A DNA stretch of 64,000 nt from Myxococcota bacterium (GTDB lineage Bacteria; Myxococcota_A; Polyangia; Nannocystales; Nannocystaceae). How positions within the stretch are numbered: the stretch's first letter is position 1; every line of letters begins with the position of its first letter. The stretch spans positions 96,001 to 160,000 of the forward strand of contig JBCCHT010000021.1 in the NCBI GenBank assembly GCA_039028615.1. Direction: 5' to 3'. Below the pieces are notes generated by a model. It was given only the letters and a program-made list of their open reading frames with translations, did no database searches and was not told the origin of the DNA. A program made the position numbers and the translations under genes. Below are positions 1-64,000 of the stretch, piece by piece.

Positions 1-200
1 TCATCCACGATGCCGTCGCCGCATCGAGGTTCGGCCACCATCCCGTCGGACGACGGCTCCTCAGCGCTGCCGTCACCGGTACTGTCGCCCGCGGATCCCT
101 CATCATCATCGACCACGGGGGTGGTCGGGTCGGTGCAACTCGGTGTCGCCGCCATCAGCACCGCGAGCACCGAAATCTTCGACGTAAGCCAGATTTTCAT
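1..200 (-). CDS. Partial lipoprotein with start of a myxobacterial Cys-rich (DUF4215-like) repeat; runs off window edge
   Basis: Manual translation MKIWLTSKISVLAVLMAATPSCTDP...acidic linker...PRCGDGIVD; signal peptide + Cys, CGDGxxD repeat start. Confidence 0.7.
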   Translation of the reverse strand, partial: MKIWLTSKISVLAVLMAATPSCTDPTTPVVDDDEGSAGDSTGDGSAEEPSSDGMVAEPRCGDGIVD

Positions 201-282
201 GTCGAGAGAGTCTTTGCATCGGGTAGTGCCTTTTCTGTCGCGGACGATCACGACCCACGCGGTTTTTTGGCAGTGGGGCCGC

Positions 283-1629
283 CTACCGGGTCGGGACGTC
301 CGCTCCCGCGAAGTCGGGAGTTCCGTCGACGTCTGGCCGAGCGTCGATGTCGATGTCGGTCGTGGGATCGCCGCTGTGCCACACGGCCGTACCCGCGAAG
401 ACCGTCGCCCCCAGCGGCGAGAGCAACAAGTCGTTGGAGGCGTAGTCCACGAACCAGGCCGGGTCCACCTCGCCCACGTTCGTGTTGTCGGGGCCCGCAT
501 CGCCGTCCACTGCGTTGTCGACGATCGTCCCGCTGCAATCGATGGCATCCCCGGCGAGTTCGACCGAACCGACGATCGAGTTCCGAAGGTTGAGCTCGGA
601 GCCCGCCTGGCACTCGATGGCGGGAATCATCCCGCTGCGCGCCACGATGGTCGAGTACCGCACCGTGGCGTTCGATGTGTTGTAGACCCCGATCGGGGAG
701 TAGCCGCTGTCGTCGGCCACCATGGAATTTTGGACGACCAAGAGCGATGACTGATGGGCTTGGATCGCGCCGCCCGTGCTGTCGTTGCCAGTGATTCGCG
801 CCCGTTCGATCCAGGCTCTGGCGTTGATGAGCGTGACGGCGGGGGACGTGTTGGCGCCGTTGTTCGAGACCTCGAGGCCATTGACGATGAGATCGCCCTC
901 CACCACCCGCAGCTGGCTCCCGAGCTGCTCGCTGTAGGTCAGGCGTGGAGGGGTTGCGGCGTCGGGGTCTGCGACGAGGGCGACCGCCTTGCCATCGAAT
1001 ACGGGGCGCTCGTCGTAGTCGCCGGCCGCGACCACGATCGTCCCTCGTCCGAATACGGGAATGCGATCGACCGCCGCGCGGATCGACCCGAAGCTCGGAG
1101 TGCCTTCGCCGCCCACGTACGTGACCTGGTTGAGGCAATGCCCCGTGAAGAAGTTGCACGCCGCGAGGCCCGGGCAGTCGTCGTGGGAGTCGCAGCCGTA
1201 GCAGGAGCCCGTCTCGAGGTTGCAGCCCGCGGCGTCTTCCAGCTGACACGACGCATCCCCATCCTCGACGAGATCGCAGCCCCCACACTGCCCATCGACA
1301 CAGAACGGGTTCGCGGCCGTGCAGTCCTGGCTCCGACCCGAGGGGCTGGTGGGTGTGCAGGCGTCACCGTTTCCCCCGTCGGAGCCGGGGTCGGTGCCCT
1401 CGGTCGCGTCGCCGGTCGAGTCGACGCCATCGCCATCACTGGCCTCCGATGCGGTGTCAGTCGCGTCGCCGGTCGACCCCGTGGGGTTGGTGTCCGAGCT
1501 TCCCGTGGCAGCGTTGGGCATGCAGCCACCCGGCAGCACGACGAGCGAGCATGCGGCGAGCGCGAGCGCGAGTAGAGTCGGTCGTGCGGGGGCAAAGATG
1601 GGGTGCTGAGGTCTTCTGGGCTCGATCAT
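283..1629 (-). CDS. Lipoprotein with Cys-rich region and right-handed beta-helix (pectin-lyase-like) domain
   Basis: LPGGC lipobox-like motif, T/G/S/D linker, Cys-rich segment, 'SIRAAVD...TIVVAAGDYDE' beta-helix cap and N-ladder repeats; start uncertain. Confidence 0.7.
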   Translation of the reverse strand: MIEPRRPQHPIFAPARPTLLALALAACSLVVLPGGCMPNAATGSSDTNPTGSTGDATDTASEASDGDGVDSTGDATEGTDPGSDGGNGDACTPTSPSGRSQDCTAANPFCVDGQCGGCDLVEDGDASCQLEDAAGCNLETGSCYGCDSHDDCPGLAACNFFTGHCLNQVTYVGGEGTPSFGSIRAAVDRIPVFGRGTIVVAAGDYDERPVFDGKAVALVADPDAATPPRLTYSEQLGSQLRVVEGDLIVNGLEVSNNGANTSPAVTLINARAWIERARITGNDSTGGAIQAHQSSLLVVQNSMVADDSGYSPIGVYNTSNATVRYSTIVARSGMIPAIECQAGSELNLRNSIVGSVELAGDAIDCSGTIVDNAVDGDAGPDNTNVGEVDPAWFVDYASNDLLLSPLGATVFAGTAVWHSGDPTTDIDIDARPDVDGTPDFAGADVPTR

Positions 1630-1844
1630 GATGGTTCTGAGTCCGGTGGGGGCCCGGACCGCTCGCCGTAGCTGCGCGGGCTCGCGCCCGATCTGGCAGA
1701 CCCTCTCGGTGCCGGATGTGACCGGCAATCGGCCGAAAAATCGAAACGACGGAGCCGATGGGGGTCTCGCCTACGTCGTTCGCGCATTCAAAGAACCGTG
1801 AATGGAACCGGTGGAGGTCGGAGTTTTCTTAGGCGGTCCGCTCC

Positions 1845-2954
1845 TTGGGTCTGGCCCTGGTCCCCGCTGTGATGATCTCCGCCGGTTGTGATCTCGCCGA
1901 GAAGGACCAGGCCGATGCGGTCGTCGAGGTCCCCGAGGTCCGTGACGCCGTCGCGATCGACGAGCTGTGCGAGCTGGCGACCGAGCTGCGCTGTGCCGGT
2001 TCGGAGCTGTGCTGCTCCGAGTCCCCCTACGCCGACGTCGACGAGTGCATCGCGGAGTCATCCTGCGAGGACGTCCTGGGGGCCATTGCCGACAGCGACC
2101 TGGTGGCCGACGGCACGCTCGTCTACGACGCAGAGGCGGCCGCTTCGATGCTGCAGGACCTCTCCGACGCCACGGCCGAGTGCGGCGTCGAGTCTGCGGC
2201 CCCCGAGTTCGGCACGCTGTTCGTCGGTCATCGGCAAGACGGCGACGACTGCTCTCCCACCGATGACAGCGGCGCTCATCTGCTGTCGTGCGCTCCCGGG
2301 CTTGCCTGCGCGATTCAGGAGCACGACGGCGTGCAGACCCACCGTTGTCAGCCCGCCGCCGCCCTGACCACGACCGAGGGCGGCGTGGTCGAGCCCGAGT
2401 CTTCGTTCGACCTCACCGCGGACGCCCTGTACTGCGATGCGCCATCCGAGGCGGACGACGAGCCCCAGTTCCGCTCCGCGGGGGTCCCCGTGGCCATCGC
2501 CATCAAGACCCACGGCGTCCAGTACGCGGGCACCAGCGCGCCGATCACCGTCCACTTCGTCCGGGGGGGCACCAATGTCTACTACTCGTGCGAATTTCCC
2601 AACGGAGTGGGCCGGGACGCCGTCCAGTCCTGCCAGATCTCGTCGGTCATGGGGGCCAGCAGCAACTCCAGCTCGGATCGATTCTTCATCGAGAACCCCA
2701 GCGGCGACGGCATCGCAATCGACTCGGTCGTCGCCTGCATGTCCAACAGCGGTGCGCCGCCGTGTAGCTCGGTCAAGGTGGCCGCGCGGTTCGACAACGG
2801 CAACACGAACATGCTCAGGGACGTCATCCCCGGGGGCTTCGGCTGGTGGGACGACGCCTACGAGTACTTCTGGGTCGACGGTGACAACAGCGGCAACTGC
2901 AACATGGCCTTGGTCGACCACTCCAACGACAACACCGTCACTTGCGTAGGCTGA
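1845..2954 (+). CDS. Cys-rich lipoprotein with C-terminal PLAT/LH2-like domain
   Basis: ISAGC lipobox; multiple Cys; 'IAIKTHGVQYAGTSAPITVHF' resembles the PLAT N-terminal T-x5-AGT motif. Confidence 0.6.
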   Translation: MGLALVPAVMISAGCDLAEKDQADAVVEVPEVRDAVAIDELCELATELRCAGSELCCSESPYADVDECIAESSCEDVLGAIADSDLVADGTLVYDAEAAASMLQDLSDATAECGVESAAPEFGTLFVGHRQDGDDCSPTDDSGAHLLSCAPGLACAIQEHDGVQTHRCQPAAALTTTEGGVVEPESSFDLTADALYCDAPSEADDEPQFRSAGVPVAIAIKTHGVQYAGTSAPITVHFVRGGTNVYYSCEFPNGVGRDAVQSCQISSVMGASSNSSSDRFFIENPSGDGIAIDSVVACMSNSGAPPCSSVKVAARFDNGNTNMLRDVIPGGFGWWDDAYEYFWVDGDNSGNCNMALVDHSNDNTVTCVG

Positions 2955-2958
2955 CACC

Positions 2959-3120
2959 ATGCTTCGCTCGTCCTTTCTCGCTCTCATCGCAGTATCGGCC
3001 GCGGGCCTGACCGCCTGGGACGTCGAGCAAGGCCACGATCTGCGCGGCGACGACATCATTGCCGACTTCGTGGGGGGCTGCGCCGATTTCTTCGAGCACT
3101 TCGCTGAGGGGGGCGGGTGA
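2959..3120 (+). CDS. Small 53-aa ORF with signal-peptide-like N-terminus
   Basis: MLRSSFLALIAVSAAGLTAWDVEQGHDLRGDDIIADFVGGCADFFEHFAEGGG*; 4 bp after previous stop; below ORF-track cutoff. Confidence 0.45.
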   Translation: MLRSSFLALIAVSAAGLTAWDVEQGHDLRGDDIIADFVGGCADFFEHFAEGGG

Positions 3121-3207
3121 ATGCTCGCGCTGGGCCGAAGCCGAATCCCGCGGGTTTGTGACGACTCCGAGCGACTCTCGGGGACCGCGGGGGCATAATG
3201 AAGCCCG

Positions 3208-3876
3208 ATGCCTCGCCGCCTCCCGGAACTTTGCGCTGCGCTCGCGGGCTCGATCGCGGCGGCATGCGGCCCGTCGATATCGCTCGACGAGGACGGCACG
3301 GGCACCGGGGGAAGGCAGGGATCCACGTCCACGCCGCCCGTGACCGCCGAGGGGGCTGATACCTCCGACGGTGGCTCGGGGACGGACCTGCCGCCCCAGC
3401 TCTGTGAACCCGACGCGACGGTCTGCGACGGCTCGGAGTACGGCACGTGGCGACTGTCGAGCGTGGACACGCAGGTCGTCGCCCATCTCTACCTGTGGCC
3501 CTCCGACTTGCCGGGGCAGCGGGAGTTCGTGTCGCGATGGTTCATCGAAGACGAGGAGATCGACTACTGCAGTCGCAATGGTCGCTACCTGGGGTTGGGC
3601 GATCTCGACGACACGTTCGTCCTCCAGACCGACGGCATGGGGGGAACCAATCTCGAGCAGTGTGGCGGTTCCCCGGGGGCGCACAACCTGAACCTCGAGT
3701 TCTCCCGTTTGCCCGATTGCGAGGGCGAAGTGCTCGTGTTGACGGCGACGGACTCGAATGGAGCGTCGCTGTACACGTTCGAAGGGCACGCCGTGCACTG
3801 CGGCTGCGAGACGGACTACGACCCGTATTCCGGCAGTGGCGAGCAGATCCCCACCGACGGTTGCCTGAGCCCCTGA
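3208..3876 (+). CDS. Hypothetical lipoprotein
   Basis: IAAAC lipobox, T/G linker, Cys-containing domain. Confidence 0.7.
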   Translation: MPRRLPELCAALAGSIAAACGPSISLDEDGTGTGGRQGSTSTPPVTAEGADTSDGGSGTDLPPQLCEPDATVCDGSEYGTWRLSSVDTQVVAHLYLWPSDLPGQREFVSRWFIEDEEIDYCSRNGRYLGLGDLDDTFVLQTDGMGGTNLEQCGGSPGAHNLNLEFSRLPDCEGEVLVLTATDSNGASLYTFEGHAVHCGCETDYDPYSGSGEQIPTDGCLSP

Positions 3877-3903
3877 CCGAGGCGGCACGAGCCGGAGGGC
3901 AAT

Positions 3904-4944
3904 CTAGTCTCCGCACGTCACGGCGGAGAGCAGCTCGTACGAGAACCCGGAGCCCATCCAGATCTCCCCGAACTCGAACTCCGGCTGCTGTGTCGCCAAC
4001 GCAACTGCGAGCCCGTGCTCGGGGAGGATGAAGTTGCGGGCCTGGTACGCCCCGATGGCTCCGCGCCGTTCGATGATCCGAACCGGCTCGTTGCACCCCT
4101 GCAGCTTCGCCTCGAATGACCACTGTCCCAACGCCATGAAGCCGAGTCGTGGCTGCCCACGCCACAGCTCATCCCTCGCCTCGGCGCTCACCAGTCGGCC
4201 CTCGACCAGCGCGGCGTCGAAGCGGAGCATGTCTCGCAGCGGGCCGACGATCGCCCCGGAAGCTCCGTAGCGCCCGAGCCGTGCGTGGCCGTCGATGTCC
4301 GAGGATCCGGGAGCATCGCCGATGAAACTCGTGGACTGGAGCGCGGCCGGTTTTGCGATGGTCTCGGTAAATAGGGTCGAGAGGTCACGACCCGTAGCCC
4401 GCTCGAGAAGCTCTCCGAGGACGACGTAGTCGCAGTTGTTGTAGGCCCACTCTTCCGCAGCGGGAGCCGTGCGTTCCTTCAAGCACCAACCGAGTCCCGT
4501 CGGGCCATCGGTGTAATACGACGGAATCCCGTCGGCATCGGGAGGGCTGTCGTCGGGGTCGCGTAGGCCCGACTGGTGCTGGAGGAGCTGGCGTACGGTG
4601 GGGGCAGGGGGGACGCCCCCGAGCTCGTCGATGTGGTCCGAGGCCGGGGCATCGAGCTGGAGGCGGCCCGCTTCGACCTGTTGCATCACCATGGTCGCGA
4701 TGACCTGCTTGGTGACCGACGCCCACGGCCACATGCGCTCGGGCTCGGCCTCCTGCAGCACTTCGAACGTTGCCGGCCCACGGAGGAGCACGATGTCTCC
4801 CTCGAATTCGGTGCTCCAGCGCGGTGCTTCGGAAGCTGACGCCGAACTCTCGGCGGGTGGCGTCGCGGTGGAGGGCTCGACGAGCCGCGGAGCGCAGGCG
4901 GGACCGGCGAACAGCAGGAGACAGAGCCCGTACGGCCTGGACAT
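3904..4944 (-). CDS. Serine hydrolase, beta-lactamase class C/AmpC-like family lipoprotein
   Basis: SxxK (ASVTK), LLQHQSG, YxN (YNN) motifs; GPAC lipobox-like. Confidence 0.85.
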
Positions 4945-5139
4945 CGGGCTAGAGGATAAACCCACGAACGGCCGAGCACGACGGTTGCCGCGACGCATCG
5001 TGCACCTCCTCGGGCGGCTCACTCGGCCTGGCTCGGCGTGCACGACGAAGAGTGTTCGACGCGACGAGGCCGAGTCGCACAGACGCCCGCGACGGCCGTC
5101 TCGGGCCGGTCGCGGGCGTTGTCGGGTCCGAAGGGGCGA

Positions 5140-5478
5140 TCAGTCCAGGTCGTCGTGGTGGGTGACGCCACAGTCCCACTCATCGCCGGTGTTCGCGTTT
5201 TTCTCGCAAGACACCAGCCAGTCGCCGATCCAGCAGCCGACGTTGCCGGGGTAGTCCCAGCAGCTGAACTCCGCGTAGTCGTCCGCCGCCAGCCGATCGA
5301 AGGTGGCCTGGCTTCCCGTCACATGGACGTAGGCGCCCTCGATCGCGGCGGCTTCGTAGCGATCGAAGTCGGTGAATTCGACATTGCTCTTGGGGACCTC
5401 GGTCCCCGACTTGTCGGCGGCTGGCTCCGGCGAGAGCAACGATAGACCGGCCAGCAGATGAACGATGAGCAGATTCAT
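5140..5478 (-). CDS. Small secreted protein with four Cys
   Basis: MNLLIVHLLAGLSLL signal peptide; GC3-biased codons. Confidence 0.65.
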   Translation of the reverse strand: MNLLIVHLLAGLSLLSPEPAADKSGTEVPKSNVEFTDFDRYEAAAIEGAYVHVTGSQATFDRLAADDYAEFSCWDYPGNVGCWIGDWLVSCEKNANTGDEWDCGVTHHDDLD

Positions 5479-5617
5479 GATTCGGTTTCTTTCTCGGGAG
5501 GAACCTCTCGATTTGGGCTCCTGCCCTCGAAGACGCCCGACCCCCGCCCCCGGATCACGAAGACCGAAAAAAACCGGCGCGCGAACTTCGATGAGCGATT
5601 TCACCGCTCGCGGGGCG

Positions 5618-5999
5618 TCAGCCTGCGATGAACGTACAAGTGTAGGGCTGGGCCGAGTCGGGCGCGCTGGCGCGGGAGCCGGCGACGAGCTCGGTGCCCT
5701 CGAAGACGATCTCGAGGAGTCCGACCACCGAGCCGACGCGATGGACGAATCGACTGCCATCGCAGCTCATGCTGTCGCCGAACTGAGGGCTGTACTCGGC
5801 CGTCGAGGTGAGCACGGTGTCGCTGTCGAACCTCACCATGCCGTTGGTGTCCAGGCTGACCTCGTAGGCGCTGCCCGGGGTGAACGGCGCGTTCTCGGCT
5901 CCCTCCGAGGCTGTCTCGGAGGGCTGCGAACGTCGCCACCCTAACCGTCGATCACACCCGAGAGGCCCAATCAAGTAGTGCTAGACGTCGACTTCGCAT
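5618..5999 (-). pseudogene. Hypothetical protein, possibly frameshifted lipoprotein
   Basis: ATG at 5999 gives MRSRRLALL then stops; the adjacent frame continues LIGPLGC... into the 5618-5974 ORF. Confidence 0.35.
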
Positions 6000-6128
6000 G
6001 CCGCCAGTCTCACGCCTCCGCTCAGCGCCTCGCGACGCGCTCGGCGTGACCTAGGAGTGAGCGATCGGATACGGCGGCTGCGGTGTTCAATGAACATGTC
6101 GAGCGAACCAACGTCGCCGGGCATTCGT

Positions 6129-7199
6129 TCATCGCGAACGATAGGGGTCGAAGCGCTCCGTGCTCTGACGACGTTTGTTCATGGCCAGCAGCTCGGCCTC
6201 GGTGTAGCGCTCGTCGCTGTGCTCGGGGATCAAGGTGACGATGAACTCGATGATCTGGGCGCGTGCTCGCGTGCCAGCGTTCGCGCGGAGCTCATCGATC
6301 TGAGAGCGTGCGCCGTCACTGAAGTCGCCGAGGTCGACCGCGATGGTCTCTTCGCATTCGTCCCAGCGTTCGAAAATGAGAATACGACGACGGTGGGGCG
6401 GTCGATGGCTCCGCCAGATGGCGAGGAGGTCTTGCTGCAGCGCGGCGAGCTGACGGGAGATATTGGCGCGGGCAAAGGAGGTGGCTCGCTTCAGGCGCAT
6501 GTCCCAGGTCTTGGCCAGCAGGTCCTTCTTCTGATTCAGCCAACACGGTCCTCGACGACAGGGAGTGAGCGGAGGATCGCTGAAGTGCACGCGGCCGTCT
6601 GGGAGCAGCTCCGCGGTCCAGGCCGCCTTCGGGTTGGGGTTGCGATAGATCCATCGCCCGCCTTTGGCCCGCCGAAAGCCGGCGTCTTGGGGAGTCCGAA
6701 TGACCCCGTCGTCGCGGGGGGATGGACGCGGAGTCGGGGTGCGGAACGAGGGGCTCAGTCGGGGGCTCGTTCGTCCGGCATCCGACCGCGAGTGGCCGCG
6801 CAGCGCCAGCGACACACCAGGTGCTTCGGGACCGCCCGAGGCCTGCTCCGCCGTCGATGCTTCGGTGGGGGCGGGCGTCGGTCCGGGCTCGACGCTCACC
6901 TCCGAGCGAGGCCCCGACGCACGGCGGCGAGTGTTTCGAGGTCGCCTCCGCGTCGCGACCCTGGTCTCCGAGGCCTCTCCGCCCTCGGGGGCCGTCGATT
7001 CGGTGGCCGCGGCCTCGACGACCTCCGGCGTGGGAACCCGAGGCATGGTGATGAGTTCGATGGCGGTATGGCGCGGCTGGTACCGAGTCGGTGGTGGCGT
7101 CTCGGGTATCGCCCACAGCCCGAGGAACACCGCGCCATGCAGTGCGACCGAAACGAGCAATGTGCGGCGAGTGGCCACAGGACGACCATGGTGCCTCAC
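6129..7199 (-). CDS. Membrane-anchored hypothetical protein with TonB-like N-terminal anchor and Pro-rich linker
   Basis: TM 'LLVSVALHGAVFLGLW' (SxxxH motif as in TonB/TolA anchors), Pro/Glu-rich linker, helical C-terminus; start uncertain. Confidence 0.6.
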   Translation of the reverse strand: MRHHGRPVATRRTLLVSVALHGAVFLGLWAIPETPPPTRYQPRHTAIELITMPRVPTPEVVEAAATESTAPEGGEASETRVATRRRPRNTRRRASGPRSEVSVEPGPTPAPTEASTAEQASGGPEAPGVSLALRGHSRSDAGRTSPRLSPSFRTPTPRPSPRDDGVIRTPQDAGFRRAKGGRWIYRNPNPKAAWTAELLPDGRVHFSDPPLTPCRRGPCWLNQKKDLLAKTWDMRLKRATSFARANISRQLAALQQDLLAIWRSHRPPHRRRILIFERWDECEETIAVDLGDFSDGARSQIDELRANAGTRARAQIIEFIVTLIPEHSDERYTEAELLAMNKRRQSTERFDPYRSR

Positions 7200-7342
7200 G
7201 CGGTGCCGCTGCGTGCAGCCCGGTGGTACGGACACACCGTCGTCCGTTGGAGCCCCCGTCTGCGGGGGTCGATGCCCTCGACTCGGCGGGCGTCAATCGA
7301 GCCGTGCCGGGTCGATGAGGCGGGCAGATCGCCTCCTCGGGC

Positions 7343-7921
7343 TCAGTCGCAAACCGGCGCGGCTCGGGGACCCAAGTCGGCCCATTGGAGAGCACCGTCG
7401 GGATTGCCCCAGCGCTCGTTGGTGTAGGACTCGAGGTCGACGAGAGCATCGGCACCACCCTGATTCGCCGAGCAGCATCCGTTGCAGTCCTGGTCGCTGC
7501 AGGTGTCGATGACGTTGACGATCATGACCTCGTCGGCGGTGCGGATGCAGATCTCGTGGTGGGCGAGGTTTCCGTAGAGGGGATAGACGGCGGCGATGTT
7601 GGTGTCCGCCACCCATGCCTCGGGTCGCTGGTCGCCGCACCCGGCGAACAGGCCCGCCCACTGACAGCCGTTGTACACCTCGCACTCGACGCTGCCCGGT
7701 TCGGGGTAGGAGATGTAGTGGGTCTTGTGGCCCGTGTTCCATTCGAGGTCCGCGGCACCGCAACGCTCGAGAGCGTCCGCGCTGTTGACCCCGAGCTCGT
7801 CGGACGTGGCTGGTTCGTCGGGGAGGCCCGGCTCGGCCGAGGACTGCCCCACGTCGCACGCCGAGGCACCGAGTCCGACGAGCGCCAAAAACCACGACAG
7901 CTGGAGACTCGGCGCAGGCAT
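7343..7921 (-). CDS. Cys-rich lipoprotein, possibly RlpA/expansin-like double-psi beta-barrel
   Basis: GASAC lipobox; 'IAAV...VNVIDTC...CC...VDL' pattern resembles DPBB. Confidence 0.55.
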   Translation of the reverse strand: MPAPSLQLSWFLALVGLGASACDVGQSSAEPGLPDEPATSDELGVNSADALERCGAADLEWNTGHKTHYISYPEPGSVECEVYNGCQWAGLFAGCGDQRPEAWVADTNIAAVYPLYGNLAHHEICIRTADEVMIVNVIDTCSDQDCNGCCSANQGGADALVDLESYTNERWGNPDGALQWADLGPRAAPVCD

Positions 7922-8130
7922 CACCATTTCATACATATCCGGCGGCGGACCGCGGGTGGCGGATATTCTTCGATTGGTGGATGGTTTGTGTTGTTGGGTG
8001 GCCTGGCGACCCGGACGCCTGATCCACCGCGCGCCGCCTGATCGGCGTATCCACTAGTAATCTCGGTGGCTTAGGTCGCATCGCGCTCGCGCCGTGCGCA
8101 CGACGAGGCACACGGCGGTCGGCTTGCTGC

Positions 8131-8844
8131 TCACAGACACTCTTTGTCGAGGCAGCAGCCCCAGCTGTCGTCCTGCACCGACGACACGATGCCCGTCGCG
8201 TCGAATTCGATCTGGGATCCATCGTCGGCGGTCATGCGGGCGTTCAGGGTCATGGTGGCGCCGTCGAGCACGGTGAGGTCTGCGATTTCGTCCGGGGGAA
8301 ACACGATGATGCGGTTGTTGACCGAGAGGCCGCCGTCGTTCTCCTCGCAGCCCACGTAGACCGGGTAGGCGGGGTTGTCGAAGAAGTGCCCGCCGGGCCC
8401 GACGTTGAAGCCCTCGACGTCGAGGGTGAGCCCGAAGTTCACTTCTTCGCCGGCTGGGTTCACGCCACCGACGTCGACCCGAAAGTCGATCATGAACGAA
8501 CCCTGACCGCCGCAGACGAGGCGCAAGGTCGCGTCGGCAGGGGGTAGGTCGCTGCCTCCGTGACGCAGCACGAAGAACGGCGTCTCGCTGTCTTCCACGC
8601 CGCACAGCTCGGGGCCGCCCGTGGTCGCGGAGGGAGGCTCGCTCCCGGTGGAGTCGTCGGCCCCGCTCGTCGACGCTGCGCTGGTCGGGGTCGGTGAGCC
8701 CGTGTCCTCCGAGTCGGAGGTCGTGGCTTGCCCCGTGTCGGTGGCGGCCGGGCTTCCGCTCGCCGTGCTCCCGTCGTCTCCACAGCCGAAGCTCAGCGCC
8801 GCGAGGAGCACGACCCCGGAGCGTAGTGGGCTTGCTATCGTCAT
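8131..8844 (-). CDS. Hypothetical lipoprotein
   Basis: LSFGC lipobox, S/T/G linker. Confidence 0.7.
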   Translation of the reverse strand: MTIASPLRSGVVLLAALSFGCGDDGSTASGSPAATDTGQATTSDSEDTGSPTPTSAASTSGADDSTGSEPPSATTGGPELCGVEDSETPFFVLRHGGSDLPPADATLRLVCGGQGSFMIDFRVDVGGVNPAGEEVNFGLTLDVEGFNVGPGGHFFDNPAYPVYVGCEENDGGLSVNNRIIVFPPDEIADLTVLDGATMTLNARMTADDGSQIEFDATGIVSSVQDDSWGCCLDKECL

Positions 8845-8863
8845 CGTCCTAGTAGGCCAAGTC

Positions 8864-9982
8864 ATGCATCTACGCTGCCGTGTGCGGAACAATCTCGCAA
8901 GTGCTCACTTCACGTGGGCTTACCCGATGCTGCTCGTCGGGTGCGTCGCTTGCGGGGATTCGAGCTCGTCCACGCCGACCCCGGACACGGTGACCGGCTC
9001 GACCACGGTGGCCAGCGGAACGACCGTCGGTGAACCCGAGACCGCCGTATCGCTCGACGACACCTCCAGCGCAGACCGCGGATGGGTCGAGGAGCCGGGC
9101 ATCGACGGCGCCTGGGGGGCGTTCTACTCGGTGTGGGGTCCAACCCCCGACGACCTGTGGATCGCGGGCGGACGCGTCTTCGACGATGGGACCTCCGAAG
9201 GAGTGCTCGTCCACGGCGACGGGTCGACATGGGCGCGCGAAAAGCTCGACCCCTCGACGCCCGTCCTGAGCTGGATCGGCCCCGCGGGCGACGACGTGTG
9301 GGTGGTGGGAGCGGACGGCACCTGCCTGCGGCGAGAAGGCGGAGACTGGGTGCGGCACGAGACCGACGACCCGCGGCGGCTGTGGGGGGTGTGGGGCGCG
9401 GCCGAGGACGACGTGTGGGCGGTGGGAGGCAACGGCATCGACGACGTCCCGGCGCTTCTCCACTTCGACGGCGCGCAGTGGTCCGAACAGGCGCTACCCG
9501 AGCTCGACGGCAACGCCTTGTTCAAGGTGTGGGGCCGAAGGGGCGATGACGTGTGGGTCGTCGGCGATGGCGGGATCGTGCTGCACTACGACGGCGATGC
9601 CTGGACATCGATTGCCAACGAGTCGGTCGCCGATCTCATCGGTGTCCATGGATCCGGGGAGGTGCTGCTCACCGTGGGCGGGCGAGCCAATGGCCGCGTC
9701 GCCCAGCTGACCGCGGCCGGAGCCGAGGGCGAGACCCTGGTTGTCCCCGGCCTCGCGGGGGTTTGGGTCGACTCAGCCGGCCGCGCGACGGTGGCCGGAG
9801 ACCTGGGAACGCTGGGGACCCTCGAGCCGGGCGCCTCCACCATCGAGCTTTACGAGACCAACACGATCCTGCTGTTCCACGCCGTGCATGGCTTCGATGG
9901 CGGGCCGCGATGGGCTGTGGGCGGAGACCTCGTCGACGCGGCTCCGTCCTTCGGAATCGTGCTACGTCACGACTCTCCTTGA
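8864..9982 (+). CDS. Beta-propeller repeat lipoprotein
   Basis: CVAC lipobox; repeated 'VWG...DDVW(A/V)VG...HFDG..W' units; start uncertain (8864 or 8927). Confidence 0.75.
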   Translation: MHLRCRVRNNLASAHFTWAYPMLLVGCVACGDSSSSTPTPDTVTGSTTVASGTTVGEPETAVSLDDTSSADRGWVEEPGIDGAWGAFYSVWGPTPDDLWIAGGRVFDDGTSEGVLVHGDGSTWAREKLDPSTPVLSWIGPAGDDVWVVGADGTCLRREGGDWVRHETDDPRRLWGVWGAAEDDVWAVGGNGIDDVPALLHFDGAQWSEQALPELDGNALFKVWGRRGDDVWVVGDGGIVLHYDGDAWTSIANESVADLIGVHGSGEVLLTVGGRANGRVAQLTAAGAEGETLVVPGLAGVWVDSAGRATVAGDLGTLGTLEPGASTIELYETNTILLFHAVHGFDGGPRWAVGGDLVDAAPSFGIVLRHDSP

Positions 9983-9991
9983 GAGACGGGG

Positions 9992-11509
9992 CTACGGGAA
10001 GCTCGCGTGGCAGGGGTCGGTATTGGCCGCGCCCGGAGTACCGTAGTTGTTCGGGCTGCCCACGATGAGCTGCGTCGAGTGGCACCAGTTGGCGAAGTCG
10101 TCGTTGGACACGGTGTCGAGGACGCCGACCTCCAGCTTGAAAGACAAGCCGTTGTCATCGGGCCCGTAGTTGATCCAGCCCGGGATCTGGTCGAGGACCC
10201 CCGACGAGTTCGCGATGACGGCGAAATCTTCGCCGTTGTCGTGGAAGATCGGCAGCTGGGTGTTGGTGAACGTGTGGGGACCACCGCCCACGTCGGTCCA
10301 TGCGCCATCGGTCCATTCCGTCTCGTCGACCTTACCGATGGTCGCGTACGTCCCGGGGAGCACGACGAAAGGCTGGTCCACGATGGCTTCGTCGCTCAGG
10401 TCCTGATCTTGAATCCGTAGGCCGTTCAGGTCGATGGGATAGGCGGCGGCGTTGTAGACCTCGAGCCACTCGCAGAAGTTGTTGCCGCCGTTGGAGCATT
10501 GGGGCGACTCCATGACCTCGGTGATGACCAGGTCACCCACGGTGAGCCAGTCGACGCCGACGGGGCCGAGGGCGTAGTCGCCGAAGTCCGAGGGCATGCG
10601 CGGAGCGAGCTTGTACTCACCCTCGGCGAAGTGGATGGGGCCCTGGATGTACGAGAAGGTCGCTCCGATCCGAAACCCGGGAAACTCGGCCGCGCCGTCG
10701 ACGAGGACATCGAAAAGGTAGTCGTCGATGGTCCCGGGTGCAGACATGTCGTCGGCGGTGAACTCACCTGCGCCGAGCAACGCGGCGACCCCGATGTCCG
10801 CCTCGATGCGCACGAAGACGCCCTCCCACCCCTCGGCGGCCAGGCCGAGCAGATGAATGAGTGCGATGGGGTTGGGCACGGGTAAGGCAGGCAGGGACCC
10901 CGTCTCGACGACCGTGCCCATCGTCGCGTCGATCTCGGTGCGGTCGTCGACCTCGGCGACGACCCCGACGATATCGACGATGTCGCCGACCTCGAGGCCG
11001 CTGATGTCGGGACTGGCCGGGCCGGCTCCGACGAAGACGTGCACGCCGCTGAACTGACCCCCGGGCTCTTCCTGAGCGTAGAAGGCATCGCCCCTGACGC
11101 CCGTGACCCACACGGAGCGCACATCGACCATCGTGCCTTCGGGCAGCAGGCCCTCTTGGATCTCGTAGATGGTGTCGTCCTGGAACTCACCGGTCGTGCC
11201 ATCGCCCGTCGTGTCGTCGCCGGTCGTATCGCCACCCGTCGTGTCCCCGCCGGTCGTATCGTCGTTGGCGCTGGTGGAGCCTTCGCTCGCCGCATCGGCG
11301 CCACCGCCCGTGCTGCCTTGCTCGCCAGTCGAGTTCGCCGTCGTCGCGTTTGCCGTCGTGCTCGTCATTCCTCCGGTCTCGTTGTTTCCGGTCGTGATGC
11401 TCGTGGCCCCACCGGTCGAGTCGTCGGCCTGCGGGCTCACGTCGTCGGAGCAGGCGCCCAACGTCACCAGTGTCGACCATGCCAAGAACCATCGGATCGG
11501 GGAGTCCAT
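9992..11509 (-). CDS. Lipoprotein with OB-fold-like region and C-terminal lamin-tail domain
   Basis: LGAC lipobox; 'TIYEIQ...FYAQE...VGDIVDIVG' OB-like; 'LVITEVM...EWLEVYN...IDLNG...GTPGAAN' lamin-tail motifs. Confidence 0.8.
   Translation of the reverse strand: MDSPIRWFLAWSTLVTLGACSDDVSPQADDSTGGATSITTGNNETGGMTSTTANATTANSTGEQGSTGGGADAASEGSTSANDDTTGGDTTGGDTTGDDTTGDGTTGEFQDDTIYEIQEGLLPEGTMVDVRSVWVTGVRGDAFYAQEEPGGQFSGVHVFVGAGPASPDISGLEVGDIVDIVGVVAEVDDRTEIDATMGTVVETGSLPALPVPNPIALIHLLGLAAEGWEGVFVRIEADIGVAALLGAGEFTADDMSAPGTIDDYLFDVLVDGAAEFPGFRIGATFSYIQGPIHFAEGEYKLAPRMPSDFGDYALGPVGVDWLTVGDLVITEVMESPQCSNGGNNFCEWLEVYNAAAYPIDLNGLRIQDQDLSDEAIVDQPFVVLPGTYATIGKVDETEWTDGAWTDVGGGPHTFTNTQLPIFHDNGEDFAVIANSSGVLDQIPGWINYGPDDNGLSFKLEVGVLDTVSNDDFANWCHSTQLIVGSPNNYGTPGAANTDPCHASFP
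11190..11265 (-). repeat. Imperfect 15-bp tandem repeat encoding (G/D)DTTG-like pentapeptides
   Basis: DDTTG-GDTTG-GDTTG-DDTTG-DGTTG in the linker. Confidence 0.7.
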
Positions 11510-12646
11510 GGTCGCAACCTAGCCCTGGGGCTGTAGGCATCAAGTGCGCAAAATTGGCTGCTGCATCTACGCAAAATGTTCATGCTGCGAGAGCCGCATA
11601 GTTGCCTGCAGGATGCGCATATTTTCTATGGGGGACTTGAATCATGCAGGAGGGTGATCGCATTAAGGGCACTCGATGTGGGTCGTTCTCTACCTGTGGG
11701 CTCGTGGTCTGCGTCGAGAAAATCGAGCTGCCGCGGTTGCTGTTCATCACTCGGTGGAGAAACATCAGTGCCCGCGCACCGTGCGTTCTTGTTGAGTCGA
11801 GGTCAGCGGGGGGAACCGTCGGCGAATCGAACTCGAGCGGTCGCAACGCTCGGCGTGGGGGTGATCGATGTGGCCCGGGATCCGGCGCGAGGCCGACCTG
11901 TGCGCGCCGTCGCGTAGAACGAACGAAGAGCCCTCGGCAGCCCGTCGTGGGGTCGAGCGAGCGAGGTGGATGGTCGCTCACTCCTGCCTGTCGCTCGTTC
12001 CCTCTTCGTGGTCCCGTTGCGCTCACGACGTCTTCAGCTCTTCCCGCGTCGCGGCGGCACCTCGCTCGCCTCGTGGGCTCGACATAGAAACCGTCGCAGC
12101 GTTGCCCATGGACGCTGCCCACCACGAGGTGGCCGAATTCGTGGTGCAGCAATATCCACGACGAGCCTCTTCGATCGCGTCGGTGAGCCATGGCCGGCCG
12201 AATGGCACCACCAAGCTCGACCTTTGTGGCCCCTCCGCGACGGTGACCCGCACGTCCGGGGACCATCGACGAGCCTGGCCTCGTCGTGAAACGCGGCCGA
12301 CGAGTCGACTCGGGGGCCGCCGATCAGGCTCACGTAGTCCGGTGCCTCGGCCTTGCATTCGACCGTCGCGTTGTCGCTCCGTCGGCGGAGCGTCACACAC
12401 TGAGATCCAGCTGCGCGGCCGAACGATTGAAATGGACAGCGTTCCCGAGTGTGTGTCGGGTGAACGGAACACTGATGAACGGGGTTCGGCTTCTCGGGAG
12501 CGGACCACATCGAAACGATGATGAGAATGGTCGAACGACGCTCACTGACACGATGAACTGATACGGTTTTGATCTCGCCGGGCGGGTCGCATTGACGTGA
12601 CCCGCATCGAGCGATTTGTTGTGAGTTCAGGACGACAGGATGACCA

Positions 12647-13522
12647 ATGCAAGCATCATGGCAATCGACCGATCGTAGATCGCGTCGGCAACGAGTGGTT
12701 TCGAAGCTCGGCGCCCTAGCCTTCGTACTCGGGGCCCTGGGGGCCTCGGGCTGTCCGGGCAGTGGCAAGAGCGATGGACAGTCGGGAGGGAAGCAGACCC
12801 CGCCACCCAAGGCCGACGGTGGAGCGCCGCCGGGTTCGGGCGCGGCGACCGAGGCCAAGTGGAAGCGGGAAGGGACGTTGCGTTACCAGTACGAAGGAGC
12901 GCGGCCGAAGACCGGTCCCAAGGCCACGGAGACGCTCGCCATCACCTTCGAGGCGGGTGGTGATGCCAAGATCAAGGGCGCTTCGGGGGCGGCCGACGTC
13001 ACCTTCGGCGAGGACGGGACCATCGTGGTCAAGGCCGTGCCCGAGCCCGAGCCGCGACCGGTTCTGCCTGCCTATGTGCACATGTTCCGGGTCGGCCCGG
13101 GGGCGGGCAAAGCCCTGAACGTGGGTGGTGACGCTACGGTTCGCTACCCCGCCGACGCCGATATCCCGCCCACGCAGCTCACCGTGCAGAGCGAAGTGAC
13201 GATGACGCTCACCAAGCTGACGGGTGACGTGGCGCAGTACGACTACGAGTCACGTTATCGGGTGATCGACAACGATGCACTCGAAGCGTTCCGGGCCGAA
13301 GCGGAGGGCATCGGGGCCAAGGACGAGATCGACGCAATCCTCGAGGGCTCGGCCGACTTCCGCCTCGCGGGCTTCGGTGAGGTCGAGTTCGACGTGGCCA
13401 AGGGGAAGATGCTCACCGCCAGCTACACGGGCGCGGGGCTGCCCCTCGAGGCGCTCGATCGTGAGGCGTTGTCCAACCACGAAGATGCCATTCACTACAC
13501 CCTGAACCTGCAAGGAAGTTGA
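12647..13522 (+). CDS. Hypothetical lipoprotein
   Basis: GASGC lipobox, GC3-biased ORF. Confidence 0.75.
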   Translation: MQASWQSTDRRSRRQRVVSKLGALAFVLGALGASGCPGSGKSDGQSGGKQTPPPKADGGAPPGSGAATEAKWKREGTLRYQYEGARPKTGPKATETLAITFEAGGDAKIKGASGAADVTFGEDGTIVVKAVPEPEPRPVLPAYVHMFRVGPGAGKALNVGGDATVRYPADADIPPTQLTVQSEVTMTLTKLTGDVAQYDYESRYRVIDNDALEAFRAEAEGIGAKDEIDAILEGSADFRLAGFGEVEFDVAKGKMLTASYTGAGLPLEALDREALSNHEDAIHYTLNLQGS

Positions 13523-13532
13523 GGTCGAGACC

Positions 13533-14357
13533 ATGCCCAACAAGACCCTCATCTTCGTGCCCGTGGCCTCGATGGCCCTCATGCTGCCCAGCTGCGACGA
13601 CAAGCCGCCCAAAGGGATGATCGACGCCCTCACCCATGCGGTGGCGGGCAAGCTCCTGGGCTGCCCCACCAACAAGTGCACCGGGGTCCGGGAGATCAAC
13701 ATCTCCATCAAGGACACCGACGCGACCCTCAAGAAGAAGGCCGAAGAACTCGTCAAGAACTGGTGCCCCGCGTATCAGTTCACCTCCGAGAAGCTGACCA
13801 AGAACGCCTCCGGCGAGTTCTCCAAGCAAGCCGAGTACTCGGTGGCGGTGGTGGGCTTCGGCGAGATTTCGGTCACCACCGAGGACTACGAGGCCGAGGT
13901 CACCGCGGCCGAAGACGGCTGGAAGACGCAGCTCAACCACAGCCACGAGACCGGTACCGGCGAGTGCCAGCCCGACTGGCCCGTGGGGCAGTGCAAGGTA
14001 CAGGCCGAGCTCGAGGTCAAGTCCGACGGCGAGGTGAAGATCTCGTGGATCGCGGGCACCGAGACCAAGACGGCGAGCGGCAAGGGCAGCAAGTTCATCA
14101 AGTTCAAGACCGCCAGCACCCTGCAGTGGTGCGAGAAGCGGAAGCACGACGATCCGCGGACATGCACCGCCTCCGAGGCGACCGACACACCGTCGACCGA
14201 CGTGTCATGCAGCGACCAGTCCGATTGTGCCGGGCTCCAGTGCGGCGAGTGGTTCTGCCAGGATGGGACCTGCACGCTGGCCGAAGCCGCGCCCGCGGGG
14301 ACGCCTTGTGAAGGGGGCACCTGCGAAGCGGGCGGTGTCTGCAAGAAGGCGAGCTGA
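13533..14357 (+). CDS. Cys-rich, Lys-rich lipoprotein
   Basis: LPSC lipobox; GAGG RBS; 10 bp downstream of previous gene; C-terminal Cys-rich module. Confidence 0.75.
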   Translation: MPNKTLIFVPVASMALMLPSCDDKPPKGMIDALTHAVAGKLLGCPTNKCTGVREINISIKDTDATLKKKAEELVKNWCPAYQFTSEKLTKNASGEFSKQAEYSVAVVGFGEISVTTEDYEAEVTAAEDGWKTQLNHSHETGTGECQPDWPVGQCKVQAELEVKSDGEVKISWIAGTETKTASGKGSKFIKFKTASTLQWCEKRKHDDPRTCTASEATDTPSTDVSCSDQSDCAGLQCGEWFCQDGTCTLAEAAPAGTPCEGGTCEAGGVCKKAS

Positions 14358-14448
14358 GCGGAGTCGCCTCGTCGAACAGCGGTTTGGCGAGGCGGTCGTT
14401 GCCGGCCCCGTGTACTCGATGGCTGGCTAGAGTGGCCTCTCGACTCGT

Positions 14449-15294
14449 TCAGAGATCACGGAGCACGCCGAGGACGCTGCCGATTCGTCGGAAGCCCATC
14501 CGTCGGTAGAACCGCTCCGCGCCTCCGTCTCGCGACGTGACCAGCAACAACCGGTCGAGGTCGAAGCGGGTCGCGGCGTCGCGCCATGCCCACGCCAACA
14601 GGGCACGGCCGATGCCGCGGTTGCGGTGACTCGGGTGGGTGCCGACCGACTGCAGGCGGCCCTGTTTCCCCACCGACACGATGCCCAGCGTGGCGACGAT
14701 TTCGCCATCGAGCCCCGCTCCGTACCAAGCACCGATCTCTGCTGAGTCACCCGCGGTGGTTGGTCGCGGGGCGATCAACGAACGCGACCACGCCAGGCTT
14801 CGCTCCACCGCAACGGGCCCGTACGGCGTGGGCCGTTGCTCATCGACGGCCAGCTCGCATTCCAGAACTCGGGAGACCTCCTGGCTGAGGTCGAACCTCG
14901 AGATCCGCAGAGCGTTTCCCGCGGCGGGGCTCCCGGCTTCGAGTTCGGTCCCGTCGAAGGCCAAGGCGACGTCATCGATGGCCTGAAACCCCTCGGCGAC
15001 GTACGGAGACAGGGTGTTGGCGTCTGCGCCCGGGTCATCCCAGCCGACGCACAGCTGTGGCACCTCGGTCCCTTCGAACTGCTGCTGGAACAGCGCCGCG
15101 ATGCTCTGTGGCGTGTGGTTGTCCGGACTCCCCCGCAACACGAGCATGTTTCCGAACGGATTATCGGGCGCGCTCGGAAGCTCGCAGCGCCAGCCCTCGT
15201 CCAGCTCCTGCAGCGAGCCGAGCGCGGAGTGAATCCCCAGATCGCTACGCCATCCGGGGGAGCGAACTGCGGTGGGGACGTCGAGGGTTGGCAT
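14449..15294 (-). CDS. GNAT family N-acetyltransferase
   Basis: Acetyl-CoA motif 'VGTHPSHRNRGIGRAL' and 'RFYRRMGF'. Confidence 0.85.
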   Translation of the reverse strand: MPTLDVPTAVRSPGWRSDLGIHSALGSLQELDEGWRCELPSAPDNPFGNMLVLRGSPDNHTPQSIAALFQQQFEGTEVPQLCVGWDDPGADANTLSPYVAEGFQAIDDVALAFDGTELEAGSPAAGNALRISRFDLSQEVSRVLECELAVDEQRPTPYGPVAVERSLAWSRSLIAPRPTTAGDSAEIGAWYGAGLDGEIVATLGIVSVGKQGRLQSVGTHPSHRNRGIGRALLAWAWRDAATRFDLDRLLLVTSRDGGAERFYRRMGFRRIGSVLGVLRDL

Positions 15295-15304
15295 GGCGAG
15301 CCGG

Positions 15305-16474
15305 TCAGGTTGCTGGAGCGTCGCCCGAAGGCTCGGGCCGCGGCGGCACCGTCTGCGCGCTGGACAAGGATCGTAGCTGGGCGCGTATCGTCTCCAGCTC
15401 GCCCGTGAGCTTCTCGTCCATCGCGAGCACGGCCGCGGTGGTGTCCTCTTCCCTGACGAGCACCGAGGTGAGCGTCGCGGTGAAGATACCCACGACCACC
15501 ATCCCAGCGATGATGAGGGCGACGGTGAGCACCCGCCCGGTCCACGTCTGCGGGTTGTGGATGTCGCCGAAGCCACCCGTCACCACCGTCGTGAAGCTCC
15601 ACCACAGTCCCTGGCCCACGTTCTCCACTCCGGCGACGGAGGAGTGACCCTCCAGGTACCAGATGCCCACGCCGCCGAGCACGAGCACCGTCACCAGCAG
15701 CTTGAGCGAGCGACGCATCATGCTCACGTCCATCGCGGCCGCGAGCTGGTCCATGCCGCGCCAGAAGAACAGGATGGTGCGGATGATTCGAAGCAGACGA
15801 ATCAGCCGAATCATCCGGGCGAGGCGAGCGAGGCGGACGATTCGGCCCGCGCGGAGCAGCGACGCCGGAATCGGAATGGACGTGACGAAGTCGAGCCAGT
15901 AGCGGCGCCAGAACCATCGCTTGGAGTCGGCCAAGCGCATGCGCCAGAAGAACTCGCCCAGGAACAGGAAGCACACCACCACGTCGATGAGCTCGAGGAT
16001 CATGTGCGTCTGCTCGGACAGCGGCGCGAGGATCTGAATCATCAACAGGGTGACGACCAAGACGATGAGCGCCATGATGACGCCATCCAACACCATCACC
16101 CGGCGCCGTGAGCCGAGGCGAGCTTCGACCTTCTCGGCGAGGCGGCGCTCTCGGGCGAGGTCGGAGACCTTGTCGCGCTGCGTCTGCAGGGACTCGTAGC
16201 GAGAGGCCACGTCCAGGGCACGCGTGCGCACGCGGTCGAAGGTGGACCAGTCGTGGTCGTTCAGAGCAGCGTCGGCCAGGCCCCGTAGGCGCTCGAGCTC
16301 CGCGACCTCCTGGCGCATCTCGCCCCCGAGCCGCTCCACGATGCCCATCAGGCGTTCGGACGGCAGGTCTTGCAGCCGTCGTCCCACGATGGCCGTGCGT
16401 GCCGCCTCGAAGCGTTGATCGAGATCCGGTGGAGAGCTGATGCTCGCATCGGCTGCGTGCGTCATGGCGGGCAT
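15305..16474 (-). CDS. Six-TM voltage-gated potassium-channel-like ion transporter with N-terminal coiled coil
   Basis: S1-S3 hydrophobic segments, Arg-periodic S4, pore helix 'LWWSFTTVVTGGFGDIHNPQTWTGR'. Confidence 0.85.
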   Translation of the reverse strand: MPAMTHAADASISSPPDLDQRFEAARTAIVGRRLQDLPSERLMGIVERLGGEMRQEVAELERLRGLADAALNDHDWSTFDRVRTRALDVASRYESLQTQRDKVSDLARERRLAEKVEARLGSRRRVMVLDGVIMALIVLVVTLLMIQILAPLSEQTHMILELIDVVVCFLFLGEFFWRMRLADSKRWFWRRYWLDFVTSIPIPASLLRAGRIVRLARLARMIRLIRLLRIIRTILFFWRGMDQLAAAMDVSMMRRSLKLLVTVLVLGGVGIWYLEGHSSVAGVENVGQGLWWSFTTVVTGGFGDIHNPQTWTGRVLTVALIIAGMVVVGIFTATLTSVLVREEDTTAAVLAMDEKLTGELETIRAQLRSLSSAQTVPPRPEPSGDAPAT

Positions 16475-16762
16475 CGTAACCGCCGCATGTGGCCCGCAAC
16501 CAGGTTGACGGGGCGCCGGGGGAGGGGAGGCCCAGGCGCGGAGTGGACCGCGGCTGATGAAGCGGGCCGAACCTCGACGTGTCGCGGGTGGGACTCTCCC
16601 GGACAGGGGCGCTGATCCGGGTAACTGCGCACGAGCTCGACCCACGAGCGGCGAGCGGGAAGGACGAACTCGCCGTTCATGGGAGAGTCGCTCGGACCCG
16701 ATCGGATTGCTTTTTGTGTCGAAAAAGTCGCCGAGCCCGGGCGCCCTGCCCCAGGGGGCGTG

Positions 16763-18310
16763 CTAGTCGCAGGCCATCGGATGGGGATCACGCATCCAGT
16801 CCAGGAACTGCTTGCTGCTCACCACCCGAGTCTCGGAGTTGAGCAGCACGTAGTCGAGGAACTCCTCGATCGCTTCCTGTCGCTCGGTATGCGTGGAGCT
16901 CTGCGCACCCGTGTACTTGCTGTTGTAGTAGTCGGTGTGCGCTCCGAAGATGAACGGCGCCCGGTTACCGTCCAGGTGAAGGTCGTAGCTGTACTGCAGC
17001 GTGGCCAGAAACTCGTCCCGGTTCATGTCGAACAGGACCCACAGGTTGTAGTCGAACCCGGTGATCTTGGCGGACGTCGGGTCCCACCACGCGTGGAGAT
17101 CGGCGAGGCGGTCGCGTAGACCGGGCTCGAAGCCATACTGAACCGCGAGGTCGTCGGGGGGCACGATCACCGTGTACAGCGGCAGCTCCCACAGGCCCGG
17201 CTTGGGCGTGATGGGGTCGTTGAGACCCCACGAGACCAGCAGGTCGTGCCCCGGGCTACCGCCGTCGAGGGTGTAGGGCCAAAAGAAGTTCGTGCCGTCC
17301 TGGGCGGGCTGGAAGCCCTCTTCGATCGAGGTGTCGTACCAGAAGTCGTTTTGGGTCAAGACGTCGAGCGCAGCGTCGTTGTACTCGAGGTAGGGCGCAC
17401 GGAAGCCGTAGACCTCCACCGCGGGGACGCCGACGCCAGCGCTCGGGTTGGGCACCCCTATGGCTTCTGCGGGGTCAAAGGGCGCGGTCAGCCAGTCGTT
17501 GCAATTTTCAATCTCGAGCGCCCACGCCATCTCGTTGGATTCCTGGCCATGAGGATGCGTGTGCGTGTGATTCCCGATCTCGTCGCCCTGGTCGTAGGCC
17601 TGCCGCCACGCCTGCTTGTTGTACGTCGGGCTCTCGGAGTGCCACGTCTCGATATAGGTGGAGGTCATGTAGTACGACATGTGAATGGGCGTGCCGTCGT
17701 ACGTCGCCGGATTGCCTTCGCCCGCGGGGTTGGTGCGGGTGTCGGCCAGGCTATTGGCCCATGTCATGCCACCGTCACCTCCGCTGCCTGGGATGCCCGA
17801 GTACGCGTTGTCGTCCCAGCTCAGCACCACGAACATCGGCACTTCGTCGACCATGAGCCCCCCGGGAGGATCTTGAGACGGCGGCACGTCGTCACCGTAC
17901 GCGTAGGTTGCCGGGGGCGAGAGCGGCTCTCCGCATCCGGGCGGCGGATCGGTGTCGGAGCTGCTCGAGTCGGAGCTGCCCGAGTCCGTCTCCCCGTCGT
18001 CGGTGCTGCCCGTGTCGGCCACGCCCGTGTCGGCTCCCCTCGTGTCGGTCCCGTCGGGCGTAGGCCCGCTCGTGTCGGTCCCGTCGGGCGTAGGCCCGCT
18101 CGTGATGCTCCCCGTGTCCGGGCCGTTCCCGCTCGTCTCGTTCGGATCGCTCGGCGTACCGTCGCCTTCGCTCTCGGAGCCGTTCGTGGCCGGGTTGGTC
18201 GTGATCCCGGGGCCGTCGGCAGGAATGTCTCCGCCGCTACTGCTCGGGCAGCCCCACAGGCACGTCGTGGCCAGAGCGGATAGGATGGCGACCGCGTTTC
18301 CCCGTGACAT
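16763..18310 (-). CDS. Polysaccharide deacetylase (CE4, chitin-deacetylase-like) lipoprotein
   Basis: LWGC lipobox; motifs SWDD, NHTHTH, FRAPYL, WELP, GNRAPF.FGAH. Confidence 0.85.
   Translation of the reverse strand: MSRGNAVAILSALATTCLWGCPSSSGGDIPADGPGITTNPATNGSESEGDGTPSDPNETSGNGPDTGSITSGPTPDGTDTSGPTPDGTDTRGADTGVADTGSTDDGETDSGSSDSSSSDTDPPPGCGEPLSPPATYAYGDDVPPSQDPPGGLMVDEVPMFVVLSWDDNAYSGIPGSGGDGGMTWANSLADTRTNPAGEGNPATYDGTPIHMSYYMTSTYIETWHSESPTYNKQAWRQAYDQGDEIGNHTHTHPHGQESNEMAWALEIENCNDWLTAPFDPAEAIGVPNPSAGVGVPAVEVYGFRAPYLEYNDAALDVLTQNDFWYDTSIEEGFQPAQDGTNFFWPYTLDGGSPGHDLLVSWGLNDPITPKPGLWELPLYTVIVPPDDLAVQYGFEPGLRDRLADLHAWWDPTSAKITGFDYNLWVLFDMNRDEFLATLQYSYDLHLDGNRAPFIFGAHTDYYNSKYTGAQSSTHTERQEAIEEFLDYVLLNSETRVVSSKQFLDWMRDPHPMACD
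18039..18104. repeat. Perfect 30-bp tandem duplication in linker (TSGPTPDGTD x2)
   Basis: ctcgtgtcggtcccgtcgggcgtaggcccg at 18039-18068 and 18069-18098, plus a partial third copy. Confidence 0.9.
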
Positions 18311-18468
18311 CACCTGGCGATCGTTGCATTGCGCCATCGTTCGGCCCCGCCGTTTTGGACCCGACCGATGGCGCTTTCTTATTCAGACGCCGCGTGTCGA
18401 GCTGGAAATCGACGGCGTCTCACCCGTTTTCATCGTGGCTCGTGTCGTTGCCGTAGGGTGTCGCCGCC

Positions 18469-20982
18469 TCAGCCGACGAAACCGCCCAAGTTCGACCAAC
18501 GGCCCCAGCGGCTGTCGTAGCGCTTGTGCCAGACGGCACCGTCTCGTCCCCGAGCGACGACGTCGATCTCGTCGTCACCGCGAGACACGGCTCCGGGAGC
18601 CGAGGTGATGGTGCCGCCGAGGTCTTCCCAGCGTCCCCAGGAACCGTCCCACCACGTGTGCCACAGCGCTTGGTTGGTGCCGCGGGCGAAGATGTCGAGG
18701 CGTCCCGCGTCCCATGACGCGACGGCGGGGGCCGAAGTCAGCCTACCTCCGAGGCTGTGCCACGCGTCCCAGCGATTGCCTTCGTGCGCGCGATGCCACA
18801 GTGCTCCGTTGGCACCTCGACCGAACACGTCGATGCGACCGGGCCCCCAGGACACGGCGGCGGGGGCCGAGGTCAACGTGCCGCCGAGGTCGTTCCAGGC
18901 CGACCATCGCCCTTCCCACGACATGTGCTGGAGCGTGCCGTCCTCGCCGCGGGCAAAGATGTCGAGGCGCCCCTCTTCCCAGCTGGCAACGGTGGGGGCC
19001 GAGGTGAGCTTGCCTCCCAGACTGTGCCAGGCATGCCAGCGGCGCCGGTCGTACCAGGTATGCCACAGCGCATCGTCCCGGCCTCGCGCGAACACGTCGA
19101 TGCGATCGCGCCCCCACGAGACGGCCGCGGGCGCCGAGGACAGGACCCCGCCCAGCTCCTCCCAGTTCTCGCTGCGCCCTTCCGACCATCGGTGCCACAG
19201 CGCGTCGTTCTTACCCCGTACGAACACGTCCATGCGCTGCGGCGCCCACGAGGACACCGCGACCCCCCGAGGCTCCTCCCATGGCTCGAGCGCCGAAGCA
19301 CGGGAGAAGTCGCTGCTGAGGCCGTCGTTGGCGCGGATGCCCAGCTCTGCGGCGTCTCGCCGCCATACCGCGAGTTCTCGCTCGGCGCCGACATTGGATG
19401 GCGCGCCCGGGCGCGTCATTCCCCAGTGGTAGCGCACGTCGTACCGCGCCGCGGTCGTGTTCACCTGCTGGATCATCGTGGCGGCATTGGGATCCAAGGC
19501 GTCGAGCAGCAGCACTTCGACCGACACGGTGACCGGCCACCGCTGCATCCCCAGCGGAGCCCGCGTGGGTCCCATGAAGCGAATGGCGACATACCCGGCT
19601 TGGTGACCCGAGCCACGTCCGCGAAACAGGCCCAGGATTTCGTCGATGAAGTTCAGATAGTCGGTACGGGTCGCGTCGAAGAAAATCTCGGTGAACTGGC
19701 CCTTCGGCGACTCCTTCCAGAACCTCTCGTACTTGTCGGGGTAGCCCGCGTACTGCGTCGCCGTCCCGGAGGTGATCTCGTAGTTCGGGCCGATCGATGG
19801 TTGTGCGCCGACCTGGCTCGCGAAGATGAAGTCGCTGAGTACGTTGAATACGTCTTCACTGCTCGCGAGGACGCCATTTTCGAGGGCGATGCGGATCGGG
19901 TCGAGTAGGGTCGGGAACAGGCCGACTCGGAGCAGGCGTAGGATGGTGCCCAATGCTCCGCCGACGTTGATCCCGGCTGTAGGGTCGAGCGCGATGGCCA
20001 AGGCGTCGACCAGGGCCGCTTGCTGCTGGAACGTGAGCCCGCCGCTCGGTGGCGAGGAAGGCAACTGCATCAGCTCCTTTCGCCGGGCCGTCCACCACGC
20101 CTGGCCGTTGGCGCTGTCGGGGTTGAGCGCCACCTCGAGGCCATACACATCCGCCGTGTTGACCGGCGGCGCCGCTGCCCCGGGAGCAACCGGCAGGGGA
20201 TTGGTACGAATGAAGTTCTCCCAGTCACCGGATAGAGCGGCGGTGACCAGATGTTGCCGAACGAGGCCCCAGGTCGACGGGATCCGTTTCGAAGACAGCT
20301 TGAACGCGGGCTCCAGCTCGAGCACGTACGCGTACACGAAGCCGCAGCGGCCCACGGAGACCAGCGCCGCTTCGAAGTCTCCGGCTCGACGACGCGTACG
20401 CATCGAGTCGTGCCAGCCGGCGTAATGCTGGCTCAACGCGTCCCTCGATGCCACGGGGTGGTCCGGGTGCTCGAGCCACAGCTCCTCACCGCCGGGCGTC
20501 ACCAGGTGAATCGCGCGAACCATGCCCGCGAGCGGAGGGCGGGCGATGTCGGAGCCGTGCGTGCCGGTCGAGATGGCGCCAGCGAGGCTCTGGCCCAGGC
20601 TGCCTCCGAGGGTGGGGATGGATTTTCCCCGTTGCCAGGCTTGGGTCGCGAGCTCGTGGAGCTTGATGCCGGCTTCGACCAGCACGAGGTTGCTCGCATC
20701 GGACCCCGCGGGTCGCTCGTCGGCGAGCTGCGCCAGGTCCCAGGAGAGCGCGCGACGGAGCCCGGCGGTGTCGACCCAACGGTCGTCGGCCCGTGCGGCG
20801 CCGGAGGCCGACCATCGGCTCCCCGACGCACGGAGCCGCTTGCGGCGGGATGCGACCTTGGCCACGGCGACGAGGTCGGCGAGCGTATGAGGTCGGTAGC
20901 AAAGCTGGGGACCGTCGGGCTGGGAATCGGGCCAGTTCTGCCATTCTTGGGGGATTTCGGGGGCTGAGGGGGTGGGTCGCAT
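18469..20982 (-). CDS. FAD-linked oxidase (PCMH/aldonolactone oxidase-like) fused to six PLL-like Trp-rich lectin beta-propeller repeats
   Basis: 'VEAGIKL...QSLAGAISTGTHGS...SVGRCG' FAD-binding motifs, 'RYHWG' motif; six 'GG.LTSAP...SW..GR.DVFARG...LWH' repeats at 18469-19270. Confidence 0.8.
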   Translation of the reverse strand: MRPTPSAPEIPQEWQNWPDSQPDGPQLCYRPHTLADLVAVAKVASRRKRLRASGSRWSASGAARADDRWVDTAGLRRALSWDLAQLADERPAGSDASNLVLVEAGIKLHELATQAWQRGKSIPTLGGSLGQSLAGAISTGTHGSDIARPPLAGMVRAIHLVTPGGEELWLEHPDHPVASRDALSQHYAGWHDSMRTRRRAGDFEAALVSVGRCGFVYAYVLELEPAFKLSSKRIPSTWGLVRQHLVTAALSGDWENFIRTNPLPVAPGAAAPPVNTADVYGLEVALNPDSANGQAWWTARRKELMQLPSSPPSGGLTFQQQAALVDALAIALDPTAGINVGGALGTILRLLRVGLFPTLLDPIRIALENGVLASSEDVFNVLSDFIFASQVGAQPSIGPNYEITSGTATQYAGYPDKYERFWKESPKGQFTEIFFDATRTDYLNFIDEILGLFRGRGSGHQAGYVAIRFMGPTRAPLGMQRWPVTVSVEVLLLDALDPNAATMIQQVNTTAARYDVRYHWGMTRPGAPSNVGAERELAVWRRDAAELGIRANDGLSSDFSRASALEPWEEPRGVAVSSWAPQRMDVFVRGKNDALWHRWSEGRSENWEELGGVLSSAPAAVSWGRDRIDVFARGRDDALWHTWYDRRRWHAWHSLGGKLTSAPTVASWEEGRLDIFARGEDGTLQHMSWEGRWSAWNDLGGTLTSAPAAVSWGPGRIDVFGRGANGALWHRAHEGNRWDAWHSLGGRLTSAPAVASWDAGRLDIFARGTNQALWHTWWDGSWGRWEDLGGTITSAPGAVSRGDDEIDVVARGRDGAVWHKRYDSRWGRWSNLGGFVG

Positions 20983-21273
20983 GGCTCGTCTCTTTGGGTC
21001 GATGCCCTCCGAGCGGGCCAACAGCGGCATGGCTCGGTGGTGCAGGGAGCACGTTGCCGATGCGCGGAAGACCATTCTCGAGGGCACGATTTTTTTGAGC
21101 CGGCCGTACGTCGTTGGGGCGGCCGTCGAGACCTCGATCGAAAAAACAGTGCGTTGGGCAATCCATCACGGGGGATGGGGGACCCATGGTTACGGGCCGG
21201 GATGGGGCCGGGTCGCTGGGCCTTCCGGCTGACCCGTCGCGCCCATGGCAGGTCCACGAAATGGATGGAACCC

Positions 21274-22890
21274 ATGAATGTGTTCACCATCGCGGTGTCG
21301 CAACCCTCGAAGATCGCCCGTACATGTGCGCTGGGAGCCCTCGTGCTCGGTACGGGCGGTTGGACTGATTGCAGCGTGTCCGTCGTCACCCATGCGCTGA
21401 GCGGTGACCTCGAGGAGGACCAAGTCCAGCTCCAGACCGGCTTTCCCGGGCGCATCGCGGAGGTGAACCCGGACCCGGCCCTCATCTGCCGCGCCGAGCA
21501 ACAGCAGTACCAGATGGGCGACGAGGATCGCGTGACGGTATGGAGGAACGCATCGGCGACCGGGAACGACGACTTCGTGCCCGTGACGGTATGCGCGGCA
21601 GAGCTGAGCGAGGCGAGCTTCGACGACGGCGACGTCACCTCGATCCGGTTTCGGGCCCAGATGGCGTTCGCGAGCATCATGGTCGCTCTGACTCGTCTCG
21701 ATGTGCTGATGGACGACGACAACCTCGTGCCTTCGCCGCAGAGCGTGGAGGGCTGGGAGTACCCCGTCGGCTACGGTGCCGAGGGGATTCCACCGGTGCC
21801 CATCGTGGTGGGTGAAGCCAACGCGCTCTGCGGCGGGAGCCTGGGGCGAGTCAGCTCCGTCGTCTGGACTCGGGACGAGTACGAAGGCTGGGACGGGGCC
21901 TATGCCCACGAATCGGCCTTCGGGTTCGCGTGCATGTCCGACAGTGGCGTGAGCGCGGGGTCTTGCGAATCGGATGCCGACTGTGAGCCCGACGAAACCT
22001 GCGAGGAGGCCCTCCAGGTCGCGCGCATCGACATCTGCAGCTCGCGCGAGCAGGTGGCGTTCCACGAGCTGGGACACTACGTCGACTACTACGCGTCGAG
22101 CGGCATGATGCACCAAGACTACGACGGGGTGGCGCAGTGCTGTCTCGACACCGGGGACGAGGGCAGCCTCGTCAAGGAACTGGTGCCTCAGCTCTTCGCG
22201 ATGTGGGCCCGGGTAGAGGCTCGCCGTGGGTTGTTGGACTACTGCAACGGCGGCGCGGGCCTACTCGACTCCGTCGATGGCGTGGCCGGTGACTTCGACG
22301 GCGTGGGCATTCTCGGCTGCGGTGGGTTCGACGAGTCCGATGCGTTCGCCGTCAACACGGATACCGCGCGCCGCATCGGATCGTTTGACGACGACTGCCA
22401 TGACGTGGAGGCCCCGGCCCTGCGCGATGGCTACCGGTTTCCGGCGTTCTTCCAGGCGTTCTGGGAGCTGCTGCATGCTCGGGAGTGCTCGTGGTCCGGG
22501 ACGGCGTGGAACTGCGAGAGCGTGATCCGAGACGAGATGGACGAGCCCCTCGAGCCCGACGTCGGATGGTTCGACCCGCTGATGCAGGCGATGCTCTACG
22601 CGCTCAAGCAGGGCAACTCGCCGTCGTTCGTCGGGTTCTGGCGAGAGATGCAGAGCTACATGCTCATCCACCACTGCCCGCCGGATGTCGAGGAGTGTGT
22701 GCAGTTCGATCTCATCACGCACGTGATGGAGCTGCATGGGATCACCGAACTGACGCTCGACGCCACGTGCAACGACGACAACGGCTACTGCATCGTCTCC
22801 ATCGATGGCGAGGGCAACGGCGGATGCGAAGCGGATCCCGGCCCCGGGCCTGGCCCAGGTCCCGGTCCTGGCCCGGTGGGCAAGGACTGA
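21274..22890 (+). CDS. Secreted Cys-rich acidic protein with HExxH zinc-peptidase motif and C-terminal (PG)n tail
   Basis: N-terminal hydrophobic segment; 'AFHELGHYVD'; PGPGPGPGPGPGP at 22837-22875. Confidence 0.65.
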   Translation: MNVFTIAVSQPSKIARTCALGALVLGTGGWTDCSVSVVTHALSGDLEEDQVQLQTGFPGRIAEVNPDPALICRAEQQQYQMGDEDRVTVWRNASATGNDDFVPVTVCAAELSEASFDDGDVTSIRFRAQMAFASIMVALTRLDVLMDDDNLVPSPQSVEGWEYPVGYGAEGIPPVPIVVGEANALCGGSLGRVSSVVWTRDEYEGWDGAYAHESAFGFACMSDSGVSAGSCESDADCEPDETCEEALQVARIDICSSREQVAFHELGHYVDYYASSGMMHQDYDGVAQCCLDTGDEGSLVKELVPQLFAMWARVEARRGLLDYCNGGAGLLDSVDGVAGDFDGVGILGCGGFDESDAFAVNTDTARRIGSFDDDCHDVEAPALRDGYRFPAFFQAFWELLHARECSWSGTAWNCESVIRDEMDEPLEPDVGWFDPLMQAMLYALKQGNSPSFVGFWREMQSYMLIHHCPPDVEECVQFDLITHVMELHGITELTLDATCNDDNGYCIVSIDGEGNGGCEADPGPGPGPGPGPGPVGKD

Positions 22891-22924
22891 GGTTCAAGGC
22901 TAGAGACGACGGCGAGCGACGGCG

Positions 22925-22980
22925 TAAAAAAGCGCCGCCCGCCGGACTCTGGGGGTGGTCCGGGGGCGGCGGGGGGCGTA
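22925..22980. terminator. Imperfect GC hairpin with A/T tract between convergent genes
   Basis: aaaaaa-gcgccgcccgccggac...gtccgggggcggcg; reads as hairpin + U-tract on the minus strand. Confidence 0.45.
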
Positions 22981-23014
22981 CGACGCTCGTTTGGGGGTCT
23001 TGGAGAAGGAGTGG

Positions 23015-23728
23015 CTACTCCTGGATGAACACGTCGACGCCGACGTGGAGATCGCTGTCGACGGCTTCTTGCAGCGTGTTACAGCTGGCGGGGCACAGGT
23101 TCACCTGTGACGGGGCACCGTCCTCCCACGCGCTGAAATAGAAGCCATCGGCCGCGCCACAAGAGCGAGGGCTCCCCATATCTTGGAGCACCAGGGTGGA
23201 GCCGTCGAGGCTGCTGTCGGTGATGCGAAGCGACATCTCATAGTCGGCCAGCGGCACGTGGCCTTCGTCGATGTTGACGACGCAGGGGACGATGCCGCCC
23301 GCCTCGTTGACCCCGAAGACCATCGACAGCTCGGCATTGGTGAGCTGTGACTCGATGGTGTTCTGGTACCAGTAGCCACCATGGATGTGGCCGTCGACCA
23401 TCGCCTCGGCTCGCTCGGCCCAGTTGTCGTCGTCGAAGAGGTGGTCGAGCTCGGTGATCTGGTTCTCGGGCTGGATCTGGCCGAGAGCCTGGTCGATGAG
23501 GTGCTCGTGCAGCTGATGCATATCAACGAACTGGTTCTCCTCCTCGAACGGGTCCCAGCCCTCTTTGAGCTCGAACACGCGGAGGATGGGGGCGTCGCCG
23601 CTGGCCTCTCGGAACTGCGCCGACTGGGGCTCACCGAAGGGGGCGTTGGGGTCGTCGAGCGCACAGCCGGTCGCCGCGACGACCACCGTCGCGAGGGCGG
23701 CGAAGATATGTTGGAAAGAGAGTTTCAT
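23015..23728 (-). CDS. Acidic lipoprotein translationally coupled to sdpB-like gene
   Basis: AATGC lipobox; ATGA overlap at 23725-23728; C-terminal 'GFYF...VNLCPASC' module. Confidence 0.75.
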   Translation of the reverse strand: MKLSFQHIFAALATVVVAATGCALDDPNAPFGEPQSAQFREASGDAPILRVFELKEGWDPFEEENQFVDMHQLHEHLIDQALGQIQPENQITELDHLFDDDNWAERAEAMVDGHIHGGYWYQNTIESQLTNAELSMVFGVNEAGGIVPCVVNIDEGHVPLADYEMSLRITDSSLDGSTLVLQDMGSPRSCGAADGFYFSAWEDGAPSQVNLCPASCNTLQEAVDSDLHVGVDVFIQE

Positions 23729-24693
23729 ACGATTGTGTTTCCTTTTTCGTTGGGGGTTCGAGCGTCGTAGCGTTTGAACAGGGACAGCAGTCGCCGACGT
23801 GTGGCGTCGAGCAGGCGACGTGACGTCGCGTGGATTCGCGCGGCGTCGTCATCGGAGAGGAAGGTCAGGTCGGCCGCGATCATGAACAAGCCGAAGCTGG
23901 TCAGACCCATCACGGTGGCGATGCCGACGTGGAAGCCGACCGCCAGCAGCAGCACCACGCGACGGGCGTGACGATTGAAGGCGACGGCGAAGGGGAAGGC
24001 GAGCTGAAAGAACACGGTCACGTAGGCGAACACGGTCATCAGCAACGGGCTGTCGAGCACGAGCTGGGCGACCTCGGGAATCGTGAAGCGCTCGGTCGAC
24101 AGCACGTAGTAAAGGGCGGTGCCGTTGCGCCACGCTTCACCTTCGATCTTCGACATGCCCGCGATCAGGTAGACCACGCATATCTGGCCCCAGATGGCGA
24201 CCAGCCCGGTATTGTGCGCGATGGCTCGGAGGTCGCGGAGCCACTGCGGTGCCCGTCGTAGCCACGAGCGCACGCCGGGGCCTCCCAGGTTGCAGAGCAG
24301 CGCGTAGCACAGCAGCAGCTGGGTGAGGTTGTCGCCGCCATCTCCCAGGCCAGGGATGCGATCGATGAGCGAGCGCCAGGCGACGAGCACGAGCAGCGTG
24401 GTCACCGGGAGCAGCACGCCGAGCGTCCACAGCAACGTGACCAGGATTGAACCGTGATAGGCGAGCTCGAACACGACGACCGAATCGATGTTGGTGAACA
24501 GGCCGAAGTTGGCGGTCTGCTGCGCCACCTCTCGCGGGAACACGGCGTCCGGGCCGAACAGGTAGTGGCGCTGGGGATAGGCGGAGAGGAACTGGAAGAG
24601 GATGGTGCAGCCGGCGACGACTCGATAGATCTCGAGCGCGCGCTGGCCGTGCATGGTGGTGGCCAGCTCGGCGAGACGGCGTAGGGCGTTCAT
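23725..24693 (-). CDS. HTTM-domain membrane protein (SdpB-like)
   Basis: Multi-TM; 'DGGDNL', 'QICVVYLIAGMSKIEGEAWRNGTALYY', 'FHVGIATVMGL' HTTM motifs. Confidence 0.85.
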   Translation of the reverse strand: MNALRRLAELATTMHGQRALEIYRVVAGCTILFQFLSAYPQRHYLFGPDAVFPREVAQQTANFGLFTNIDSVVVFELAYHGSILVTLLWTLGVLLPVTTLLVLVAWRSLIDRIPGLGDGGDNLTQLLLCYALLCNLGGPGVRSWLRRAPQWLRDLRAIAHNTGLVAIWGQICVVYLIAGMSKIEGEAWRNGTALYYVLSTERFTIPEVAQLVLDSPLLMTVFAYVTVFFQLAFPFAVAFNRHARRVVLLLAVGFHVGIATVMGLTSFGLFMIAADLTFLSDDDAARIHATSRRLLDATRRRLLSLFKRYDARTPNEKGNTIV

Positions 24694-25439
24694 AGCGTCA
24701 CCTCCACGTAGGGCATGGGCTTCATCTCGAAGGCGGTGGAGGGCTCGCGGGTACCTGAGTTGCGCTCGGCGTAGGTGGGCACCTTGGAGGTCACGAAGCG
24801 GGCTTCGACCTCGTCGATGACGACGTCACGCCCCCGCAGGCTGCGTTTGCAGGACGCCGATGCGATTCGCTGCATGTGCTGCTTGCCTCGGTCGAGCGTC
24901 TCCTCGCGGCGCGATTCGAGCAGGGCTCGGGCTCGCTCGGCGTCCTCTCCGGAGAGATGCTCGAGCGCCTTCCACTTCGTGGCGTCGTTGTTGAACAAGT
25001 GCGGCTTGTTGGCGCGCTGGACCATCCCTGCGGCGCCGAGTCGGTTGCCGCGGTGGGCCTCGATCATCGGCGTGGTGATGTCGCGCCACTCGGTGGACTG
25101 CGCGAGGCCCCCTTCGGTGTAGTGACACCGCACGTGCATGTTCTCGTCGCGCCCACCCGGCTGAGGCGCGAATAGCCGCCACTGCTGGAGAAAGTAGGGC
25201 GCGATGTAGCTCTGCACCCACGACCGCGACGTGATGTTCACCGGGTTGGCCGGGGTCACGTGCAGGAGTACGGCGACGAAGTGAAACGCCAGCCAGGTCG
25301 TCGTCACGGCCAGCGCCGCGGCCACGTGGATGCTCAGGGGTCGAGGAGTTCGAGCGGCGAGCCGCGCGTCACCTTGTAGATAGGCATCGGTACGCGGCTC
25401 CGTCGTCGACTCCCCCCGCGGGGAAAGGTCGGTGTTCAT
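24690..25439 (-). CDS. DUF5819/SdpA-like protein
   Basis: N-terminal TM then 'LHVTPANP...YIAPYFLQQWRLFAPQP' signature; ATGA overlap with HTTM gene. Confidence 0.8.
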   Translation of the reverse strand: MNTDLSPRGESTTEPRTDAYLQGDARLAARTPRPLSIHVAAALAVTTTWLAFHFVAVLLHVTPANPVNITSRSWVQSYIAPYFLQQWRLFAPQPGGRDENMHVRCHYTEGGLAQSTEWRDITTPMIEAHRGNRLGAAGMVQRANKPHLFNNDATKWKALEHLSGEDAERARALLESRREETLDRGKQHMQRIASASCKRSLRGRDVVIDEVEARFVTSKVPTYAERNSGTREPSTAFEMKPMPYVEVTL

Positions 25440-25452
25440 GATTCGTCATGAG

Positions 25453-25477
25453 AGACCCCGACCTCGGGGGTTGTGAC
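25453..25477 (-). promoter_or_regulatory. Putative ECF-sigma promoter GTCACAACC-N8-CGGGGTCT upstream of sdpA-like operon
   Basis: Same 17 fixed bases and spacing as 29124-29148; preceded by A-tract CCGAAAAAATCC. Confidence 0.6.
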
Positions 25478-25502
25478 GACGGATTTTTTCGGATGGGATG
25501 GA

Positions 25503-28475
25503 TTAGTCGACGTGGGTCTCGAGCCATGCCTCGACGGTGGCCTGCTCGGACGCATCTTCGACCAGCTCGAGAGCGCGGGAGGCGTGGCTCCTCGCGGTCG
25601 CATTCTCGCCCTTGGCCCATAGAATGCGGGCGAGCAGGAGCTCGAGAGCGGAATAGTCGTCGGTATTGGTCTTGGCCCGGCGAGCGATGGACTCGGCGGC
25701 GGCCGGGTCACCCAGCTTCAGGGTGCTCTCGGCCAGACCCCGGAGCGGATCCGCGAGGTGCGGGTGCTGGGACCCGAGGTGCTTTTCGAACTGCTCGACC
25801 GACTGCTGGTAGTGCACGTGAGCGCTGGACCAGTCGTCCTTCAGGCGATACGCGCGGGCGAGGCTCAGGCGCAGGTAGGGGGCGAGTCGGTCGAGCGTCT
25901 CGTCGGGTGAGCTTGCGATGATCGCGAGCCCCTCGTTGGCACGAGCGATGGCCTCGTCGGGGAGCTTCCGGTTGTTGGCCAGCCGCGCGAGGTTGCGGAT
26001 GATCTGAACCACCAGGGGGCCGTCCGGGTCGTCCTCACGCGCCAACGTGAGGGCGATTTCGTAGTTGTGGGCCGCTTCGTCGTGGCGCCCCAGCTCTCCG
26101 TAGGCGACGGCGAGCGTCTGCCGCAGGGAGGAGCGGTCCCGCGGAGCGGCGTCGCCCGAGTGATCGATAGCCATACGAATCTCCTCGACGGCCTCATCGT
26201 AGCGACCGAGCTGAAGCAGCGTACTTGCGATGTTGTTGCGCACCCGCAGCACTTGCAGGTGACTGGGCGGCAAAGTGACCTCTTGGATGGCCGCCGACCG
26301 CCGCAGCAGGTCGAGCGCCGCTTCGTAGTCCCCGCGGTGGATCTGCGTGCCGCCGTAGTTGTTCAGCTCGTTGGCGACGCTGGGGTGCTCGAGCCCGTAG
26401 ATCGTCTCGGTGAGGTGCAGGGCATTGTCGTGGTGCCCGAGGGCCTCGTCGAACTTGCCCTGCATGGTCAGCGTCACCGCGAGAGCGGAGGCGGCCAACC
26501 GCTGCGTCTCGTGGGCTTCGTCGCCGCGCATCCCCTTGGCGTGTTCCATGGCCGCCTCGAAGGCCCGCAGCGCATCGTCCAGGCGCCCCGAGGCGCGCAG
26601 CATCAAGCCTTCGTCGAGGTCGCGGCGGAACACGAGCTGCGGCTGTGCGCCGAGGCGAGGCAGCAGCGCGTCGACGAGTCGAAGGGAGCGCTCACCGAGG
26701 TCGGCGTGACGAAGCTGATAGCCCTCGGTGTAGACCAGCCGCAGCGTGGACATCAGGACGGTGTGCTCGTCGCCTCCGCGCAGCGCCGCCGTCTGTGCGT
26801 CGAGGTAGGCCTCGGCCGCTCGTTCGTGTCGCTCGAGCTTGTTCATCGCATCGCCGATCGCCAACGATGCCCGCCCGGTTGCCGTCGAGTACCCCAGAGA
26901 CTCGGCGTCGGCGAGCGCCGCTTCGGCCCGGTGAAGCGAGGCCTCGTAGCGGCCGAGGTTGAGCTCGCTCCGGCTCCGCGCGAGCACTTGCGACAGGGCC
27001 GACACCGCGTCGCGATCCGCTTCGTCGATGGGCTCGACGCGTCGCAGAGACTCGAGGTCGGCACATGGGGCGAGCGACGACAGCGACAGCGAGGCCCGGT
27101 CGGCCCGCGCCGCGACCTCGGGATCGGCGTGCTCCAATACTTCCACGAGCGAGGCCAGCTCACCCCGTCGCTCGTCGAGGCATGTCATACGCAGATCGAA
27201 GGCCTCCTCGGATTGAACGTGCCGCTCGTGCGTCGCGGCGCACGCCTCCTGGTAGGCCTGCCCCCAGTTGGTCGCGTAGCCGTCGAGACGACCGCGAACC
27301 CGCGCGGCGGCGGCCTCTCCGATCGGGCCGCCGCGTTCGCTCAGCGCACGCTCGACGTCGTCGCCCCGTGCGTCGCTCCACACCGCGGTCAGTCGGGGCT
27401 CTGGGTCGCAGGGGTCGCTCTCCAGCCGGGTCGTCAGCCAACCCGCGGTGCCGACCATGGCCGCCAGGGCCACGGCGACCAACCCGACCTCGAGCCGCGG
27501 CGTGATCGTGGCCTGCAGCTCGTCGAGCAGCGCGTCCATCGACGCGAAGCGCTCGGCCGGGTCGGTGGACAAGCCTCGCTCGAGGGCTCGCTGGAGTCGC
27601 CGCGGGACCTTTCGCTTGCTGCGCGGGGCCTCGTCGGCCTCGTTGTCGTCGCGCGGTTGATCTTTGCCTGGGCGTCGACCGTGGAGCCCTTCGTACAGGC
27701 TCACACAGAACGCGTACTGATCGACCCGAGCGTCGAGCTCCCGCTTTCGCTCGACCTGCTCGGGGGCCATGTAGGCCCGCGTGCCGAGCACCATGCCCGT
27801 GGTCGTGAGCGAAGCCGTGGAGGCGCCGTCGGTGCGCTCTTCCGAAGTGTCGGGCTCGTCCTGCGTGATCGTGTCGTCGTCGAGCACGCGCGCCAGCCCG
27901 AAGTCGGCGACGCGCGGCCGCCCTTCACCGTCGACGAGCACGTTGTCCGGCTTGAAGTCGCGGTGGACCAGGCCCGCGTGATGAGCCGCGGCCAGGCCGC
28001 GGCCGGCGTCGACGAACATCCGCGTAATTTCGGCCCAGGACCGTTCGCTGGCGCCGATCCACGAGCGCAGGGTGGTGCCTTCGACCAACTCCATCGCAAT
28101 GAACAGAACGTACTGGCGGATACCCGTGGCTCGCTGGCGTACCTGGTGGCGGCCGATCTCATAGATGGTCAGGACGTTGGGGTGCGACAGCTTCGCCATC
28201 GCCTTGGCCTCGCGCACCAGTCGGGCGGAGGCAGAGTCGGAGGTACGACGCGTGTGCAGCTTGATCGCCACGGGGCGATCGAGCTCCAAGTCATGCGCTC
28301 GGTACACGACTCCCATCCCGCCGCTGCCGAGCATGCCCTCGACTCGATAGGACTCACTGACGACGTCGCCGGTTTCGAGGGTCGTCGGCGCGAGCGCGGG
28401 CTCGACGGGGGGCGCCGCGGCAAACCGGGCGAGCAGTCGCTCGTCGGAATCGTCCCCTTGGTGTGGCCGGCTCAT
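25503..28475 (-). CDS. Hanks-type Ser/Thr protein kinase with TM and TPR repeats
   Basis: GSGGMGVV, VAIK, HRDFKPDN, DFG, YMAPE; TM helix; TPR-like repeats. Confidence 0.95.
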   Translation of the reverse strand: MSRPHQGDDSDERLLARFAAAPPVEPALAPTTLETGDVVSESYRVEGMLGSGGMGVVYRAHDLELDRPVAIKLHTRRTSDSASARLVREAKAMAKLSHPNVLTIYEIGRHQVRQRATGIRQYVLFIAMELVEGTTLRSWIGASERSWAEITRMFVDAGRGLAAAHHAGLVHRDFKPDNVLVDGEGRPRVADFGLARVLDDDTITQDEPDTSEERTDGASTASLTTTGMVLGTRAYMAPEQVERKRELDARVDQYAFCVSLYEGLHGRRPGKDQPRDDNEADEAPRSKRKVPRRLQRALERGLSTDPAERFASMDALLDELQATITPRLEVGLVAVALAAMVGTAGWLTTRLESDPCDPEPRLTAVWSDARGDDVERALSERGGPIGEAAAARVRGRLDGYATNWGQAYQEACAATHERHVQSEEAFDLRMTCLDERRGELASLVEVLEHADPEVAARADRASLSLSSLAPCADLESLRRVEPIDEADRDAVSALSQVLARSRSELNLGRYEASLHRAEAALADAESLGYSTATGRASLAIGDAMNKLERHERAAEAYLDAQTAALRGGDEHTVLMSTLRLVYTEGYQLRHADLGERSLRLVDALLPRLGAQPQLVFRRDLDEGLMLRASGRLDDALRAFEAAMEHAKGMRGDEAHETQRLAASALAVTLTMQGKFDEALGHHDNALHLTETIYGLEHPSVANELNNYGGTQIHRGDYEAALDLLRRSAAIQEVTLPPSHLQVLRVRNNIASTLLQLGRYDEAVEEIRMAIDHSGDAAPRDRSSLRQTLAVAYGELGRHDEAAHNYEIALTLAREDDPDGPLVVQIIRNLARLANNRKLPDEAIARANEGLAIIASSPDETLDRLAPYLRLSLARAYRLKDDWSSAHVHYQQSVEQFEKHLGSQHPHLADPLRGLAESTLKLGDPAAAESIARRAKTNTDDYSALELLLARILWAKGENATARSHASRALELVEDASEQATVEAWLETHVD

Positions 28476-28498
28476 GATGACGACGCTACCCTCGGGAC

Positions 28499-29125
28499 AT
28501 GACGTCGGACGAGCGCACGGACGTGGAGAAGGCGGTGCGCGAACACGCCCAGGCGGGCCGGTACGACCTGGCCATCACCGCCGCGTTGGAGCAGTACGGC
28601 TCCGAGGTGCTGGGATACCTGCATGCGGTGCAGGCGAGTCCGGCCGATGCGGACGAGACGTTCTCCGAGGTCTGCGAGCGGATGTGGCGGGCGCTGCCGG
28701 CCTTCGAGTGGAAGTGCTCGTTCCGCACCTGGATGTATGTGATCGCTCGCAACGTCGCGCGCAACCGTATTCGTTCGCGCACCCGCAACCGAGCCCGGGA
28801 GGTTCCTCTGTCCGACGTGTCGGAGGTGGCACGCCTGGCCCAGAAAATCCGCACCGAGACGGCGGCCCACCTCAAGACGGAGTCTCGCAATCGCCTGCGA
28901 GAGGTCCGCGACTCGCTCGAGCCCGACGACCGCACCCTGCTCGTGCTGCGAATCGACCGCAAGCTGCCGTGGTCCGAGATCGCCATGGTCCTCGCCGACG
29001 ACGAGACGCTCGCCGGAGCGCAGCTTTCGTCCGTGGCTGCCCGGCTCCGCAAGCGATTCGAGCGCTTGAAGGCCAAGGTCATCTCGGAGCTTCGTGAGCC
29101 ACAATCTCCGGGCATGACGAGGTAG
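28499..29125 (+). CDS. ECF-type RNA polymerase sigma-70 factor
   Basis: Region 2 'ADETFSEVC..MWRALPAF...SFRTWMYVIARN'; region 4 'LEPDDRTLLVLR...LPWSEIA'; divergent from kinase. Confidence 0.9.
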   Translation: MTSDERTDVEKAVREHAQAGRYDLAITAALEQYGSEVLGYLHAVQASPADADETFSEVCERMWRALPAFEWKCSFRTWMYVIARNVARNRIRSRTRNRAREVPLSDVSEVARLAQKIRTETAAHLKTESRNRLREVRDSLEPDDRTLLVLRIDRKLPWSEIAMVLADDETLAGAQLSSVAARLRKRFERLKAKVISELREPQSPGMTR

Positions 29126-29148
29126 ACCCCGCTCGACGAGGTTGTGAC
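29124..29148 (-). promoter_or_regulatory. Second copy of GTCACAACC-N8-CGGGGTCT, pointing antisense into the sigma gene toward the kinase
   Basis: Minus strand TGTCACAACCTCGTCGAGCGGGGTCT overlapping the sigma stop codon. Confidence 0.55.
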
Positions 29149-29332
29149 ATACGAAATTTCAGGGCCTTTGTTCCAACTCCCTGAGCACCGCCTGTTGGGG
29201 CTGCGTAGTTGCCGCAGTCTGGGGAGGACGCTGGCCGAGGGCTGCGGCGTCGGCCTCGAGTCGTGCGAGAGCTTTGGTGATTGATCCGCCCGGCCTGCCG
29301 CCGCGGTGAGGCGGCAGGCGAACATCGAACCG

Positions 29333-30073
29333 CTAGAGGACGGCGGTGTCGAGGATTTCCATGTTGAACAGGGTCTGGATGTTGTGGTTGCACAGGCCGC
29401 CCGCGCCCGCGACCGAACCCGTGCTGTGGACGCACAGGTCTTGCTTGTAGTTGACCAAGGAGCGGCTGACCCTGCGATACACGGTGCCGCTCTGCCCGTA
29501 CCAGTCGCCCCAGTTCCATCCCGCCGCATCGCCGATGCCAGTGATGTTGCCGCACGACATGACCCCGAGGTTGTTCATCTTGAGGTAGGTGTCGGTAAAC
29601 TCGCCGTCGACCAGCTCGAACTGCATCTCGTCGTCTCCATCCCCGTCGAGGTCGACCAGGTGGACCCGCCACAGACGCCCATCGGTGTTGCTCGGAGCCT
29701 TGTTGGCCTGGATGGCGCCGCTGTCGTCGCATCCCAGGTAGCCCTGACCCAGGCTGCGAAGCATCACGACGTCGCCATCGACGAGCGTGTCGGTCTGCAG
29801 CACGCTACGCCCCGAGTAGGTCGCGATCGATGCTGCACTCGGGTCGTCTGCACTCGCGAGGACCTGCACGGTCTGGTGGTCCCGCGCGGTGCCGGTTGCG
29901 TCTTCGTCTTCGGCATCGATGGCGTCCTTCAGCTCGATGTCGAGGTCTTCCGCGGTGAGCTCCGCGGTGCCTGCGTCGAGTTCGGAGCCCTGGTCGCAGC
30001 CGGCTACTGTCGCCATACCGGCCACGAGGAGCGCGAGGGAGCATCGGAGGGAGGAGTGGGACTGCGTCTGCAT
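29333..30073 (-). CDS. Lipoprotein with probable beta-trefoil (fascin/ricin-like) domain
   Basis: VAGC lipobox; 'VMLRSLGQGYL...LWRV' trefoil-like repeats; DLDGDGDDE Ca-loop-like motif. Confidence 0.6.
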   Translation of the reverse strand: MQTQSHSSLRCSLALLVAGMATVAGCDQGSELDAGTAELTAEDLDIELKDAIDAEDEDATGTARDHQTVQVLASADDPSAASIATYSGRSVLQTDTLVDGDVVMLRSLGQGYLGCDDSGAIQANKAPSNTDGRLWRVHLVDLDGDGDDEMQFELVDGEFTDTYLKMNNLGVMSCGNITGIGDAAGWNWGDWYGQSGTVYRRVSRSLVNYKQDLCVHSTGSVAGAGGLCNHNIQTLFNMEILDTAVL

Positions 30074-30196
30074 CGACCAGGCAGTACCCACCGCCAGGGC
30101 GTCCATTCGCACGGGCTCGACGTTGTCTGGATTTTTTCGTGGGCGAACCGGAGGCGCAATCACGCGCAATGGGCCTACGGTTTTCCCCTCGATGGC

Positions 30197-31018
30197 TCAC
30201 GAAAGCGGAGAGGAGCCAGGCAGCGCCAGCTCGGCGCGGAGCCATGGCTGCCAGTCTTCGGGGACGGCCGGTTGGGTCGCGAGGTAGGCGCGCGACGTGG
30301 GCCGGTCGTCGAAGGTGGACATGAGCCACAGGCGAAAGGCATCGGCGTAGCCCATGTCGTCGTCGTAGCTGTCTTCGAACGACGAGTGCGGTACGTCGAG
30401 CGCCCACGGTGCTGGCGGCCAGCCGACGGCGAGGAACTGCGCCATGGCGTCGAGTCCTGCGTCGAGCGACGGGGAGGGAGCGCCTCCGTTCGCGACGAGC
30501 TCGGCGAACTTTGCCCACGGGGCCGGGATGCCGCTGGTCGGAGGAGAGGGCGGGTTGGCGCGTTGCCGTGCTCGGCTGAAGAACGCGAGCTCGCGGGTCC
30601 AGTATCGCATCGCCTCGGTCGGCGTCTCGACCCATGTCCATGGCCAGCGCGGCTCGGTCTGTTGGGCGAGGTAGGTGGTCAGCGCCGCATCGGCTGCGAT
30701 GAGACCTTCCTGTTCGAGTCGATCGAGGGTGGACTGTGGGATGCGGCCGTCGTCGTCCCCGTCTTCACCGAGGACCTTCAGCACCCAGTTCGCCCACGTG
30801 TGGGGGGCAGGCGGGTGTCGCCGCAGGTAGCGACGCCGTGCCTCCGCAGCGGGGCCGAGCTGCTCGAGGAACAAGGACACGTATCCGAGCCAGTCCTCGC
30901 CGCTGCCCATGCGCCAGCCGAGGGTGTAGCGCTCGAAGGTCGGGTACTTCGCCCACGGCGGCGTGATGTCACCGTGCTCGTCACGCTTGTCGTCGATGTG
31001 GTCCTCGTACCAGCCCAT
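30197..31018 (-). CDS. Hypothetical Trp/Pro-rich protein
   Basis: GC3-biased ORF; N-terminal 'PPW..P......GWRMGSGEDW' and a degenerate second copy 'PAPW...DDDMGYAD'. Confidence 0.7.
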   Translation of the reverse strand: MGWYEDHIDDKRDEHGDITPPWAKYPTFERYTLGWRMGSGEDWLGYVSLFLEQLGPAAEARRRYLRRHPPAPHTWANWVLKVLGEDGDDDGRIPQSTLDRLEQEGLIAADAALTTYLAQQTEPRWPWTWVETPTEAMRYWTRELAFFSRARQRANPPSPPTSGIPAPWAKFAELVANGGAPSPSLDAGLDAMAQFLAVGWPPAPWALDVPHSSFEDSYDDDMGYADAFRLWLMSTFDDRPTSRAYLATQPAVPEDWQPWLRAELALPGSSPLS

Positions 31019-31081
31019 ACCGCAGGCGTAACCCGCCCGCGATGCACCGCGCAATCGGTCGGGCGTACCGACCCGGGTCTC

Positions 31082-32245
31082 TCACGGGGCGCCGAGGAGG
31101 CGCGAGACCCCGGAGAGCTCGGGCGGGATCGCGATTCCGTGGTGCTCGAACACGGTGGGGACGGTGTCCAGGTTGCGGGTCGCCCCCGGCAGCGGCTCGG
31201 GCAGCATGTCGCCTCCCGAGGGCAGAGAGCCCGGGTTGACCGAGCGCCCGACGACCACGAAGGGAATCGAGAGCCGGTCGATGTCCTGCGGCCCGTGGCC
31301 GTTGTTCAGCCCGCCGTGGTCGGAGGTGATGATGATGAGCCAGCTCTCCTCGTCGAAGGTAGGACGCTCCCGAATGGCCGTGAACACGCGGCCGAGCTGC
31401 TCGTCCACGACCGCCACCGAGTCGAAGTAGGCCTCCGTGCTCCAGCCCGACCCGTGGCCGACGGCATCGATCTCGTCGAAGAACAGGAACAATGCGTCGG
31501 GGTCGGTGCCCAGGGTCCAGCTCGTGCCCATGTTGTGATCGTCGCCGGACTCGTCCGTCTCGCGGTGATCTTCGTAGGTCTGGGCCACGATGGCGGCCAT
31601 GTTGTCGGCGTTGCCATCGTCGGTGAAGTCGAGCTTGTAGTCGGGGAACGCGTCGATCTCCCGGTCCCGGGGATAGGTGAACAGCTTGGCCGTGTTGTAG
31701 CTCGGGTCGATCGCCTCCATCACCGTCAGGTAGTGGGGGAAGTTCTCGAGGTCTCCGTTGGGATAGTCTTGGTTGCCCTCGACGCCGGACTGAGTCGCGG
31801 TAGCTCCGGTCATGATCGCGTGGTGATTGGGTGCCGAGTCGGTGACCGCATCGGTCAAGCACCACGCGTCCCATGCGGCAGCGCCCTGGTAGCCGGGAGC
31901 CCAGGTGCCGCCGAGCAGCGCGTCGATGTTGGGCGTGTTCGACATCGGGATTCCGTCGCCGCGAAGGCCATCGAGCGCGATCACGAGGCTCTTGGGCACC
32001 AGCGCGGGCTGGCCCGGTCCCGTGGAGTCGCTTTGCTCGTCTCCCGTGCTCTCGGTGCCACCGTCGGTGGCCGCCGAGGTTGCTACCGCGGTGGTCGGGT
32101 TCTCGGGCGTCTCGCCGTCCGCGGCGCTCGATGAGCCCGGCTCGGTCGTGGCGTTGGTCGTCGTGGTGGAGCTGGCCGGGTCCTGAGCGTTGCAACTCAG
32201 CGCCAGTGACAGAAATGCGAACCAGTACTGCGAACGAACAACCAC
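31082..32245 (-). CDS. Alkaline phosphatase superfamily (nucleotide pyrophosphatase/phosphodiesterase) lipoprotein
   Basis: 'VIALDGLRGD', 'TDSAPNH', 'DAVGH', 'TSDHGG' metal/nucleophile motifs; LALSC lipobox; GTG start inferred. Confidence 0.85.
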   Translation of the reverse strand: MVVRSQYWFAFLSLALSCNAQDPASSTTTTNATTEPGSSSAADGETPENPTTAVATSAATDGGTESTGDEQSDSTGPGQPALVPKSLVIALDGLRGDGIPMSNTPNIDALLGGTWAPGYQGAAAWDAWCLTDAVTDSAPNHHAIMTGATATQSGVEGNQDYPNGDLENFPHYLTVMEAIDPSYNTAKLFTYPRDREIDAFPDYKLDFTDDGNADNMAAIVAQTYEDHRETDESGDDHNMGTSWTLGTDPDALFLFFDEIDAVGHGSGWSTEAYFDSVAVVDEQLGRVFTAIRERPTFDEESWLIIITSDHGGLNNGHGPQDIDRLSIPFVVVGRSVNPGSLPSGGDMLPEPLPGATRNLDTVPTVFEHHGIAIPPELSGVSRLLGAP

Positions 32246-32638
32246 GATGCCATCCACCCTAACGGGGGCAGGGGCGAGCTTCAATGTGCGACTCACGAGC
32301 ACGATGCGTCGGGAAGTGGGCACGATCGATTCCGTCATCATCGACGATGCACTCGACCTCGAAGCATCCGGTACGCGAACGAACGTAATGATCGCGCGCG
32401 GCGAGAGAGCATGCAGATTCGGCCGATCGTAGTCGCACGCCCCCGACTGTCGACGCTGGACCGCACGTCGAGGTCGTTTCGGTCTTCGATGCCACTGCAC
32501 GAATCCGGGCCCTGCGATTTTTTCATCGAGTGTGCCGTCATTGCGCCACTGCTCGAATGGCACACGGCCTTGGAGGCCGGGTGTCCATTCACCGTGGGAC
32601 GAGCCGAACTCGTCATTGCCCTCACCACGATCGCCGCC

Positions 32639-34315
32639 ATGACCCAATTAGCCTCTCGTCGCTCGCTCTGTTTTTCCGCCGCCGTCCTCTTCGTCGGTGG
32701 CTCGCTCTCCTGTGGGGTCGCTGCATCACCCCAAGGTGGTGACGACGTTTCCAGTGCCACGGGTACTTCCAGCGCCGGTGAGGGGTTGGGGGGCGAGGGC
32801 AGCGGTGGGGGCTCGAGCGGGGCCGACTCGACGGGAGTCCCCGACGGCCCGTGGCTGCCGGGAATCGCGTCCACCCTGCACCCGGGCCTTCCGAACGGCG
32901 AGCCCGTGGCCTGCGAGTGGGATTGGTTCATCGGACACTTGTTCTTCCAGCGCAACGACGCCCAGCCCGACGCCCATTCCCCGCGCCGCATGTACTCGGC
33001 GAGCTGCGACACGGACACCAGCACGCCACGCCTTTACACCTCGCTCACGGTGGGGACGAAGGTCGACTCGGGGCTGGGTGGAGTGTCGGGCGTCGTCACC
33101 GTCAGCACCTTCGATCCTGCGACCGGTGCGGTGGTGGTGGACGAGACGCATCACTTCCCGGAATGCCGCTCGATGCACGGCATTGCGACGTCGTCCGACT
33201 GCGGCACCGTGGCCGCGCTGTGTCGAATCTCGAACACGGCGACCGGCGAAGACCACGATGCGGTCGCCACCGGGCCGGACCCGGAGTGGATGACCAACGA
33301 GAACATCTGCGGCAACGAGGACAAGATGAACGACCACATGTGGCTCTACGAGTGGCCCGACGGCGACCTGTCTCGAGACCCGGTCAAGGTCATCGTTCAC
33401 AAGTCCATCGGGTCGTGGGAGTACGGCAGCAACTACCTGCGCTACGCCGAGGCCGACGACAGCTACGGCATCGCGCTGAAGACGACCGTCGGGGAAAAGG
33501 ACGTCGGCTCGGGCTGTCACGAGGCCGACACCTTCCTCATCCTCGAGCGCGACGGCTATCAGTATGCACCCGAAAGCGAGCGTGGCTGGGTGTGGGCGTG
33601 CGCCACCGGGCACACCATGCACAACCGGCCCGCGTACGATCCCACGACGAACAAGTACGCCATGCTGTGCAGTACGGACTGGAACGACGAGGAGACCCCG
33701 GGGCTCAACGAGATCGCCTTCCGTAGGGAGGACTCGGCCAAGAGCGTGGTGCACTACGCGACCGGCGGCTCGGTCCGCATCAAGGGGGGCGCGGGGCCGC
33801 TCGTGCCTCGTGAAGGGGGCGGCTTCTTGGGGCTGCTGGTTGGCGAGCCGACCATGACCGAAGACCCCGACTACCTGAGCCCGACGCAGATCGGTCTGGT
33901 CACCCTCGATGCGACCGGGCAGCAAGAAGGCGAGATCATCTGGTATCCCAATGATGGCATCGGGTTCTATGGCTGGCCGCAGCTCGGGCCCCTGGGCGAT
34001 GGTCGCTACCTGCTCGCGTGGGGCGAGGGCTACCAAGCCGGGACCGCGGACAACAACGGAGATCGCAATGCCGCGCTCGTGCTGCCGCAGACGTTTTGGA
34101 TGATGGAGATCGACGAAGACGGCAACCCGCTCACCTCGCAGACCGAGGTCACCGAAGCGGGGTGGGGGGAGACGAACGAGATGATCCCGCTGGGCGCGGG
34201 GCGGGTCGCCTGGTCCTTCGTGCCCAATGATCGCAAGGACGTCGCGAAGGGGACCTACCCCGAGTGCAATCAAGACTTGGTGCACTACGTCTATACGTCG
34301 AGCACGCAGCCCTAG
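32639..34315 (+). CDS. Secreted/lipoprotein hypothetical, beta-rich, Cys-containing
   Basis: SLSC lipobox-like, S/G linker, long GC3-biased ORF. Confidence 0.75.
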   Translation: MTQLASRRSLCFSAAVLFVGGSLSCGVAASPQGGDDVSSATGTSSAGEGLGGEGSGGGSSGADSTGVPDGPWLPGIASTLHPGLPNGEPVACEWDWFIGHLFFQRNDAQPDAHSPRRMYSASCDTDTSTPRLYTSLTVGTKVDSGLGGVSGVVTVSTFDPATGAVVVDETHHFPECRSMHGIATSSDCGTVAALCRISNTATGEDHDAVATGPDPEWMTNENICGNEDKMNDHMWLYEWPDGDLSRDPVKVIVHKSIGSWEYGSNYLRYAEADDSYGIALKTTVGEKDVGSGCHEADTFLILERDGYQYAPESERGWVWACATGHTMHNRPAYDPTTNKYAMLCSTDWNDEETPGLNEIAFRREDSAKSVVHYATGGSVRIKGGAGPLVPREGGGFLGLLVGEPTMTEDPDYLSPTQIGLVTLDATGQQEGEIIWYPNDGIGFYGWPQLGPLGDGRYLLAWGEGYQAGTADNNGDRNAALVLPQTFWMMEIDEDGNPLTSQTEVTEAGWGETNEMIPLGAGRVAWSFVPNDRKDVAKGTYPECNQDLVHYVYTSSTQP

Positions 34316-34441
34316 CGCGCACGCAATCGTGACCGTGGCGATGTTCGCGAAGCCGCGGGCTCATCGAGGAGACGGGTGATCGCCGTTCGCGGTGAAACAC
34401 CCGTCTGTGTCGGCGGAGTGTGACAACATGGGGCCATCGCC

Positions 34442-35035
34442 ATGTCGCACTTGCTCGAGCGCTTCGACGTCGTCGTCTCCCTCGTCCACACCGACGCCCC
34501 GGGGGCTCCCGATTGGCCCGAGGACCCGTATCGCCCCGTGTCGATGAAGGGCGTCGATGGGCTGAAGAGTTTTGTGGGCAACGAGTACCTGCAGCCGAGT
34601 TCGACGCTGGTGGCTTCGGTTGCGCTCCGTGCCTTGAATACGCTGGTGGTGCCGCTGATGGCGGAGGCTTTCACCGTCCATCTGTTACCCGCGCTCTACC
34701 CGGGTGTCGGCGACTCGGGCAGCGGGCGCTATCCCGGCTTCGACAAGCTCTTCGCCGATCTCTCGCACGACCCCCTGGCGAGCTACCTCGCGGCGGACAC
34801 GAACGCGATGGAGACCATGGCCGACGCCATGCTGGGCGCCATCGCAGGCAGCGTCCCCGCCGACGCGGCCGGGACCCTGGTCATCGCCGGCCACAGCGTG
34901 CCGAACCAGGCCATGCTCTGGCGCCTCGCACCGGACTCTCTGAAGTCCGTGCTGGCCGACATGGCCGTGACCAAGGGGGACCTCGTGGCGCTGACCCCCA
35001 AGGGGGTCGAGCACCTCGATTCACTCGGCGACTAG
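34442..35035 (+). CDS. Hypothetical protein, weak resemblance to histidine-phosphatase fold
   Basis: GC3-biased ORF; 'LVIAGHS' resembles the second His motif, but no RHG motif. Confidence 0.55.
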   Translation: MSHLLERFDVVVSLVHTDAPGAPDWPEDPYRPVSMKGVDGLKSFVGNEYLQPSSTLVASVALRALNTLVVPLMAEAFTVHLLPALYPGVGDSGSGRYPGFDKLFADLSHDPLASYLAADTNAMETMADAMLGAIAGSVPADAAGTLVIAGHSVPNQAMLWRLAPDSLKSVLADMAVTKGDLVALTPKGVEHLDSLGD

Positions 35036-35059
35036 CGACACGCGCTCGCGAGTGGCCCG

Positions 35060-36241
35060 CTACTGTCCCGATGCGACGGCGAGCGCCTCGAGCACGGCGG
35101 GGATCGAAGTGACCTCGCTGTTGTTCGTGAGCACGACCGCGAGGGCACCGCTGGCGTCGTCGCGCAGGCCCCAAGAATGGAATCCCGGCACCGCGCCGAG
35201 GTGACCGGTCAGCGATTGGCCGCCGACGTCCAGCATCATCAACCCCAGGCCGTAGGCTTCGGTGACTCCAGGCTGGCCGAAGCCGAGATCCGAGGGCATG
35301 TCGTCGAGCTGGAGTGCGAGTAGCTCGTCGCCATAGAGCTCGCCGCCGAGCATGGCCCGGTAAAACTCCGCCAGATCTTCGGCCGTGGAGTAGCCCGAGC
35401 CGGCGGCCCAGCCCACCGACGGATGTGATGGCGTCACCACCCCGTAGGCACCGCCGTCTCCGAAGGCGACGGTGGGCGGGATGGCCTCGGGGTCGACGAT
35501 GAGCCCGGAGTCGTCGAGCCCGAGCGGGTCCAACACCCGAGCTTGGAGCACCTCCTCGAAGGGCTGCTGCTCGATCCCTTCCAGAATGAGCCCCAGCGCG
35601 ATGTAGTTCGTGTTGGCGTACACCGAAGGCCCCGGCCCGTCGTCGCGAACCCCTCGACCGAGGGTGATCAGCTCCTGGGGAGTCCAGGCATCACCAGTAT
35701 GCTCTTGCATGTCGGGGTGGGCGAAGTACTCGCCGAGGCCGCTCGTGTGCTGCAGCAGGTCGCGAACCGTGATGGTGGGGTCCAGGCCCGTCACCCAGGT
35801 ACTGCTGGAGTCCTCCAAAGACATCGCACCTTCGTCGACGAGCATGAGGGTGATCGCGGCGGTCCAGGTCTTGGTGTTGCTGCCGATGAGGAGTTGGTGC
35901 TCTGCGGTCATCGGCTCACCGCTGGAGGCAACTCCGGTAACCCCGAACCACGCATCGCCGTCCGGTTCGAGCACTGCGAGCTGAGCTCCGGGCGTGTCGA
36001 TGGTCTCGAGGATGGACGGGTAAGGGGACTCGTCTGGGGCCCCTCCGGACGAGCCGTCATCCGAGGAACTCGAAGCCTCGGCGCCGCTGGTGGGCATGCC
36101 GGAGACGTCGCCACCCTCGGTCCCTGATGAGCCCTCGGTGGTGCCGCCCGCCGCGTCGGGCGAGTCATCCGAGCGACATGCGGCGCTCAGGACCAGGCAG
36201 GCGGCGAGCGCGGTGGTGTGTGGACTATGGAAGATATGCAT
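35060..36241 (-). CDS. Serine hydrolase (D-Ala-D-Ala carboxypeptidase/beta-lactamase family) lipoprotein
   Basis: IGSNTK (SxxK), LLQHTSG, YANTNY (YxN), GHLG; LSAAC lipobox. Confidence 0.88.
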   Translation of the reverse strand: MHIFHSPHTTALAACLVLSAACRSDDSPDAAGGTTEGSSGTEGGDVSGMPTSGAEASSSSDDGSSGGAPDESPYPSILETIDTPGAQLAVLEPDGDAWFGVTGVASSGEPMTAEHQLLIGSNTKTWTAAITLMLVDEGAMSLEDSSSTWVTGLDPTITVRDLLQHTSGLGEYFAHPDMQEHTGDAWTPQELITLGRGVRDDGPGPSVYANTNYIALGLILEGIEQQPFEEVLQARVLDPLGLDDSGLIVDPEAIPPTVAFGDGGAYGVVTPSHPSVGWAAGSGYSTAEDLAEFYRAMLGGELYGDELLALQLDDMPSDLGFGQPGVTEAYGLGLMMLDVGGQSLTGHLGAVPGFHSWGLRDDASGALAVVLTNNSEVTSIPAVLEALAVASGQ

Positions 36242-36347
36242 GGACGGTCTTCGAACACCGCCGCGGTCGGACCGTGTCCCTGCGAATCTTCGGAAACGGT
36301 GCGAAGAATTGGGGGTTCCTCGTAATCGAGTCCACGGTTCATGGCCG

Positions 36348-36980
36348 ATGAGTGACCTCACCGATCGCCAGGCTCGATCGAGGGGCGCGAGGGTTACCAT
36401 GGGTCGTGACGCCGGAGCGAGCACGTCGATGGGCAACAAGCGCGGCGCAGTAGTTTGGCCCCTGCCATCGAAGTGGCACCACTCGGCGGTGACCGAGCTG
36501 TGCACGCTCGTGGGTGCCTCGACGCCGACGGCTGGCCTGCATCCCGGGGAGTTCGATTGTCGGTGGGGAGACATGAACTGCATTGCGCGCCGCTTGGAGT
36601 ACGGGCAGGCGCCGCTGCTCGAGTTTCGATTCTGGCAGTCGGATGTCCTCGAGAAGCTCTCCCGGGGCACCTTCTCGCTCGAAGCGGACCCGCTGTTTCC
36701 CCTGGCGTGCAGTTTTCGCGACGCATGTGAGCAGCTCGAGGTCGCCGCGGCCTTCGTGCGGGTTCGACTCGTGCAGGACGAGGCGTCGACCATCGAGCAG
36801 TTCGTGCGGGATGCCGAAGCCGGGGACATCGATGCGCTCTGCGACGAGATGCACGCCGCGGTGTTCGTTTCGGACCGACTGGGGGCCTTTCCCTTCGAGC
36901 GGCTGAGCGAACGCGAGTGCATGGACACGCCCTCCGGGATGATTCTGTTCGCTGGCCGCGATGAAGGCCGCTGGTACTGA
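36348..36980 (+). CDS. Hypothetical protein
   Basis: ORF with plausible composition filling the gap; start uncertain. Confidence 0.55.
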   Translation: MSDLTDRQARSRGARVTMGRDAGASTSMGNKRGAVVWPLPSKWHHSAVTELCTLVGASTPTAGLHPGEFDCRWGDMNCIARRLEYGQAPLLEFRFWQSDVLEKLSRGTFSLEADPLFPLACSFRDACEQLEVAAAFVRVRLVQDEASTIEQFVRDAEAGDIDALCDEMHAAVFVSDRLGAFPFERLSERECMDTPSGMILFAGRDEGRWY

Positions 36981-37061
36981 CGCCCTAGCGATGCCGCGCC
37001 GAGACCCGTGGGGCGACATGGCTGGGCCGTCGACCATGCCTCTGCGTCGAGATGAAAGCAG

Positions 37062-37100
37062 GGGAGGCCGGGGCGCGCCTGGGGCGTGAACCGGCCTCCC
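37062..37100. terminator. Inverted repeat between convergent genes
   Basis: gggaggccgg (37062-37071) / ccggcctccc (37091-37100). Confidence 0.5.
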
Positions 37101-37127
37101 TCGGCCCTTCGGGCGATTGGCGGCGGC

Positions 37128-37580
37128 CTAGCAGTGCGTCCGGATCATCATGCAGTCCTGGCCGTTCTCGTCGCACACGATCTCGATGCTGGTGCAGCCA
37201 CCGCGGTACTCGTCGGTCTCGGTGAGCGTGGACTGCATGCTCCACGCGGCCTCGTCTTCGACCTGAAGATCGAGCATGTCGATCAGCTGGGGGAACGGCA
37301 CGGGCGCGGGCATGGACGGACATATCGCGTCGAAGGCGGAGAAGTCGAAGTCCTCTTCGTCCTGGTCGAAGTGGACGACGTTGCCCTCGCGGAGGTCGAC
37401 GAGGAAGCGGGTGTCCGGGTTCTCGTGCAGTACATCGTTGATGTCGGTCGCGTCGAAGTGGATGTGACGAATGTTGCTGTCTTCCGGGGTTGAACCTTCG
37501 GACACGTCACAGGCCGATCCGAAGATGGCGAGCGAGGCAACGAGGAGAGAAGTGCTGGCTACGATGCTACGGTTGCTCAT
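37128..37580 (-). CDS. Hypothetical acidic lipoprotein
   Basis: GSAC lipobox; GGAG RBS upstream. Confidence 0.7.
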   Translation of the reverse strand: MSNRSIVASTSLLVASLAIFGSACDVSEGSTPEDSNIRHIHFDATDINDVLHENPDTRFLVDLREGNVVHFDQDEEDFDFSAFDAICPSMPAPVPFPQLIDMLDLQVEDEAAWSMQSTLTETDEYRGGCTSIEIVCDENGQDCMMIRTHC

Positions 37581-38458
37581 GTCGGGTGCTCCAGTGAGCA
37601 TGACTATGAGCGGGCGAAAGAAGTGTGGACAGTGGTCGTTCGACCGTAGTCTGCGGATTTTTTCGGTCGGGCTGTCGAACCGCTTTTCCGAGAGTGCCAC
37701 TTTCGAGGGGGCTCGAGTCGAGTGGCAGTTTTTGTGTCTCATGTCGGGCTTCGACCGAACTGATCACCGTGCCCAGTACGTTCACTCGTGTCACGACGTT
37801 CGGGCCGCCGCGGAAGAAGCACGGCATCGTCGAGCTACAATGATGTCGATGCGATTGAAGTGCGACCGGCCCTTTGGGGGCAGGGTAGAGTGTTGGGAGG
37901 CGAGGACGCCGCCCTGGGCATCGCGCAGTCCATGTGGCCCAGAACGACGCCCGTCTGGCCGCGATTCTCGGCGGGGCGTGGCCCGTTTCTTCATGGTTCG
38001 GCGTGGGAGGCCGAGTCCACTTCGTGTCCGTCGTCGCGCTCGAGGCAAACGAGCGTTGGACACGGAGTCGTTCCATCCCGTCGCGCTGGGGCGGTGTCGG
38101 TTGTTGCCGTCACGTTTAATGCGTTGAAAGTGCCTCGAGAGTCGACTCGTTACAATGGCCATTGTCGTTACTAATAGTGCCGATGACCTGTTGTCATGAT
38201 TTCGTCAATATGGAAGTAGTTATCTGCCAGCGATGCAGGTGTCGCGGCTCTCGCATGCGGTCCCTGCATGATGTCTCTGAGAGGCTGTCGCTGAGTTTTC
38301 GTGATGAGTGCCGGGAGGGCGGGCATGTGATCTGCATTGGGTTCCTGTCGTCTTTTCGACTGGAGGACCCCGATGCCAAATTGTCGCGTCGTCGATCGTC
38401 TACGCTCGATGGCGTCGGGGCGGGAGCAGCCGTCTGCCACCCGCCCCGAGGTTTGCGA

Positions 38459-39712
38459 CTATTCGCTGACGTAGAGCCACATCTCGCCGCCGCCACCGGC
38501 GACCACGAGCTCACCATTGCCGAGCATGAAGACCCGCGAGAGGGCACCCGCGCCCTCGGGGGTGATGTCGACGAAGGTGCGGCCGCCATCGGTGCTGTGC
38601 ACCACGAAGCCGCCCTGGCTGGTGGGGATCTTCTCGCCCACGCCCACGACGACGTCACCATCGACGGCGATACCGTTGTAGCCGCCCTCGTACTCGAGGT
38701 CGGAGTCCCACAGCTCGATCTGCTCCCACGAGTCGACCATGTACGGGTCGCCGCCGTCGAGCAGGTACATCAGGGGGTAGCGCTCGCTCTGGTCGTGGCC
38801 GGCGACGATCATGTGGGTGGAGTCCCAGATGTGCATGTCGAGCAGCTCGCCGTCGCGGGTCTCGGGCTGCAGCTCCACCGACTGGAAGTGGAAGGTCGCG
38901 TCGGGCAGCATCGAGGGCAGGTGGACTCGGGCGGGGTCGTTGATGAGGCTGCCCACCGCGTAAAACGAGTTGTCGTGCGCGAGGATGCGGCGGACCTGGA
39001 TGCCGGGTGCATCGGGGTCCGCGATGGCGGCCTCGCTGAGGCTCTCGTACTCGGTGAACTCGCCCCCGGCGGGCTGATGGGCGCACGAGGTCCCGGTCAG
39101 CGAATCGATGAGGATCTCGCCGTCACCGGTCACCGCGACGTTCTCCGCCTGGTTCACGGCCGAGAACGCGCTGGTGCCCGGCTGGTACAGCCCGCGCGGA
39201 TCGAGGCGCTCGGGGTCCGACTCGTCGATCGAGAACACGCTGTAGCCATCGAGCTGATGAATGCCGGCGCCGTAGAGCACACCGTCCGGGCCGCGCCGGA
39301 TGTCCATGACTCGGACCTCGCCGAAGCGCATCTGGGACTCCCAGGTCGTTCCTCCGTCGATGGTGGTGTACAGGCCCTCGCCGTCGGCATTTTCACCGCA
39401 GCCCACGAAGCCGACGTTGGCGTCGTCGAACCACAGAGCGTTGGTGCCGGAGCCGGCACAGGGACCGCCGACCGGGACCCAGACCATGGGGCCGCCCGGG
39501 TCGACCGGATCGCCGGAGGATTCATCGTCGGCACCTTCGGACGCACCAGGGCCGGTGCCGCCCGTGCCTTCGGTCGCTCCCATCGTGTCGCCGCCGGGTG
39601 CATCGCCGGTTGCATCTGAGTTGCCCGTGTCGTCGTCGCTGCCACCCAGATCGCAGGCGGGGGAGAGCACCAGGAGAGCGGCCGTGAGCCAAAAATTGGG
39701 GGATCGTCGCAT
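38459..39712 (-). CDS. BNR/Asp-box beta-propeller lipoprotein
   Basis: SPAC lipobox; Asp-boxes TIDGGTTW and STDGGRTF. Confidence 0.8.
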   Translation of the reverse strand: MRRSPNFWLTAALLVLSPACDLGGSDDDTGNSDATGDAPGGDTMGATEGTGGTGPGASEGADDESSGDPVDPGGPMVWVPVGGPCAGSGTNALWFDDANVGFVGCGENADGEGLYTTIDGGTTWESQMRFGEVRVMDIRRGPDGVLYGAGIHQLDGYSVFSIDESDPERLDPRGLYQPGTSAFSAVNQAENVAVTGDGEILIDSLTGTSCAHQPAGGEFTEYESLSEAAIADPDAPGIQVRRILAHDNSFYAVGSLINDPARVHLPSMLPDATFHFQSVELQPETRDGELLDMHIWDSTHMIVAGHDQSERYPLMYLLDGGDPYMVDSWEQIELWDSDLEYEGGYNGIAVDGDVVVGVGEKIPTSQGGFVVHSTDGGRTFVDITPEGAGALSRVFMLGNGELVVAGGGGEMWLYVSE

Positions 39713-39979
39713 TGCAGTCGTGTTCCTTTCCGCAACCGCAGGGCGAAACCATGCGCACGCGCTTGCGTTGTGCGCTGATGGAGACCCGAAGCGCCCGATC
39801 GGATCACGAGCGGCGTAAATTTGGGGGGCTCCCCGACCATGCGACCTCCCGGGCGTTGCTCCTGCGCTGGCTCACGACGAGATTCGATGCTTCGCATGAA
39901 TATTCGCCCGCCGATACGGTCGGCTGGACGTCGTTCGGCGCGTGCGTCAGCATCCCGCGTGGATCTGGTGCAACGGCAG

Positions 39980-40237
39980 ATGCTGGACCTTGCGGAATCA
40001 CCCTACGAGGACTACGTCTCGCGGCTGGAGCGGCTGAGAAGAGAGCGCAGCGAGTGGGCACGGGTGGCCTATCACGAGGCCCGGGAGGACCAACGCGGTA
40101 CCCACGATCAAAATGAGCAGGTCGTCGTGCTCCGCGCAGCTCGTGCCGCGGCCGACAAGTGGGGCGATCCTGCCGATATCGAGACGCTGGACCGAGCGAT
40201 CGTGGAGGAGGAGACGAGAATCGAAGACGGTCGGTGA
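39980..40237 (+). CDS. Small helical hypothetical protein
   Basis: Charged helical ORF, GC3-biased; start uncertain. Confidence 0.5.
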   Translation: MLDLAESPYEDYVSRLERLRRERSEWARVAYHEAREDQRGTHDQNEQVVVLRAARAAADKWGDPADIETLDRAIVEEETRIEDGR

Positions 40238-40284
40238 CGGCAGTGGCAGCCATGGGTTGCGCCGACCCGTGTAGTGTTTGGCGA

Positions 40285-41079
40285 CTACGCGTTGGGCGAG
40301 GGCTGAGGCTGAAGCATGCGCTGCGGTCGGTGACCCACGAAGCGACGGCGAATGCGGTTGGTGATGATGCGACCGAACGCGCGGAACAAGCCCATCTTGG
40401 TGAGGGGCACGAGCAGCAGCAGGCCGTGCCCCGCGGTGTACTGGGGGTTGCGCTGCAAGTACAGCTGCGACGCGGGGTGGGGACAGTCTCGCCAGTCACG
40501 GGTTTCGCCCGTGCTCTGCCGGGTCTGCCAACCGACGTGATAGACGCCCGGGCGCTGAGGATCGACGGGGCGCAGCTGAAAGTCCTCGGCGAGCTCGTCC
40601 ATGAGCTTCTGTTCGCGCGAGGGAGTGGGCTCCTGCCAGTGAGGCCAGACCTGATCGGCGTGGCGAGCCAGCGTGCGATAGGTGGCCGGGTTGGTGGCAC
40701 ACGACAGCCCCCAGACCATGCGACCGGGGTGCCGCATGATGGCCCGCAGGGACTCGCCGGCGAGGAACCATGCGCAGCGACTCTGCCGTCGGTACGCCGC
40801 GAGCATACCGACCTCCGCTCGCAGCACCAGCGCGGGGCCGCCCTCGACGTCGCGCTCGAACGCATGGAACGCGGCATAGCCCACGATCTCCTCGTCGACG
40901 CGCAGCACCTGGATGCGGGTGTACTCGGCGGGAGAGTCGACCACATAGGCGGCGAACTCGGCCCGGCTCACGCCCGCGAAGATGCGATTGTGTGCAGCGT
41001 ACAGGTCGTCGGTGAAGCGCTCGCGCTCGGTGGCGGACAGGGCGTGGGGGTCGACGATCTCGGCGATGGGCTGTGACAT
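40285..41079 (-). CDS. Hypothetical protein, GNAT-like fold suspected
   Basis: GGAGG RBS; 'IVGYAAF...LRAEVGMLAAYRRQ' resembles GNAT motif A. Confidence 0.65.
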   Translation of the reverse strand: MSQPIAEIVDPHALSATERERFTDDLYAAHNRIFAGVSRAEFAAYVVDSPAEYTRIQVLRVDEEIVGYAAFHAFERDVEGGPALVLRAEVGMLAAYRRQSRCAWFLAGESLRAIMRHPGRMVWGLSCATNPATYRTLARHADQVWPHWQEPTPSREQKLMDELAEDFQLRPVDPQRPGVYHVGWQTRQSTGETRDWRDCPHPASQLYLQRNPQYTAGHGLLLLVPLTKMGLFRAFGRIITNRIRRRFVGHRPQRMLQPQPSPNA

Positions 41080-41307
41080 GGCGAAAATCCCTCCGAGGCA
41101 TCACGATTTCGGGGAGGATGCGAAACGCCGACCGCGGGTCGGTTCGGATGCGGGTCAGCGCACTCGAACGAGCCACCTGGGCGGCCGAGTTCCCGACTCG
41201 CGGCCTTCAGCTGGGGGGTTCCCGACGCACGGTCAGGGATTGCGGCCGAACTCGATTTTTTCGAACGGGGCCTCTGAGGCCGAATTCCGGTCTCGATCGC
41301 GCCTGGC

Positions 41308-41883
41308 TCAGCTGTCCTCGAGCATCGTGGTGGCGACCTGCTCCAACACAGTGGCCAGCCGCTTCGCGGCCACGGGAGTGACGTCCTCGAGCAGGTAGGC
41401 GCCCTCGATCGAGGTCATCAGCACGGTGACGACCTCTTCGACGCGCTTGCGACTCCGGCGACCCTTGGGCAGAGTGCCTCGAAGTCGCTCGACCGAGGTC
41501 TCGAACATGCGCTGGTAGTACTCGTTGAGCTTCTGTCGCACGGCCGGCTCGGTCTGGGCCTTGGCGAACAGCTCGCGAAACGCCGGAGCGGCACTCCGGA
41601 CGCCTTCGTCGCAGAGGGAGGCTCGGAGCACCGAACGTAGCGTCGGGGTCTCGGCCGGGCCGAGTGCTGTCTGCATCGCGGCGCTGCACTCGGCCAGGTG
41701 GTGCTCGGTGACCCCTACGAGGAGATCCTCGGGCGACTTGAAGTGGTACTGGACGTTGCTCAGCGACAGCCCCGCGTGCTTGGCGACCTGGCGCATCGTC
41801 ATCCCGGCGGTACCTCGCTCGTGCAGCAGTTCGAACGCGGCCGCTGCGATTCGAGTGCGCGTCGATTGCGAGCGCGAAGTCAT
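41308..41883 (-). CDS. TetR/AcrR family transcriptional regulator
   Basis: 'TRTRIAAAAFELLHERG...TMRQVAKHAGLSLSNVQYHFKS' HTH. Confidence 0.92.
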   Translation of the reverse strand: MTSRSQSTRTRIAAAAFELLHERGTAGMTMRQVAKHAGLSLSNVQYHFKSPEDLLVGVTEHHLAECSAAMQTALGPAETPTLRSVLRASLCDEGVRSAAPAFRELFAKAQTEPAVRQKLNEYYQRMFETSVERLRGTLPKGRRSRKRVEEVVTVLMTSIEGAYLLEDVTPVAAKRLATVLEQVATTMLEDS

Positions 41884-41886
41884 CGC

Positions 41887-41937
41887 TTGACAGATTAGGT
41901 CACGCGACCTAGATCCTCAACTAGGTCACGTGACCTA
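41887..41937. promoter_or_regulatory. Divergent promoter with two TetR operator palindromes
   Basis: TTGACA at 41887-41892; TAGGTCACGCGACCTA 41896-41911; perfect palindrome TAGGTCACGTGACCTA 41922-41937. Confidence 0.85.
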
Positions 41938-41961
41938 CAGCGAAAACGAGGAGTGAGCGCC

Positions 41962-42924
41962 ATGACCCGACCATCCACCCCCTCGACCATGCGGGGGCTC
42001 GTCCTGGACCCGAGCGCCGAAATCGGTGTGCGCCTGCGTGAAGACCTGACCCTCCCGACCCCGAAGAAGGGCGAAATTCGGGTGCAGGTGGCCTACTCGA
42101 GCGTCAACGGCCACGAGTTCGAGCTCGCGCGTAATCCACTCGTTCGCCTGACCCGACGGCTGCGACGGGCTCCGGGCGAGGTTCAGACGGGCCTGGAGTT
42201 CGCGGGCGTCGTGGATGCCGACGGGGCGTCGTTTTCTCGGGGCGAGCGGGTGTTCGGGTACGTCGACATGATCGCGGGCTGGAAGCCGCATGGCGAGTTC
42301 CTGGCGATACCGGAGGCCTATGTCGCGCGTGCACCCGAAGGGGTGCCGCTGGCGCGAGCGGCGGCCTTGCCGATGAGCGCACAGACGGCTCTCGTCGCGC
42401 TCCGTGAGGTCGCCGGGGTTCAGCCCGGCCAGCACACGCTGATTCTCGGAGCATCCGGTGGGGTGGGCGTCATGGCGGTTCAGATCGCTCGCATCCTGGG
42501 AGCCGAGGTCACCGCGGTGGCGAGCGCCAAGGTCCACGAGCGTCTGGCCGACTTGGGCGCTACGCAGACGGTGGACTATCGGCAGACGCCGCTGGAGCAC
42601 ATGACGGGGTCGTTCGACGCCATCTTGGATTTTTCCCGCACGGCCTACCTCTCACACGTTCGACACTTGCTAGCCGACGGCGGCATGTTCATCCCCGCCG
42701 ATCCTCTGCGGAATATCGTCGACGTCACCCTGTCCCGCCGCGCGAAGTGGTTGATGGTCGATCGAGGTGACCGGGCTCTGCTCGAGGAGATTGCCCGCTG
42801 GGTGGAGCAAGGCCGCCTAGAGCCGATCGTCGACGAGGTCTTCGAATTCGCACGATGGCCCGCCGCCGTCACCCGCAGCCACGAACGCGGACGCTTGGGG
42901 CGGACCATGCTGCACTTCGGTTGA
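41962..42924 (+). CDS. NAD(P)-dependent MDR oxidoreductase (quinone reductase/enoyl reductase-like)
   Basis: GAGGAG RBS; 'SSVN', 'GLEFAGVV', 'LILGASGGVG' Rossmann motif. Confidence 0.88.
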   Translation: MTRPSTPSTMRGLVLDPSAEIGVRLREDLTLPTPKKGEIRVQVAYSSVNGHEFELARNPLVRLTRRLRRAPGEVQTGLEFAGVVDADGASFSRGERVFGYVDMIAGWKPHGEFLAIPEAYVARAPEGVPLARAAALPMSAQTALVALREVAGVQPGQHTLILGASGGVGVMAVQIARILGAEVTAVASAKVHERLADLGATQTVDYRQTPLEHMTGSFDAILDFSRTAYLSHVRHLLADGGMFIPADPLRNIVDVTLSRRAKWLMVDRGDRALLEEIARWVEQGRLEPIVDEVFEFARWPAAVTRSHERGRLGRTMLHFG

Positions 42925-42939
42925 GCCCGTCGCGGTGCC

Positions 42940-44004
42940 CTAGGGGTAGCCGACCAACACCGACAGCGAGATGCCCTGGAGCTGCTGCCGATCGATGTCG
43001 TTCGCGCCATCCGTCTCGGCGGTGAACTGGGCGCGGAACTGGGTGGTCGGCAGGGCCTCCGCGAACGAGTCGCGGACCGCATCCGAGACGTCCACTTCCA
43101 CCATCAGCTGCTCGGCGTTCGCAGCCAAGGGTCCGACGTCCGAGCGCATGGAGGCGTCGGCGGCTGCGATGTCGAAGATGTCGAACTCCACCGCGTGCAG
43201 CCGAATCGACCCGCCCAGATCGTCGTAGGGCGTGCCCTCGGCGGTGAAGTGCGACGCGTCGAGCTCGGCCTCCAGGATGGTCGTGGTGTTGCCGGGGAAC
43301 TCCATGGGGAAGGTCAGCAAGCCGCGCGTGAACTGGTTGGCCTCGTCGTCGCCGACCATCAGCCCGATGGAGGGGCTATAGAGTTCCGTCCACTGGTCGC
43401 CGACGACCGAGCCCGACAGCTTGCGCACGGGCTCGGCGAAGATCGACTGGGCGCGCAGGGTCGTGAACGAGGTCACCACCGCCTCTTCGAGCAGGTTGCC
43501 CGCCTCATCCGTCGCCGCGGCGCTCAGGGTCCAGTCGTAGGTCAGGGCGGGCTCGCCGTCGTTGGCCACCATCGCGTACTCGAGTGGATCGCGGGGCGTC
43601 ACCGTCAGCTCGTCGCCCGCGTCGTTCCACGAAAAGTCGACCGCCCCCACCGTGGCCGACACCCACGCGGCCTCGGTCGCCTCGCGGTTCATCGGCTCGC
43701 TGAATACGATGACGATCGGCGTGTCGGCCAGTACGCCCGCCTCATCGGTCTCGGGCGACAACGACACCACATACGGCGCGTCCTGGTCGTCCTGCTCCCC
43801 CATGCTCATGGAGCCGGTCATCACGTCCGGGTCCCCCGATTCGCCGTCGGCCACCGCGGAGCTGCTCGGTTCGTCTGCGCCGCCCGAGCCGCCCGTTCCT
43901 TCGGATTCGCCTTCGACATGGGGAGGCGGATTGAAACAACCGGCCGCGAGCACGCAGCATGCGGCCAGGGCGGAGCACGGACGAACGAATGCAACAGTGA
44001 TCAT
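42940..44004 (-). CDS. Lipoprotein with bacterial Ig-like (Big_5-like) domain
   Basis: LAAGC lipobox; 'P.VVSLSP...IVIVFSEPMN...DEAGN.L...SFTT'. Confidence 0.78.
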   Translation of the reverse strand: MITVAFVRPCSALAACCVLAAGCFNPPPHVEGESEGTGGSGGADEPSSSAVADGESGDPDVMTGSMSMGEQDDQDAPYVVSLSPETDEAGVLADTPIVIVFSEPMNREATEAAWVSATVGAVDFSWNDAGDELTVTPRDPLEYAMVANDGEPALTYDWTLSAAATDEAGNLLEEAVVTSFTTLRAQSIFAEPVRKLSGSVVGDQWTELYSPSIGLMVGDDEANQFTRGLLTFPMEFPGNTTTILEAELDASHFTAEGTPYDDLGGSIRLHAVEFDIFDIAAADASMRSDVGPLAANAEQLMVEVDVSDAVRDSFAEALPTTQFRAQFTAETDGANDIDRQQLQGISLSVLVGYP

Positions 44005-44074
44005 CTCAAGTGAGATGGTCCGCGAGGCCCCCGATCGGATCAGTGCGAGCACAGGGGGCTCGACGCATGCTCGT

Positions 44075-45565
44075 TCAGACGGGGACGACGATGGGGTGTG
44101 GTCCGCGATCGGTGTCGACGAAGAGATAGGTCCGATCCTCGCTGGTCGCGAGGGCCAACGGCAGCATGCGCGTCTCGGGAGGCGTCGTCGGGACCAGCGG
44201 CCCACCCTGCTTGGATATGTGCAGGACCCCGGCGCCATCGAGGAACCCGACGGTCGGGCGCGTCGCGGGAGTGTCGTCCCAGGATACGGCGGAGGCGGCC
44301 GAACGAATGGGCTCGCGGGCGGAGCCGATGCGGCGCTCGTCGATCACCTGGGTGCCCGCGGCCGAGCACCGCAGCGTGCTGGACCAGAGCTCGACCGCGG
44401 GGGAGCCGGGGATGGCCCCGTTGGCGGCACTCTCGGACGCGGGGCGCCACGACATCACATGGGCCAGCGTCTCTCCGTCCTCGGCGCCTGCGGTCACGAC
44501 GGGTGAGATGTCGGGCAGGGGATGTGCGCCCGGCAGCAGCGCAGATGCGGAGGCGGCCATCGTCCCCGCCCGAATATCGGCGTACATCACGACCAGCCCG
44601 TCGTTCCGTGGGGTGACGAACACGAGGCGCGAGCGATCGGCATCGTGGAGCGCCCCGCTGGCCGTGGGCATGAGCGGCATGCGGCCGACGTCGCGTTGTT
44701 CGACCGGTCCCGCCACCAGGATCTCGTCGTCCCAGTCATCTGGTCCGGTCGCGGGTTCGACCTCGGTCACGGGCGCAGCGAAGCGACACTCCTGGAGCGT
44801 GCTCTGCTCACCCGTGACCACGTACGCCGACACCGTGCCGTCGGGTCGTCGCACCAGCGGCTCGACGACGTGGTGGGGGCCGGCAAGTGGCGCGTGGGCG
44901 ATGCCTTGGACTTCCGCGTCGTCGACCCGTGCTCGCAGCCCCGTTGCGTCTTCCCAGGCGACCCACTGCGCCTCGGCATCCGCAGGGGCGCTCACGGACA
45001 GCAGCCGGTCAACCACGGTCGGAGGATCGGCGCAGCGAGTCTTGGGCAGCGAGTCGAAGTCGCCCTCGTGCTCGACGCTGGGCATCAGCTCGTGCCCGTG
45101 GATCAGCGAGACCGTGTCCCCGACGAGCGCCACGTACGAGGTTGGGCGCGCCGAAGGGCCGCGCTGCGGACCGACGGGCATGGCGAATCGGGTCGTTCGC
45201 GGCTCGAAGACCTTCACGTGAACCGCTTCGCTCTCGAGGACTTCCGCGCCGAGCTGCAAGCGGGCCGAGACCGTGTAGTCCCCAGGCTCGAGGGAGGTAC
45301 GCTGGTCGAGCGCGATGTCGGTGCGCAAGACCTCTCCCGCTTCGACCGGGATGCGGGGCGCGGCACTCCCTGCTCCGCGGATCGTCCGCGGCCCTCCCGG
45401 GCCCTCGATATGGAACGACAGCTCCGCGTTGTCCGGGTCGGAAGGGTTGCAGACCTGCATCGCCTGTTGTCCCGGATTGTGGATCGCAACTTCGATTTCC
45501 ACCGTGTCCCCGACGGGGAAGACCTCCCGGCCCCAAACGGCGCGGATGGATAGGCGAGGAATCAT
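44075..45565 (-). CDS. Hypothetical protein coupled to metalloprotease gene (candidate immunity/partner)
   Basis: TAATG stop/start overlap at 45563-45567; N-terminal Ig-like segment. Confidence 0.65.
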   Translation of the reverse strand: MIPRLSIRAVWGREVFPVGDTVEIEVAIHNPGQQAMQVCNPSDPDNAELSFHIEGPGGPRTIRGAGSAAPRIPVEAGEVLRTDIALDQRTSLEPGDYTVSARLQLGAEVLESEAVHVKVFEPRTTRFAMPVGPQRGPSARPTSYVALVGDTVSLIHGHELMPSVEHEGDFDSLPKTRCADPPTVVDRLLSVSAPADAEAQWVAWEDATGLRARVDDAEVQGIAHAPLAGPHHVVEPLVRRPDGTVSAYVVTGEQSTLQECRFAAPVTEVEPATGPDDWDDEILVAGPVEQRDVGRMPLMPTASGALHDADRSRLVFVTPRNDGLVVMYADIRAGTMAASASALLPGAHPLPDISPVVTAGAEDGETLAHVMSWRPASESAANGAIPGSPAVELWSSTLRCSAAGTQVIDERRIGSAREPIRSAASAVSWDDTPATRPTVGFLDGAGVLHISKQGGPLVPTTPPETRMLPLALATSEDRTYLFVDTDRGPHPIVVPV

Positions 45566-47997
45566 TACAGCACTCCCATCTTCTTCAGCGACCACCCGCG
45601 GAGCTTGAGGTTGCACAGCCCGCATAGGTGGTCACTGGTGAAGTCGTAGTTCATCAGACACTTGAGGTCGGCGGGGTCGTGGTGGTTGGTGGAGAACCCG
45701 GGCGCAGGCGCCTCGTTTCGGCCCGCGGGTGCGTGGCACAAGTAGAAGGTGTGCCCCATCTCGTGGGCGATGACCGGCTCGGCGCCCACCGTGTACACAT
45801 TGTTGGGGTTGTTGCGCACCGCGTCGGGCAGGAACACCAGCAGCATCGCGTGGCGAGCATCGGGCAGGGTCTCGGACGACGGGGCCACGCCGCCGGTTCC
45901 CGACGGAACGATCGTGTGCGTCCCGTTGCGGTTTTTGACCCGGATGGTGTCGACGACGTGGAACGTGATGAACCCGCGGTTGTTGGCCGTCGCGGTCTCG
46001 ATCATGTACTGGGAGCACGCGAGCTTGAAGCCGTGCATCGCCACGTTGCCCAGCTTGTAGAGATAGTGAACGGAAGTGTCGGAGTGCATGTTCCCCATCT
46101 TGGACAGGTGCGCTTGGTCGATCTTGGCCTTCTTGTTGTCGTTGAGGTTGTTGTAGAAACTCAGCAGGTAGGTGGAATCGTCGGCGTTCTGGTTCGTGGT
46201 GTTCCGCCACCGGTTGTAGTCGTTGCGGGGCCCGTTGAACTTCCGGTTCTTTTGCAGGACATACTCGCGGATCGTCTCCACCAGGATGAGTTGTTTGAAC
46301 ATCGCGTGCTCCCAGATAGTCAGCGCCGCGTGGGTGGTGCTGGCGGCCTGGCTGATGCCCCGCATCGAGGCTTCGAACTGGTTGAACCAGTCCGGCACGG
46401 GCAAACCGCGTTTCGCGTCTTGGATACCCCGCTTATCGAGCAGGGTCCGGTTCTTGATGCGGTCGAGGTACGTGGCGTAGTTGTTCTGGAACGCGTTGTC
46501 CTCGTTCTGCGTCCAGGTGAGCTTGACCCCGGCCAGGGCGTGCTGTTGGGAGGCCCGAGCCACGTTGGAGGCCGACACCGATGGCGCCTTGCGGATGTAG
46601 CGAGCGTTGACCTCGCGGACCATGTCGAAGAGTCCCGTGCTCGCTCGGGGCAGGTCGGGGAAGTCCGTCGTGCGAATCGTGGCCGCGGGCGTCTGCGTGT
46701 CGAGCACGGGGGCTCCGCTGATGTTGGCGACATAGGCCGAGACCTTGTAGGTGTCGCGGGCCATCCGCGACGGCTGGAACAAGACCCCCGAGTATCCCGC
46801 ATGGTCTCCCGTGGTGTGAGGGCGGCTGAGCGCAGCCCAGTCACGAGTGCCGCACGCTCGGACTTCGAACGCGAACTTGTTCGAGGGCAGCGAGTTGGGC
46901 AGCGGCCTAGCGTTCGCGGGGAACACGGCGCCGCCGCCTCGCTTGCCGCCGTAGTCCGCGTGGCAGTTCGTCGACCCCGAAGGCCCCTCGTTCGACTTGT
47001 AGGGCAGTCGTCGCCGTAGAGCGAGGTAGGACGAGACCGCGTCGTTCGTGTAGCGCGTGTTCAGCAACGCCATCTCGTCTTCGCCCTCCCAGTCCCACAT
47101 GATGTCGAGGCCGGCCAGGGCCTTGGCGCTGTCGCCCCCGTGCACGGCGTCGCCGTTGGCCTTGGTCAAGGAGATCTTGGCGAGGAGTGGGATCCGGGGG
47201 CCGTCGCCCCATTGCTTCTTGTGGTTGTCGTGCAGGTAGTCTCCCTTCATCTGCGACGCGCTGGTCAGGAACTGATTGCACGGCATGACCACGGGCATGC
47301 GCTGGGTGGTCACGGCCGAGTTGGTCAGCCCGGTGATGATGCTGGCCTCGTGGGCCCGCGTATCCTGCTTGAACTTGTTGTCCACCGAGCTATGGGCCGC
47401 CGTGGGCAGGAAGTCGGTACCGCCCCAGCTCAGCTCGATCTTCTTCACCAGGATGTCGAAGTAGGTGAAGCGCTCGACGTAGCCGTCTTCGACCTGGTCA
47501 CCCTCGGCGCGGGCCTTGAGCATGTAGGGAGAACCAGCCGCGGTGACGACCCCATCGGGAAAGAGCTTCTTGTCGATCCACTCCTTCTTCGGGAACTCCC
47601 CCTTCCACGCGTCCTTGAACGTGAGCTTCTTGGCCGCCTTCGCATCGAGGGTGCGCTGCCAGATGGGCGCCCCCGAGCCGGCCCGGAACAGCTCGAGGAT
47701 CAACGTCTCGGCATTGTCGGGTTGCACGAGCTTCCACGAGATCTTCACCGAGTCCACGGTGGGCGCGAAGAAGAAGTGCCCCCGCCGGCCCGCCGCGATC
47801 GCCTCGTGATCGCGGGCCTCGTACGACGTCGACGACCCTTCGCACGTCAGCTTGAGCTCGCTGATGCCCCACGTCTTCTTGCAGTGCTTGCGGTCGTTGA
47901 TGGGGGTCTTGGAGCCTCCCTCGAGATAGCCATCGACCAAGGGGTTTTTGGGCCCCGTGAACATCGAGAATTCGATCTTGCCCGGATACGTCGCCAT
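45565..47997 (-). CDS. 810-aa protein with C-terminal zinc metallopeptidase motif, candidate secreted effector
   Basis: 'IAHEMGHTFYLCH...CLMNY...LCGLC' (HExxHxxxxxH + Met-turn); no signal peptide; Lys/Asn-rich. Confidence 0.75.
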   Translation of the reverse strand: MATYPGKIEFSMFTGPKNPLVDGYLEGGSKTPINDRKHCKKTWGISELKLTCEGSSTSYEARDHEAIAAGRRGHFFFAPTVDSVKISWKLVQPDNAETLILELFRAGSGAPIWQRTLDAKAAKKLTFKDAWKGEFPKKEWIDKKLFPDGVVTAAGSPYMLKARAEGDQVEDGYVERFTYFDILVKKIELSWGGTDFLPTAAHSSVDNKFKQDTRAHEASIITGLTNSAVTTQRMPVVMPCNQFLTSASQMKGDYLHDNHKKQWGDGPRIPLLAKISLTKANGDAVHGGDSAKALAGLDIMWDWEGEDEMALLNTRYTNDAVSSYLALRRRLPYKSNEGPSGSTNCHADYGGKRGGGAVFPANARPLPNSLPSNKFAFEVRACGTRDWAALSRPHTTGDHAGYSGVLFQPSRMARDTYKVSAYVANISGAPVLDTQTPAATIRTTDFPDLPRASTGLFDMVREVNARYIRKAPSVSASNVARASQQHALAGVKLTWTQNEDNAFQNNYATYLDRIKNRTLLDKRGIQDAKRGLPVPDWFNQFEASMRGISQAASTTHAALTIWEHAMFKQLILVETIREYVLQKNRKFNGPRNDYNRWRNTTNQNADDSTYLLSFYNNLNDNKKAKIDQAHLSKMGNMHSDTSVHYLYKLGNVAMHGFKLACSQYMIETATANNRGFITFHVVDTIRVKNRNGTHTIVPSGTGGVAPSSETLPDARHAMLLVFLPDAVRNNPNNVYTVGAEPVIAHEMGHTFYLCHAPAGRNEAPAPGFSTNHHDPADLKCLMNYDFTSDHLCGLCNLKLRGWSLKKMGVL

Positions 47998-48000
47998 GGT

Positions 48001-48417
48001 TCACCGAGCCTGTGCCTGGGGCGCGGCGTCGTCGGCCTCCCGCGGAGCAGATGCCAAGTAGCCTTCGCCCTCACTCTGGGCTCGCAGGGCGTCGGCCTGC
48101 AGGCGCGACGTCTTGAACGAGGCAGAGCCGGGCCCCGAGAGGATCTGGCCTGCCCATGCGAAGCGAGCATCGCCATCGAAGTCGCGGCCGAACACGAACA
48201 TCAGCGTCAGGTAGCGCAGCAGGTCTCGCTCGGTGCGGAGGCCATAGGTCAGTCCCCGCTGCACGCAGTGCTCGATGGCGTCATCGATCTGCGCGGCCGA
48301 CAGCGCGTGTATCTGCTCGGCGAAATACTCTCGCAGGTGGACCCGCGCTCGCCCGCGAAACGGGTCTACGTCGTCGCGGACCATCGTCCACAGCTGGTCG
48401 GAACGAATCGTCAGCAT
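48001..48417 (-). CDS. Small protein resembling the C-terminal region of T6SS adaptor/chaperone (DUF4123-associated) proteins
   Basis: GAGGAG RBS; 'MLTIR..Q...HL...YGL.TE...RYL.L...G.DFD.D...WA..IL' pattern recalled from T6SS loci. Confidence 0.55.
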   Translation of the reverse strand: MLTIRSDQLWTMVRDDVDPFRGRARVHLREYFAEQIHALSAAQIDDAIEHCVQRGLTYGLRTERDLLRYLTLMFVFGRDFDGDARFAWAGQILSGPGSASFKTSRLQADALRAQSEGEGYLASAPREADDAAPQAQAR

Positions 48418-48689
48418 GTGTGCTCTCCTCTCGAGCTCGGCCGATTCCACGGCCATGCCCGGGGAGTGACTGGAGGGCCCGCGGTTGTTCAGCTCGCGAG
48501 AAAATTCTCGAGTTTGCCTGCGAATGGCCCTCATCGCCGTCTACGCGCGGCTACGATGCTCGACGACCGCCAACGCAGTCGCTGCAATTGGGCGGGTCGC
48601 GGCTCGAGCGCCGGACACCGGATCTTCGTGTCCGTGTGCGTGTCTTCGGATTGGAGCTCGAACGAGCGCGGCCCAGAGCCCGCCCTGGA

Positions 48690-49481
48690 TCAGAGCCCGG
48701 ATACCAGGCGCAGCTCGCAGTCACCCGTCGCGCCCAGGCCCTCGAGGCGCACGACGCCTCGGTCGTCGCTCTGACATTCGTGCACGGAGCCATCCGGTGC
48801 CACGACTTCGCAGGCTTGGTTGGCGACGGGCTCTCGGTCGGGATCGAGCAGGACGCACTCGAACCAGTCGTCGGTGGCTTCGAGCGGCGGCGCAACATCG
48901 GCCGAAGGCGAGAGCGCGGGCTGGTGGGTCAGCGGCGTGATGCGGTACTCGCCGCCACGGGGCAGTTCGTCGTAACGGATGAGCCCATCGTCGTCGGTTC
49001 GGGTGACGAAGGGCGGGGCATCGGGAGGCTCGACGAGGCAGCGCTGCCCCGCGATGGGGTTGCCGTCCTCGTCCTCGAGCCGACACTCGAAAAAGTGCAG
49101 GGTGGGGGCCGGAGTCTCCGCGGCGCGCAGCGGCGTGGCGGGATCTCCCGCCGTCAGGTCTCGTAGGTCGACCGCGTCCTCGATGATCGGGGTGAAGCTC
49201 ACTCGCGATCGAGGTCGCCGATGGATCGAGATACGGGAACAGGCGCCGCAGCCGTCGAGGAGCCGTTCGATGATCCGGGAATCGACACTGCGCAGCCGGC
49301 TGCCCCACGCGAAGAGGCTGCATAGGCGCTCCAGCTGACGATGGTCACGGGCCCGCCATAGCTCGTCGACCAGCGCGCGCTGCTCGCGAGCGCTCAGCGC
49401 GGGGACCCAAGCCGACTCGGGATGAGGAGGAGTGCGAGCCTCGTAGAGGTTCCCGTCGTGGCTCAGCTCGATCGTGGTCAT
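48690..49481 (-). CDS. Protein with two transthyretin-like/carboxypeptidase-regulatory-like repeats
   Basis: 'FECRLEDEDGNPIAGQ...TDDDG' and 'FECVLLDPDREPVANQ...SDDRG'. Confidence 0.65.
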   Translation of the reverse strand: MTTIELSHDGNLYEARTPPHPESAWVPALSAREQRALVDELWRARDHRQLERLCSLFAWGSRLRSVDSRIIERLLDGCGACSRISIHRRPRSRVSFTPIIEDAVDLRDLTAGDPATPLRAAETPAPTLHFFECRLEDEDGNPIAGQRCLVEPPDAPPFVTRTDDDGLIRYDELPRGGEYRITPLTHQPALSPSADVAPPLEATDDWFECVLLDPDREPVANQACEVVAPDGSVHECQSDDRGVVRLEGLGATGDCELRLVSGL

Positions 49482-49660
49482 TGGCAATCAACCCTCCCGT
49501 GGTGCGACCTCGTTCGAAAGAGGTCCCCAGCCGGGGCCTTCGGATCACGATCGCCGATCAGTGATCCACTCATGGCCTTGGGGGACCTCAACAGAGGGTC
49601 GGTCGCAGGTGGGAGCCCGGGCCGCGAAAGGTGACAGTCCGATGCAGGAGCAAACGCGCC

Positions 49661-50902
49661 ATGTTGGGTGAGACCGCCGTCGTGGGTCGAGTCGAGGGCG
49701 GCTGGGAATCGACCACACTGTCCACGGGAGCCTCCCACACGTTGATCCTGAAGCGGCGGGTCGCAGAGCGAATCCGGGTCACGGGGATGTTCTTCGAGAC
49801 CGAAAAGAGCTTCGTGCTGCCGGGGGCGCTGGCGGGCTTGCAGAGGCTGGTGACCCTCTCCGACGCGGGTTCCGCCAAGGAGATCGTGGTGGTCGGTCAC
49901 ACCGACGCCAGTGGGTCGAGGTCCTACAACCTGCAGCTGTCGCTCCAGCGCGCACGCAGTATGGCCGCGTATCTGCGCGACGACGTGGACGCATGGCTGG
50001 ACAACTATTCGCTGTCCGATGCGGACGAGCGCTGGGGGAGCCGCGAGGATTCCCTGATGCTCGGGGCCTTGCCGATGTCTCGGTCCACGCCCTACCTGGA
50101 CGACACCACCGAGCTCCACGATGCTGCGGCCGAGTTTCAGCGGGACGCCGGCCTCGAGCCGACGGGGATGATCGACGAGCCGACGCGGCGCGCCTTGATC
50201 GAGGCCTACATGGGTCTGGATGGAACGACGCTACCCGAGCCCGTTCGCGTGCTCTGCCATGGGTGCGGCGAGTTCTTTCCGACCGAAGACTCCACGGGTC
50301 CCACCGATCCTCGCGACCGCCGGGTGGAGCTGTTTTGCTTCGACCGCGCCATCGATCCCGAGCCGCCTTCGGAGGCGCCGAGCAAGGCGGACTCGCCGTA
50401 TCCGAAGTGGCTCGGCGCGGTCTCGAAGACTCACGAGCTGTCGGTCGACGGCGAGGGGGACGAGCTGCGCCTGACGCTTCTCGACGACGGCGGGGAGCCG
50501 ATGCCGGGTGCACCCTTCGTCGTGCGCTTCGCCGGCTCGATGCCGTTCGTGGGACATGCCGACGGCGAGGGCGTGGCCCATATCCCGACGCCGGCCATCT
50601 GCTCGGAGGACGTGGCCGTGAGCTGGGGAGGGCCCGGGGCGCAAGAGGGCCACGCGTATCACCGCCGGATCTTCGTCGACTGTGATGCTGGCGACGAGCC
50701 AGCGAAGATCGAGCGCAAGCTCCACAACCTCGGGTTCTCGCCCGACCTGGGGCTCGATGCTGCGGTACGGGCGTTCCAGCGCGAGCATGAGGTCGACGAT
50801 GAACCGGTACCCGTGGGTGCTCCGCAGGGGCAGCTCCCCGCGGGGACGGCTGCTCGTCTCGACGAGGTCTTCGACGAACTGTCTCGCGAACAGGTGGGAT
50901 GA
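49661..50902 (+). CDS. OmpA-like C-terminal domain protein with peptidoglycan-binding domains and TTR-like segment
   Basis: AGGAG RBS; 'VVGHTDASG...NLQLSLQRA', 'RRVEL'; 'FQRDAGLEPTG.ID..T' and 'AVRAFQ' PG-binding motifs; no signal peptide. Confidence 0.75.
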   Translation: MLGETAVVGRVEGGWESTTLSTGASHTLILKRRVAERIRVTGMFFETEKSFVLPGALAGLQRLVTLSDAGSAKEIVVVGHTDASGSRSYNLQLSLQRARSMAAYLRDDVDAWLDNYSLSDADERWGSREDSLMLGALPMSRSTPYLDDTTELHDAAAEFQRDAGLEPTGMIDEPTRRALIEAYMGLDGTTLPEPVRVLCHGCGEFFPTEDSTGPTDPRDRRVELFCFDRAIDPEPPSEAPSKADSPYPKWLGAVSKTHELSVDGEGDELRLTLLDDGGEPMPGAPFVVRFAGSMPFVGHADGEGVAHIPTPAICSEDVAVSWGGPGAQEGHAYHRRIFVDCDAGDEPAKIERKLHNLGFSPDLGLDAAVRAFQREHEVDDEPVPVGAPQGQLPAGTAARLDEVFDELSREQVG

Positions 50903-50927
50903 CGGCGGGCCTCGATGGGACTCGTGC

Positions 50928-51311
50928 CTACGGTGGGCTCGCGCCCGCCTTGCTGCGGCGAGCGATGTTCTTCGCGGTACCGGAGCGCTCGCGGCCGGGT
51001 CGCACCCACGCGATGTCGCGGTCCGAGGCGGCCGTGAGCGCTCGGTCCCGCTCGGCGTCCGATTCAAAGCCACCTCGGGTCGGGAATGCCCCGTGGTTGT
51101 TCCGCGGAGCCGTGAACATGTGAAAGACGGTCACTCGCTCGGCGGCCCGGGTGCTGAGGTAGGCCTGCGCCTTCGCATCGGCCCCGCGTGCGTCACCGAC
51201 CACGAAGCGCGCGTCGGAGTCCGCGAGGGCCTCCGTGATCGAGGGGACGTAGTGGGCCTCGAACTCCGCGTCGGTGAGATCGAGGTGACCGCTGACGAAG
51301 AACGTGGGCAT
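50928..51311 (-). CDS. Small SLOG (YspA/DUF2493-like) protein
   Basis: 'FVSGHLD', 'VGDARGAD', 'RD..L', 'SGTAKN' SLOG-like motifs. Confidence 0.65.
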   Translation of the reverse strand: MPTFFVSGHLDLTDAEFEAHYVPSITEALADSDARFVVGDARGADAKAQAYLSTRAAERVTVFHMFTAPRNNHGAFPTRGGFESDAERDRALTAASDRDIAWVRPGRERSGTAKNIARRSKAGASPP

Positions 51312-51643
51312 CGATCATCGATACCACGAATCAACCGCGGGGCCCGGTACGGAAGTCCGCGCCTCCGACCGACATGTCGCCGATTCCGTAGCGCCGTGGG
51401 GGTGGAGCTGGATCCAGGATCTTCGCCAGGGGTTCTTAATTCTGTTGGTCGACGGTTGTTCCCCCGAGTGTGCGTGGATGTTGCTCGAGCGCCGTTGTTC
51501 CCACTTCGGACCCTCGAAAGCTCGAGTTAAGCCACCTGTTCCTCCAGAGCATGGTTTGACATGGCTCGGGGGGTTGGTACGCCACAGACTACGAGCCAGA
51601 CATTCATCCTGTCTTGGTTCCACCCTCGTTCAACGGCTCGTCG

Positions 51644-53065
51644 ATGTCGCCGACCATCGCCCTGCTACTCGCTGCCCTCGCGGCGCCCCCTGCCTCGTCG
51701 GACGTCGAGGACCCGACGCCGGAGGCCCCGCGGGATCCGTGGCTGCAGCGCTGGCCCGCGGAGCGAAACATCGGCACGCTCGACGTCTTCGGTGGGCTCA
51801 TGGTGATGCGTCCGCAGCTCGAGCTGTTCGAGCCGGATCCCGCCGCCGTCGACCAGGGGTACGTGCCTCTACGTAGTGTGGCGCCCGAAATCGGTGCTCG
51901 CGTCGGCTTCTTCCCGGGACGGGTCGTGGGGCTGGAGCTGGAGGGGTCTTTGATGCCCACTCGCACGACGACCCGACGGTCCGCGCTGGTATGGGCAGTA
52001 CGGGGTAACGTGCTCTTGCAGCTGCCCACGTACTCCCTCACGCCCTTCGCCGTCGTCGGTCCGTCGCTGCTCGGGGTTGCATCGGGCGAAGGCGCGGTGG
52101 GGCACGACCAGGACTTCGGCGTGCATTTCGGCGTGGGGCTCAGGGCCCAGCTCAACCGCCACCTCGGACTGCGGCTCGACATTCGCGACACGCTCACCTC
52201 CCGGCGAGGCCTGGACGCTGGCTTCGCCCATACCCCCGAGGTCTTGCTGAGTGTGTCGGTCTCCCTGGGGCGCTCGCCCAGCCTGACCCCGCTGCCGACG
52301 TCCGGGCGCACGCGAGACGATGTCGATGGTGACGGCGTGCCGAACGAGGTCGATGCCTGCCCTTCGGTGGGCGGCTACGAGCAGTATCGTGGGTGCCTGG
52401 ACGACCCCCTCGGCGACCGTGACGGTGACGGCGTCGTCGATGCGGAGGACTTGTGTGTCGATACCCCGGGCGAACCAGACATCGGCTGTCCGTACATCCA
52501 CGAGGCCTATGACATGGACGGGGACGGCATCGACAACGAGTCCGATCGTTGTCCCTCGATCGCGGGGCTATCCCAGTACCAAGGCTGCCCGGATACCGAT
52601 GGCGACGGAATCCACGACCTCGACGACGAGTGCGCCGATCAGAGCGAGAACTACAACGGCTTCGCCGATGACGATGGCTGCCCCGACCAGCGACCGTTCG
52701 TTCTTCCGATCAAGCCGCTCTTCTTCGATGACGTCAGCTTCGAGCGAGGCCGACACCGCATCGGCGCCGAGTCGTACCCCGTGCTGGACGATGCCGTGGA
52801 GAAGCTCGAGTCGTTCACCGAGGTCCGGCTGGAGATCCGAGGACACACCGACTCTGCGGGGCGTGAGGAGGACAATCTGCGGATTAGCCTCGAGCGAGCA
52901 CAGGCGGTGAAGGACTACCTGGTCGAGCACGGCATCGAGCCCGAGCGGCTGGAGGTTCGCGGTGTCGGGTCGACTCAGCCGATCGCGAGAAACGACACCG
53001 ACAGAGGGCGTGCGGCCAATCGGCGGGTGGAGCTGAGGATCGTCTCGGCGTCGGATCGTCGGTGA
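51644..53065 (+). CDS. OmpA family outer membrane protein with thrombospondin type-3 repeats
   Basis: Signal peptide, beta-barrel region, DxDGDGxxDxxDxCP repeats, 'GHTDS...N..ISLERA...NRRVE'. Confidence 0.9.
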   Translation: MSPTIALLLAALAAPPASSDVEDPTPEAPRDPWLQRWPAERNIGTLDVFGGLMVMRPQLELFEPDPAAVDQGYVPLRSVAPEIGARVGFFPGRVVGLELEGSLMPTRTTTRRSALVWAVRGNVLLQLPTYSLTPFAVVGPSLLGVASGEGAVGHDQDFGVHFGVGLRAQLNRHLGLRLDIRDTLTSRRGLDAGFAHTPEVLLSVSVSLGRSPSLTPLPTSGRTRDDVDGDGVPNEVDACPSVGGYEQYRGCLDDPLGDRDGDGVVDAEDLCVDTPGEPDIGCPYIHEAYDMDGDGIDNESDRCPSIAGLSQYQGCPDTDGDGIHDLDDECADQSENYNGFADDDGCPDQRPFVLPIKPLFFDDVSFERGRHRIGAESYPVLDDAVEKLESFTEVRLEIRGHTDSAGREEDNLRISLERAQAVKDYLVEHGIEPERLEVRGVGSTQPIARNDTDRGRAANRRVELRIVSASDRR

Positions 53066-53586
53066 GGCGGGCACTGCCTGATCCTCAATCTATCGCATGA
53101 ACTCGGCACGAGCGTTCGTTGCAATTTGGGCCGCGGCGTCGAGCAACGGAGGGTGACGACGATGGCCCCTACACCTACGCCGTGACTCGGGGTTGGCATG
53201 AAGGCGCACCCCCGAGGCTCGCGGTGAAACGACCACTCGCCTCGAGGACGAACCGGATCACAGTTCTGCGTAGGACGTGCTGTTTCATGTCACGTTGAAA
53301 TCTACTCACATGCTCGTCGCTACATTCGCTCGCTTCCGATCGTACGAGTGGTCGTTGGATCGGTCTCGGGGCGTCGCGACGAACGTGAGACCGGCTCGGA
53401 ACACGGTGAGAGGACGCGGCTTCGAGCGAGGTGTCCCGATCGAGTTCTGGCGTTCGGCCGGGTGTTGCTTGGGCTATCATTGGGTGGCTTGGGTCGGAGC
53501 TTGGTAGCCGTCGTCGCGCGTGCGCGAGTCGGAGTCCGGCGGAGCATGGATGCTTGGTCGAAGTTCGAGGCAGGAGGCAAACAACG

Positions 53587-56500
53587 GTGAGATCGGAACA
53601 GACTCGACATGGATGTACCGTCGTCGCGGTGAGCGGCACGCATGGGGTGGCGCTCGCGATGGGGTGGCCGCAGGGACAGACGCAGGACCTGCTGGGGTTC
53701 GCAATCTCGCGTCGTGATGGCGGGGGGGAGCCGACTTGGTTACCGGTGGTCGTGCAGTTCGAGGGTCGGCCGATCGAGACGGGCAAGCTCTACCCGTCGA
53801 ACGAGTCGCCGATTCAGTCGATGGTGTGGAACGACTTCGGGGTCTCGGACGACAAGACCAGCCACGGCCTGCCCCCGGACACCGAATTCACCTATTCGGT
53901 CGCACCCGTGCGCGGGACCCCGGACCAGTTCCAGGTGTGCGAGGACCAAGCGGTCGCGGTCACCGTGCGCACCGAGCCCGAGTACGCCGAGAAGGGAGCC
54001 TCGGTGTTCTTCAACCGCGGGCTGTCCGATTCGCAGGAATACGAGCGCCTATTCGGCGAAGGCCACGTGCCCGATCCAAACAAGCCCGAGGACGCCGAAG
54101 CGATGGCCTGGCTCGCGCGGGGGCTGGATGTCGCCATCATCAAGTTCATCGAAGAGGCCATCGACGACGAGAGCCTGACCCTCGACGCGGCCGTGTATCA
54201 CCTGGACCATCAGGGGGTGATCGATGCGCTGGCCAAGCTCGGCAAGCGTTGTCGGGTGTCGATGGACTGGGGCAGCGAGGAGGAGCACGCCGATCCTCCC
54301 AATACGGGCCCCAACCAGCCGGCCTACGATCGGCTGACGAAGGCGGGGGTGACGGTGCATCAACGCCGGCACGTCGCCATCAGCCACAACAAGTACATGC
54401 TGCTCAAGGGAGCCGACGGCAAGGGCAAGGCGATCCTCACTGGTTCGACCAACTTTACCAACGGAGGCATCAGCACGCAGTCCAACCAGAGCGTGATCGT
54501 GCGCGACCCCGAGGTCGCGGCGGTGTACCTCGAGGACTTCGAGCGCGTGCTGCAGGACGACAACAAGGGGCTGCGCGAGTTCAACGCGCAAGGGGAGGTC
54601 ATCAGCGACTCTCTCGAGGTCTACTTTTCGCCGCACAGCGCCAGCGACACCCCCGATCTCGACCGCTTCAAGGCACTCGCTCGAGACGCCGAGTCGAGCA
54701 TGCTGTTTTTGACCTTCCGAATGACCTCGCACGAAGTGCTCTCGGAGATCTTCAGCCGCGGTGACTCGCAGGACGACGACCTGCTGGTCTTCGGCGTGGC
54801 CGACCGCGTCTATAAAGGCAACGACGGCAGCGGCGACCGCCTGATCTACGACGAGTCCCTGGCGGGCGACCCCCGCGTGGTCTCGGCCGCGGACCCTCTC
54901 GACGACCTCTCGGAGGAACCGGGCGAGGACGTCCTGTACGACGAGCTCAAGCGCGAGGGCTACGACCCGCTGGTCCATCACAAGATCCTGCTGGCGGACT
55001 GGGACAGCCCCGAGTGCACGGTGGTGACGGGCTCGGCGAACTACTCCAACAACTCCAGCAAGAACAACGACGAGAACTCGCTGGTGATCCGCGGAGACCA
55101 GCGGCTGGCACAGCAGTACTTCGTGGAGTTCGCTCGGCTCTATACCCACTGGCGTGGTCGCTGGCTGGAGGAGCGCAACTACAAGCACGAGCATCAGGCG
55201 CTGACGCTCGCCGCTGACTCGAGCTGGACGAAGACCTGGTACTCGGGCAGTCGCAACACCGAGCTGCTGAAGTTGGCGCTCGGGGCGGAGGCATTCGCGC
55301 GGACGATGGAGCCCACACCAGCGGAAAAGGTCGCGCGGGAGGCCGCTCGCAAGGCCGCGGCGCCTCGGATGGAGCACGTCATCGTGCTGATGCTCGAAAA
55401 CCGCTCCTTCGATCACATGATGGGCTTCCTGCCCGGGGTCGAGGGCGTGCTGGGCGACGACGGCAAGGTCGATCCGGCTCGCTACAACTACGCCGATCCG
55501 CTCGACTCGACCTCCGCCAAGTACACGGTGGGCCAGGCGGAGTACTTCGCGATCCCTGCCGACGATCACAAAGACGAATACGGCGGGCCCTCGCACTCCT
55601 ACCCGGCGGCGACCGAGCAGATCTTCGGCCAGAAGTATCAGCAGTCGTCTCCACCGGGGAGCGAGCCGGCGGTGAACAACGGCTTCATCAAGAGCTACAT
55701 CAAGGAGCTGAAGTTCTCGCAGAAGGTCGATGACCCCAAGGCGAAGCATGTCCGGGTGGCGATCGATGCGTTCTCGCCGACGCAGATGCCATCCATCAGC
55801 ACGCTGGCCGAGGAGTTCTGCGTGTGTGACCACTGGTACTCCGAGGTCCCCGGGCCCACGGAACCGAATCGGCTCTTCACCCATGCGGCGACCTCCGAGG
55901 GGCTGACCCACAACGTGTGGGACCACGCGATCCAGTCGCGGACCATCCAGGAGAACTTGGCCGCCAAGGGCCACTCCTGGCGGTTCTACTACCAAGATCT
56001 GAGCGACTCGAATCAGTTCCCTGCGCTCAAGCGGGAGGTGGACCAGGTCCGGCCGTTCGAGAAGCTCTACGAGGACCTCCGAAGTGGGGATCTGCCGGCG
56101 TACTCGTTTCTGTGCCCCCGGTACTCGGACACCGACACGGAGTTCGCCAACTCGCAGCACGCGCCCTACGACGTGCGCTACGGCGAGCACCTCATCGCGG
56201 ACGTGTACGAGGCGGTTCGCCGTAGCCCCAAGTGGAAGAACATCCTGCTCATCGTCACCTACGACGAGCACGGCGGGTTCTATGACCACGTCTACCCGCC
56301 GCGCGATGGCGTCCACAACCCGGATGGCCTGACTTCACCGACGGCCTACGATGCCGAGCTGAACAAGTCCAACCCCGACAAGTACGGCTACCTGATGGGG
56401 GACGACTACAAGTTCACCTTCCAGCGGCTGGGATGTCGGGTTCCCGCGGTGCTCATCTCACCGTGGATCGCCAAGGGCACGGTCGACTCCACTCGCTATC

Positions 56501-57042
56501 AGCACACCTCGATCGCGGCCACGCTCAAGGAGGTCTACGAGCTGCCCGAGTTCCTGACGCGACGGGATGCGCAGGCCAACACGTTCACATCCGTACTCGC
56601 TCGAGCGACGGAAGCCCGCGACGACGCGCCGCTCACCGTGCCGCGGCCGCCGTTGCCGGGGCAGGGGTCGAACGAGGCCGCGCCCGCTCCCGGGACGAAG
56701 CCGCTGGGGGTGCTGCAGCGAGGGGTCTACGCGACGCTGACTCACCTGGACGGTCACCCCGACTCCGGCAAGCCACCGCGCGTGCCCAAGACCCAGGCCG
56801 AGGCATCGGCGTACATCAAGGAGCGCTACGACGCCCACAACGCATTCCACCACGCGCTCGCGAAGAACGGCCGCTTCGAGGTCTACCAGGACAAGGCCGG
56901 GGAGCATCGGTGGCGCCTGCGGGACGGCGCCGGGCAGATCATCGCGAGCTCGGGCGAGGGCATGAAGACCAAGGCCGAGGTCGACGCCGAGATCGAGACC
57001 ATCCGCAACCTGGCGCCGTCGGCCGACCGCGCAGACGTTTGA
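53587..57042 (+). CDS. Fusion of phospholipase D (two HKD domains), phospholipase C/phosphoesterase (PlcH/AcpA family) and DUF1508
   Basis: GGAGG RBS + GTG; HNKYMLLK...GSTN (54385), HHKILLAD...GSAN (54976); 'HVIVLMLENRSFDH', 'GPTEPNR', 'TYDEHGGFYDHV', 'LGCRVP'; C-terminal 'FEVYQDKAGEHRWRL...SGEG'. Confidence 0.88.
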   Translation: MRSEQTRHGCTVVAVSGTHGVALAMGWPQGQTQDLLGFAISRRDGGGEPTWLPVVVQFEGRPIETGKLYPSNESPIQSMVWNDFGVSDDKTSHGLPPDTEFTYSVAPVRGTPDQFQVCEDQAVAVTVRTEPEYAEKGASVFFNRGLSDSQEYERLFGEGHVPDPNKPEDAEAMAWLARGLDVAIIKFIEEAIDDESLTLDAAVYHLDHQGVIDALAKLGKRCRVSMDWGSEEEHADPPNTGPNQPAYDRLTKAGVTVHQRRHVAISHNKYMLLKGADGKGKAILTGSTNFTNGGISTQSNQSVIVRDPEVAAVYLEDFERVLQDDNKGLREFNAQGEVISDSLEVYFSPHSASDTPDLDRFKALARDAESSMLFLTFRMTSHEVLSEIFSRGDSQDDDLLVFGVADRVYKGNDGSGDRLIYDESLAGDPRVVSAADPLDDLSEEPGEDVLYDELKREGYDPLVHHKILLADWDSPECTVVTGSANYSNNSSKNNDENSLVIRGDQRLAQQYFVEFARLYTHWRGRWLEERNYKHEHQALTLAADSSWTKTWYSGSRNTELLKLALGAEAFARTMEPTPAEKVAREAARKAAAPRMEHVIVLMLENRSFDHMMGFLPGVEGVLGDDGKVDPARYNYADPLDSTSAKYTVGQAEYFAIPADDHKDEYGGPSHSYPAATEQIFGQKYQQSSPPGSEPAVNNGFIKSYIKELKFSQKVDDPKAKHVRVAIDAFSPTQMPSISTLAEEFCVCDHWYSEVPGPTEPNRLFTHAATSEGLTHNVWDHAIQSRTIQENLAAKGHSWRFYYQDLSDSNQFPALKREVDQVRPFEKLYEDLRSGDLPAYSFLCPRYSDTDTEFANSQHAPYDVRYGEHLIADVYEAVRRSPKWKNILLIVTYDEHGGFYDHVYPPRDGVHNPDGLTSPTAYDAELNKSNPDKYGYLMGDDYKFTFQRLGCRVPAVLISPWIAKGTVDSTRYQHTSIAATLKEVYELPEFLTRRDAQANTFTSVLARATEARDDAPLTVPRPPLPGQGSNEAAPAPGTKPLGVLQRGVYATLTHLDGHPDSGKPPRVPKTQAEASAYIKERYDAHNAFHHALAKNGRFEVYQDKAGEHRWRLRDGAGQIIASSGEGMKTKAEVDAEIETIRNLAPSADRADV

Positions 57043-57054
57043 GGAGCAGTTTTC

Positions 57055-60000
57055 ATGACCGATCAGAATCAACCTGTGACCTTCCTCGACGGCGGCGGGC
57101 TCGACATCTCGAGCCAACATGCCCAGGACCTGTCTGGAGAACGCGGCGAGCAGCGCTTGCTGGACCGCTATCGGCTGATGCAGCGCGGGCTGGTCTATCC
57201 CGCGCCCTACGCCCGTTTCGTGAGCTACTGGACGGCCGAGGGCAAGTCGATCACGCGCGCGGACATCACCGCCGTGATGAAGCAAGTGCGTGACGAAATC
57301 CACGAGCGCTTTGGCTCCACCAACACGTCGGCCATCGTCGGCGTGAATTTCGATCTGTACCGGCAGTGGTGCGAAGACGATGGCGGCAGCATCCCGGCCG
57401 GTATGAAGCTGGCGTTCCCGGAGGACGGCAGCGAGCGTTCTTCGGTGTTCGACCGCTCGCGCGGGGTCTTTCAGGACTCCGAGGCCAGCCTGTGGTTCCA
57501 CATCAAGTCGGACGAGCAGGCCAACCTCGAGGGGGTGAACGAGGTGGTGTCCAAGGCCCTCGGGGACTTGGTGGGGCGCAGCGTGTACCAGGACTGCAAC
57601 CAACGGCTGCGGCCGGGGAGCGGGGACGCGGGGCGGGTGCTCGGCAAGCGCTTCGCCGAGAACCTCAACAACCCCACCGACCCGGTGACCATCGCTCACC
57701 ACACGCTGGTGGGGCACGACGACATCGAGCACCTGGGGGCGTCCTACGCCCTCGCTCAGCGCTTCTATATCAACTGGGAGCGCATCCACCAGATGGCGGA
57801 GGAGCAGGTCGAGGACATCATCGGCCGCAACTCGAACGACGAATTCCTGCCGAACCGAGACACGCGGAGCCACATCAAGTCCGCTCGACAGCAGGACGCG
57901 CAGGGCAACACCACGTTCGTGATGCGGCTCGGGCTGCCGTTCGGAGCTTCGCCCTACGCTTCACGCCCCGACCTCGCGCTGGCCGGCAACAACCGCGGGG
58001 ACGAGGCGGGAATCTACTTCGCCGGGTTCGCCAAGCGAGTGGACGTGTTCGAGACGATCATGAGCGCACAGATCGGCGACACGCCCGGCTTCATGAACGA
58101 CCGGTTGTTCAACAACCTGCGCTCCGATCTGGGCGGGTTCTTCTACATCCCCAACCGTCGCGACCTGGGCCTCGTGCCCGAGCCGTGGGCGAAGGAGTCG
58201 GAGCGAGACTGGACGCGCTTCCCGGGCATCGACTGGTCGCGGCTGTCCCGTCACTTCACCGACAAGTCACCCAACGGGTGGATGTACTACAACCACAAGA
58301 ACTATCTGTACGAGATGGCCACGATGCCGACGGAGCGGCGGGCACAGCTGAACCCGCCCTCCACGCGCATCTTGACCTTGCTCATGGACATGTTCGCCCG
58401 CTGGCAGGACGCCTGGTACTTCGCCAAGGGCCAAGACGACATGGGGTCGCTATACGACCACATCGCCAGCGACCCCGACTTTGGCCCGGAGAAGGCCAAG
58501 GAGGTGCATGGGCTGTCCATCATGGAGCGCAAGGGCTGGGCCACGCGCATGCAGTGCCGGCTCTACGCGACGGATGCCTATGGCTATCGAGGGCGGCGGA
58601 AGGTCGATGGGGTCGATCGCCCGGGCGCCGATACCTACCGGATCCACCCCGAGGAGATCATCGTGGGGGCGCTGCCGGATCTGAGCCTGGGGCAGGGCCG
58701 CTACTGCATGAAGTACCTGCGCGAGGAGGAGCGTCAGCCGGCGTTCTTCCGCGGCCTGACCGAGGCCTCCGGCGTGGGCCACGTGCTGCCCGACCATCAG
58801 AAGCTGGTCGACCTCGGGCTCGGCAGGCTCTTGGCCGAGATCGACGCCAAGGCCGAGTCGGTGGCCGATGACGACAAGCCGTTCTACCGTGCGTGCCGTT
58901 TGTCGCTCGAGGGCGTGCAGGACCACCTCGAACGCTACGCCGCGCTCGCCGACTCGATGGCGGCCGCGTGTGCGCACGGGCAGGCGGCGGAGCGCAACAA
59001 CCTCGAGCAGATCGCGGCTCGCTGTCGGGCCCTACGCACCGACCAGCCATCGAGCATGGTCGAGGCGGCGCAGCTCATCTTCACCTATCACACGTGTCTG
59101 CACCTCAACGGTGAGCCGGTCTCGGTCGGGCGTCTCGACCAGTACCTCGGGCGCTTTCACGACGCGGACATCGAGGCGGGGCGCCTCACTCCCGAGGGCG
59201 CGCAGGAGATCATCGACGCGCTGTGGGTCAAGCTCTCGGAGAAGATCCTGCAGAACCGGATCTTCATTCATGACCACCAGCCCTACGGAAACCTGGCCAT
59301 GGGTGGCGGCTCGGGGCCGTACCCGCAGGGGGCGTCGCTCGGGCAGTGGATCATGCAGGTGACGGTCGGCGGCTGGGTTGCCGACGAGGAGAAGGTACCC
59401 ACGCCCGCGTACAACGAGGTCACCCGGCTGTGCATTCGCGCCTCGGGCCGCCTGCCGCTGACGGCCCCGTGTCTGTCGCTACGGGTCAATGCCCACACCC
59501 CCGCCGACCTGCTCGAGGAGGCCGCACGCGCGGTCCTCTCTGGTGGCGCGCACCCGATCCTGCTGCACGACGACAAGATCGCGGCCGGGCTCGCGCAGTC
59601 GGGCGACGGGATCGGCGAGGGCGACCCGAACAACCCGACCGCGTCTACCCCGGTCGCGGCCAAGGCCCAGGGGCGCTGGGACAGCCAGGTCAGCATCGCC
59701 AGCGCGCGTAACTTCGCCAGCGACGGCTGCTACGAGCCGCTGTTCACCGGGCAGACCTGGTTTGCGCTGGGGGGCTTTTCAACCCTCAACCCCCTGGAGT
59801 GCGCGCTCAACCAGGGCCGTTCCTACGCGTCCGCGGGGGAGACCTTCCTGCACGGGCAGAACCTCTCGTTCCATACCCCCCCGGCGGAGCAGATCGAGAG
59901 CTTCGAGCAGCTCCTGGAGCTTTACTTCACGCACTTCCGACTGCTGTGGGCCAAGACCTTCGACGGCCAGATATCCACCTTCGACGCTCTGGCCGATATC

Positions 60001-60996
60001 TGCCCGGCGCCGCTGCTGTCGGTGCTGACGGACGACTGCCTGGCGAAGGGACAGGACATCTACGGGGGAGGGGCACGCTACAACGTCTACGCGCCGTGCT
60101 GGATCGGGCTCAGCACCACCATCAACAGCCTGTGGAACATCAAGCGCATGGTGTTCGACGAGGACTCGATGGTCACTTCTCTGGCGGAGCTGCTCGAGTG
60201 CCTGATGTGCGACTGGGGCAACAAGATGGTCGAGCCCATGGTCAGCTCGTTGATCGGGCCCAACCGCATCGCGGCCAAGGCGGTTCGGTTCCAGCGCCTG
60301 CGGGAGATTGCCTTGTCTATGCCGCGCTACGGCGAGGGCAACCCCGAGGTGGACGAACTCGGTGATCGCATCGTGCACGAGGTCGCGAGGTTGACCGTCG
60401 ACGTGCTGCGGAACCCGGCCGAGTCCACGGCCAAGAAGATGCTGGACTTCGCCAACCGGCACGGCACGCCGGAGCAGCCCTTCGGAGGCTTCCAGATCCA
60501 CCCGGGCACGGGGACCTTCGAGAACTTCTCCGCGTTTGGTGTGGGCAGCGGGGCGTCGGCGGACGGACGGCGTCTCAACGCTCCCATCGCCAGCGACATG
60601 AGTGCGGCCCCGGCACGTTCCGATGCCCCGGCCGACCCCGCGTACGTGCCCTTCGATGCCGCTCTGGCCAGCAGCGAAGGCGATGGAGCCAGCGCGATGT
60701 GGGACGGAGCGCCCACCGACTTCAACATCGACGAGACCTTTCCCGTGCAGACCCTCGCCGACATGTTCGGTCAGTTCGCCCGCGGCAAGGGCAGCAACAT
60801 CCTGACGGTGACCGTCGCGTCGCGGGAGACCTTCACCGAGGCACCCAGCCACCCGGAGTCCTACGACCTACTCCGCGTCCGCATGGGAGGCTGGTCCGAG
60901 TACTTCACGTCGATGTTCCCCGTCAGTCAGGTCCAGCACCAGCGGCGGCCGGTCATGACTCCACCCCACGACGCCGCCGACACCAAGGAGGGATGA
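57055..60996 (+). CDS. DyP-type heme peroxidase fused to glycyl radical enzyme (PFL-like) domain
   Basis: GAGGAG RBS; DyP motifs LWFHIKS, FAENLNNP, GASY..AQ, IIGR, SHI, MRLGLPFG, GIYFAGF, GGFFYIP (aa 1-366); GRE motifs SVGRLDQYL, GCYEP (C892), ASADGR, LRVRMGGWS (G1279). Confidence 0.88.
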   Translation: MTDQNQPVTFLDGGGLDISSQHAQDLSGERGEQRLLDRYRLMQRGLVYPAPYARFVSYWTAEGKSITRADITAVMKQVRDEIHERFGSTNTSAIVGVNFDLYRQWCEDDGGSIPAGMKLAFPEDGSERSSVFDRSRGVFQDSEASLWFHIKSDEQANLEGVNEVVSKALGDLVGRSVYQDCNQRLRPGSGDAGRVLGKRFAENLNNPTDPVTIAHHTLVGHDDIEHLGASYALAQRFYINWERIHQMAEEQVEDIIGRNSNDEFLPNRDTRSHIKSARQQDAQGNTTFVMRLGLPFGASPYASRPDLALAGNNRGDEAGIYFAGFAKRVDVFETIMSAQIGDTPGFMNDRLFNNLRSDLGGFFYIPNRRDLGLVPEPWAKESERDWTRFPGIDWSRLSRHFTDKSPNGWMYYNHKNYLYEMATMPTERRAQLNPPSTRILTLLMDMFARWQDAWYFAKGQDDMGSLYDHIASDPDFGPEKAKEVHGLSIMERKGWATRMQCRLYATDAYGYRGRRKVDGVDRPGADTYRIHPEEIIVGALPDLSLGQGRYCMKYLREEERQPAFFRGLTEASGVGHVLPDHQKLVDLGLGRLLAEIDAKAESVADDDKPFYRACRLSLEGVQDHLERYAALADSMAAACAHGQAAERNNLEQIAARCRALRTDQPSSMVEAAQLIFTYHTCLHLNGEPVSVGRLDQYLGRFHDADIEAGRLTPEGAQEIIDALWVKLSEKILQNRIFIHDHQPYGNLAMGGGSGPYPQGASLGQWIMQVTVGGWVADEEKVPTPAYNEVTRLCIRASGRLPLTAPCLSLRVNAHTPADLLEEAARAVLSGGAHPILLHDDKIAAGLAQSGDGIGEGDPNNPTASTPVAAKAQGRWDSQVSIASARNFASDGCYEPLFTGQTWFALGGFSTLNPLECALNQGRSYASAGETFLHGQNLSFHTPPAEQIESFEQLLELYFTHFRLLWAKTFDGQISTFDALADICPAPLLSVLTDDCLAKGQDIYGGGARYNVYAPCWIGLSTTINSLWNIKRMVFDEDSMVTSLAELLECLMCDWGNKMVEPMVSSLIGPNRIAAKAVRFQRLREIALSMPRYGEGNPEVDELGDRIVHEVARLTVDVLRNPAESTAKKMLDFANRHGTPEQPFGGFQIHPGTGTFENFSAFGVGSGASADGRRLNAPIASDMSAAPARSDAPADPAYVPFDAALASSEGDGASAMWDGAPTDFNIDETFPVQTLADMFGQFARGKGSNILTVTVASRETFTEAPSHPESYDLLRVRMGGWSEYFTSMFPVSQVQHQRRPVMTPPHDAADTKEG

Positions 60997-61000
60997 GGCC

Positions 61001-62929
61001 ATGGAACGCGCATTCGATCGAATCCTCGTGATCATGTTCGAAAACCAGTATCGCGAGTACGTGATGGCCAACCCCTATATGCGTGGGCTCGCGCGGCAGG
61101 GGATCGACATGGCCAACTTTCACGGCGTGATGCATCCGTCGCAGACCAACTACATCGCCTCGGTGTCGGGCGAGCTGTGCAACGTCACCGACGACGACTC
61201 GCCGGGCCTGCTGCCGCAGCGCACCATCGTGGACCTCATCGAGGAGGCTCCCGGTGACCTACAGTGGAAGGCGTACATGGATGGCTATCGGCCGGCCAAG
61301 ACGCCCTGGACCCCGGAGCTGGTGCCACAGGACGACTTCCCCTACGTCATCAAGCACAACCCGTTTTCATCGTACGGCAACATCGTGCGCAACGAGTTGC
61401 GGTGGAAGCGAATCGTGGACCAGACGCAGTTCTTCCGCGACGTGCTCAACGGCGAGCTGCCCCACTACGCCTGGTTTACGCCAGACATGTGGAACGACGG
61501 GCACTACACCGACGGGACCCAGAGCGAGCCGGCGGAGCGCGCCCCGGCCCTGGTCGACCAGCTGGCGCGGTGGCTCGAGGAGTTCTTCGGGGCGCTCGAC
61601 TTTCCTGGGCCCGACTCGAGGCTGCCCAAGGGCACCCTGGTCGTGGTGACCTTCGACGAGTCCGATTTCCTGAAGAAGTTCGATGCGGGCAAGAAGTACA
61701 CCTACGACGGTCCGAACCAGGTCTATACCGTGCTGCTGGGCGACATGATCGAGCCCGGCGTGCAGGACGGGGCCTACAACCACTACAACTTGCTGCGCAC
61801 GATCGAGCTGAACTTCGGGCTCGGCGACCTGGGCAAGAACGACGCGGGGGCGACTCCGCTGCGGTTTTTGTGGGGGCAGACCTTCGACTGGGAGCCGCCC
61901 GAGGATACGCCGATCCACACCCATGGCCACGTCGCGAGCGCGGGCCTGGGGGATGTGCTGCACGTGGTCGTCCGTGATGAAGACGGCGGCTTGCGGCACA
62001 CGACCTTCAACGGCCAGGCCTGGGGGGTGCCCCGACCGATCGGAGCTCGTTCGACCGGTCCGCTGTGCATGGCCGCGAGGGGCGACCAGCTGGTGCTGAT
62101 GTTCGCGGGCGACAAGGGGCAGCTGTCGTCGTTGACCTACGACCTTCAGCACGGCTGGTCCTCCGAGCCCGAGGCCGTGGCCGTGGGGGAGAGCCGACAC
62201 ATCGCGTTGTGTGCCTTCGGAGGCGGCAGCGAGCTGATGGCCGTGTGGGTCGACGGGGAGGCGATCAAGTCGCGCCGCTACGACGGCTCGGGTTGGGCGC
62301 CCGACACGACCGACACCGGGCACACCACCCAAGGGGCGCTGGCCATCGGTGCGATCGGCCCTTCGCTGTTCTTGGTGTTCCAGAGCGAGGATGGGGGCCT
62401 GAGCGCGGTTACCTACAACACCGCGGACTTCAACACGACGACCGTCGCCACCTCCAAGTACTCGGGACCGTGGGATGACACCGTGGCCAACCAGTGGTCG
62501 CCGAGCGCATTCGCGGTGGGGCGTTTCGGCGCCGCAGCGTTCGAAGGGACGCCGAAGGAACTCGAGCCCGTCACCGTGCCGGTCGAGTCCGGGGCCCCGG
62601 TGGTCATGGCCGCCCACGACGGCACATTGCACCTCGCCCACGCGGGGGTGGCCAACCGTCAGCTGCTCACCGAGCGCTTCTCGGTGCCCGGTGTTCTCAC
62701 GCCCAAGCTCCGCGTCTCGTACAAGGCCACCGAGGACAAGACCACCAGCAACGGCTACGGCACGCTGGCCGAGGCCGGGTGGACGAGCTCGGAGCCCATC
62801 GACTTCAGCTGGGTCGGTGAAGGCGGGGCCGCCAGCATGGCGACCGTGGGCGACGAGCTGGTGCTGCTCGCACAGCCCGAGGCGGGCGGCCCGTTGCAGA
62901 TCCTCGTGGCGGGCTACGAGCAAGAGTGA
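61001..62929 (+). CDS. Acid phosphatase/phosphoesterase (SapM/fungal acid phosphatase-like) with C-terminal beta-rich domain
   Basis: 'VIMFEN', 'HPSQTNY', 'KHNPF', 'NDGH', 'TFDE', 'NHYNLLRTIE'; 4 bp from the previous stop. Confidence 0.85.
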   Translation: MERAFDRILVIMFENQYREYVMANPYMRGLARQGIDMANFHGVMHPSQTNYIASVSGELCNVTDDDSPGLLPQRTIVDLIEEAPGDLQWKAYMDGYRPAKTPWTPELVPQDDFPYVIKHNPFSSYGNIVRNELRWKRIVDQTQFFRDVLNGELPHYAWFTPDMWNDGHYTDGTQSEPAERAPALVDQLARWLEEFFGALDFPGPDSRLPKGTLVVVTFDESDFLKKFDAGKKYTYDGPNQVYTVLLGDMIEPGVQDGAYNHYNLLRTIELNFGLGDLGKNDAGATPLRFLWGQTFDWEPPEDTPIHTHGHVASAGLGDVLHVVVRDEDGGLRHTTFNGQAWGVPRPIGARSTGPLCMAARGDQLVLMFAGDKGQLSSLTYDLQHGWSSEPEAVAVGESRHIALCAFGGGSELMAVWVDGEAIKSRRYDGSGWAPDTTDTGHTTQGALAIGAIGPSLFLVFQSEDGGLSAVTYNTADFNTTTVATSKYSGPWDDTVANQWSPSAFAVGRFGAAAFEGTPKELEPVTVPVESGAPVVMAAHDGTLHLAHAGVANRQLLTERFSVPGVLTPKLRVSYKATEDKTTSNGYGTLAEAGWTSSEPIDFSWVGEGGAASMATVGDELVLLAQPEAGGPLQILVAGYEQE

Positions 62930-62939
62930 CGGGCGGTGA

Positions 62940-62975
62940 CCGAAGCCGGGCGGACCGAGTCATGCCCGGCTTCGG
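62940..62975. terminator. 12-bp stem hairpin between convergent genes, ending the PLD/DyP-GRE/phosphatase operon
   Basis: ccgaagccgggc-N12-gcccggcttcgg. Confidence 0.65.
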
Positions 62976-62990
62976 CGGTTCATCGGCCGT

Positions 62991-64000
62991 TCAGCGAGCC
63001 GTGTCGCACGCCTCGAGCCACTGCTCCACGTCTGCGATCTCATTGGACGCCCCAGGGCCGTATTCGACGTAGGCTTTGTGGGCGCGTCGGGCGAGGGCGC
63101 ATGCCTCGTTCGAGGGGGAAGCCGTGCCGGTCATGACGCGGGCCTGAACGAACTGCACGCTGGCGAGAATGTCTGGGTGACCCTCGATCGCATCGGCGAT
63201 TGCTGCGGCGTGGTCGGCGTGGTGCTTTGCCCGATCGAAGTCGCGCTGCTCGACCGCGACATCGGCGAGGCCCACCAGGGTCCGCGCCGTGGCGGGGTGC
63301 TCGGGACCCAGCGCCCATTGCTGGACATCAAACGCCCGCTGCAGGTGCTCTCGTGCGTCCTCTAGGCGCCCCATCTCGATGAGCAGGAGGCCGAGGTAGC
63401 AGTCGTCGTAGGCGACGAAGGGATGATTGGGGCCGAGGTGAGCCAGCTCGATCCGCCGGGCACTTCGGTAGGCCTGCTCGGCATCTTCGAATTTGTGCTG
63501 GGACATGAGGATATGGCCGAGGTTGGCGAGGATCGGAGCGAGCGTATGGTGCTCTCGCCCGTTTGCCCGCTCGACAAAGCGGAGCTTCTGGCGGGTGTGT
63601 GCCTCGGCCTCGGCATAGCGTCCCTGGAGCGCCTCGAGGTTGGCGAGGCGCCCCACGAGCCGCTCGGGAGCGAGCTCGGGGTCTGCAGAGAAACCCTCGG
63701 CCATCTCGATCGCCCGGCCATAGGTGATCCGGGCGTCCTCGAGCTTGCTCTGGCAGAGCAGCACGTCGCCTAGCATGAGCTGGACCTTCGAGGCATCCGG
63801 TGACGTTGGGGACGGCAGCTGCCCGTGGATGTCTTCGGCCTCACGGAGCAGCCGTTCCGCGCCGACACAGTTCCCCTTCTGCTTGTCGATGCGGGCGAGC
63901 AAGAACAACGCGTTGGCGACGGCGGGGTGATGAGGACCCAACGAATCCCGGCGGGCATCGAGGGCCCACGTGGCGTGTCCTGCGGCGGCCTCGAATCGGC
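62991..64000 (-). CDS. TPR-repeat protein, 3' portion (probably C-terminus of a Ser/Thr kinase-TPR protein); starts beyond the window
   Basis: Repeated '(L)GP.HP..A' kinesin-light-chain-like TPR units. Confidence 0.8.
   Translation of the reverse strand, partial: RFEAAAGHATWALDARRDSLGPHHPAVANALFLLARIDKQKGNCVGAERLLREAEDIHGQLPSPTSPDASKVQLMLGDVLLCQSKLEDARITYGRAIEMAEGFSADPELAPERLVGRLANLEALQGRYAEAEAHTRQKLRFVERANGREHHTLAPILANLGHILMSQHKFEDAEQAYRSARRIELAHLGPNHPFVAYDDCYLGLLLIEMGRLEDAREHLQRAFDVQQWALGPEHPATARTLVGLADVAVEQRDFDRAKHHADHAAAIADAIEGHPDILASVQFVQARVMTGTASPSNEACALARRAHKAYVEYGPGASNEIADVEQWLEACDTAR

What the first reader, a model, noticed from the sequence alone, without database searches (positions are those of the whole stretch)
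53587..62929. Three-gene operon linking phospholipid/phosphoester hydrolysis to the DyP-GRE
Seen: PLD-PLC-DUF1508, DyP-GRE and SapM-like phosphatase genes are co-directional with 12-bp and 4-bp gaps, each has an RBS, and a hairpin at 62940 closes the unit. None has an obvious signal peptide. Established: PLD releases head-group alcohols, PLC releases phospho-head groups, acid phosphatases dephosphorylate them, and known GREs act on choline (CutC), glycerol/propanediol and other small polar molecules. Inference: a pathway that dismantles membrane phospholipids (for example from prey) and passes a head group (choline, ethanolamine, glycerol, inositol or serine) to radical elimination chemistry. 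Alternatively it could be a cytoplasmic stress or defence system attacking membranes or nucleotides.
Basis: partly seen in the sequence, partly recalled or inferred. Interest (0 to 1): 0.85.

Follow-up and report, generated by a model that had tools for sequence, protein, structure and literature searches.

The report
Peroxidase-fused radical enzyme among phosphoesterases
Three linked genes encode two phosphate-ester cutters and a heme peroxidase joined to a radical enzyme whose usual oxygen-sensitive activator was not found in this genome; related radical enzymes have taken on three unrelated peroxidases, so peroxide may be what switches them on, though nobody has tested it.

Summary
In detail: three co-directional genes (gaps 12 and 4 bp) encode PLD-PLC-DUF1508, a DyP peroxidase fused to a glycyl radical enzyme (GRE), and a phosphoesterase with a previously unnoticed fucose-lectin-type propeller. 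The fusion is the known but untested DyP subclass P2 (PMC9719856, PMC5041501); this scan has noted it on other DNA. Heme and radical residues are invariant in 135 homologs. No canonical activase was found in this genome or in 70 related loci, whereas ordinary GREs of relatives have one next door. New here: the same GRE branch has recruited DyPs of three classes and occurs in animals. Phosphoester hydrolases of non-homologous families sit beside the fusion in 8 of 31 groups, against 0 of 80 distant genes. They include nucleases and 5'-nucleotidases, a congener has the two hydrolases without the GRE, and the choline-lyase residue is missing. A phospholipid head-group pathway is therefore only partly supported. 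Best reading: a peroxide-activated radical eliminase for a dephosphorylated polyol or nucleoside (0.4).

The parts
53587..57042 (+). Gene 1 (P0001): tandem PLD-fold domains (aa ~1-560; motifs HNKYMLLK and HHKILLAD), NPC4-like phospholipase C/phosphoesterase PF04185 (aa 595-987), C-terminal DUF1508/YegP-like domain (aa 1102-1150)
   Evidence: Pfam; PDB NPC4 8hav 2e-65, MitoPLD and Nuc weak hits; motifs; 67% identical ortholog in G005
53572..53577 (+). Shine-Dalgarno-like AGGAGG for gene 1
   Evidence: sequence
57041..57046 (+). Shine-Dalgarno-like GAGGAG for gene 2, overlapping the gene 1 stop
   Evidence: sequence
57055..60996 (+). Gene 2 (P0002): class P DyP heme peroxidase fused to a glycyl radical enzyme barrel (DyP subclass P2)
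   Evidence: AlphaFold model of a 1196-aa homolog pTM 0.89, both domains matched to solved folds
57187..58161 (+). DyP domain (aa 45-369): proximal His273 (135/135), distal Arg291 (135/135), distal acid Glu202 (Glu 129, Asp 6 of 135), Asp349 (135/135)
   Evidence: TIGR01413 above cut-off; conservation
58282..60963 (+). GRE barrel (aa ~410-1303), with Trp450, Trp454, Tyr455 at its N-terminal end, His576 and Glu687
59722..59736 (+). Cys loop D890-G-C892-Y-E894 (CxE eliminase type)
   Evidence: C892 and E894 135/135; aligned to GD/PD/CutC Cys loops
60880..60894 (+). Gly loop R1276-M-G-G1279-W1280
   Evidence: R1276, G1278, G1279, W1280 135/135; aligned to RVAGYS
60985..60991 (+). Shine-Dalgarno-like AAGGAGG for gene 3, inside the end of gene 2
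   Evidence: sequence
61001..62929 (+). Gene 3 (P0003): alkaline-phosphatase-superfamily phosphoesterase (aa ~1-292, invariant E14, HPSQTNY, H119, D166-G-H168) plus PLL/AAL fucose-lectin-type beta-propeller (aa ~295-642)
   Evidence: Pfam; alignment; Atlas structure search; model pLDDT 92.7; Foldseek lectins and PLC-N
62928..62994 (.). GC-rich hairpin between gene 3 and the convergent TPR gene; possible terminator or RNA stabiliser, no U-tract

Best explanation
Gene 2 is a self-activating radical eliminase carried in a mobile phosphoester-hydrolase cassette. SHOWN in sequence or model: complete heme site, complete Cys and Gly loops, a rigid two-domain model, no canonical activase. INFERRED step 1: H2O2 oxidises the DyP heme; the oxidising hole passes through conserved Trp/Tyr residues (candidates W450, W454, Y455, Y893, W1280) to Gly1279 and/or Cys892, replacing the SAM/[4Fe-4S] activase, much as class I ribonucleotide reductase uses an oxygen-derived cofactor on the same barrel. 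INFERRED step 2: the Cys892 thiyl radical, with Glu894 and His576, eliminates water or an amine from a small unphosphorylated vicinal diol or amino alcohol. INFERRED step 3: the flanking phosphodiesterase (PLD/PLC here, nucleases elsewhere) and phosphomonoesterase release that substrate from lipids, nucleic acids or phosphoglycans; a polyol or nucleoside sugar is more likely than choline. The hydrolases are optional feeders, not obligatory subunits. Step 1 alone about 0.5; the whole chain about 0.4.
For: No TIGR02494/02493/02491 match over cut-off in G000 (96.7% complete), where this is the only PFL-like protein; its best sub-cut-off hits are an AmmeMemoRadiSam enzyme and an NrdG-like protein. 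None over cut-off in G227 or G681 (TIGR02494, TIGR02491). No plausible CxxxCxxC activase ORF in 70 loci (5 motif hits, all in shadow-like or non-activase ORFs). Controls: ordinary GREs in G018, G027 and G325 have an adjacent activase. Three DyPs with no significant BLAST similarity to each other are tied to one GRE branch: class P fused, class V fused in P0289/P0290 (AnaPX 1.5e-76), class I as next gene on a Hymenobacter plasmid. Of 25 representatives of 700 aa or more among the top 29, 23 carry the class P DyP; of the other two, P0248 begins inside the GRE region and P0259 is the Hymenobacter-type stand-alone form. A RefSeq Hydractinia protein keeps heme His/Arg/Asp, Cys and Gly; animals have no known GRE activase (recalled). 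Natural activase-GRE fusions put the activator at the same N-terminal position. W450 is in 135/135 aligned and 9/9 class P fusions, 0/7 others. Fungal gene induced by H2O2 3-fold and peracetic acid 18.5-fold (PMC5041501, passages). Neighbours: 17 of 98 near genes against 0 of 80 distant genes fall in the partner families, on at least five branches.
Against: No activity, heme or radical measurement exists. Glycyl radicals are cleaved by O2 (established knowledge), so an aerobic design needs shielding or direct thiyl formation. NrdG-like Fer4_12 radical-SAM proteins exist in G000 and G681, and an unclassified sub-cut-off PflA-like hit lies on the Ralstonia megaplasmid. G451 has a true PflA, beside its own PFL. 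PMC5041501 reports a putative PFL activase in Chaetomium. Stand-alone members of the wider branch (P0295, P0309, P0311, P0317, P0323) have no fused DyP and their context is unknown. W454 and W1280 are not specific to fusions. Heme-to-Gly distances could not be measured, and the model is of a 36%-identical homolog. Two carriers, Mastigamoeba and Pelomyxa, are anaerobes (recalled). Most loci lack phosphoesterase neighbours, kin inflate the 17/98 count, and G005 keeps both hydrolases without the GRE.
Confidence: 0.4

Rival explanations
1. Antagonism or defence cassette: the genes are co-packaged but biochemically independent cargo (phospholipases, nucleases, proteases, lectin-tipped phosphatase), and the DyP-GRE is one more damaging or stress enzyme rather than the last step of a pathway. 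This is compatible with peroxide activation.
For: The cassette lies at different sites in G000 and G005 and in 0 of 5 congeners with the GRE. Other blocks add M4-like protease and MBL-type genes (e1-6389207; ORFs seen, not classified by me), trypsin-EEP, trypsin-like proteases, SIR2 and S8 nearby. Lectin propeller on gene 3; C2, C-type lectin and DUF2278 fusions in eukaryotic DyP-GREs. No secretion signal in this block.
Against: In L040/L058/L052 the partners are an ordered nuclease, nuclease, 5'-nucleotidase series with signal-peptide-like N-termini (read by eye), which looks like nutrient salvage. No PADLOC scan or phage test was run.
Confidence: 0.25
2. The DyP is only a peroxide shield; the glycyl radical is installed in trans by an unrecognised radical-SAM protein such as the NrdG-like Fer4_12 protein (view of PMC9719856 and PMC5041501).
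For: Fer4_12 proteins at G000:C1:464.6 kb and two in G681; all characterised GREs need a SAM-dependent activase (PMC7077986, passages); putative activase in Chaetomium (PMC5041501).
Against: No NrdG-like match in G227 (90% complete). The G000 protein sits among unrelated genes and one G681 copy lies beside an FtsH-ternary-system domain gene. No activase ever adjacent. Three separate DyP recruitments and animal carriers are hard to explain by shielding alone.
Confidence: 0.2
3. One reading: genes 1 and 3 dismantle membrane phospholipids and pass one head group (choline, ethanolamine, glycerol, inositol, serine) to the GRE.
For: NPC4-like PLC and PLD folds in gene 1; PLD genes downstream in 4 groups; C2 fusion in a choanoflagellate homolog; CxE motif and GD His164 kept.
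Against: CutC Asp replaced by His; GD His281, Asp447 and Tyr640 replaced by Glu, Ala/Thr/Ser and Gly; nucleases and nucleotidases fill the same slot elsewhere; G005 lacks the GRE. Inositol or glycerol remain possible and overlap with the best explanation.
Confidence: 0.12
4. The barrel no longer runs a glycyl-radical cycle: it is a substrate-binding or scaffolding partner of a peroxidase, or the Cys is used in two-electron thiol chemistry.
For: The Gly_radical Pfam score is weak (20.6 bits, under the 22.2 cut-off for the whole protein); no activase.
Against: G1279, R1274, R1276, C892, E894 and H576 are 135/135 invariant at about 49% mean column identity, as expected of working radical loops.
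Confidence: 0.08

Closest known systems
DyP subclass P2 / DyP B-PFL fusion (PMC9719856; PMC5041501)
   Same: N-terminal class P DyP plus C-terminal PFL-like domain; distal Asp to Glu change noted for P2; patchy spread in bacteria and eukaryotes
   Different: Those papers give no function, assume a separate activase, and in the passages I read do not mention phosphoesterase neighbours, class V or class I partners, or animal carriers of the fusion
GRE eliminases: B12-independent glycerol dehydratase (1r8w), propanediol dehydratase (5i2a), CutC (5fau, 9f3w), HypD (6vxc), YbiW/PflD
   Same: Barrel fold (Z 31-32.5, rmsd about 2.9, about 700 aligned), CxE Cys loop, Gly loop, His at the GD His164 position
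   Different: 20-25% identity; all NCBIfam GRE models far under cut-off; different substrate-binding residues; no adjacent activase; fused heme domain
Class I ribonucleotide reductase (works-like analogy; mechanism recalled)
   Same: Same barrel superfold (Z about 10); an oxygen-derived oxidant would reach a finger-loop Cys through aromatic residues
   Different: Heme rather than dimetal oxidant, in cis; Gly loop retained; no RNR family match; not a member
Plant non-specific phospholipase C4 and bacterial PF04185 phospholipases C
   Same: Gene 1 aa 595-1022 match NPC4 at 2e-65
   Different: Fused to a tandem PLD and DUF1508; under the TIGR03396 cut-off (141.9 against 580)
Fucose-binding beta-propeller lectins (AAL, AFL, PLL, PHL)
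   Same: Fold of gene 3 aa 295-642
   Different: 13-15% identity, fused to a phosphoesterase; sugar binding untested

Membership tests
DyP subclass P2 (DyP-PFL fusion) | DyP domain plus PFL-like domain in one chain | tested here: met
DyP subclass P2 (DyP-PFL fusion) | DyP is of class P (B) | tested here: met
   best DyP hits are DypB, DtpB-type, TyrA and encapsulin-associated DyPs; no tree with the paper's reference set was built
DyP peroxidases | proximal His, distal Arg, distal Asp or Glu | tested here: met
   H273, R291 135/135; position 202 Glu 129, Asp 6; Glu tolerated in P2 per PMC9719856
DyP peroxidases | binds heme and turns over H2O2 | not testable with these tools
   needs purified protein
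Glycyl radical enzymes | 10-stranded barrel with Cys loop and C-terminal Gly loop | tested here: met
   (model of homolog L090)
Glycyl radical enzymes | cognate radical-SAM activating enzyme | tested here: not met
   none over cut-off in G000, G227, G681; none adjacent in 70 loci; an NrdG-like protein remains a weak candidate
Glycyl radical enzymes | stable glycyl radical formed | not testable with these tools
   needs EPR
GRE eliminases | CxE motif in the Cys loop (PMC7077986) | tested here: met
   C892-Y-E894
Choline TMA-lyase CutC | TIGR04394 score over 1050 bits | tested here: not met
   116.6 bits
Choline TMA-lyase CutC | Asp in the GGGD loop (Asp520 of chain 9f3w; its role is recalled) | tested here: not met
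   aligns to invariant His576
Glycerol/propanediol dehydratase | His164 (1r8w numbering; role recalled) | tested here: met
   His576
Glycerol/propanediol dehydratase | His281, Asp447, Tyr640 (roles recalled) | tested here: not met
   Glu687, Ala904 (Thr/Ser/Ala), Gly1153; from sequence alignment, not structure
HypD | NF043068 score over 1100 bits | tested here: not met
   135.7 bits
Isethionate sulfite-lyase IslA | active-site residue set | not tested
   only overall similarity seen (7kq3, E 2.8e-48 by profile); no residue-level comparison
Pyruvate formate-lyase | TIGR01255 over cut-off and adjacent Cys-Cys pair (pair recalled) | tested here: not met
   29.4 against 994 bits; single Cys in GCYE
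Phosphocholine-specific PLC (TIGR03396), gene 1 | score over 580 bits | tested here: not met
   141.9 bits; PF04185 itself is met
PLD superfamily, gene 1 | two HxKxxxxD motifs | tested here: inconclusive
   second motif intact, first has Lys in place of Asp while His and Lys are kept; lipid or nucleic-acid substrate not resolved (weak MitoPLD and Nuc hits)
SapM-like acid phosphatase, gene 3 | similarity to SapM or acid-phosphatase models | tested here: inconclusive
   PF04185 met; no NCBIfam hit, no PDB sequence hit; SapM itself was not available for comparison

The most novel reading that the evidence does not exclude
An activase-free class of glycyl/thiyl radical enzymes in which a heme peroxidase makes the protein radical from H2O2. 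It arose at least three times by recruiting different DyP classes, spread to aerobic bacteria, fungi, protists and animals, and in bacteria completes an undescribed phosphodiesterase, phosphatase, radical-eliminase route for breaking down nucleic-acid or lipid fragments.
Probability: 0.35. Interest if true: 0.93.

Novelty: new variant of a known kind. Interest (0 to 1): 0.74.

Why it matters
Characterised glycyl radical enzymes are activated by an oxygen-sensitive radical-SAM enzyme (PMC7077986, passages) and are confined to anoxic life. A single chain that starts the same chemistry from heme and peroxide would break that rule, explain GRE-like genes in aerobes and animals, give DyP peroxidases a defined physiological job, and offer a one-protein radical biocatalyst. 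The test is simple (one soluble protein, heme, H2O2, EPR), and this locus narrows the substrate screen to dephosphorylated products of phosphoesterases.

Tried and rejected
Scan of genome contigs with the single protein gave 1 locus, so whole-genome activase tests rest on only 4 carrier genomes. Random sampling was low-yield: 2 of 401 in the phylum, 1 of 201, 1 of 22, 2 of 73 in the family, each count including the centre genome. Four long metagenome contigs could not be searched for activases. Context of the stand-alone sister GREs was not obtained: plasmids returned only the Hymenobacter record, viral contigs none, and the one phylum hit was an ordinary GRE with its activase. No RNA holder was listed, so co-transcription is untested. 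No sigma-70 promoter-like site was found. A CutC sequence was not found in 5 genomes; the comparison used the PDB alignment. The slower maximum-likelihood tree did not finish; trees are FastTree with SH-like support and midpoint roots only, and no clade test was run. Literature searches without a paper on activation or substrate: no relevant hit; only the two papers cited; DUF2278, one irrelevant paper; subscription journals are largely not covered and no supplements were read. I dropped the idea that W454/Y455/W1280 are fusion-specific relay residues, and the idea that aa 410-530 are a linker: they belong to the GRE fold. Rejected: choline lyase, pyruvate formate-lyase, an obligatory three-gene unit, the hairpin as a repeated element. 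GC3 of the three genes (0.88-0.90) gives no sign of recent foreign origin. No complex prediction and no PADLOC scan were run.


Full report
Observation. The three ORFs, gaps of 12 and 4 bp and ribosome-binding-like sites are as described. Pfam gives PLDc_2 x2, Phosphoesterase and DUF1508 for gene 1, Dyp_perox_C, PFL-like and a weak Gly_radical for gene 2, and Phosphoesterase for gene 3. The hairpin is strong (z -5.8), single-copy and lacks a U-tract. Gene 1's PLC domain is closest to plant NPC4; its first PLD motif lacks the Asp. The nearest named homolog of gene 3 is from a myxobacterium (71%), so the host is probably an aerobic myxobacterium (inference).

The fusion is known, its function is not. 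PMC9719856 (abstract and passages read) names it DyP subclass P2 and suggests the DyP protects PFL and its activase from H2O2. PMC5041501 (abstract and passages read) reports it in Chaetomium, notes a putative activase and peroxide induction, and calls its significance elusive. My other searches found no functional study; most subscription journals are not covered. Earlier notes of this scan (e1-7652363, e1-6560581, e1-6389207) saw the same fusion on other DNA. I had written the cis-activation idea in my notebook before reading them, and they are not independent evidence.

Both halves look intact. In 135 aligned homologs (15 loci plus 120 proteins) H273, R291, D349, H576, E687, D890, C892, E894, G1279 and W1280 are invariant, and position 202 is Glu in 129 and Asp in 6. 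P0002 exceeds the folding limit, so I folded a 1196-aa homolog (L090, 36% identical): pLDDT 86, pTM 0.89, which implies a defined packing of the domains. It matches GRE eliminases (Z 32.5, rmsd 2.8, 708 aligned) and class P DyPs (Z 32.1, rmsd 2.6, 295 aligned).

No canonical activase was found. G000 (96.7% complete) has one PFL-like protein and no match over cut-off to TIGR02494, TIGR02493 or TIGR02491. I classified its two best sub-cut-off hits, not all 66 radical-SAM matches: an AmmeMemoRadiSam enzyme and an NrdG-like Fer4_12 protein of 211 aa. Carrier G227 has no match over cut-off and no NrdG-like hit. G681 has none over cut-off in the two models run, but has two NrdG-like proteins. G451 has a PflA beside its own PFL. 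So 3 of 4 carrier genomes lack a canonical activase, and the fourth has one with another client. In 70 loci no ORF with a CxxxCxxC motif looked like an activase (5 motif hits). Controls behave as expected: ordinary GREs in G018, G027 and G325 have an adjacent activase, and three ORFs in the same class fuse the activase to the GRE N-terminus.

One GRE branch, three peroxidases. A search of 1.84 billion representatives with the GRE part showed that 23 of the 25 proteins of 700 aa or more among the top 29 carry the class P DyP. P0289 and P0290 carry a class V DyP instead (AnaPX 1.5e-76). A Hymenobacter plasmid has a stand-alone relative followed directly by a class I DyP, then a PLD related to gene 1 (30%) and a HAD hydrolase; both its GRE and DyP genes are annotated in pieces. 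The three DyPs show no significant BLAST similarity to one another (best E 0.28). A FastTree of GRE domains places the three groups in neighbouring clades apart from activase-linked GREs (midpoint root, short basal branch, so monophyly is suggested and not proven). The same neighbourhood of the tree holds DyP-less stand-alone proteins (P0295, P0309, P0311, P0317, P0323, P0324) whose context I could not fetch. Eukaryotic carriers include Hydractinia (RefSeq), Mytilus, a choanoflagellate and three amoebozoans. The Hydractinia protein keeps all heme and radical residues; the Mytilus and Phalansterium models lack the Gly loop in my alignment. Trp450 is present in 9 of 9 class P fusions and 0 of 7 others, which makes it a candidate interface relay; W454 and W1280 are older than the fusion.

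Neighbourhoods. The 70 loci form 31 groups at 80% identity. A phosphoester hydrolase is directly adjacent and co-directional in 8 groups. Five have a gene 3 homolog upstream (L043/L106, L044, L045, L055-57, L059), four of them with a PLD downstream and one also with DNase II. Three have a 5'-nucleotidase upstream, preceded by S1/P1 and non-specific nucleases or a Nuc-like PLD (L040, L058/60/65, L052). One more group has a gene 1-type PLD 2.6 kb away on the other strand (L038/39) and one has DUF2278 (L101). The other 21 showed none; 6 had little flank, and L103-L105 were checked by BLAST only. G681 adds a HAD acid phosphatase upstream and trypsin-EEP downstream; G227 and L173 show none. DUF2278 also lies near the fusion in Asticcacaulis and Ralstonia and is fused to it in Pelomyxa. 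Of 98 near genes scanned (hand-picked from 174 candidates) 17 fall in these families; of 80 genes at least 5 kb away in 18 loci, 0 do, and 3 are other phosphatases or nucleases (stricter E cut-off that all 17 would pass). Kin inflate the count, but the associations fall on at least five separate branches. Against an obligatory pathway: G005 of the same genus has gene 1 (67%) joined to gene 3 (72%) by 32 bp at a different chromosomal site with no fusion found in its genome, and G003 and G688 have gene 3 alone.

Substrate. The CxE loop marks an eliminase (PMC7077986, passages read). His576 aligns with glycerol dehydratase His164 and with the CutC Asp, which argues against choline. GD His281, Asp447 and Tyr640 are replaced by Glu687, Ala904 and Gly1153 (residue roles recalled), which suggests a different and perhaps larger polyol. 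The YbiW Arg in the GYRCTG strand, recalled as a phosphate ligand, aligns to Leu905, consistent with an unphosphorylated substrate. The shared logic of the partners, a phosphodiesterase plus a phosphomonoesterase, would deliver a free alcohol: glycerol, inositol or an amino alcohol from lipids, or a nucleoside from nucleic acids. This is inference.

Verdict. The block is real. The protein is a member of DyP subclass P2; it works like a GRE eliminase but fails the membership test of a cognate activase, and is not CutC, GD, HypD or PFL. Most likely it is a peroxide-activated radical eliminase in a mobile hydrolase cassette (0.4). Rivals are an antagonism cassette (0.25, compatible with peroxide activation), a shielded GRE activated in trans (0.2), a dedicated phospholipid head-group pathway (0.12) and a non-radical barrel (0.08). 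Interest 0.74; new variant of a known kind.

Noticed in passing
L025:235-3495 (G047), L019:301-3594 (G058), L017:691-3501 (G047): Single ORFs of about 1090-1175 aa fuse a radical-SAM activase (CxxxCxxC) N-terminally to a GRE.
   Followed up: partly
P0289, P0290, P0304/P0410: A second, independent DyP-GRE fusion family with a class V DyP and AGCWE / RVGGWN loops.
   Followed up: partly
L141:7935-14056 (Hymenobacter plasmid NZ_CP095048); P0259: Stand-alone GRE followed by class I DyP, gene 1-type PLD and HAD hydrolase, divergent from trypsin-like protease genes; GRE and DyP are annotated in pieces.
   Followed up: partly
P0401, P0263, P0245, P0258, P0267, P0268: DyP-GRE fusions in Hydractinia, Mytilus (with C-type lectin), Diaphanoeca (with C2), Phalansterium, Mastigamoeba and Pelomyxa (with DUF2278).
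   Followed up: partly
P0278, P0280, P0282, P0286, P0287, P0295, P0309 and relatives: Uncharacterised stand-alone GRE clades with DGCWE Cys loops and often RxGGW Gly loops; context and activase unknown.
   Followed up: partly
L088:454-3834, L090:6397-9855: The short (about 1190 aa) DyP-GRE form lies directly downstream of a SAM-adenylate cyclase-AAA gene.
   Followed up: no
L172:7573-8205 (G000:C1); L163, L166 (G681): NrdG-like Fer4_12 radical-SAM proteins; no class III RNR search was run; one lies beside an fvmX6 gene, another near a pseudouridine synthase and an EVE-domain gene.
   Followed up: partly
L178:3739-8495 (G005): Beyond the gene 1-gene 3 pair lie ORFs that by their N-termini resemble a ferritin-like protein and an FAD oxidoreductase; not classified.
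   Followed up: no
window 44075-50902: Co-directional minus-strand cluster with an OmpA-like peptidoglycan-binding protein, small unknown ORFs and an 810-aa protein with an HExxH motif, suggestive of a secretion or effector locus.
   Followed up: no
window 51614-53065: OmpA protein with TSP3 repeats and a beta-barrel domain upstream of the cassette, one of many paralogs.
   Followed up: partly
G000:C72:24155-24637: A second, weak DyP match in an open frame of 676 aa.
   Followed up: no
G000:C17:43000-110000: Dense cluster of about 18 radical-SAM matches, probably a large biosynthetic locus.
   Followed up: no

Follow-up and report, generated by a model that had tools for sequence, protein, structure and literature searches.

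Previous work has described glycyl radical enzymes (GREs) as O2-sensitive catalysts whose radical is made by an activase that uses SAM and a [4Fe-4S] cluster (available text of PMC6453916). The GRE 1,2-eliminases, such as propanediol dehydratase (5i2a), glycerol dehydratase, CutC, HypD, IseG and YbiW/PflD, have in common a barrel fold, a C-x-E loop, which HpsG/HpfG have too and in which the role of the Glu is treated in that same text, and a Gly loop. A class-P DyP-type heme peroxidase followed by a pyruvate formate-lyase (PFL)-like domain is also in print, as DyP subclass P2 or 'DyP B-PFL' (Yoshida and Sugano 2022, PMC9719856; Chaetomium dyprx, PMC5041501). The available portions of these two papers leave the architecture uncharacterised: they note an Asp-to-Glu change and, as here, a patchy, laterally spread distribution, take a PFL activase for granted, and either regard the function as protective or do not settle it. 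Absence of an activase, fusion to a class-V DyP and phosphoesterase neighbours appear in neither of those portions. In the literature searched, with most subscription journals outside its coverage, we found neither a functional characterisation of a DyP-GRE fusion nor a heme-driven route into the barrel of GREs and ribonucleotide reductases (RNRs).

An oxidised metal centre produces the protein radical that starts catalysis in prostaglandin H synthase, fatty-acid alpha-dioxygenase and class I RNR (PMC10246556), the first of which is a precedent for a heme that generates a catalytic protein radical; the fusion described here would be alike if our preferred reading holds. Domain and profile searches found no homology of its heme domain to cyclooxygenases. 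In DtpA-GlxA of Streptomyces lividans, a further likeness, a radical enzyme depends on a DyP to mature (available text of PMC9719856); in contrast to the action in cis proposed for the fusion, DtpA acts in trans and extracellularly on a copper enzyme, where it is proposed to oxidise Cu(I).

Architecture and conserved residues of the fusion

The gene lies in a window of 64,000 nucleotides (the whole stretch of DNA that was analysed) of a 12.3-Mb, 68% GC genome. A sequence-only reading had reported a 1313-aa ORF with DyP and GRE motifs, and H273, R291, C892 and G1279 are indeed found at the positions it gave (Table 1). Pfam searches, which it had proposed, detected Dyp_perox_C at residues 205-367 (E 2e-12) and PFL-like at 553-1122 (E 1.8e-99), with Gly_radical at 1208-1285 falling slightly short of its threshold (20.6 vs 22.2 bits). 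TIGR01413 placed a DyP at 45-369 over its cut-off (105.6 vs 100.5), and this domain could be aligned to the solved DyPs 9obr and 8u4z. The order of a class-P DyP and then a PFL-like domain is the one that defines subclass P2. That reading had also assigned the C-terminal ~800 residues to a GRE, which holds as to identity, but the GRE half begins at about residue 434 and not 500, since the N-terminal end of stand-alone GREs aligns to the first helix of this half and to W454. The distal Asp position of GXXDG, occupied by Glu202, had been missed.

Table 1. Coordinates of the fusion gene, its parts and its immediate neighbours in the window.
Feature	Position	Strand	Content or evidence
Upstream gene, 12 bp from fusion	53431..57042	+	PLD-like domains, PF04185 phospholipase C-like, DUF1508
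DyP-GRE fusion gene	57055..60996	+	1313 aa, single ORF without internal stop; Pfam/TIGR domains, homologues
Class-P DyP-type heme domain, residues 45-369	57187..58161	+	E202 (GXXDG Asp position), proximal H273, distal R291, D349
Conserved linker, residues ~370-433	58162..58353	+	W394 and NGxMxYNHKNYL consensus
Glycyl radical enzyme barrel, residues ~434-1300	58354..60954	+	Pfam, Foldseek, alignment to stand-alone GREs
H576	58780..58782	+	Aligned to His166 of propanediol dehydratase 5i2a; 138/138
Cys loop C892-Y893-E894 (thiyl Cys, eliminase-type Glu)	59728..59736	+	C892, E894 138/138
W1054-G1055 and ~20-residue insert	60214..60279	+	G1055 frequencies; insert visible vs CutC
Gly loop R1276-M-G-G1279-W1280	60880..60894	+	136/138; other 2 truncated before loop
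Downstream gene, 4 bp from fusion	61001..62929	+	PF04185 phosphoesterase, PLL-like lectin beta-propeller

C892 and G1279 had been expected to be conserved across homologues. H273, C892 and E894, the Glu base of the C-x-E motif, are kept in all 138 aligned homologues and R291 in 136; G1279 is likewise kept in 136, the remaining two being truncated ahead of the Gly loop, and the whole RxGGW loop is present in 136/136 full-length homologues. On the substrate side, H576 is invariant, Q768 occurs in 136/138 and the H-bonding loops are conserved. The GXXDG acid position, which reads RFAEN here, is Glu in 122, Asp in 14 and His in 2 of the 138, and Glu can serve at the distal Asp position according to the available text of PMC9719856. 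In P0131 and P0133, which retain Cys and Gly, His replaces the distal acid and the distal Arg is missing. The alignment shows that selection has preserved the catalytic residues in both halves.

AlphaFold2 packed both domains into one confident model (pTM 0.91, pLDDT 88.8), with a linker pLDDT of 65-92 per 10-residue block. In the model, the C-terminal half is predicted to form a GRE-type 10-stranded barrel, for which the top Foldseek matches listed were all GREs (TM by target at most 0.78), headed by propanediol dehydratase (5i2a/5i2g, 0.72-0.77). When the DyP plus linker (30-432), with heme included, was predicted in complex with the Gly domain (1195-1303), the score was 0.02. Low confidence in the Gly loop (1276-1286) was considered as a sign of interference by the DyP and discarded, the same dip being present in a GRE-only model.

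The fusion shares only about 20-23% identity with the GRE 1,2-eliminases, from which its RxGGW loop, N-terminal heme domain and lack of an activase set it apart. NCBIfam scores were far under the cut-offs, at best 226.6 vs 678.2 (TIGR01774) and, for the equivalogs, 104-166 vs 1000-1150 bits. A CutC identity was rejected on such scores and on the Asp that a CutC-family protein has at the His576 position. Pyruvate formate-lyase has an adjacent Cys-Cys pair. A PFL identity was rejected as well, since TIGR01255 gave 29.4 bits vs a cut-off of 994.2 and the fusion has a single Cys (G891-C892-Y893, in GCYE) and no Cys-Cys; kinship is at superfamily level only, from which the database name 'formate acetyltransferase' stems.

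Activases in carrier genomes and the source of the radical

We searched 79 carrier genomes with the activase models TIGR02494 (E<=1e-10) and TIGR02491 (E<=1e-8). The survey of homologue-carrying genomes, suggested by the sequence-only reading, revealed no strict co-occurrence, with 59/79 genomes matching neither model, but 20/79 did have some activase-like match (TIGR02491 in 18/79). TIGR02494 matched in all seven carriers that have a second GRE vs 3/72 of those that do not, and in Flavobacterium an activase was present in 35/35 PFL genomes vs 0/5 fusion-only genomes. Only one of the 79 fusion loci contained an activase, and it adjoined a canonical PFL, whereas sister-clade stand-alone GREs had an activase directly upstream in all 17 loci with upstream DNA. 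The presence of an activase follows that of stand-alone GREs and not that of the fusion, most carriers of which lack the usual radical-SAM activase.

The reported absence of a radical-SAM gene from the window extends to its whole 212-kb contig, with none of the 66 PF04055 matches of the genome. Sister-lineage activases used as queries on the host genome gave nothing better than E 0.002, and no class III RNR was found in it; an orphan NrdG-like radical-SAM protein is encoded on another contig (84.8 bits vs a cut-off of 126.1). As regards other carriers, the fusion-only genomes G071 and G039 have an intact orphan and a frameshifted PflA-like gene, respectively, and weak Fer4_12 matches were obtained in 5/5 genomes probed.

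A second family, of 13 clusters, joins a class-V DyP (AnaPX-like, E 8e-69) to a sister-lineage GRE; WP_184182574.1 of Chryseobacterium defluvii is one such copy. Its DyP could not be aligned to the class-P DyP of the present fusion, and D/H/R and C/E/G are kept in all 13 clusters. Monophyly of the fusions was rejected (p-AU 9.9e-5), and by this tree test the DyP-GRE pairing arose twice, independently. In the one class-V carrier genome examined no activase was found, and this fusion was not found on plasmids. Given this double origin and the scarcity of activases alongside the fusion, the switch is probably the peroxidase half. We therefore favour, with a probability of roughly 0.5, a self-activating GRE in which a peroxide-activated heme would install the Cys/Gly radical and replace the radical-SAM activase. 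The earlier suggestion that the DyP installs the radical in cis or shields it had made comparative predictions that held, and the activase controls and the second DyP fusion favour installation over shielding only.

In such a self-activating enzyme, H2O2 or a peracid would convert the DyP heme to Compound I, and the oxidising equivalent would hop via Trp/Tyr residues (candidates W394, W450, W454, Y455, W1054, Y893 and W1280), either intramolecularly or between the subunits of a dimer, to the Cys892/Gly1279 pair. The radical would be stored on Gly1279; the Cys892 thiyl radical would take hydrogen off a carbinol carbon, with a 1,2-elimination driven by Glu894 and His576, as in diol dehydratases and lyases. 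G1055 is common to both fusion families (frequency 1.00 in 28 class-P and in 3 class-V fusions) and seldom found among stand-alone relatives, with a frequency of 0.16 in 19 GREs of the sister group and of 0 in 17 others; W1054-G1055 with its insert is a candidate docking or relay site for the DyP. Activase-dependent relatives also have W454, W1280 and the aromatic residue that follows the Cys, so these were dropped as fusion-specific relay markers. The residue conservation, the single confident AlphaFold2 model and the DyP domain on each of the 22 long GRE-domain relatives described below also speak for self-activation. Counted against it were the orphan NrdG-like protein, the 20 carriers with some activase-like match, the PflA-like genes of G071 and G039, the putative fungal activase, P0131/P0133, Glu for Asp in 122/138 and the copies in low-oxygen amoebae.

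O2 still destroys a glycyl radical, and a peroxidase leaves that O2 in place. In the available text of PMC9719856 the DyP is proposed as a shield; it would act only against peroxide, and the radical would come from a remote or unrecognised radical-SAM enzyme (the orphan NrdG-like protein, an AmmeMemoRadiSam-like or QueE-like one, or another). The 66 radical-SAM matches and the NrdG-like gene of the host, the TIGR02491 matches in 18 carriers, the orphan gene of G071, the Fer4_12 matches and a putative fungal PFL activase (CHGG_03160) reported in the available text of PMC5041501 would all suit it. We nevertheless consider this rather unlikely, given the 59 carriers that match neither model, the failure of sister-lineage queries in the host, the tie of activases to stand-alone GREs and a single-gene gain or loss over 9 named phyla that fits self-sufficiency; moreover, a housekeeping enzyme would need to recognise the fusion in each host. 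In a fungus, expression of the fusion gene rises 3-fold with H2O2 and 18.5-fold with peracetic acid (available text of PMC5041501), an induction that speaks for self-activation and suits a shield equally well.

It is also conceivable, though unlikely, that a short-lived Cys892 thiyl radical is made by the heme for each turnover or burst, in the manner of class I RNR or cyclooxygenase, with no lasting glycyl radical and perhaps with O2 as co-substrate. Most carriers are aerobes, judged by name, and the host encodes a heme-copper oxidase (COX1), in agreement with the earlier guess of an aerobic lifestyle; aromatic residues (Y893, W1280) lie beside both radical sites, and in the RNR classes three different radical sources feed the same barrel (PMC10246556). 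Against it, G1279 and the RxGGW loop, invariant in full-length homologues, are what a used glycyl site would be expected to show, although a structural role may explain them.

Neighbouring genes, candidate substrate and distribution

The true start of the upstream gene is probably further downstream than annotated in Table 1, and the beta-propeller of the downstream gene gave a structure match with TM ~0.7, both sides being predicted models. Neighbours of the fusion are enriched in nucleases and phospholipases. A kinase family next to the present gene recurs at Nannocystis and Polyangium loci, which, like the size and GC content of the genome, fits the myxobacterium supposed by the sequence-only reading. 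An obligate three-gene module was rejected, since the same-genus genome G083 has both flanking genes 31 bp apart and no fusion; gains and losses of the fusion involve this one gene by itself. Activase-dependent sister GREs have neighbours of like kind, which points to a shared metabolic substrate. The likeliest would be a vicinal diol or amino alcohol freed by phosphodiester hydrolysis, for instance a nucleoside, a ribose unit or a glycerophospholipid head group, with phosphate as a possible leaving group; this assignment is tentative and the weakest step of our explanation.

The same neighbourhood could instead belong to an oxidative-stress or conflict factor, whose GRE half would soak up radicals sacrificially, serve as a sensor or damage a macromolecule, with no turnover of a small metabolite. 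Strong peracid induction in the fungus, patchy spread (0/36 same-family and 0/5 same-genus genomes carry the fusion) and PLD, trypsin-nuclease and MBL neighbours with weak PADLOC domain matches are in line with it. We regard it as quite improbable in view of the conserved substrate-side H576, E894, Q768 and H-bonding loops and the like neighbours of the sister GREs; in addition, PADLOC 2.0 returned 0 families for P0001, and its neighbours had only those weak domain-level matches.

The best 119 homologues listed all have both domains (50-76% identity, with 96-100% of the length covered), and among the 150 nearest GRE-domain relatives every protein of at least 1100 aa (22/22) carries a DyP domain. 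The fusion was found across 9 named phyla, its class-P copies including those of Pedobacter and Corallococcus, with deep-branching copies in Mastigamoeba and Pelomyxa, which are low-oxygen amoebae. An assembly artefact joining two genes, which the sequence-only reading had named as a danger, or a decaying chance fusion is practically untenable in the face of these homologues, of 78 genome loci that include closed chromosomes and of a GC3 that is uniform along the gene, even though the genome is a metagenome assembly for which no second holder was found (a sequencing-run search listed no RNA holder, and its sole holder may be the source sample).

Meaning for glycyl radical enzymes as a family

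Collectively, the comparative data suggest, at about even odds, a heme- and peroxide-activated branch of GREs, independent of SAM and FeS, that would have evolved twice, each time with a different DyP class replacing the upstream activase gene, and that would bring GRE chemistry to aerobic bacteria, fungi and protists, with substrates arising from the breakdown of RNA or phospholipids. Since peroxide could reinstall the radical, the enzyme could operate under low O2 in aerobic hosts. Natural controls and a shared route to the substrate would be provided by the two fusions of independent origin together with their sister GREs that depend on an activase. If true, a heme would be an additional way to light the radical in the GRE/RNR barrel, and the protein could offer a radical lyase scaffold for biocatalysis without a fragile activase. 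A widespread single-chain, peroxide-rechargeable GRE would overturn the activase rule and bring this chemistry to aerobes.

Architecture and conservation of the DyP-GRE fusion

The motifs of the heme peroxidase (DyP) and glycyl radical enzyme (GRE) parts quoted in the sequence-only reading were all found in place by a sequence check. In profile searches, residues 45-369 scored above the TIGR01413 superfamily cut-off, and the N-terminal part could be aligned with solved class-P DyPs. The remainder, with the GRE part starting near residue 434, is a GRE barrel (PF02901, E 1.8e-99) whose best solved relative, by sequence and by fold, was propanediol dehydratase. An AlphaFold2 model of residues 101-1300, built from 56 sequences, reached a pLDDT of 88.8 and a pTM of 0.91, values at which the relative placement of both domains is predicted with confidence.

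The concern that an assembly artefact had joined two genes could be discarded, since both domains were present in all 119 best homologues listed (of 348 matches among 8000 scored candidates), at 50-76% identity. Conservation of the proposed radical residues was also borne out: H273, H576, C892 and E894 were invariant in 138 aligned sequences, and G1279 was kept in 136, the other two being truncated. R291 was likewise kept in 136 of the 138; at the distal acid position, 122 sequences have Glu, 14 have Asp and two have His. Proteins P0131 and P0133 form a sub-branch with a rebuilt heme pocket (distal acid His, distal Arg absent) and intact Cys and Gly loops. Among the 150 nearest GRE-domain relatives, 36 of which were covered by the domain scan, all 22 proteins of at least 1100 aa contained a DyP domain; three shorter relatives without it (P0127, P0128, P0138) look truncated.

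Eukaryotic copies with added parts (P0146, P0147, P0124, P0142) comprise those of Mastigamoeba (long N-terminal extension), Pelomyxa (C-terminal DUF2278), the choanoflagellate Diaphanoeca (N-terminal C2) and the mussel Mytilus coruscus (C-type lectin), the last ending without the Gly loop in the domain scan. The fusion was also seen on eight plasmid records: six are megaplasmids of Ralstonia solanacearum, one is from Asticcacaulis, and the Hymenobacter match is partial.

The fusion is real and its architecture already known, as the sequence-only reading had suspected: the accessible text of PMC5041501 describes a fungal DyP-PFL fusion, terming its significance elusive, and that of PMC9719856 defines a DyP subclass P2. 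The mechanism is undescribed; no biochemical study was found in the literature searched, which covered few subscription journals.

Coordinates of features in the window, in its genome (G000; contigs C1 and C17) and in loci with surrounding DNA (L)
Feature	Location	Strand	Remarks
DyP-GRE fusion gene	window 57055-60996	+	single frame of 1313 codons
PLD/phospholipase C gene	window 53431-57042		12 bp from fusion
Orphan NrdG-like gene	G000:C1:464572-465204 (= L084:8573-9208)		adjoins EVE-domain gene; genome without NrdD
Frame of 1229 aa	G000:C1:468749-472435	-	dozens of Cys-rich CGDGxC repeats
About 19 densely clustered radical-SAM matches	G000:C17:21000-110000		may be a large biosynthetic region (RiPP or other)
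Orphan pflA-like gene, intact	L170:4685-5410		Saccharothrix sp. Mg75; no PFL found in genome
Orphan pflA-like gene, frameshifted	L171:6779-7238		Trinickia terrae; no PFL found in genome
Class-V (AnaPX/DyP2-like) DyP-GRE family	L091:581-4492; L219:8415-12329		proteins P0168, P0169, P0276-P0286
Second, shorter paralogue (about 1215 aa, RTGGW loop)	L173:6288-9926; L174:7096-10749		Archangium violaceum and Vitiosangium

Activase genes in fusion-carrying genomes

The reported lack of a radical-SAM gene near the fusion extends to its whole contig, which holds none of the 66 radical-SAM matches of the genome (96.7% complete). A profile search of this genome with the GRE activase model TIGR02494 gave nothing better than 2.6e-7, the fusion was the sole PF02901 match, and NrdD was not found. 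Contig C1 encodes an orphan NrdG-like radical-SAM protein of 211 aa, below the cut-off of TIGR02491; similar sub-cut-off matches occur in several myxobacteria, cyanobacteria and actinobacteria.

A census of activases across carriers, which the sequence-only reading had proposed, covered 78 genome loci, the best of 211 matches (unpublished G070 counted), which are not independent (16 Pedobacter, 6 Acinetobacter) and come from genomes of unstated completeness. TIGR02494 matched in 10/78 (E<=1e-10) and TIGR02491, with the window's genome included, in 18/79 (E<=1e-8); neither matched in 59/79. Six of the seven records titled complete chromosomes had no match to either model, G055 having a sub-cut-off NrdG-like one. 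Within the class-P fusion loci an activase was present in 1/79, adjoining a canonical PFL.

TIGR02494 matches track stand-alone GREs: they were present in 7/7 carriers with a second, non-fused GRE, whose activase mostly adjoins it, versus 3/72 carriers without one. The three exceptions were G071, with an intact orphan PflA-like gene, G039, in which such a gene is frameshifted, and G035, whose match is a distant radical-SAM protein. As a control inside one genus, that of G028 (titled Flavobacterium in its record), where PF02901 matched in 40/401 genomes, an activase was found in 35/35 genomes with stand-alone PFL versus 0/5 genomes with a long frame only, three of which share flanking genes and two of which were assigned as fusions by frame length and score alone.

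Class-V fusions, stand-alone sisters and gene neighbourhoods

In the GRE-domain tree, class-V fusions grouped with stand-alone sister GREs, and class-P fusions branched outside both (SH-aLRT 99-100 on the main branches; another tree was similar). Among 20 metagenome loci matching the sister query at >=34% identity, an activase lay directly upstream in 17, two start inside the gene, and one was fusion L091, in which a DyP occupies the place of the activase gene and whose 5.5-kb contig has no activase. Over all 80 sister-query loci the activase probe was positive in 63; the 1/79 for class-P fusion loci comes from this probe as well. L091 carries a class-V peroxidase (matches to 5c2i and 4g2c, E about 1e-68) that could not be aligned with the window's DyP. 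Its family comprises 13 clusters, including Chryseobacterium defluvii and Flavobacterium sp. XS2P12, with DyP Asp/His/Arg and GRE Cys/Glu/Gly kept in 13/13; in the one carrier genome searched (G597), activase matches were no better than 8e-6. The main text of PMC9719856, as far as accessible, makes no mention of a class-V PFL fusion.

An AU test rejected a single fusion clade (p 9.9e-5); it used 36 chosen rows and a quick LG+G4 tree, and the group had been defined after an earlier tree had been seen. Two independent DyP fusions are the simplest reading. A less simple history, in which a single fusion later exchanged its DyP and a reversal occurred, would likewise imply that heme was recruited twice. 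Both families have in common G1055 and an insert behind it, rare in stand-alone relatives, which may form a docking site.

Beside the window's fusion, the PLD/phospholipase C gene encodes a three-part product (PLD, phospholipase C, DUF1508) with a single full HKD motif found and plant NPC4 as closest solved protein (E 2e-65); on the opposite side, a phosphoesterase-lectin gene lies 4 bp away. A search of 36 same-family genomes did not find the fusion, and in a same-genus genome (G083) both flanking genes stand 31 bp apart without it; its gain or loss is thus that of a single gene.

Exact neighbours vary between loci, with PLD, PF04185, 5'-nucleotidase, S1/P1 nuclease, type I phosphodiesterase, metallophosphoesterase, EEP, endonuclease NS and HAD kinds recurring. 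Such hydrolases, a category set post hoc with the data already seen, made up 13/101 neighbour families versus 2/122 genes >5 kb away (Fisher p 9e-4), or 13/58 versus 2/63 when annotated genes alone were counted by hand. A hydrolase lay within 2.5 kb in 27/79 loci and, in 13 of these, at most 100 bp away on the fusion's own strand. The class-V fusion of C. defluvii is downstream of XendoU endoribonuclease and FGE-sulfatase-domain genes, and a gene with the latter domain lies upstream of L091 too. Downstream of sister GREs, HAD-like, metallophosphoesterase or RNase T2 genes are common; in an uncharacterised stand-alone clade with its own activase upstream (L088-L106, L137), these followed (HAD-like by weak matches) in 6/13 loci with downstream genes, and a DUF2278-LTD gene in one.

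Possible activation mechanism and substrate

With residues, architecture, activase absence and repeated DyP recruitment observed, we consider peroxide-driven heme activation of the GRE, followed by 1,2-elimination, to be the best reading (probability about 0.5). Peroxide would oxidise the DyP heme to Compound I, the hole would travel via Trp/Tyr residues to the Cys892/Gly1279 pair, Gly1279 would serve as radical store, and a thiyl radical would initiate elimination; we infer every one of these chemical steps. Precedents in the accessible text of PMC10246556 are prostaglandin H synthase, whose catalytic protein radical is made by heme, and the RNR barrel, fed by three different radical sources. 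Against heme activation stand the orphan activase-like genes in carriers, two homologues without the distal Arg, the O2 sensitivity of the glycyl radical, and copies in amoebae of low-oxygen habitats.

A DyP acting as a shield, together with an unrecognised activase, is the less probable first alternative. It agrees with the role proposed for P2, guarding PFL and its activase against H2O2 (PMC9719856, accessible text), and with the putative activase named for the fungal DyP-PFL (PMC5041501, likewise); the carriers lacking both activase matches speak for heme activation instead. Somewhat less likely still is a transient thiyl radical with no stored glycyl radical, against which the retention of G1279 speaks. 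A stress or conflict factor is improbable, even with the fungal fusion induced 3-fold by H2O2 and 18.5-fold by peracetic acid (PMC5041501, accessible text), given the invariant catalytic residues.

Profile scores rejected PFL as the identity of the fusion, and CutC was rejected by profile scores and direct comparison. The fusion would work like the GRE eliminases, for which PMC6453916 (accessible text) describes the standard mode of activation and what the Glu does, yet it differs from that family in its want of an activase. The C-x-E loop and the His576 equivalent are common to the fusion and the diol dehydratases and, together with the hydrolase neighbours, suggest that the substrate may be a diol or amino alcohol that RNA or phospholipid breakdown releases.
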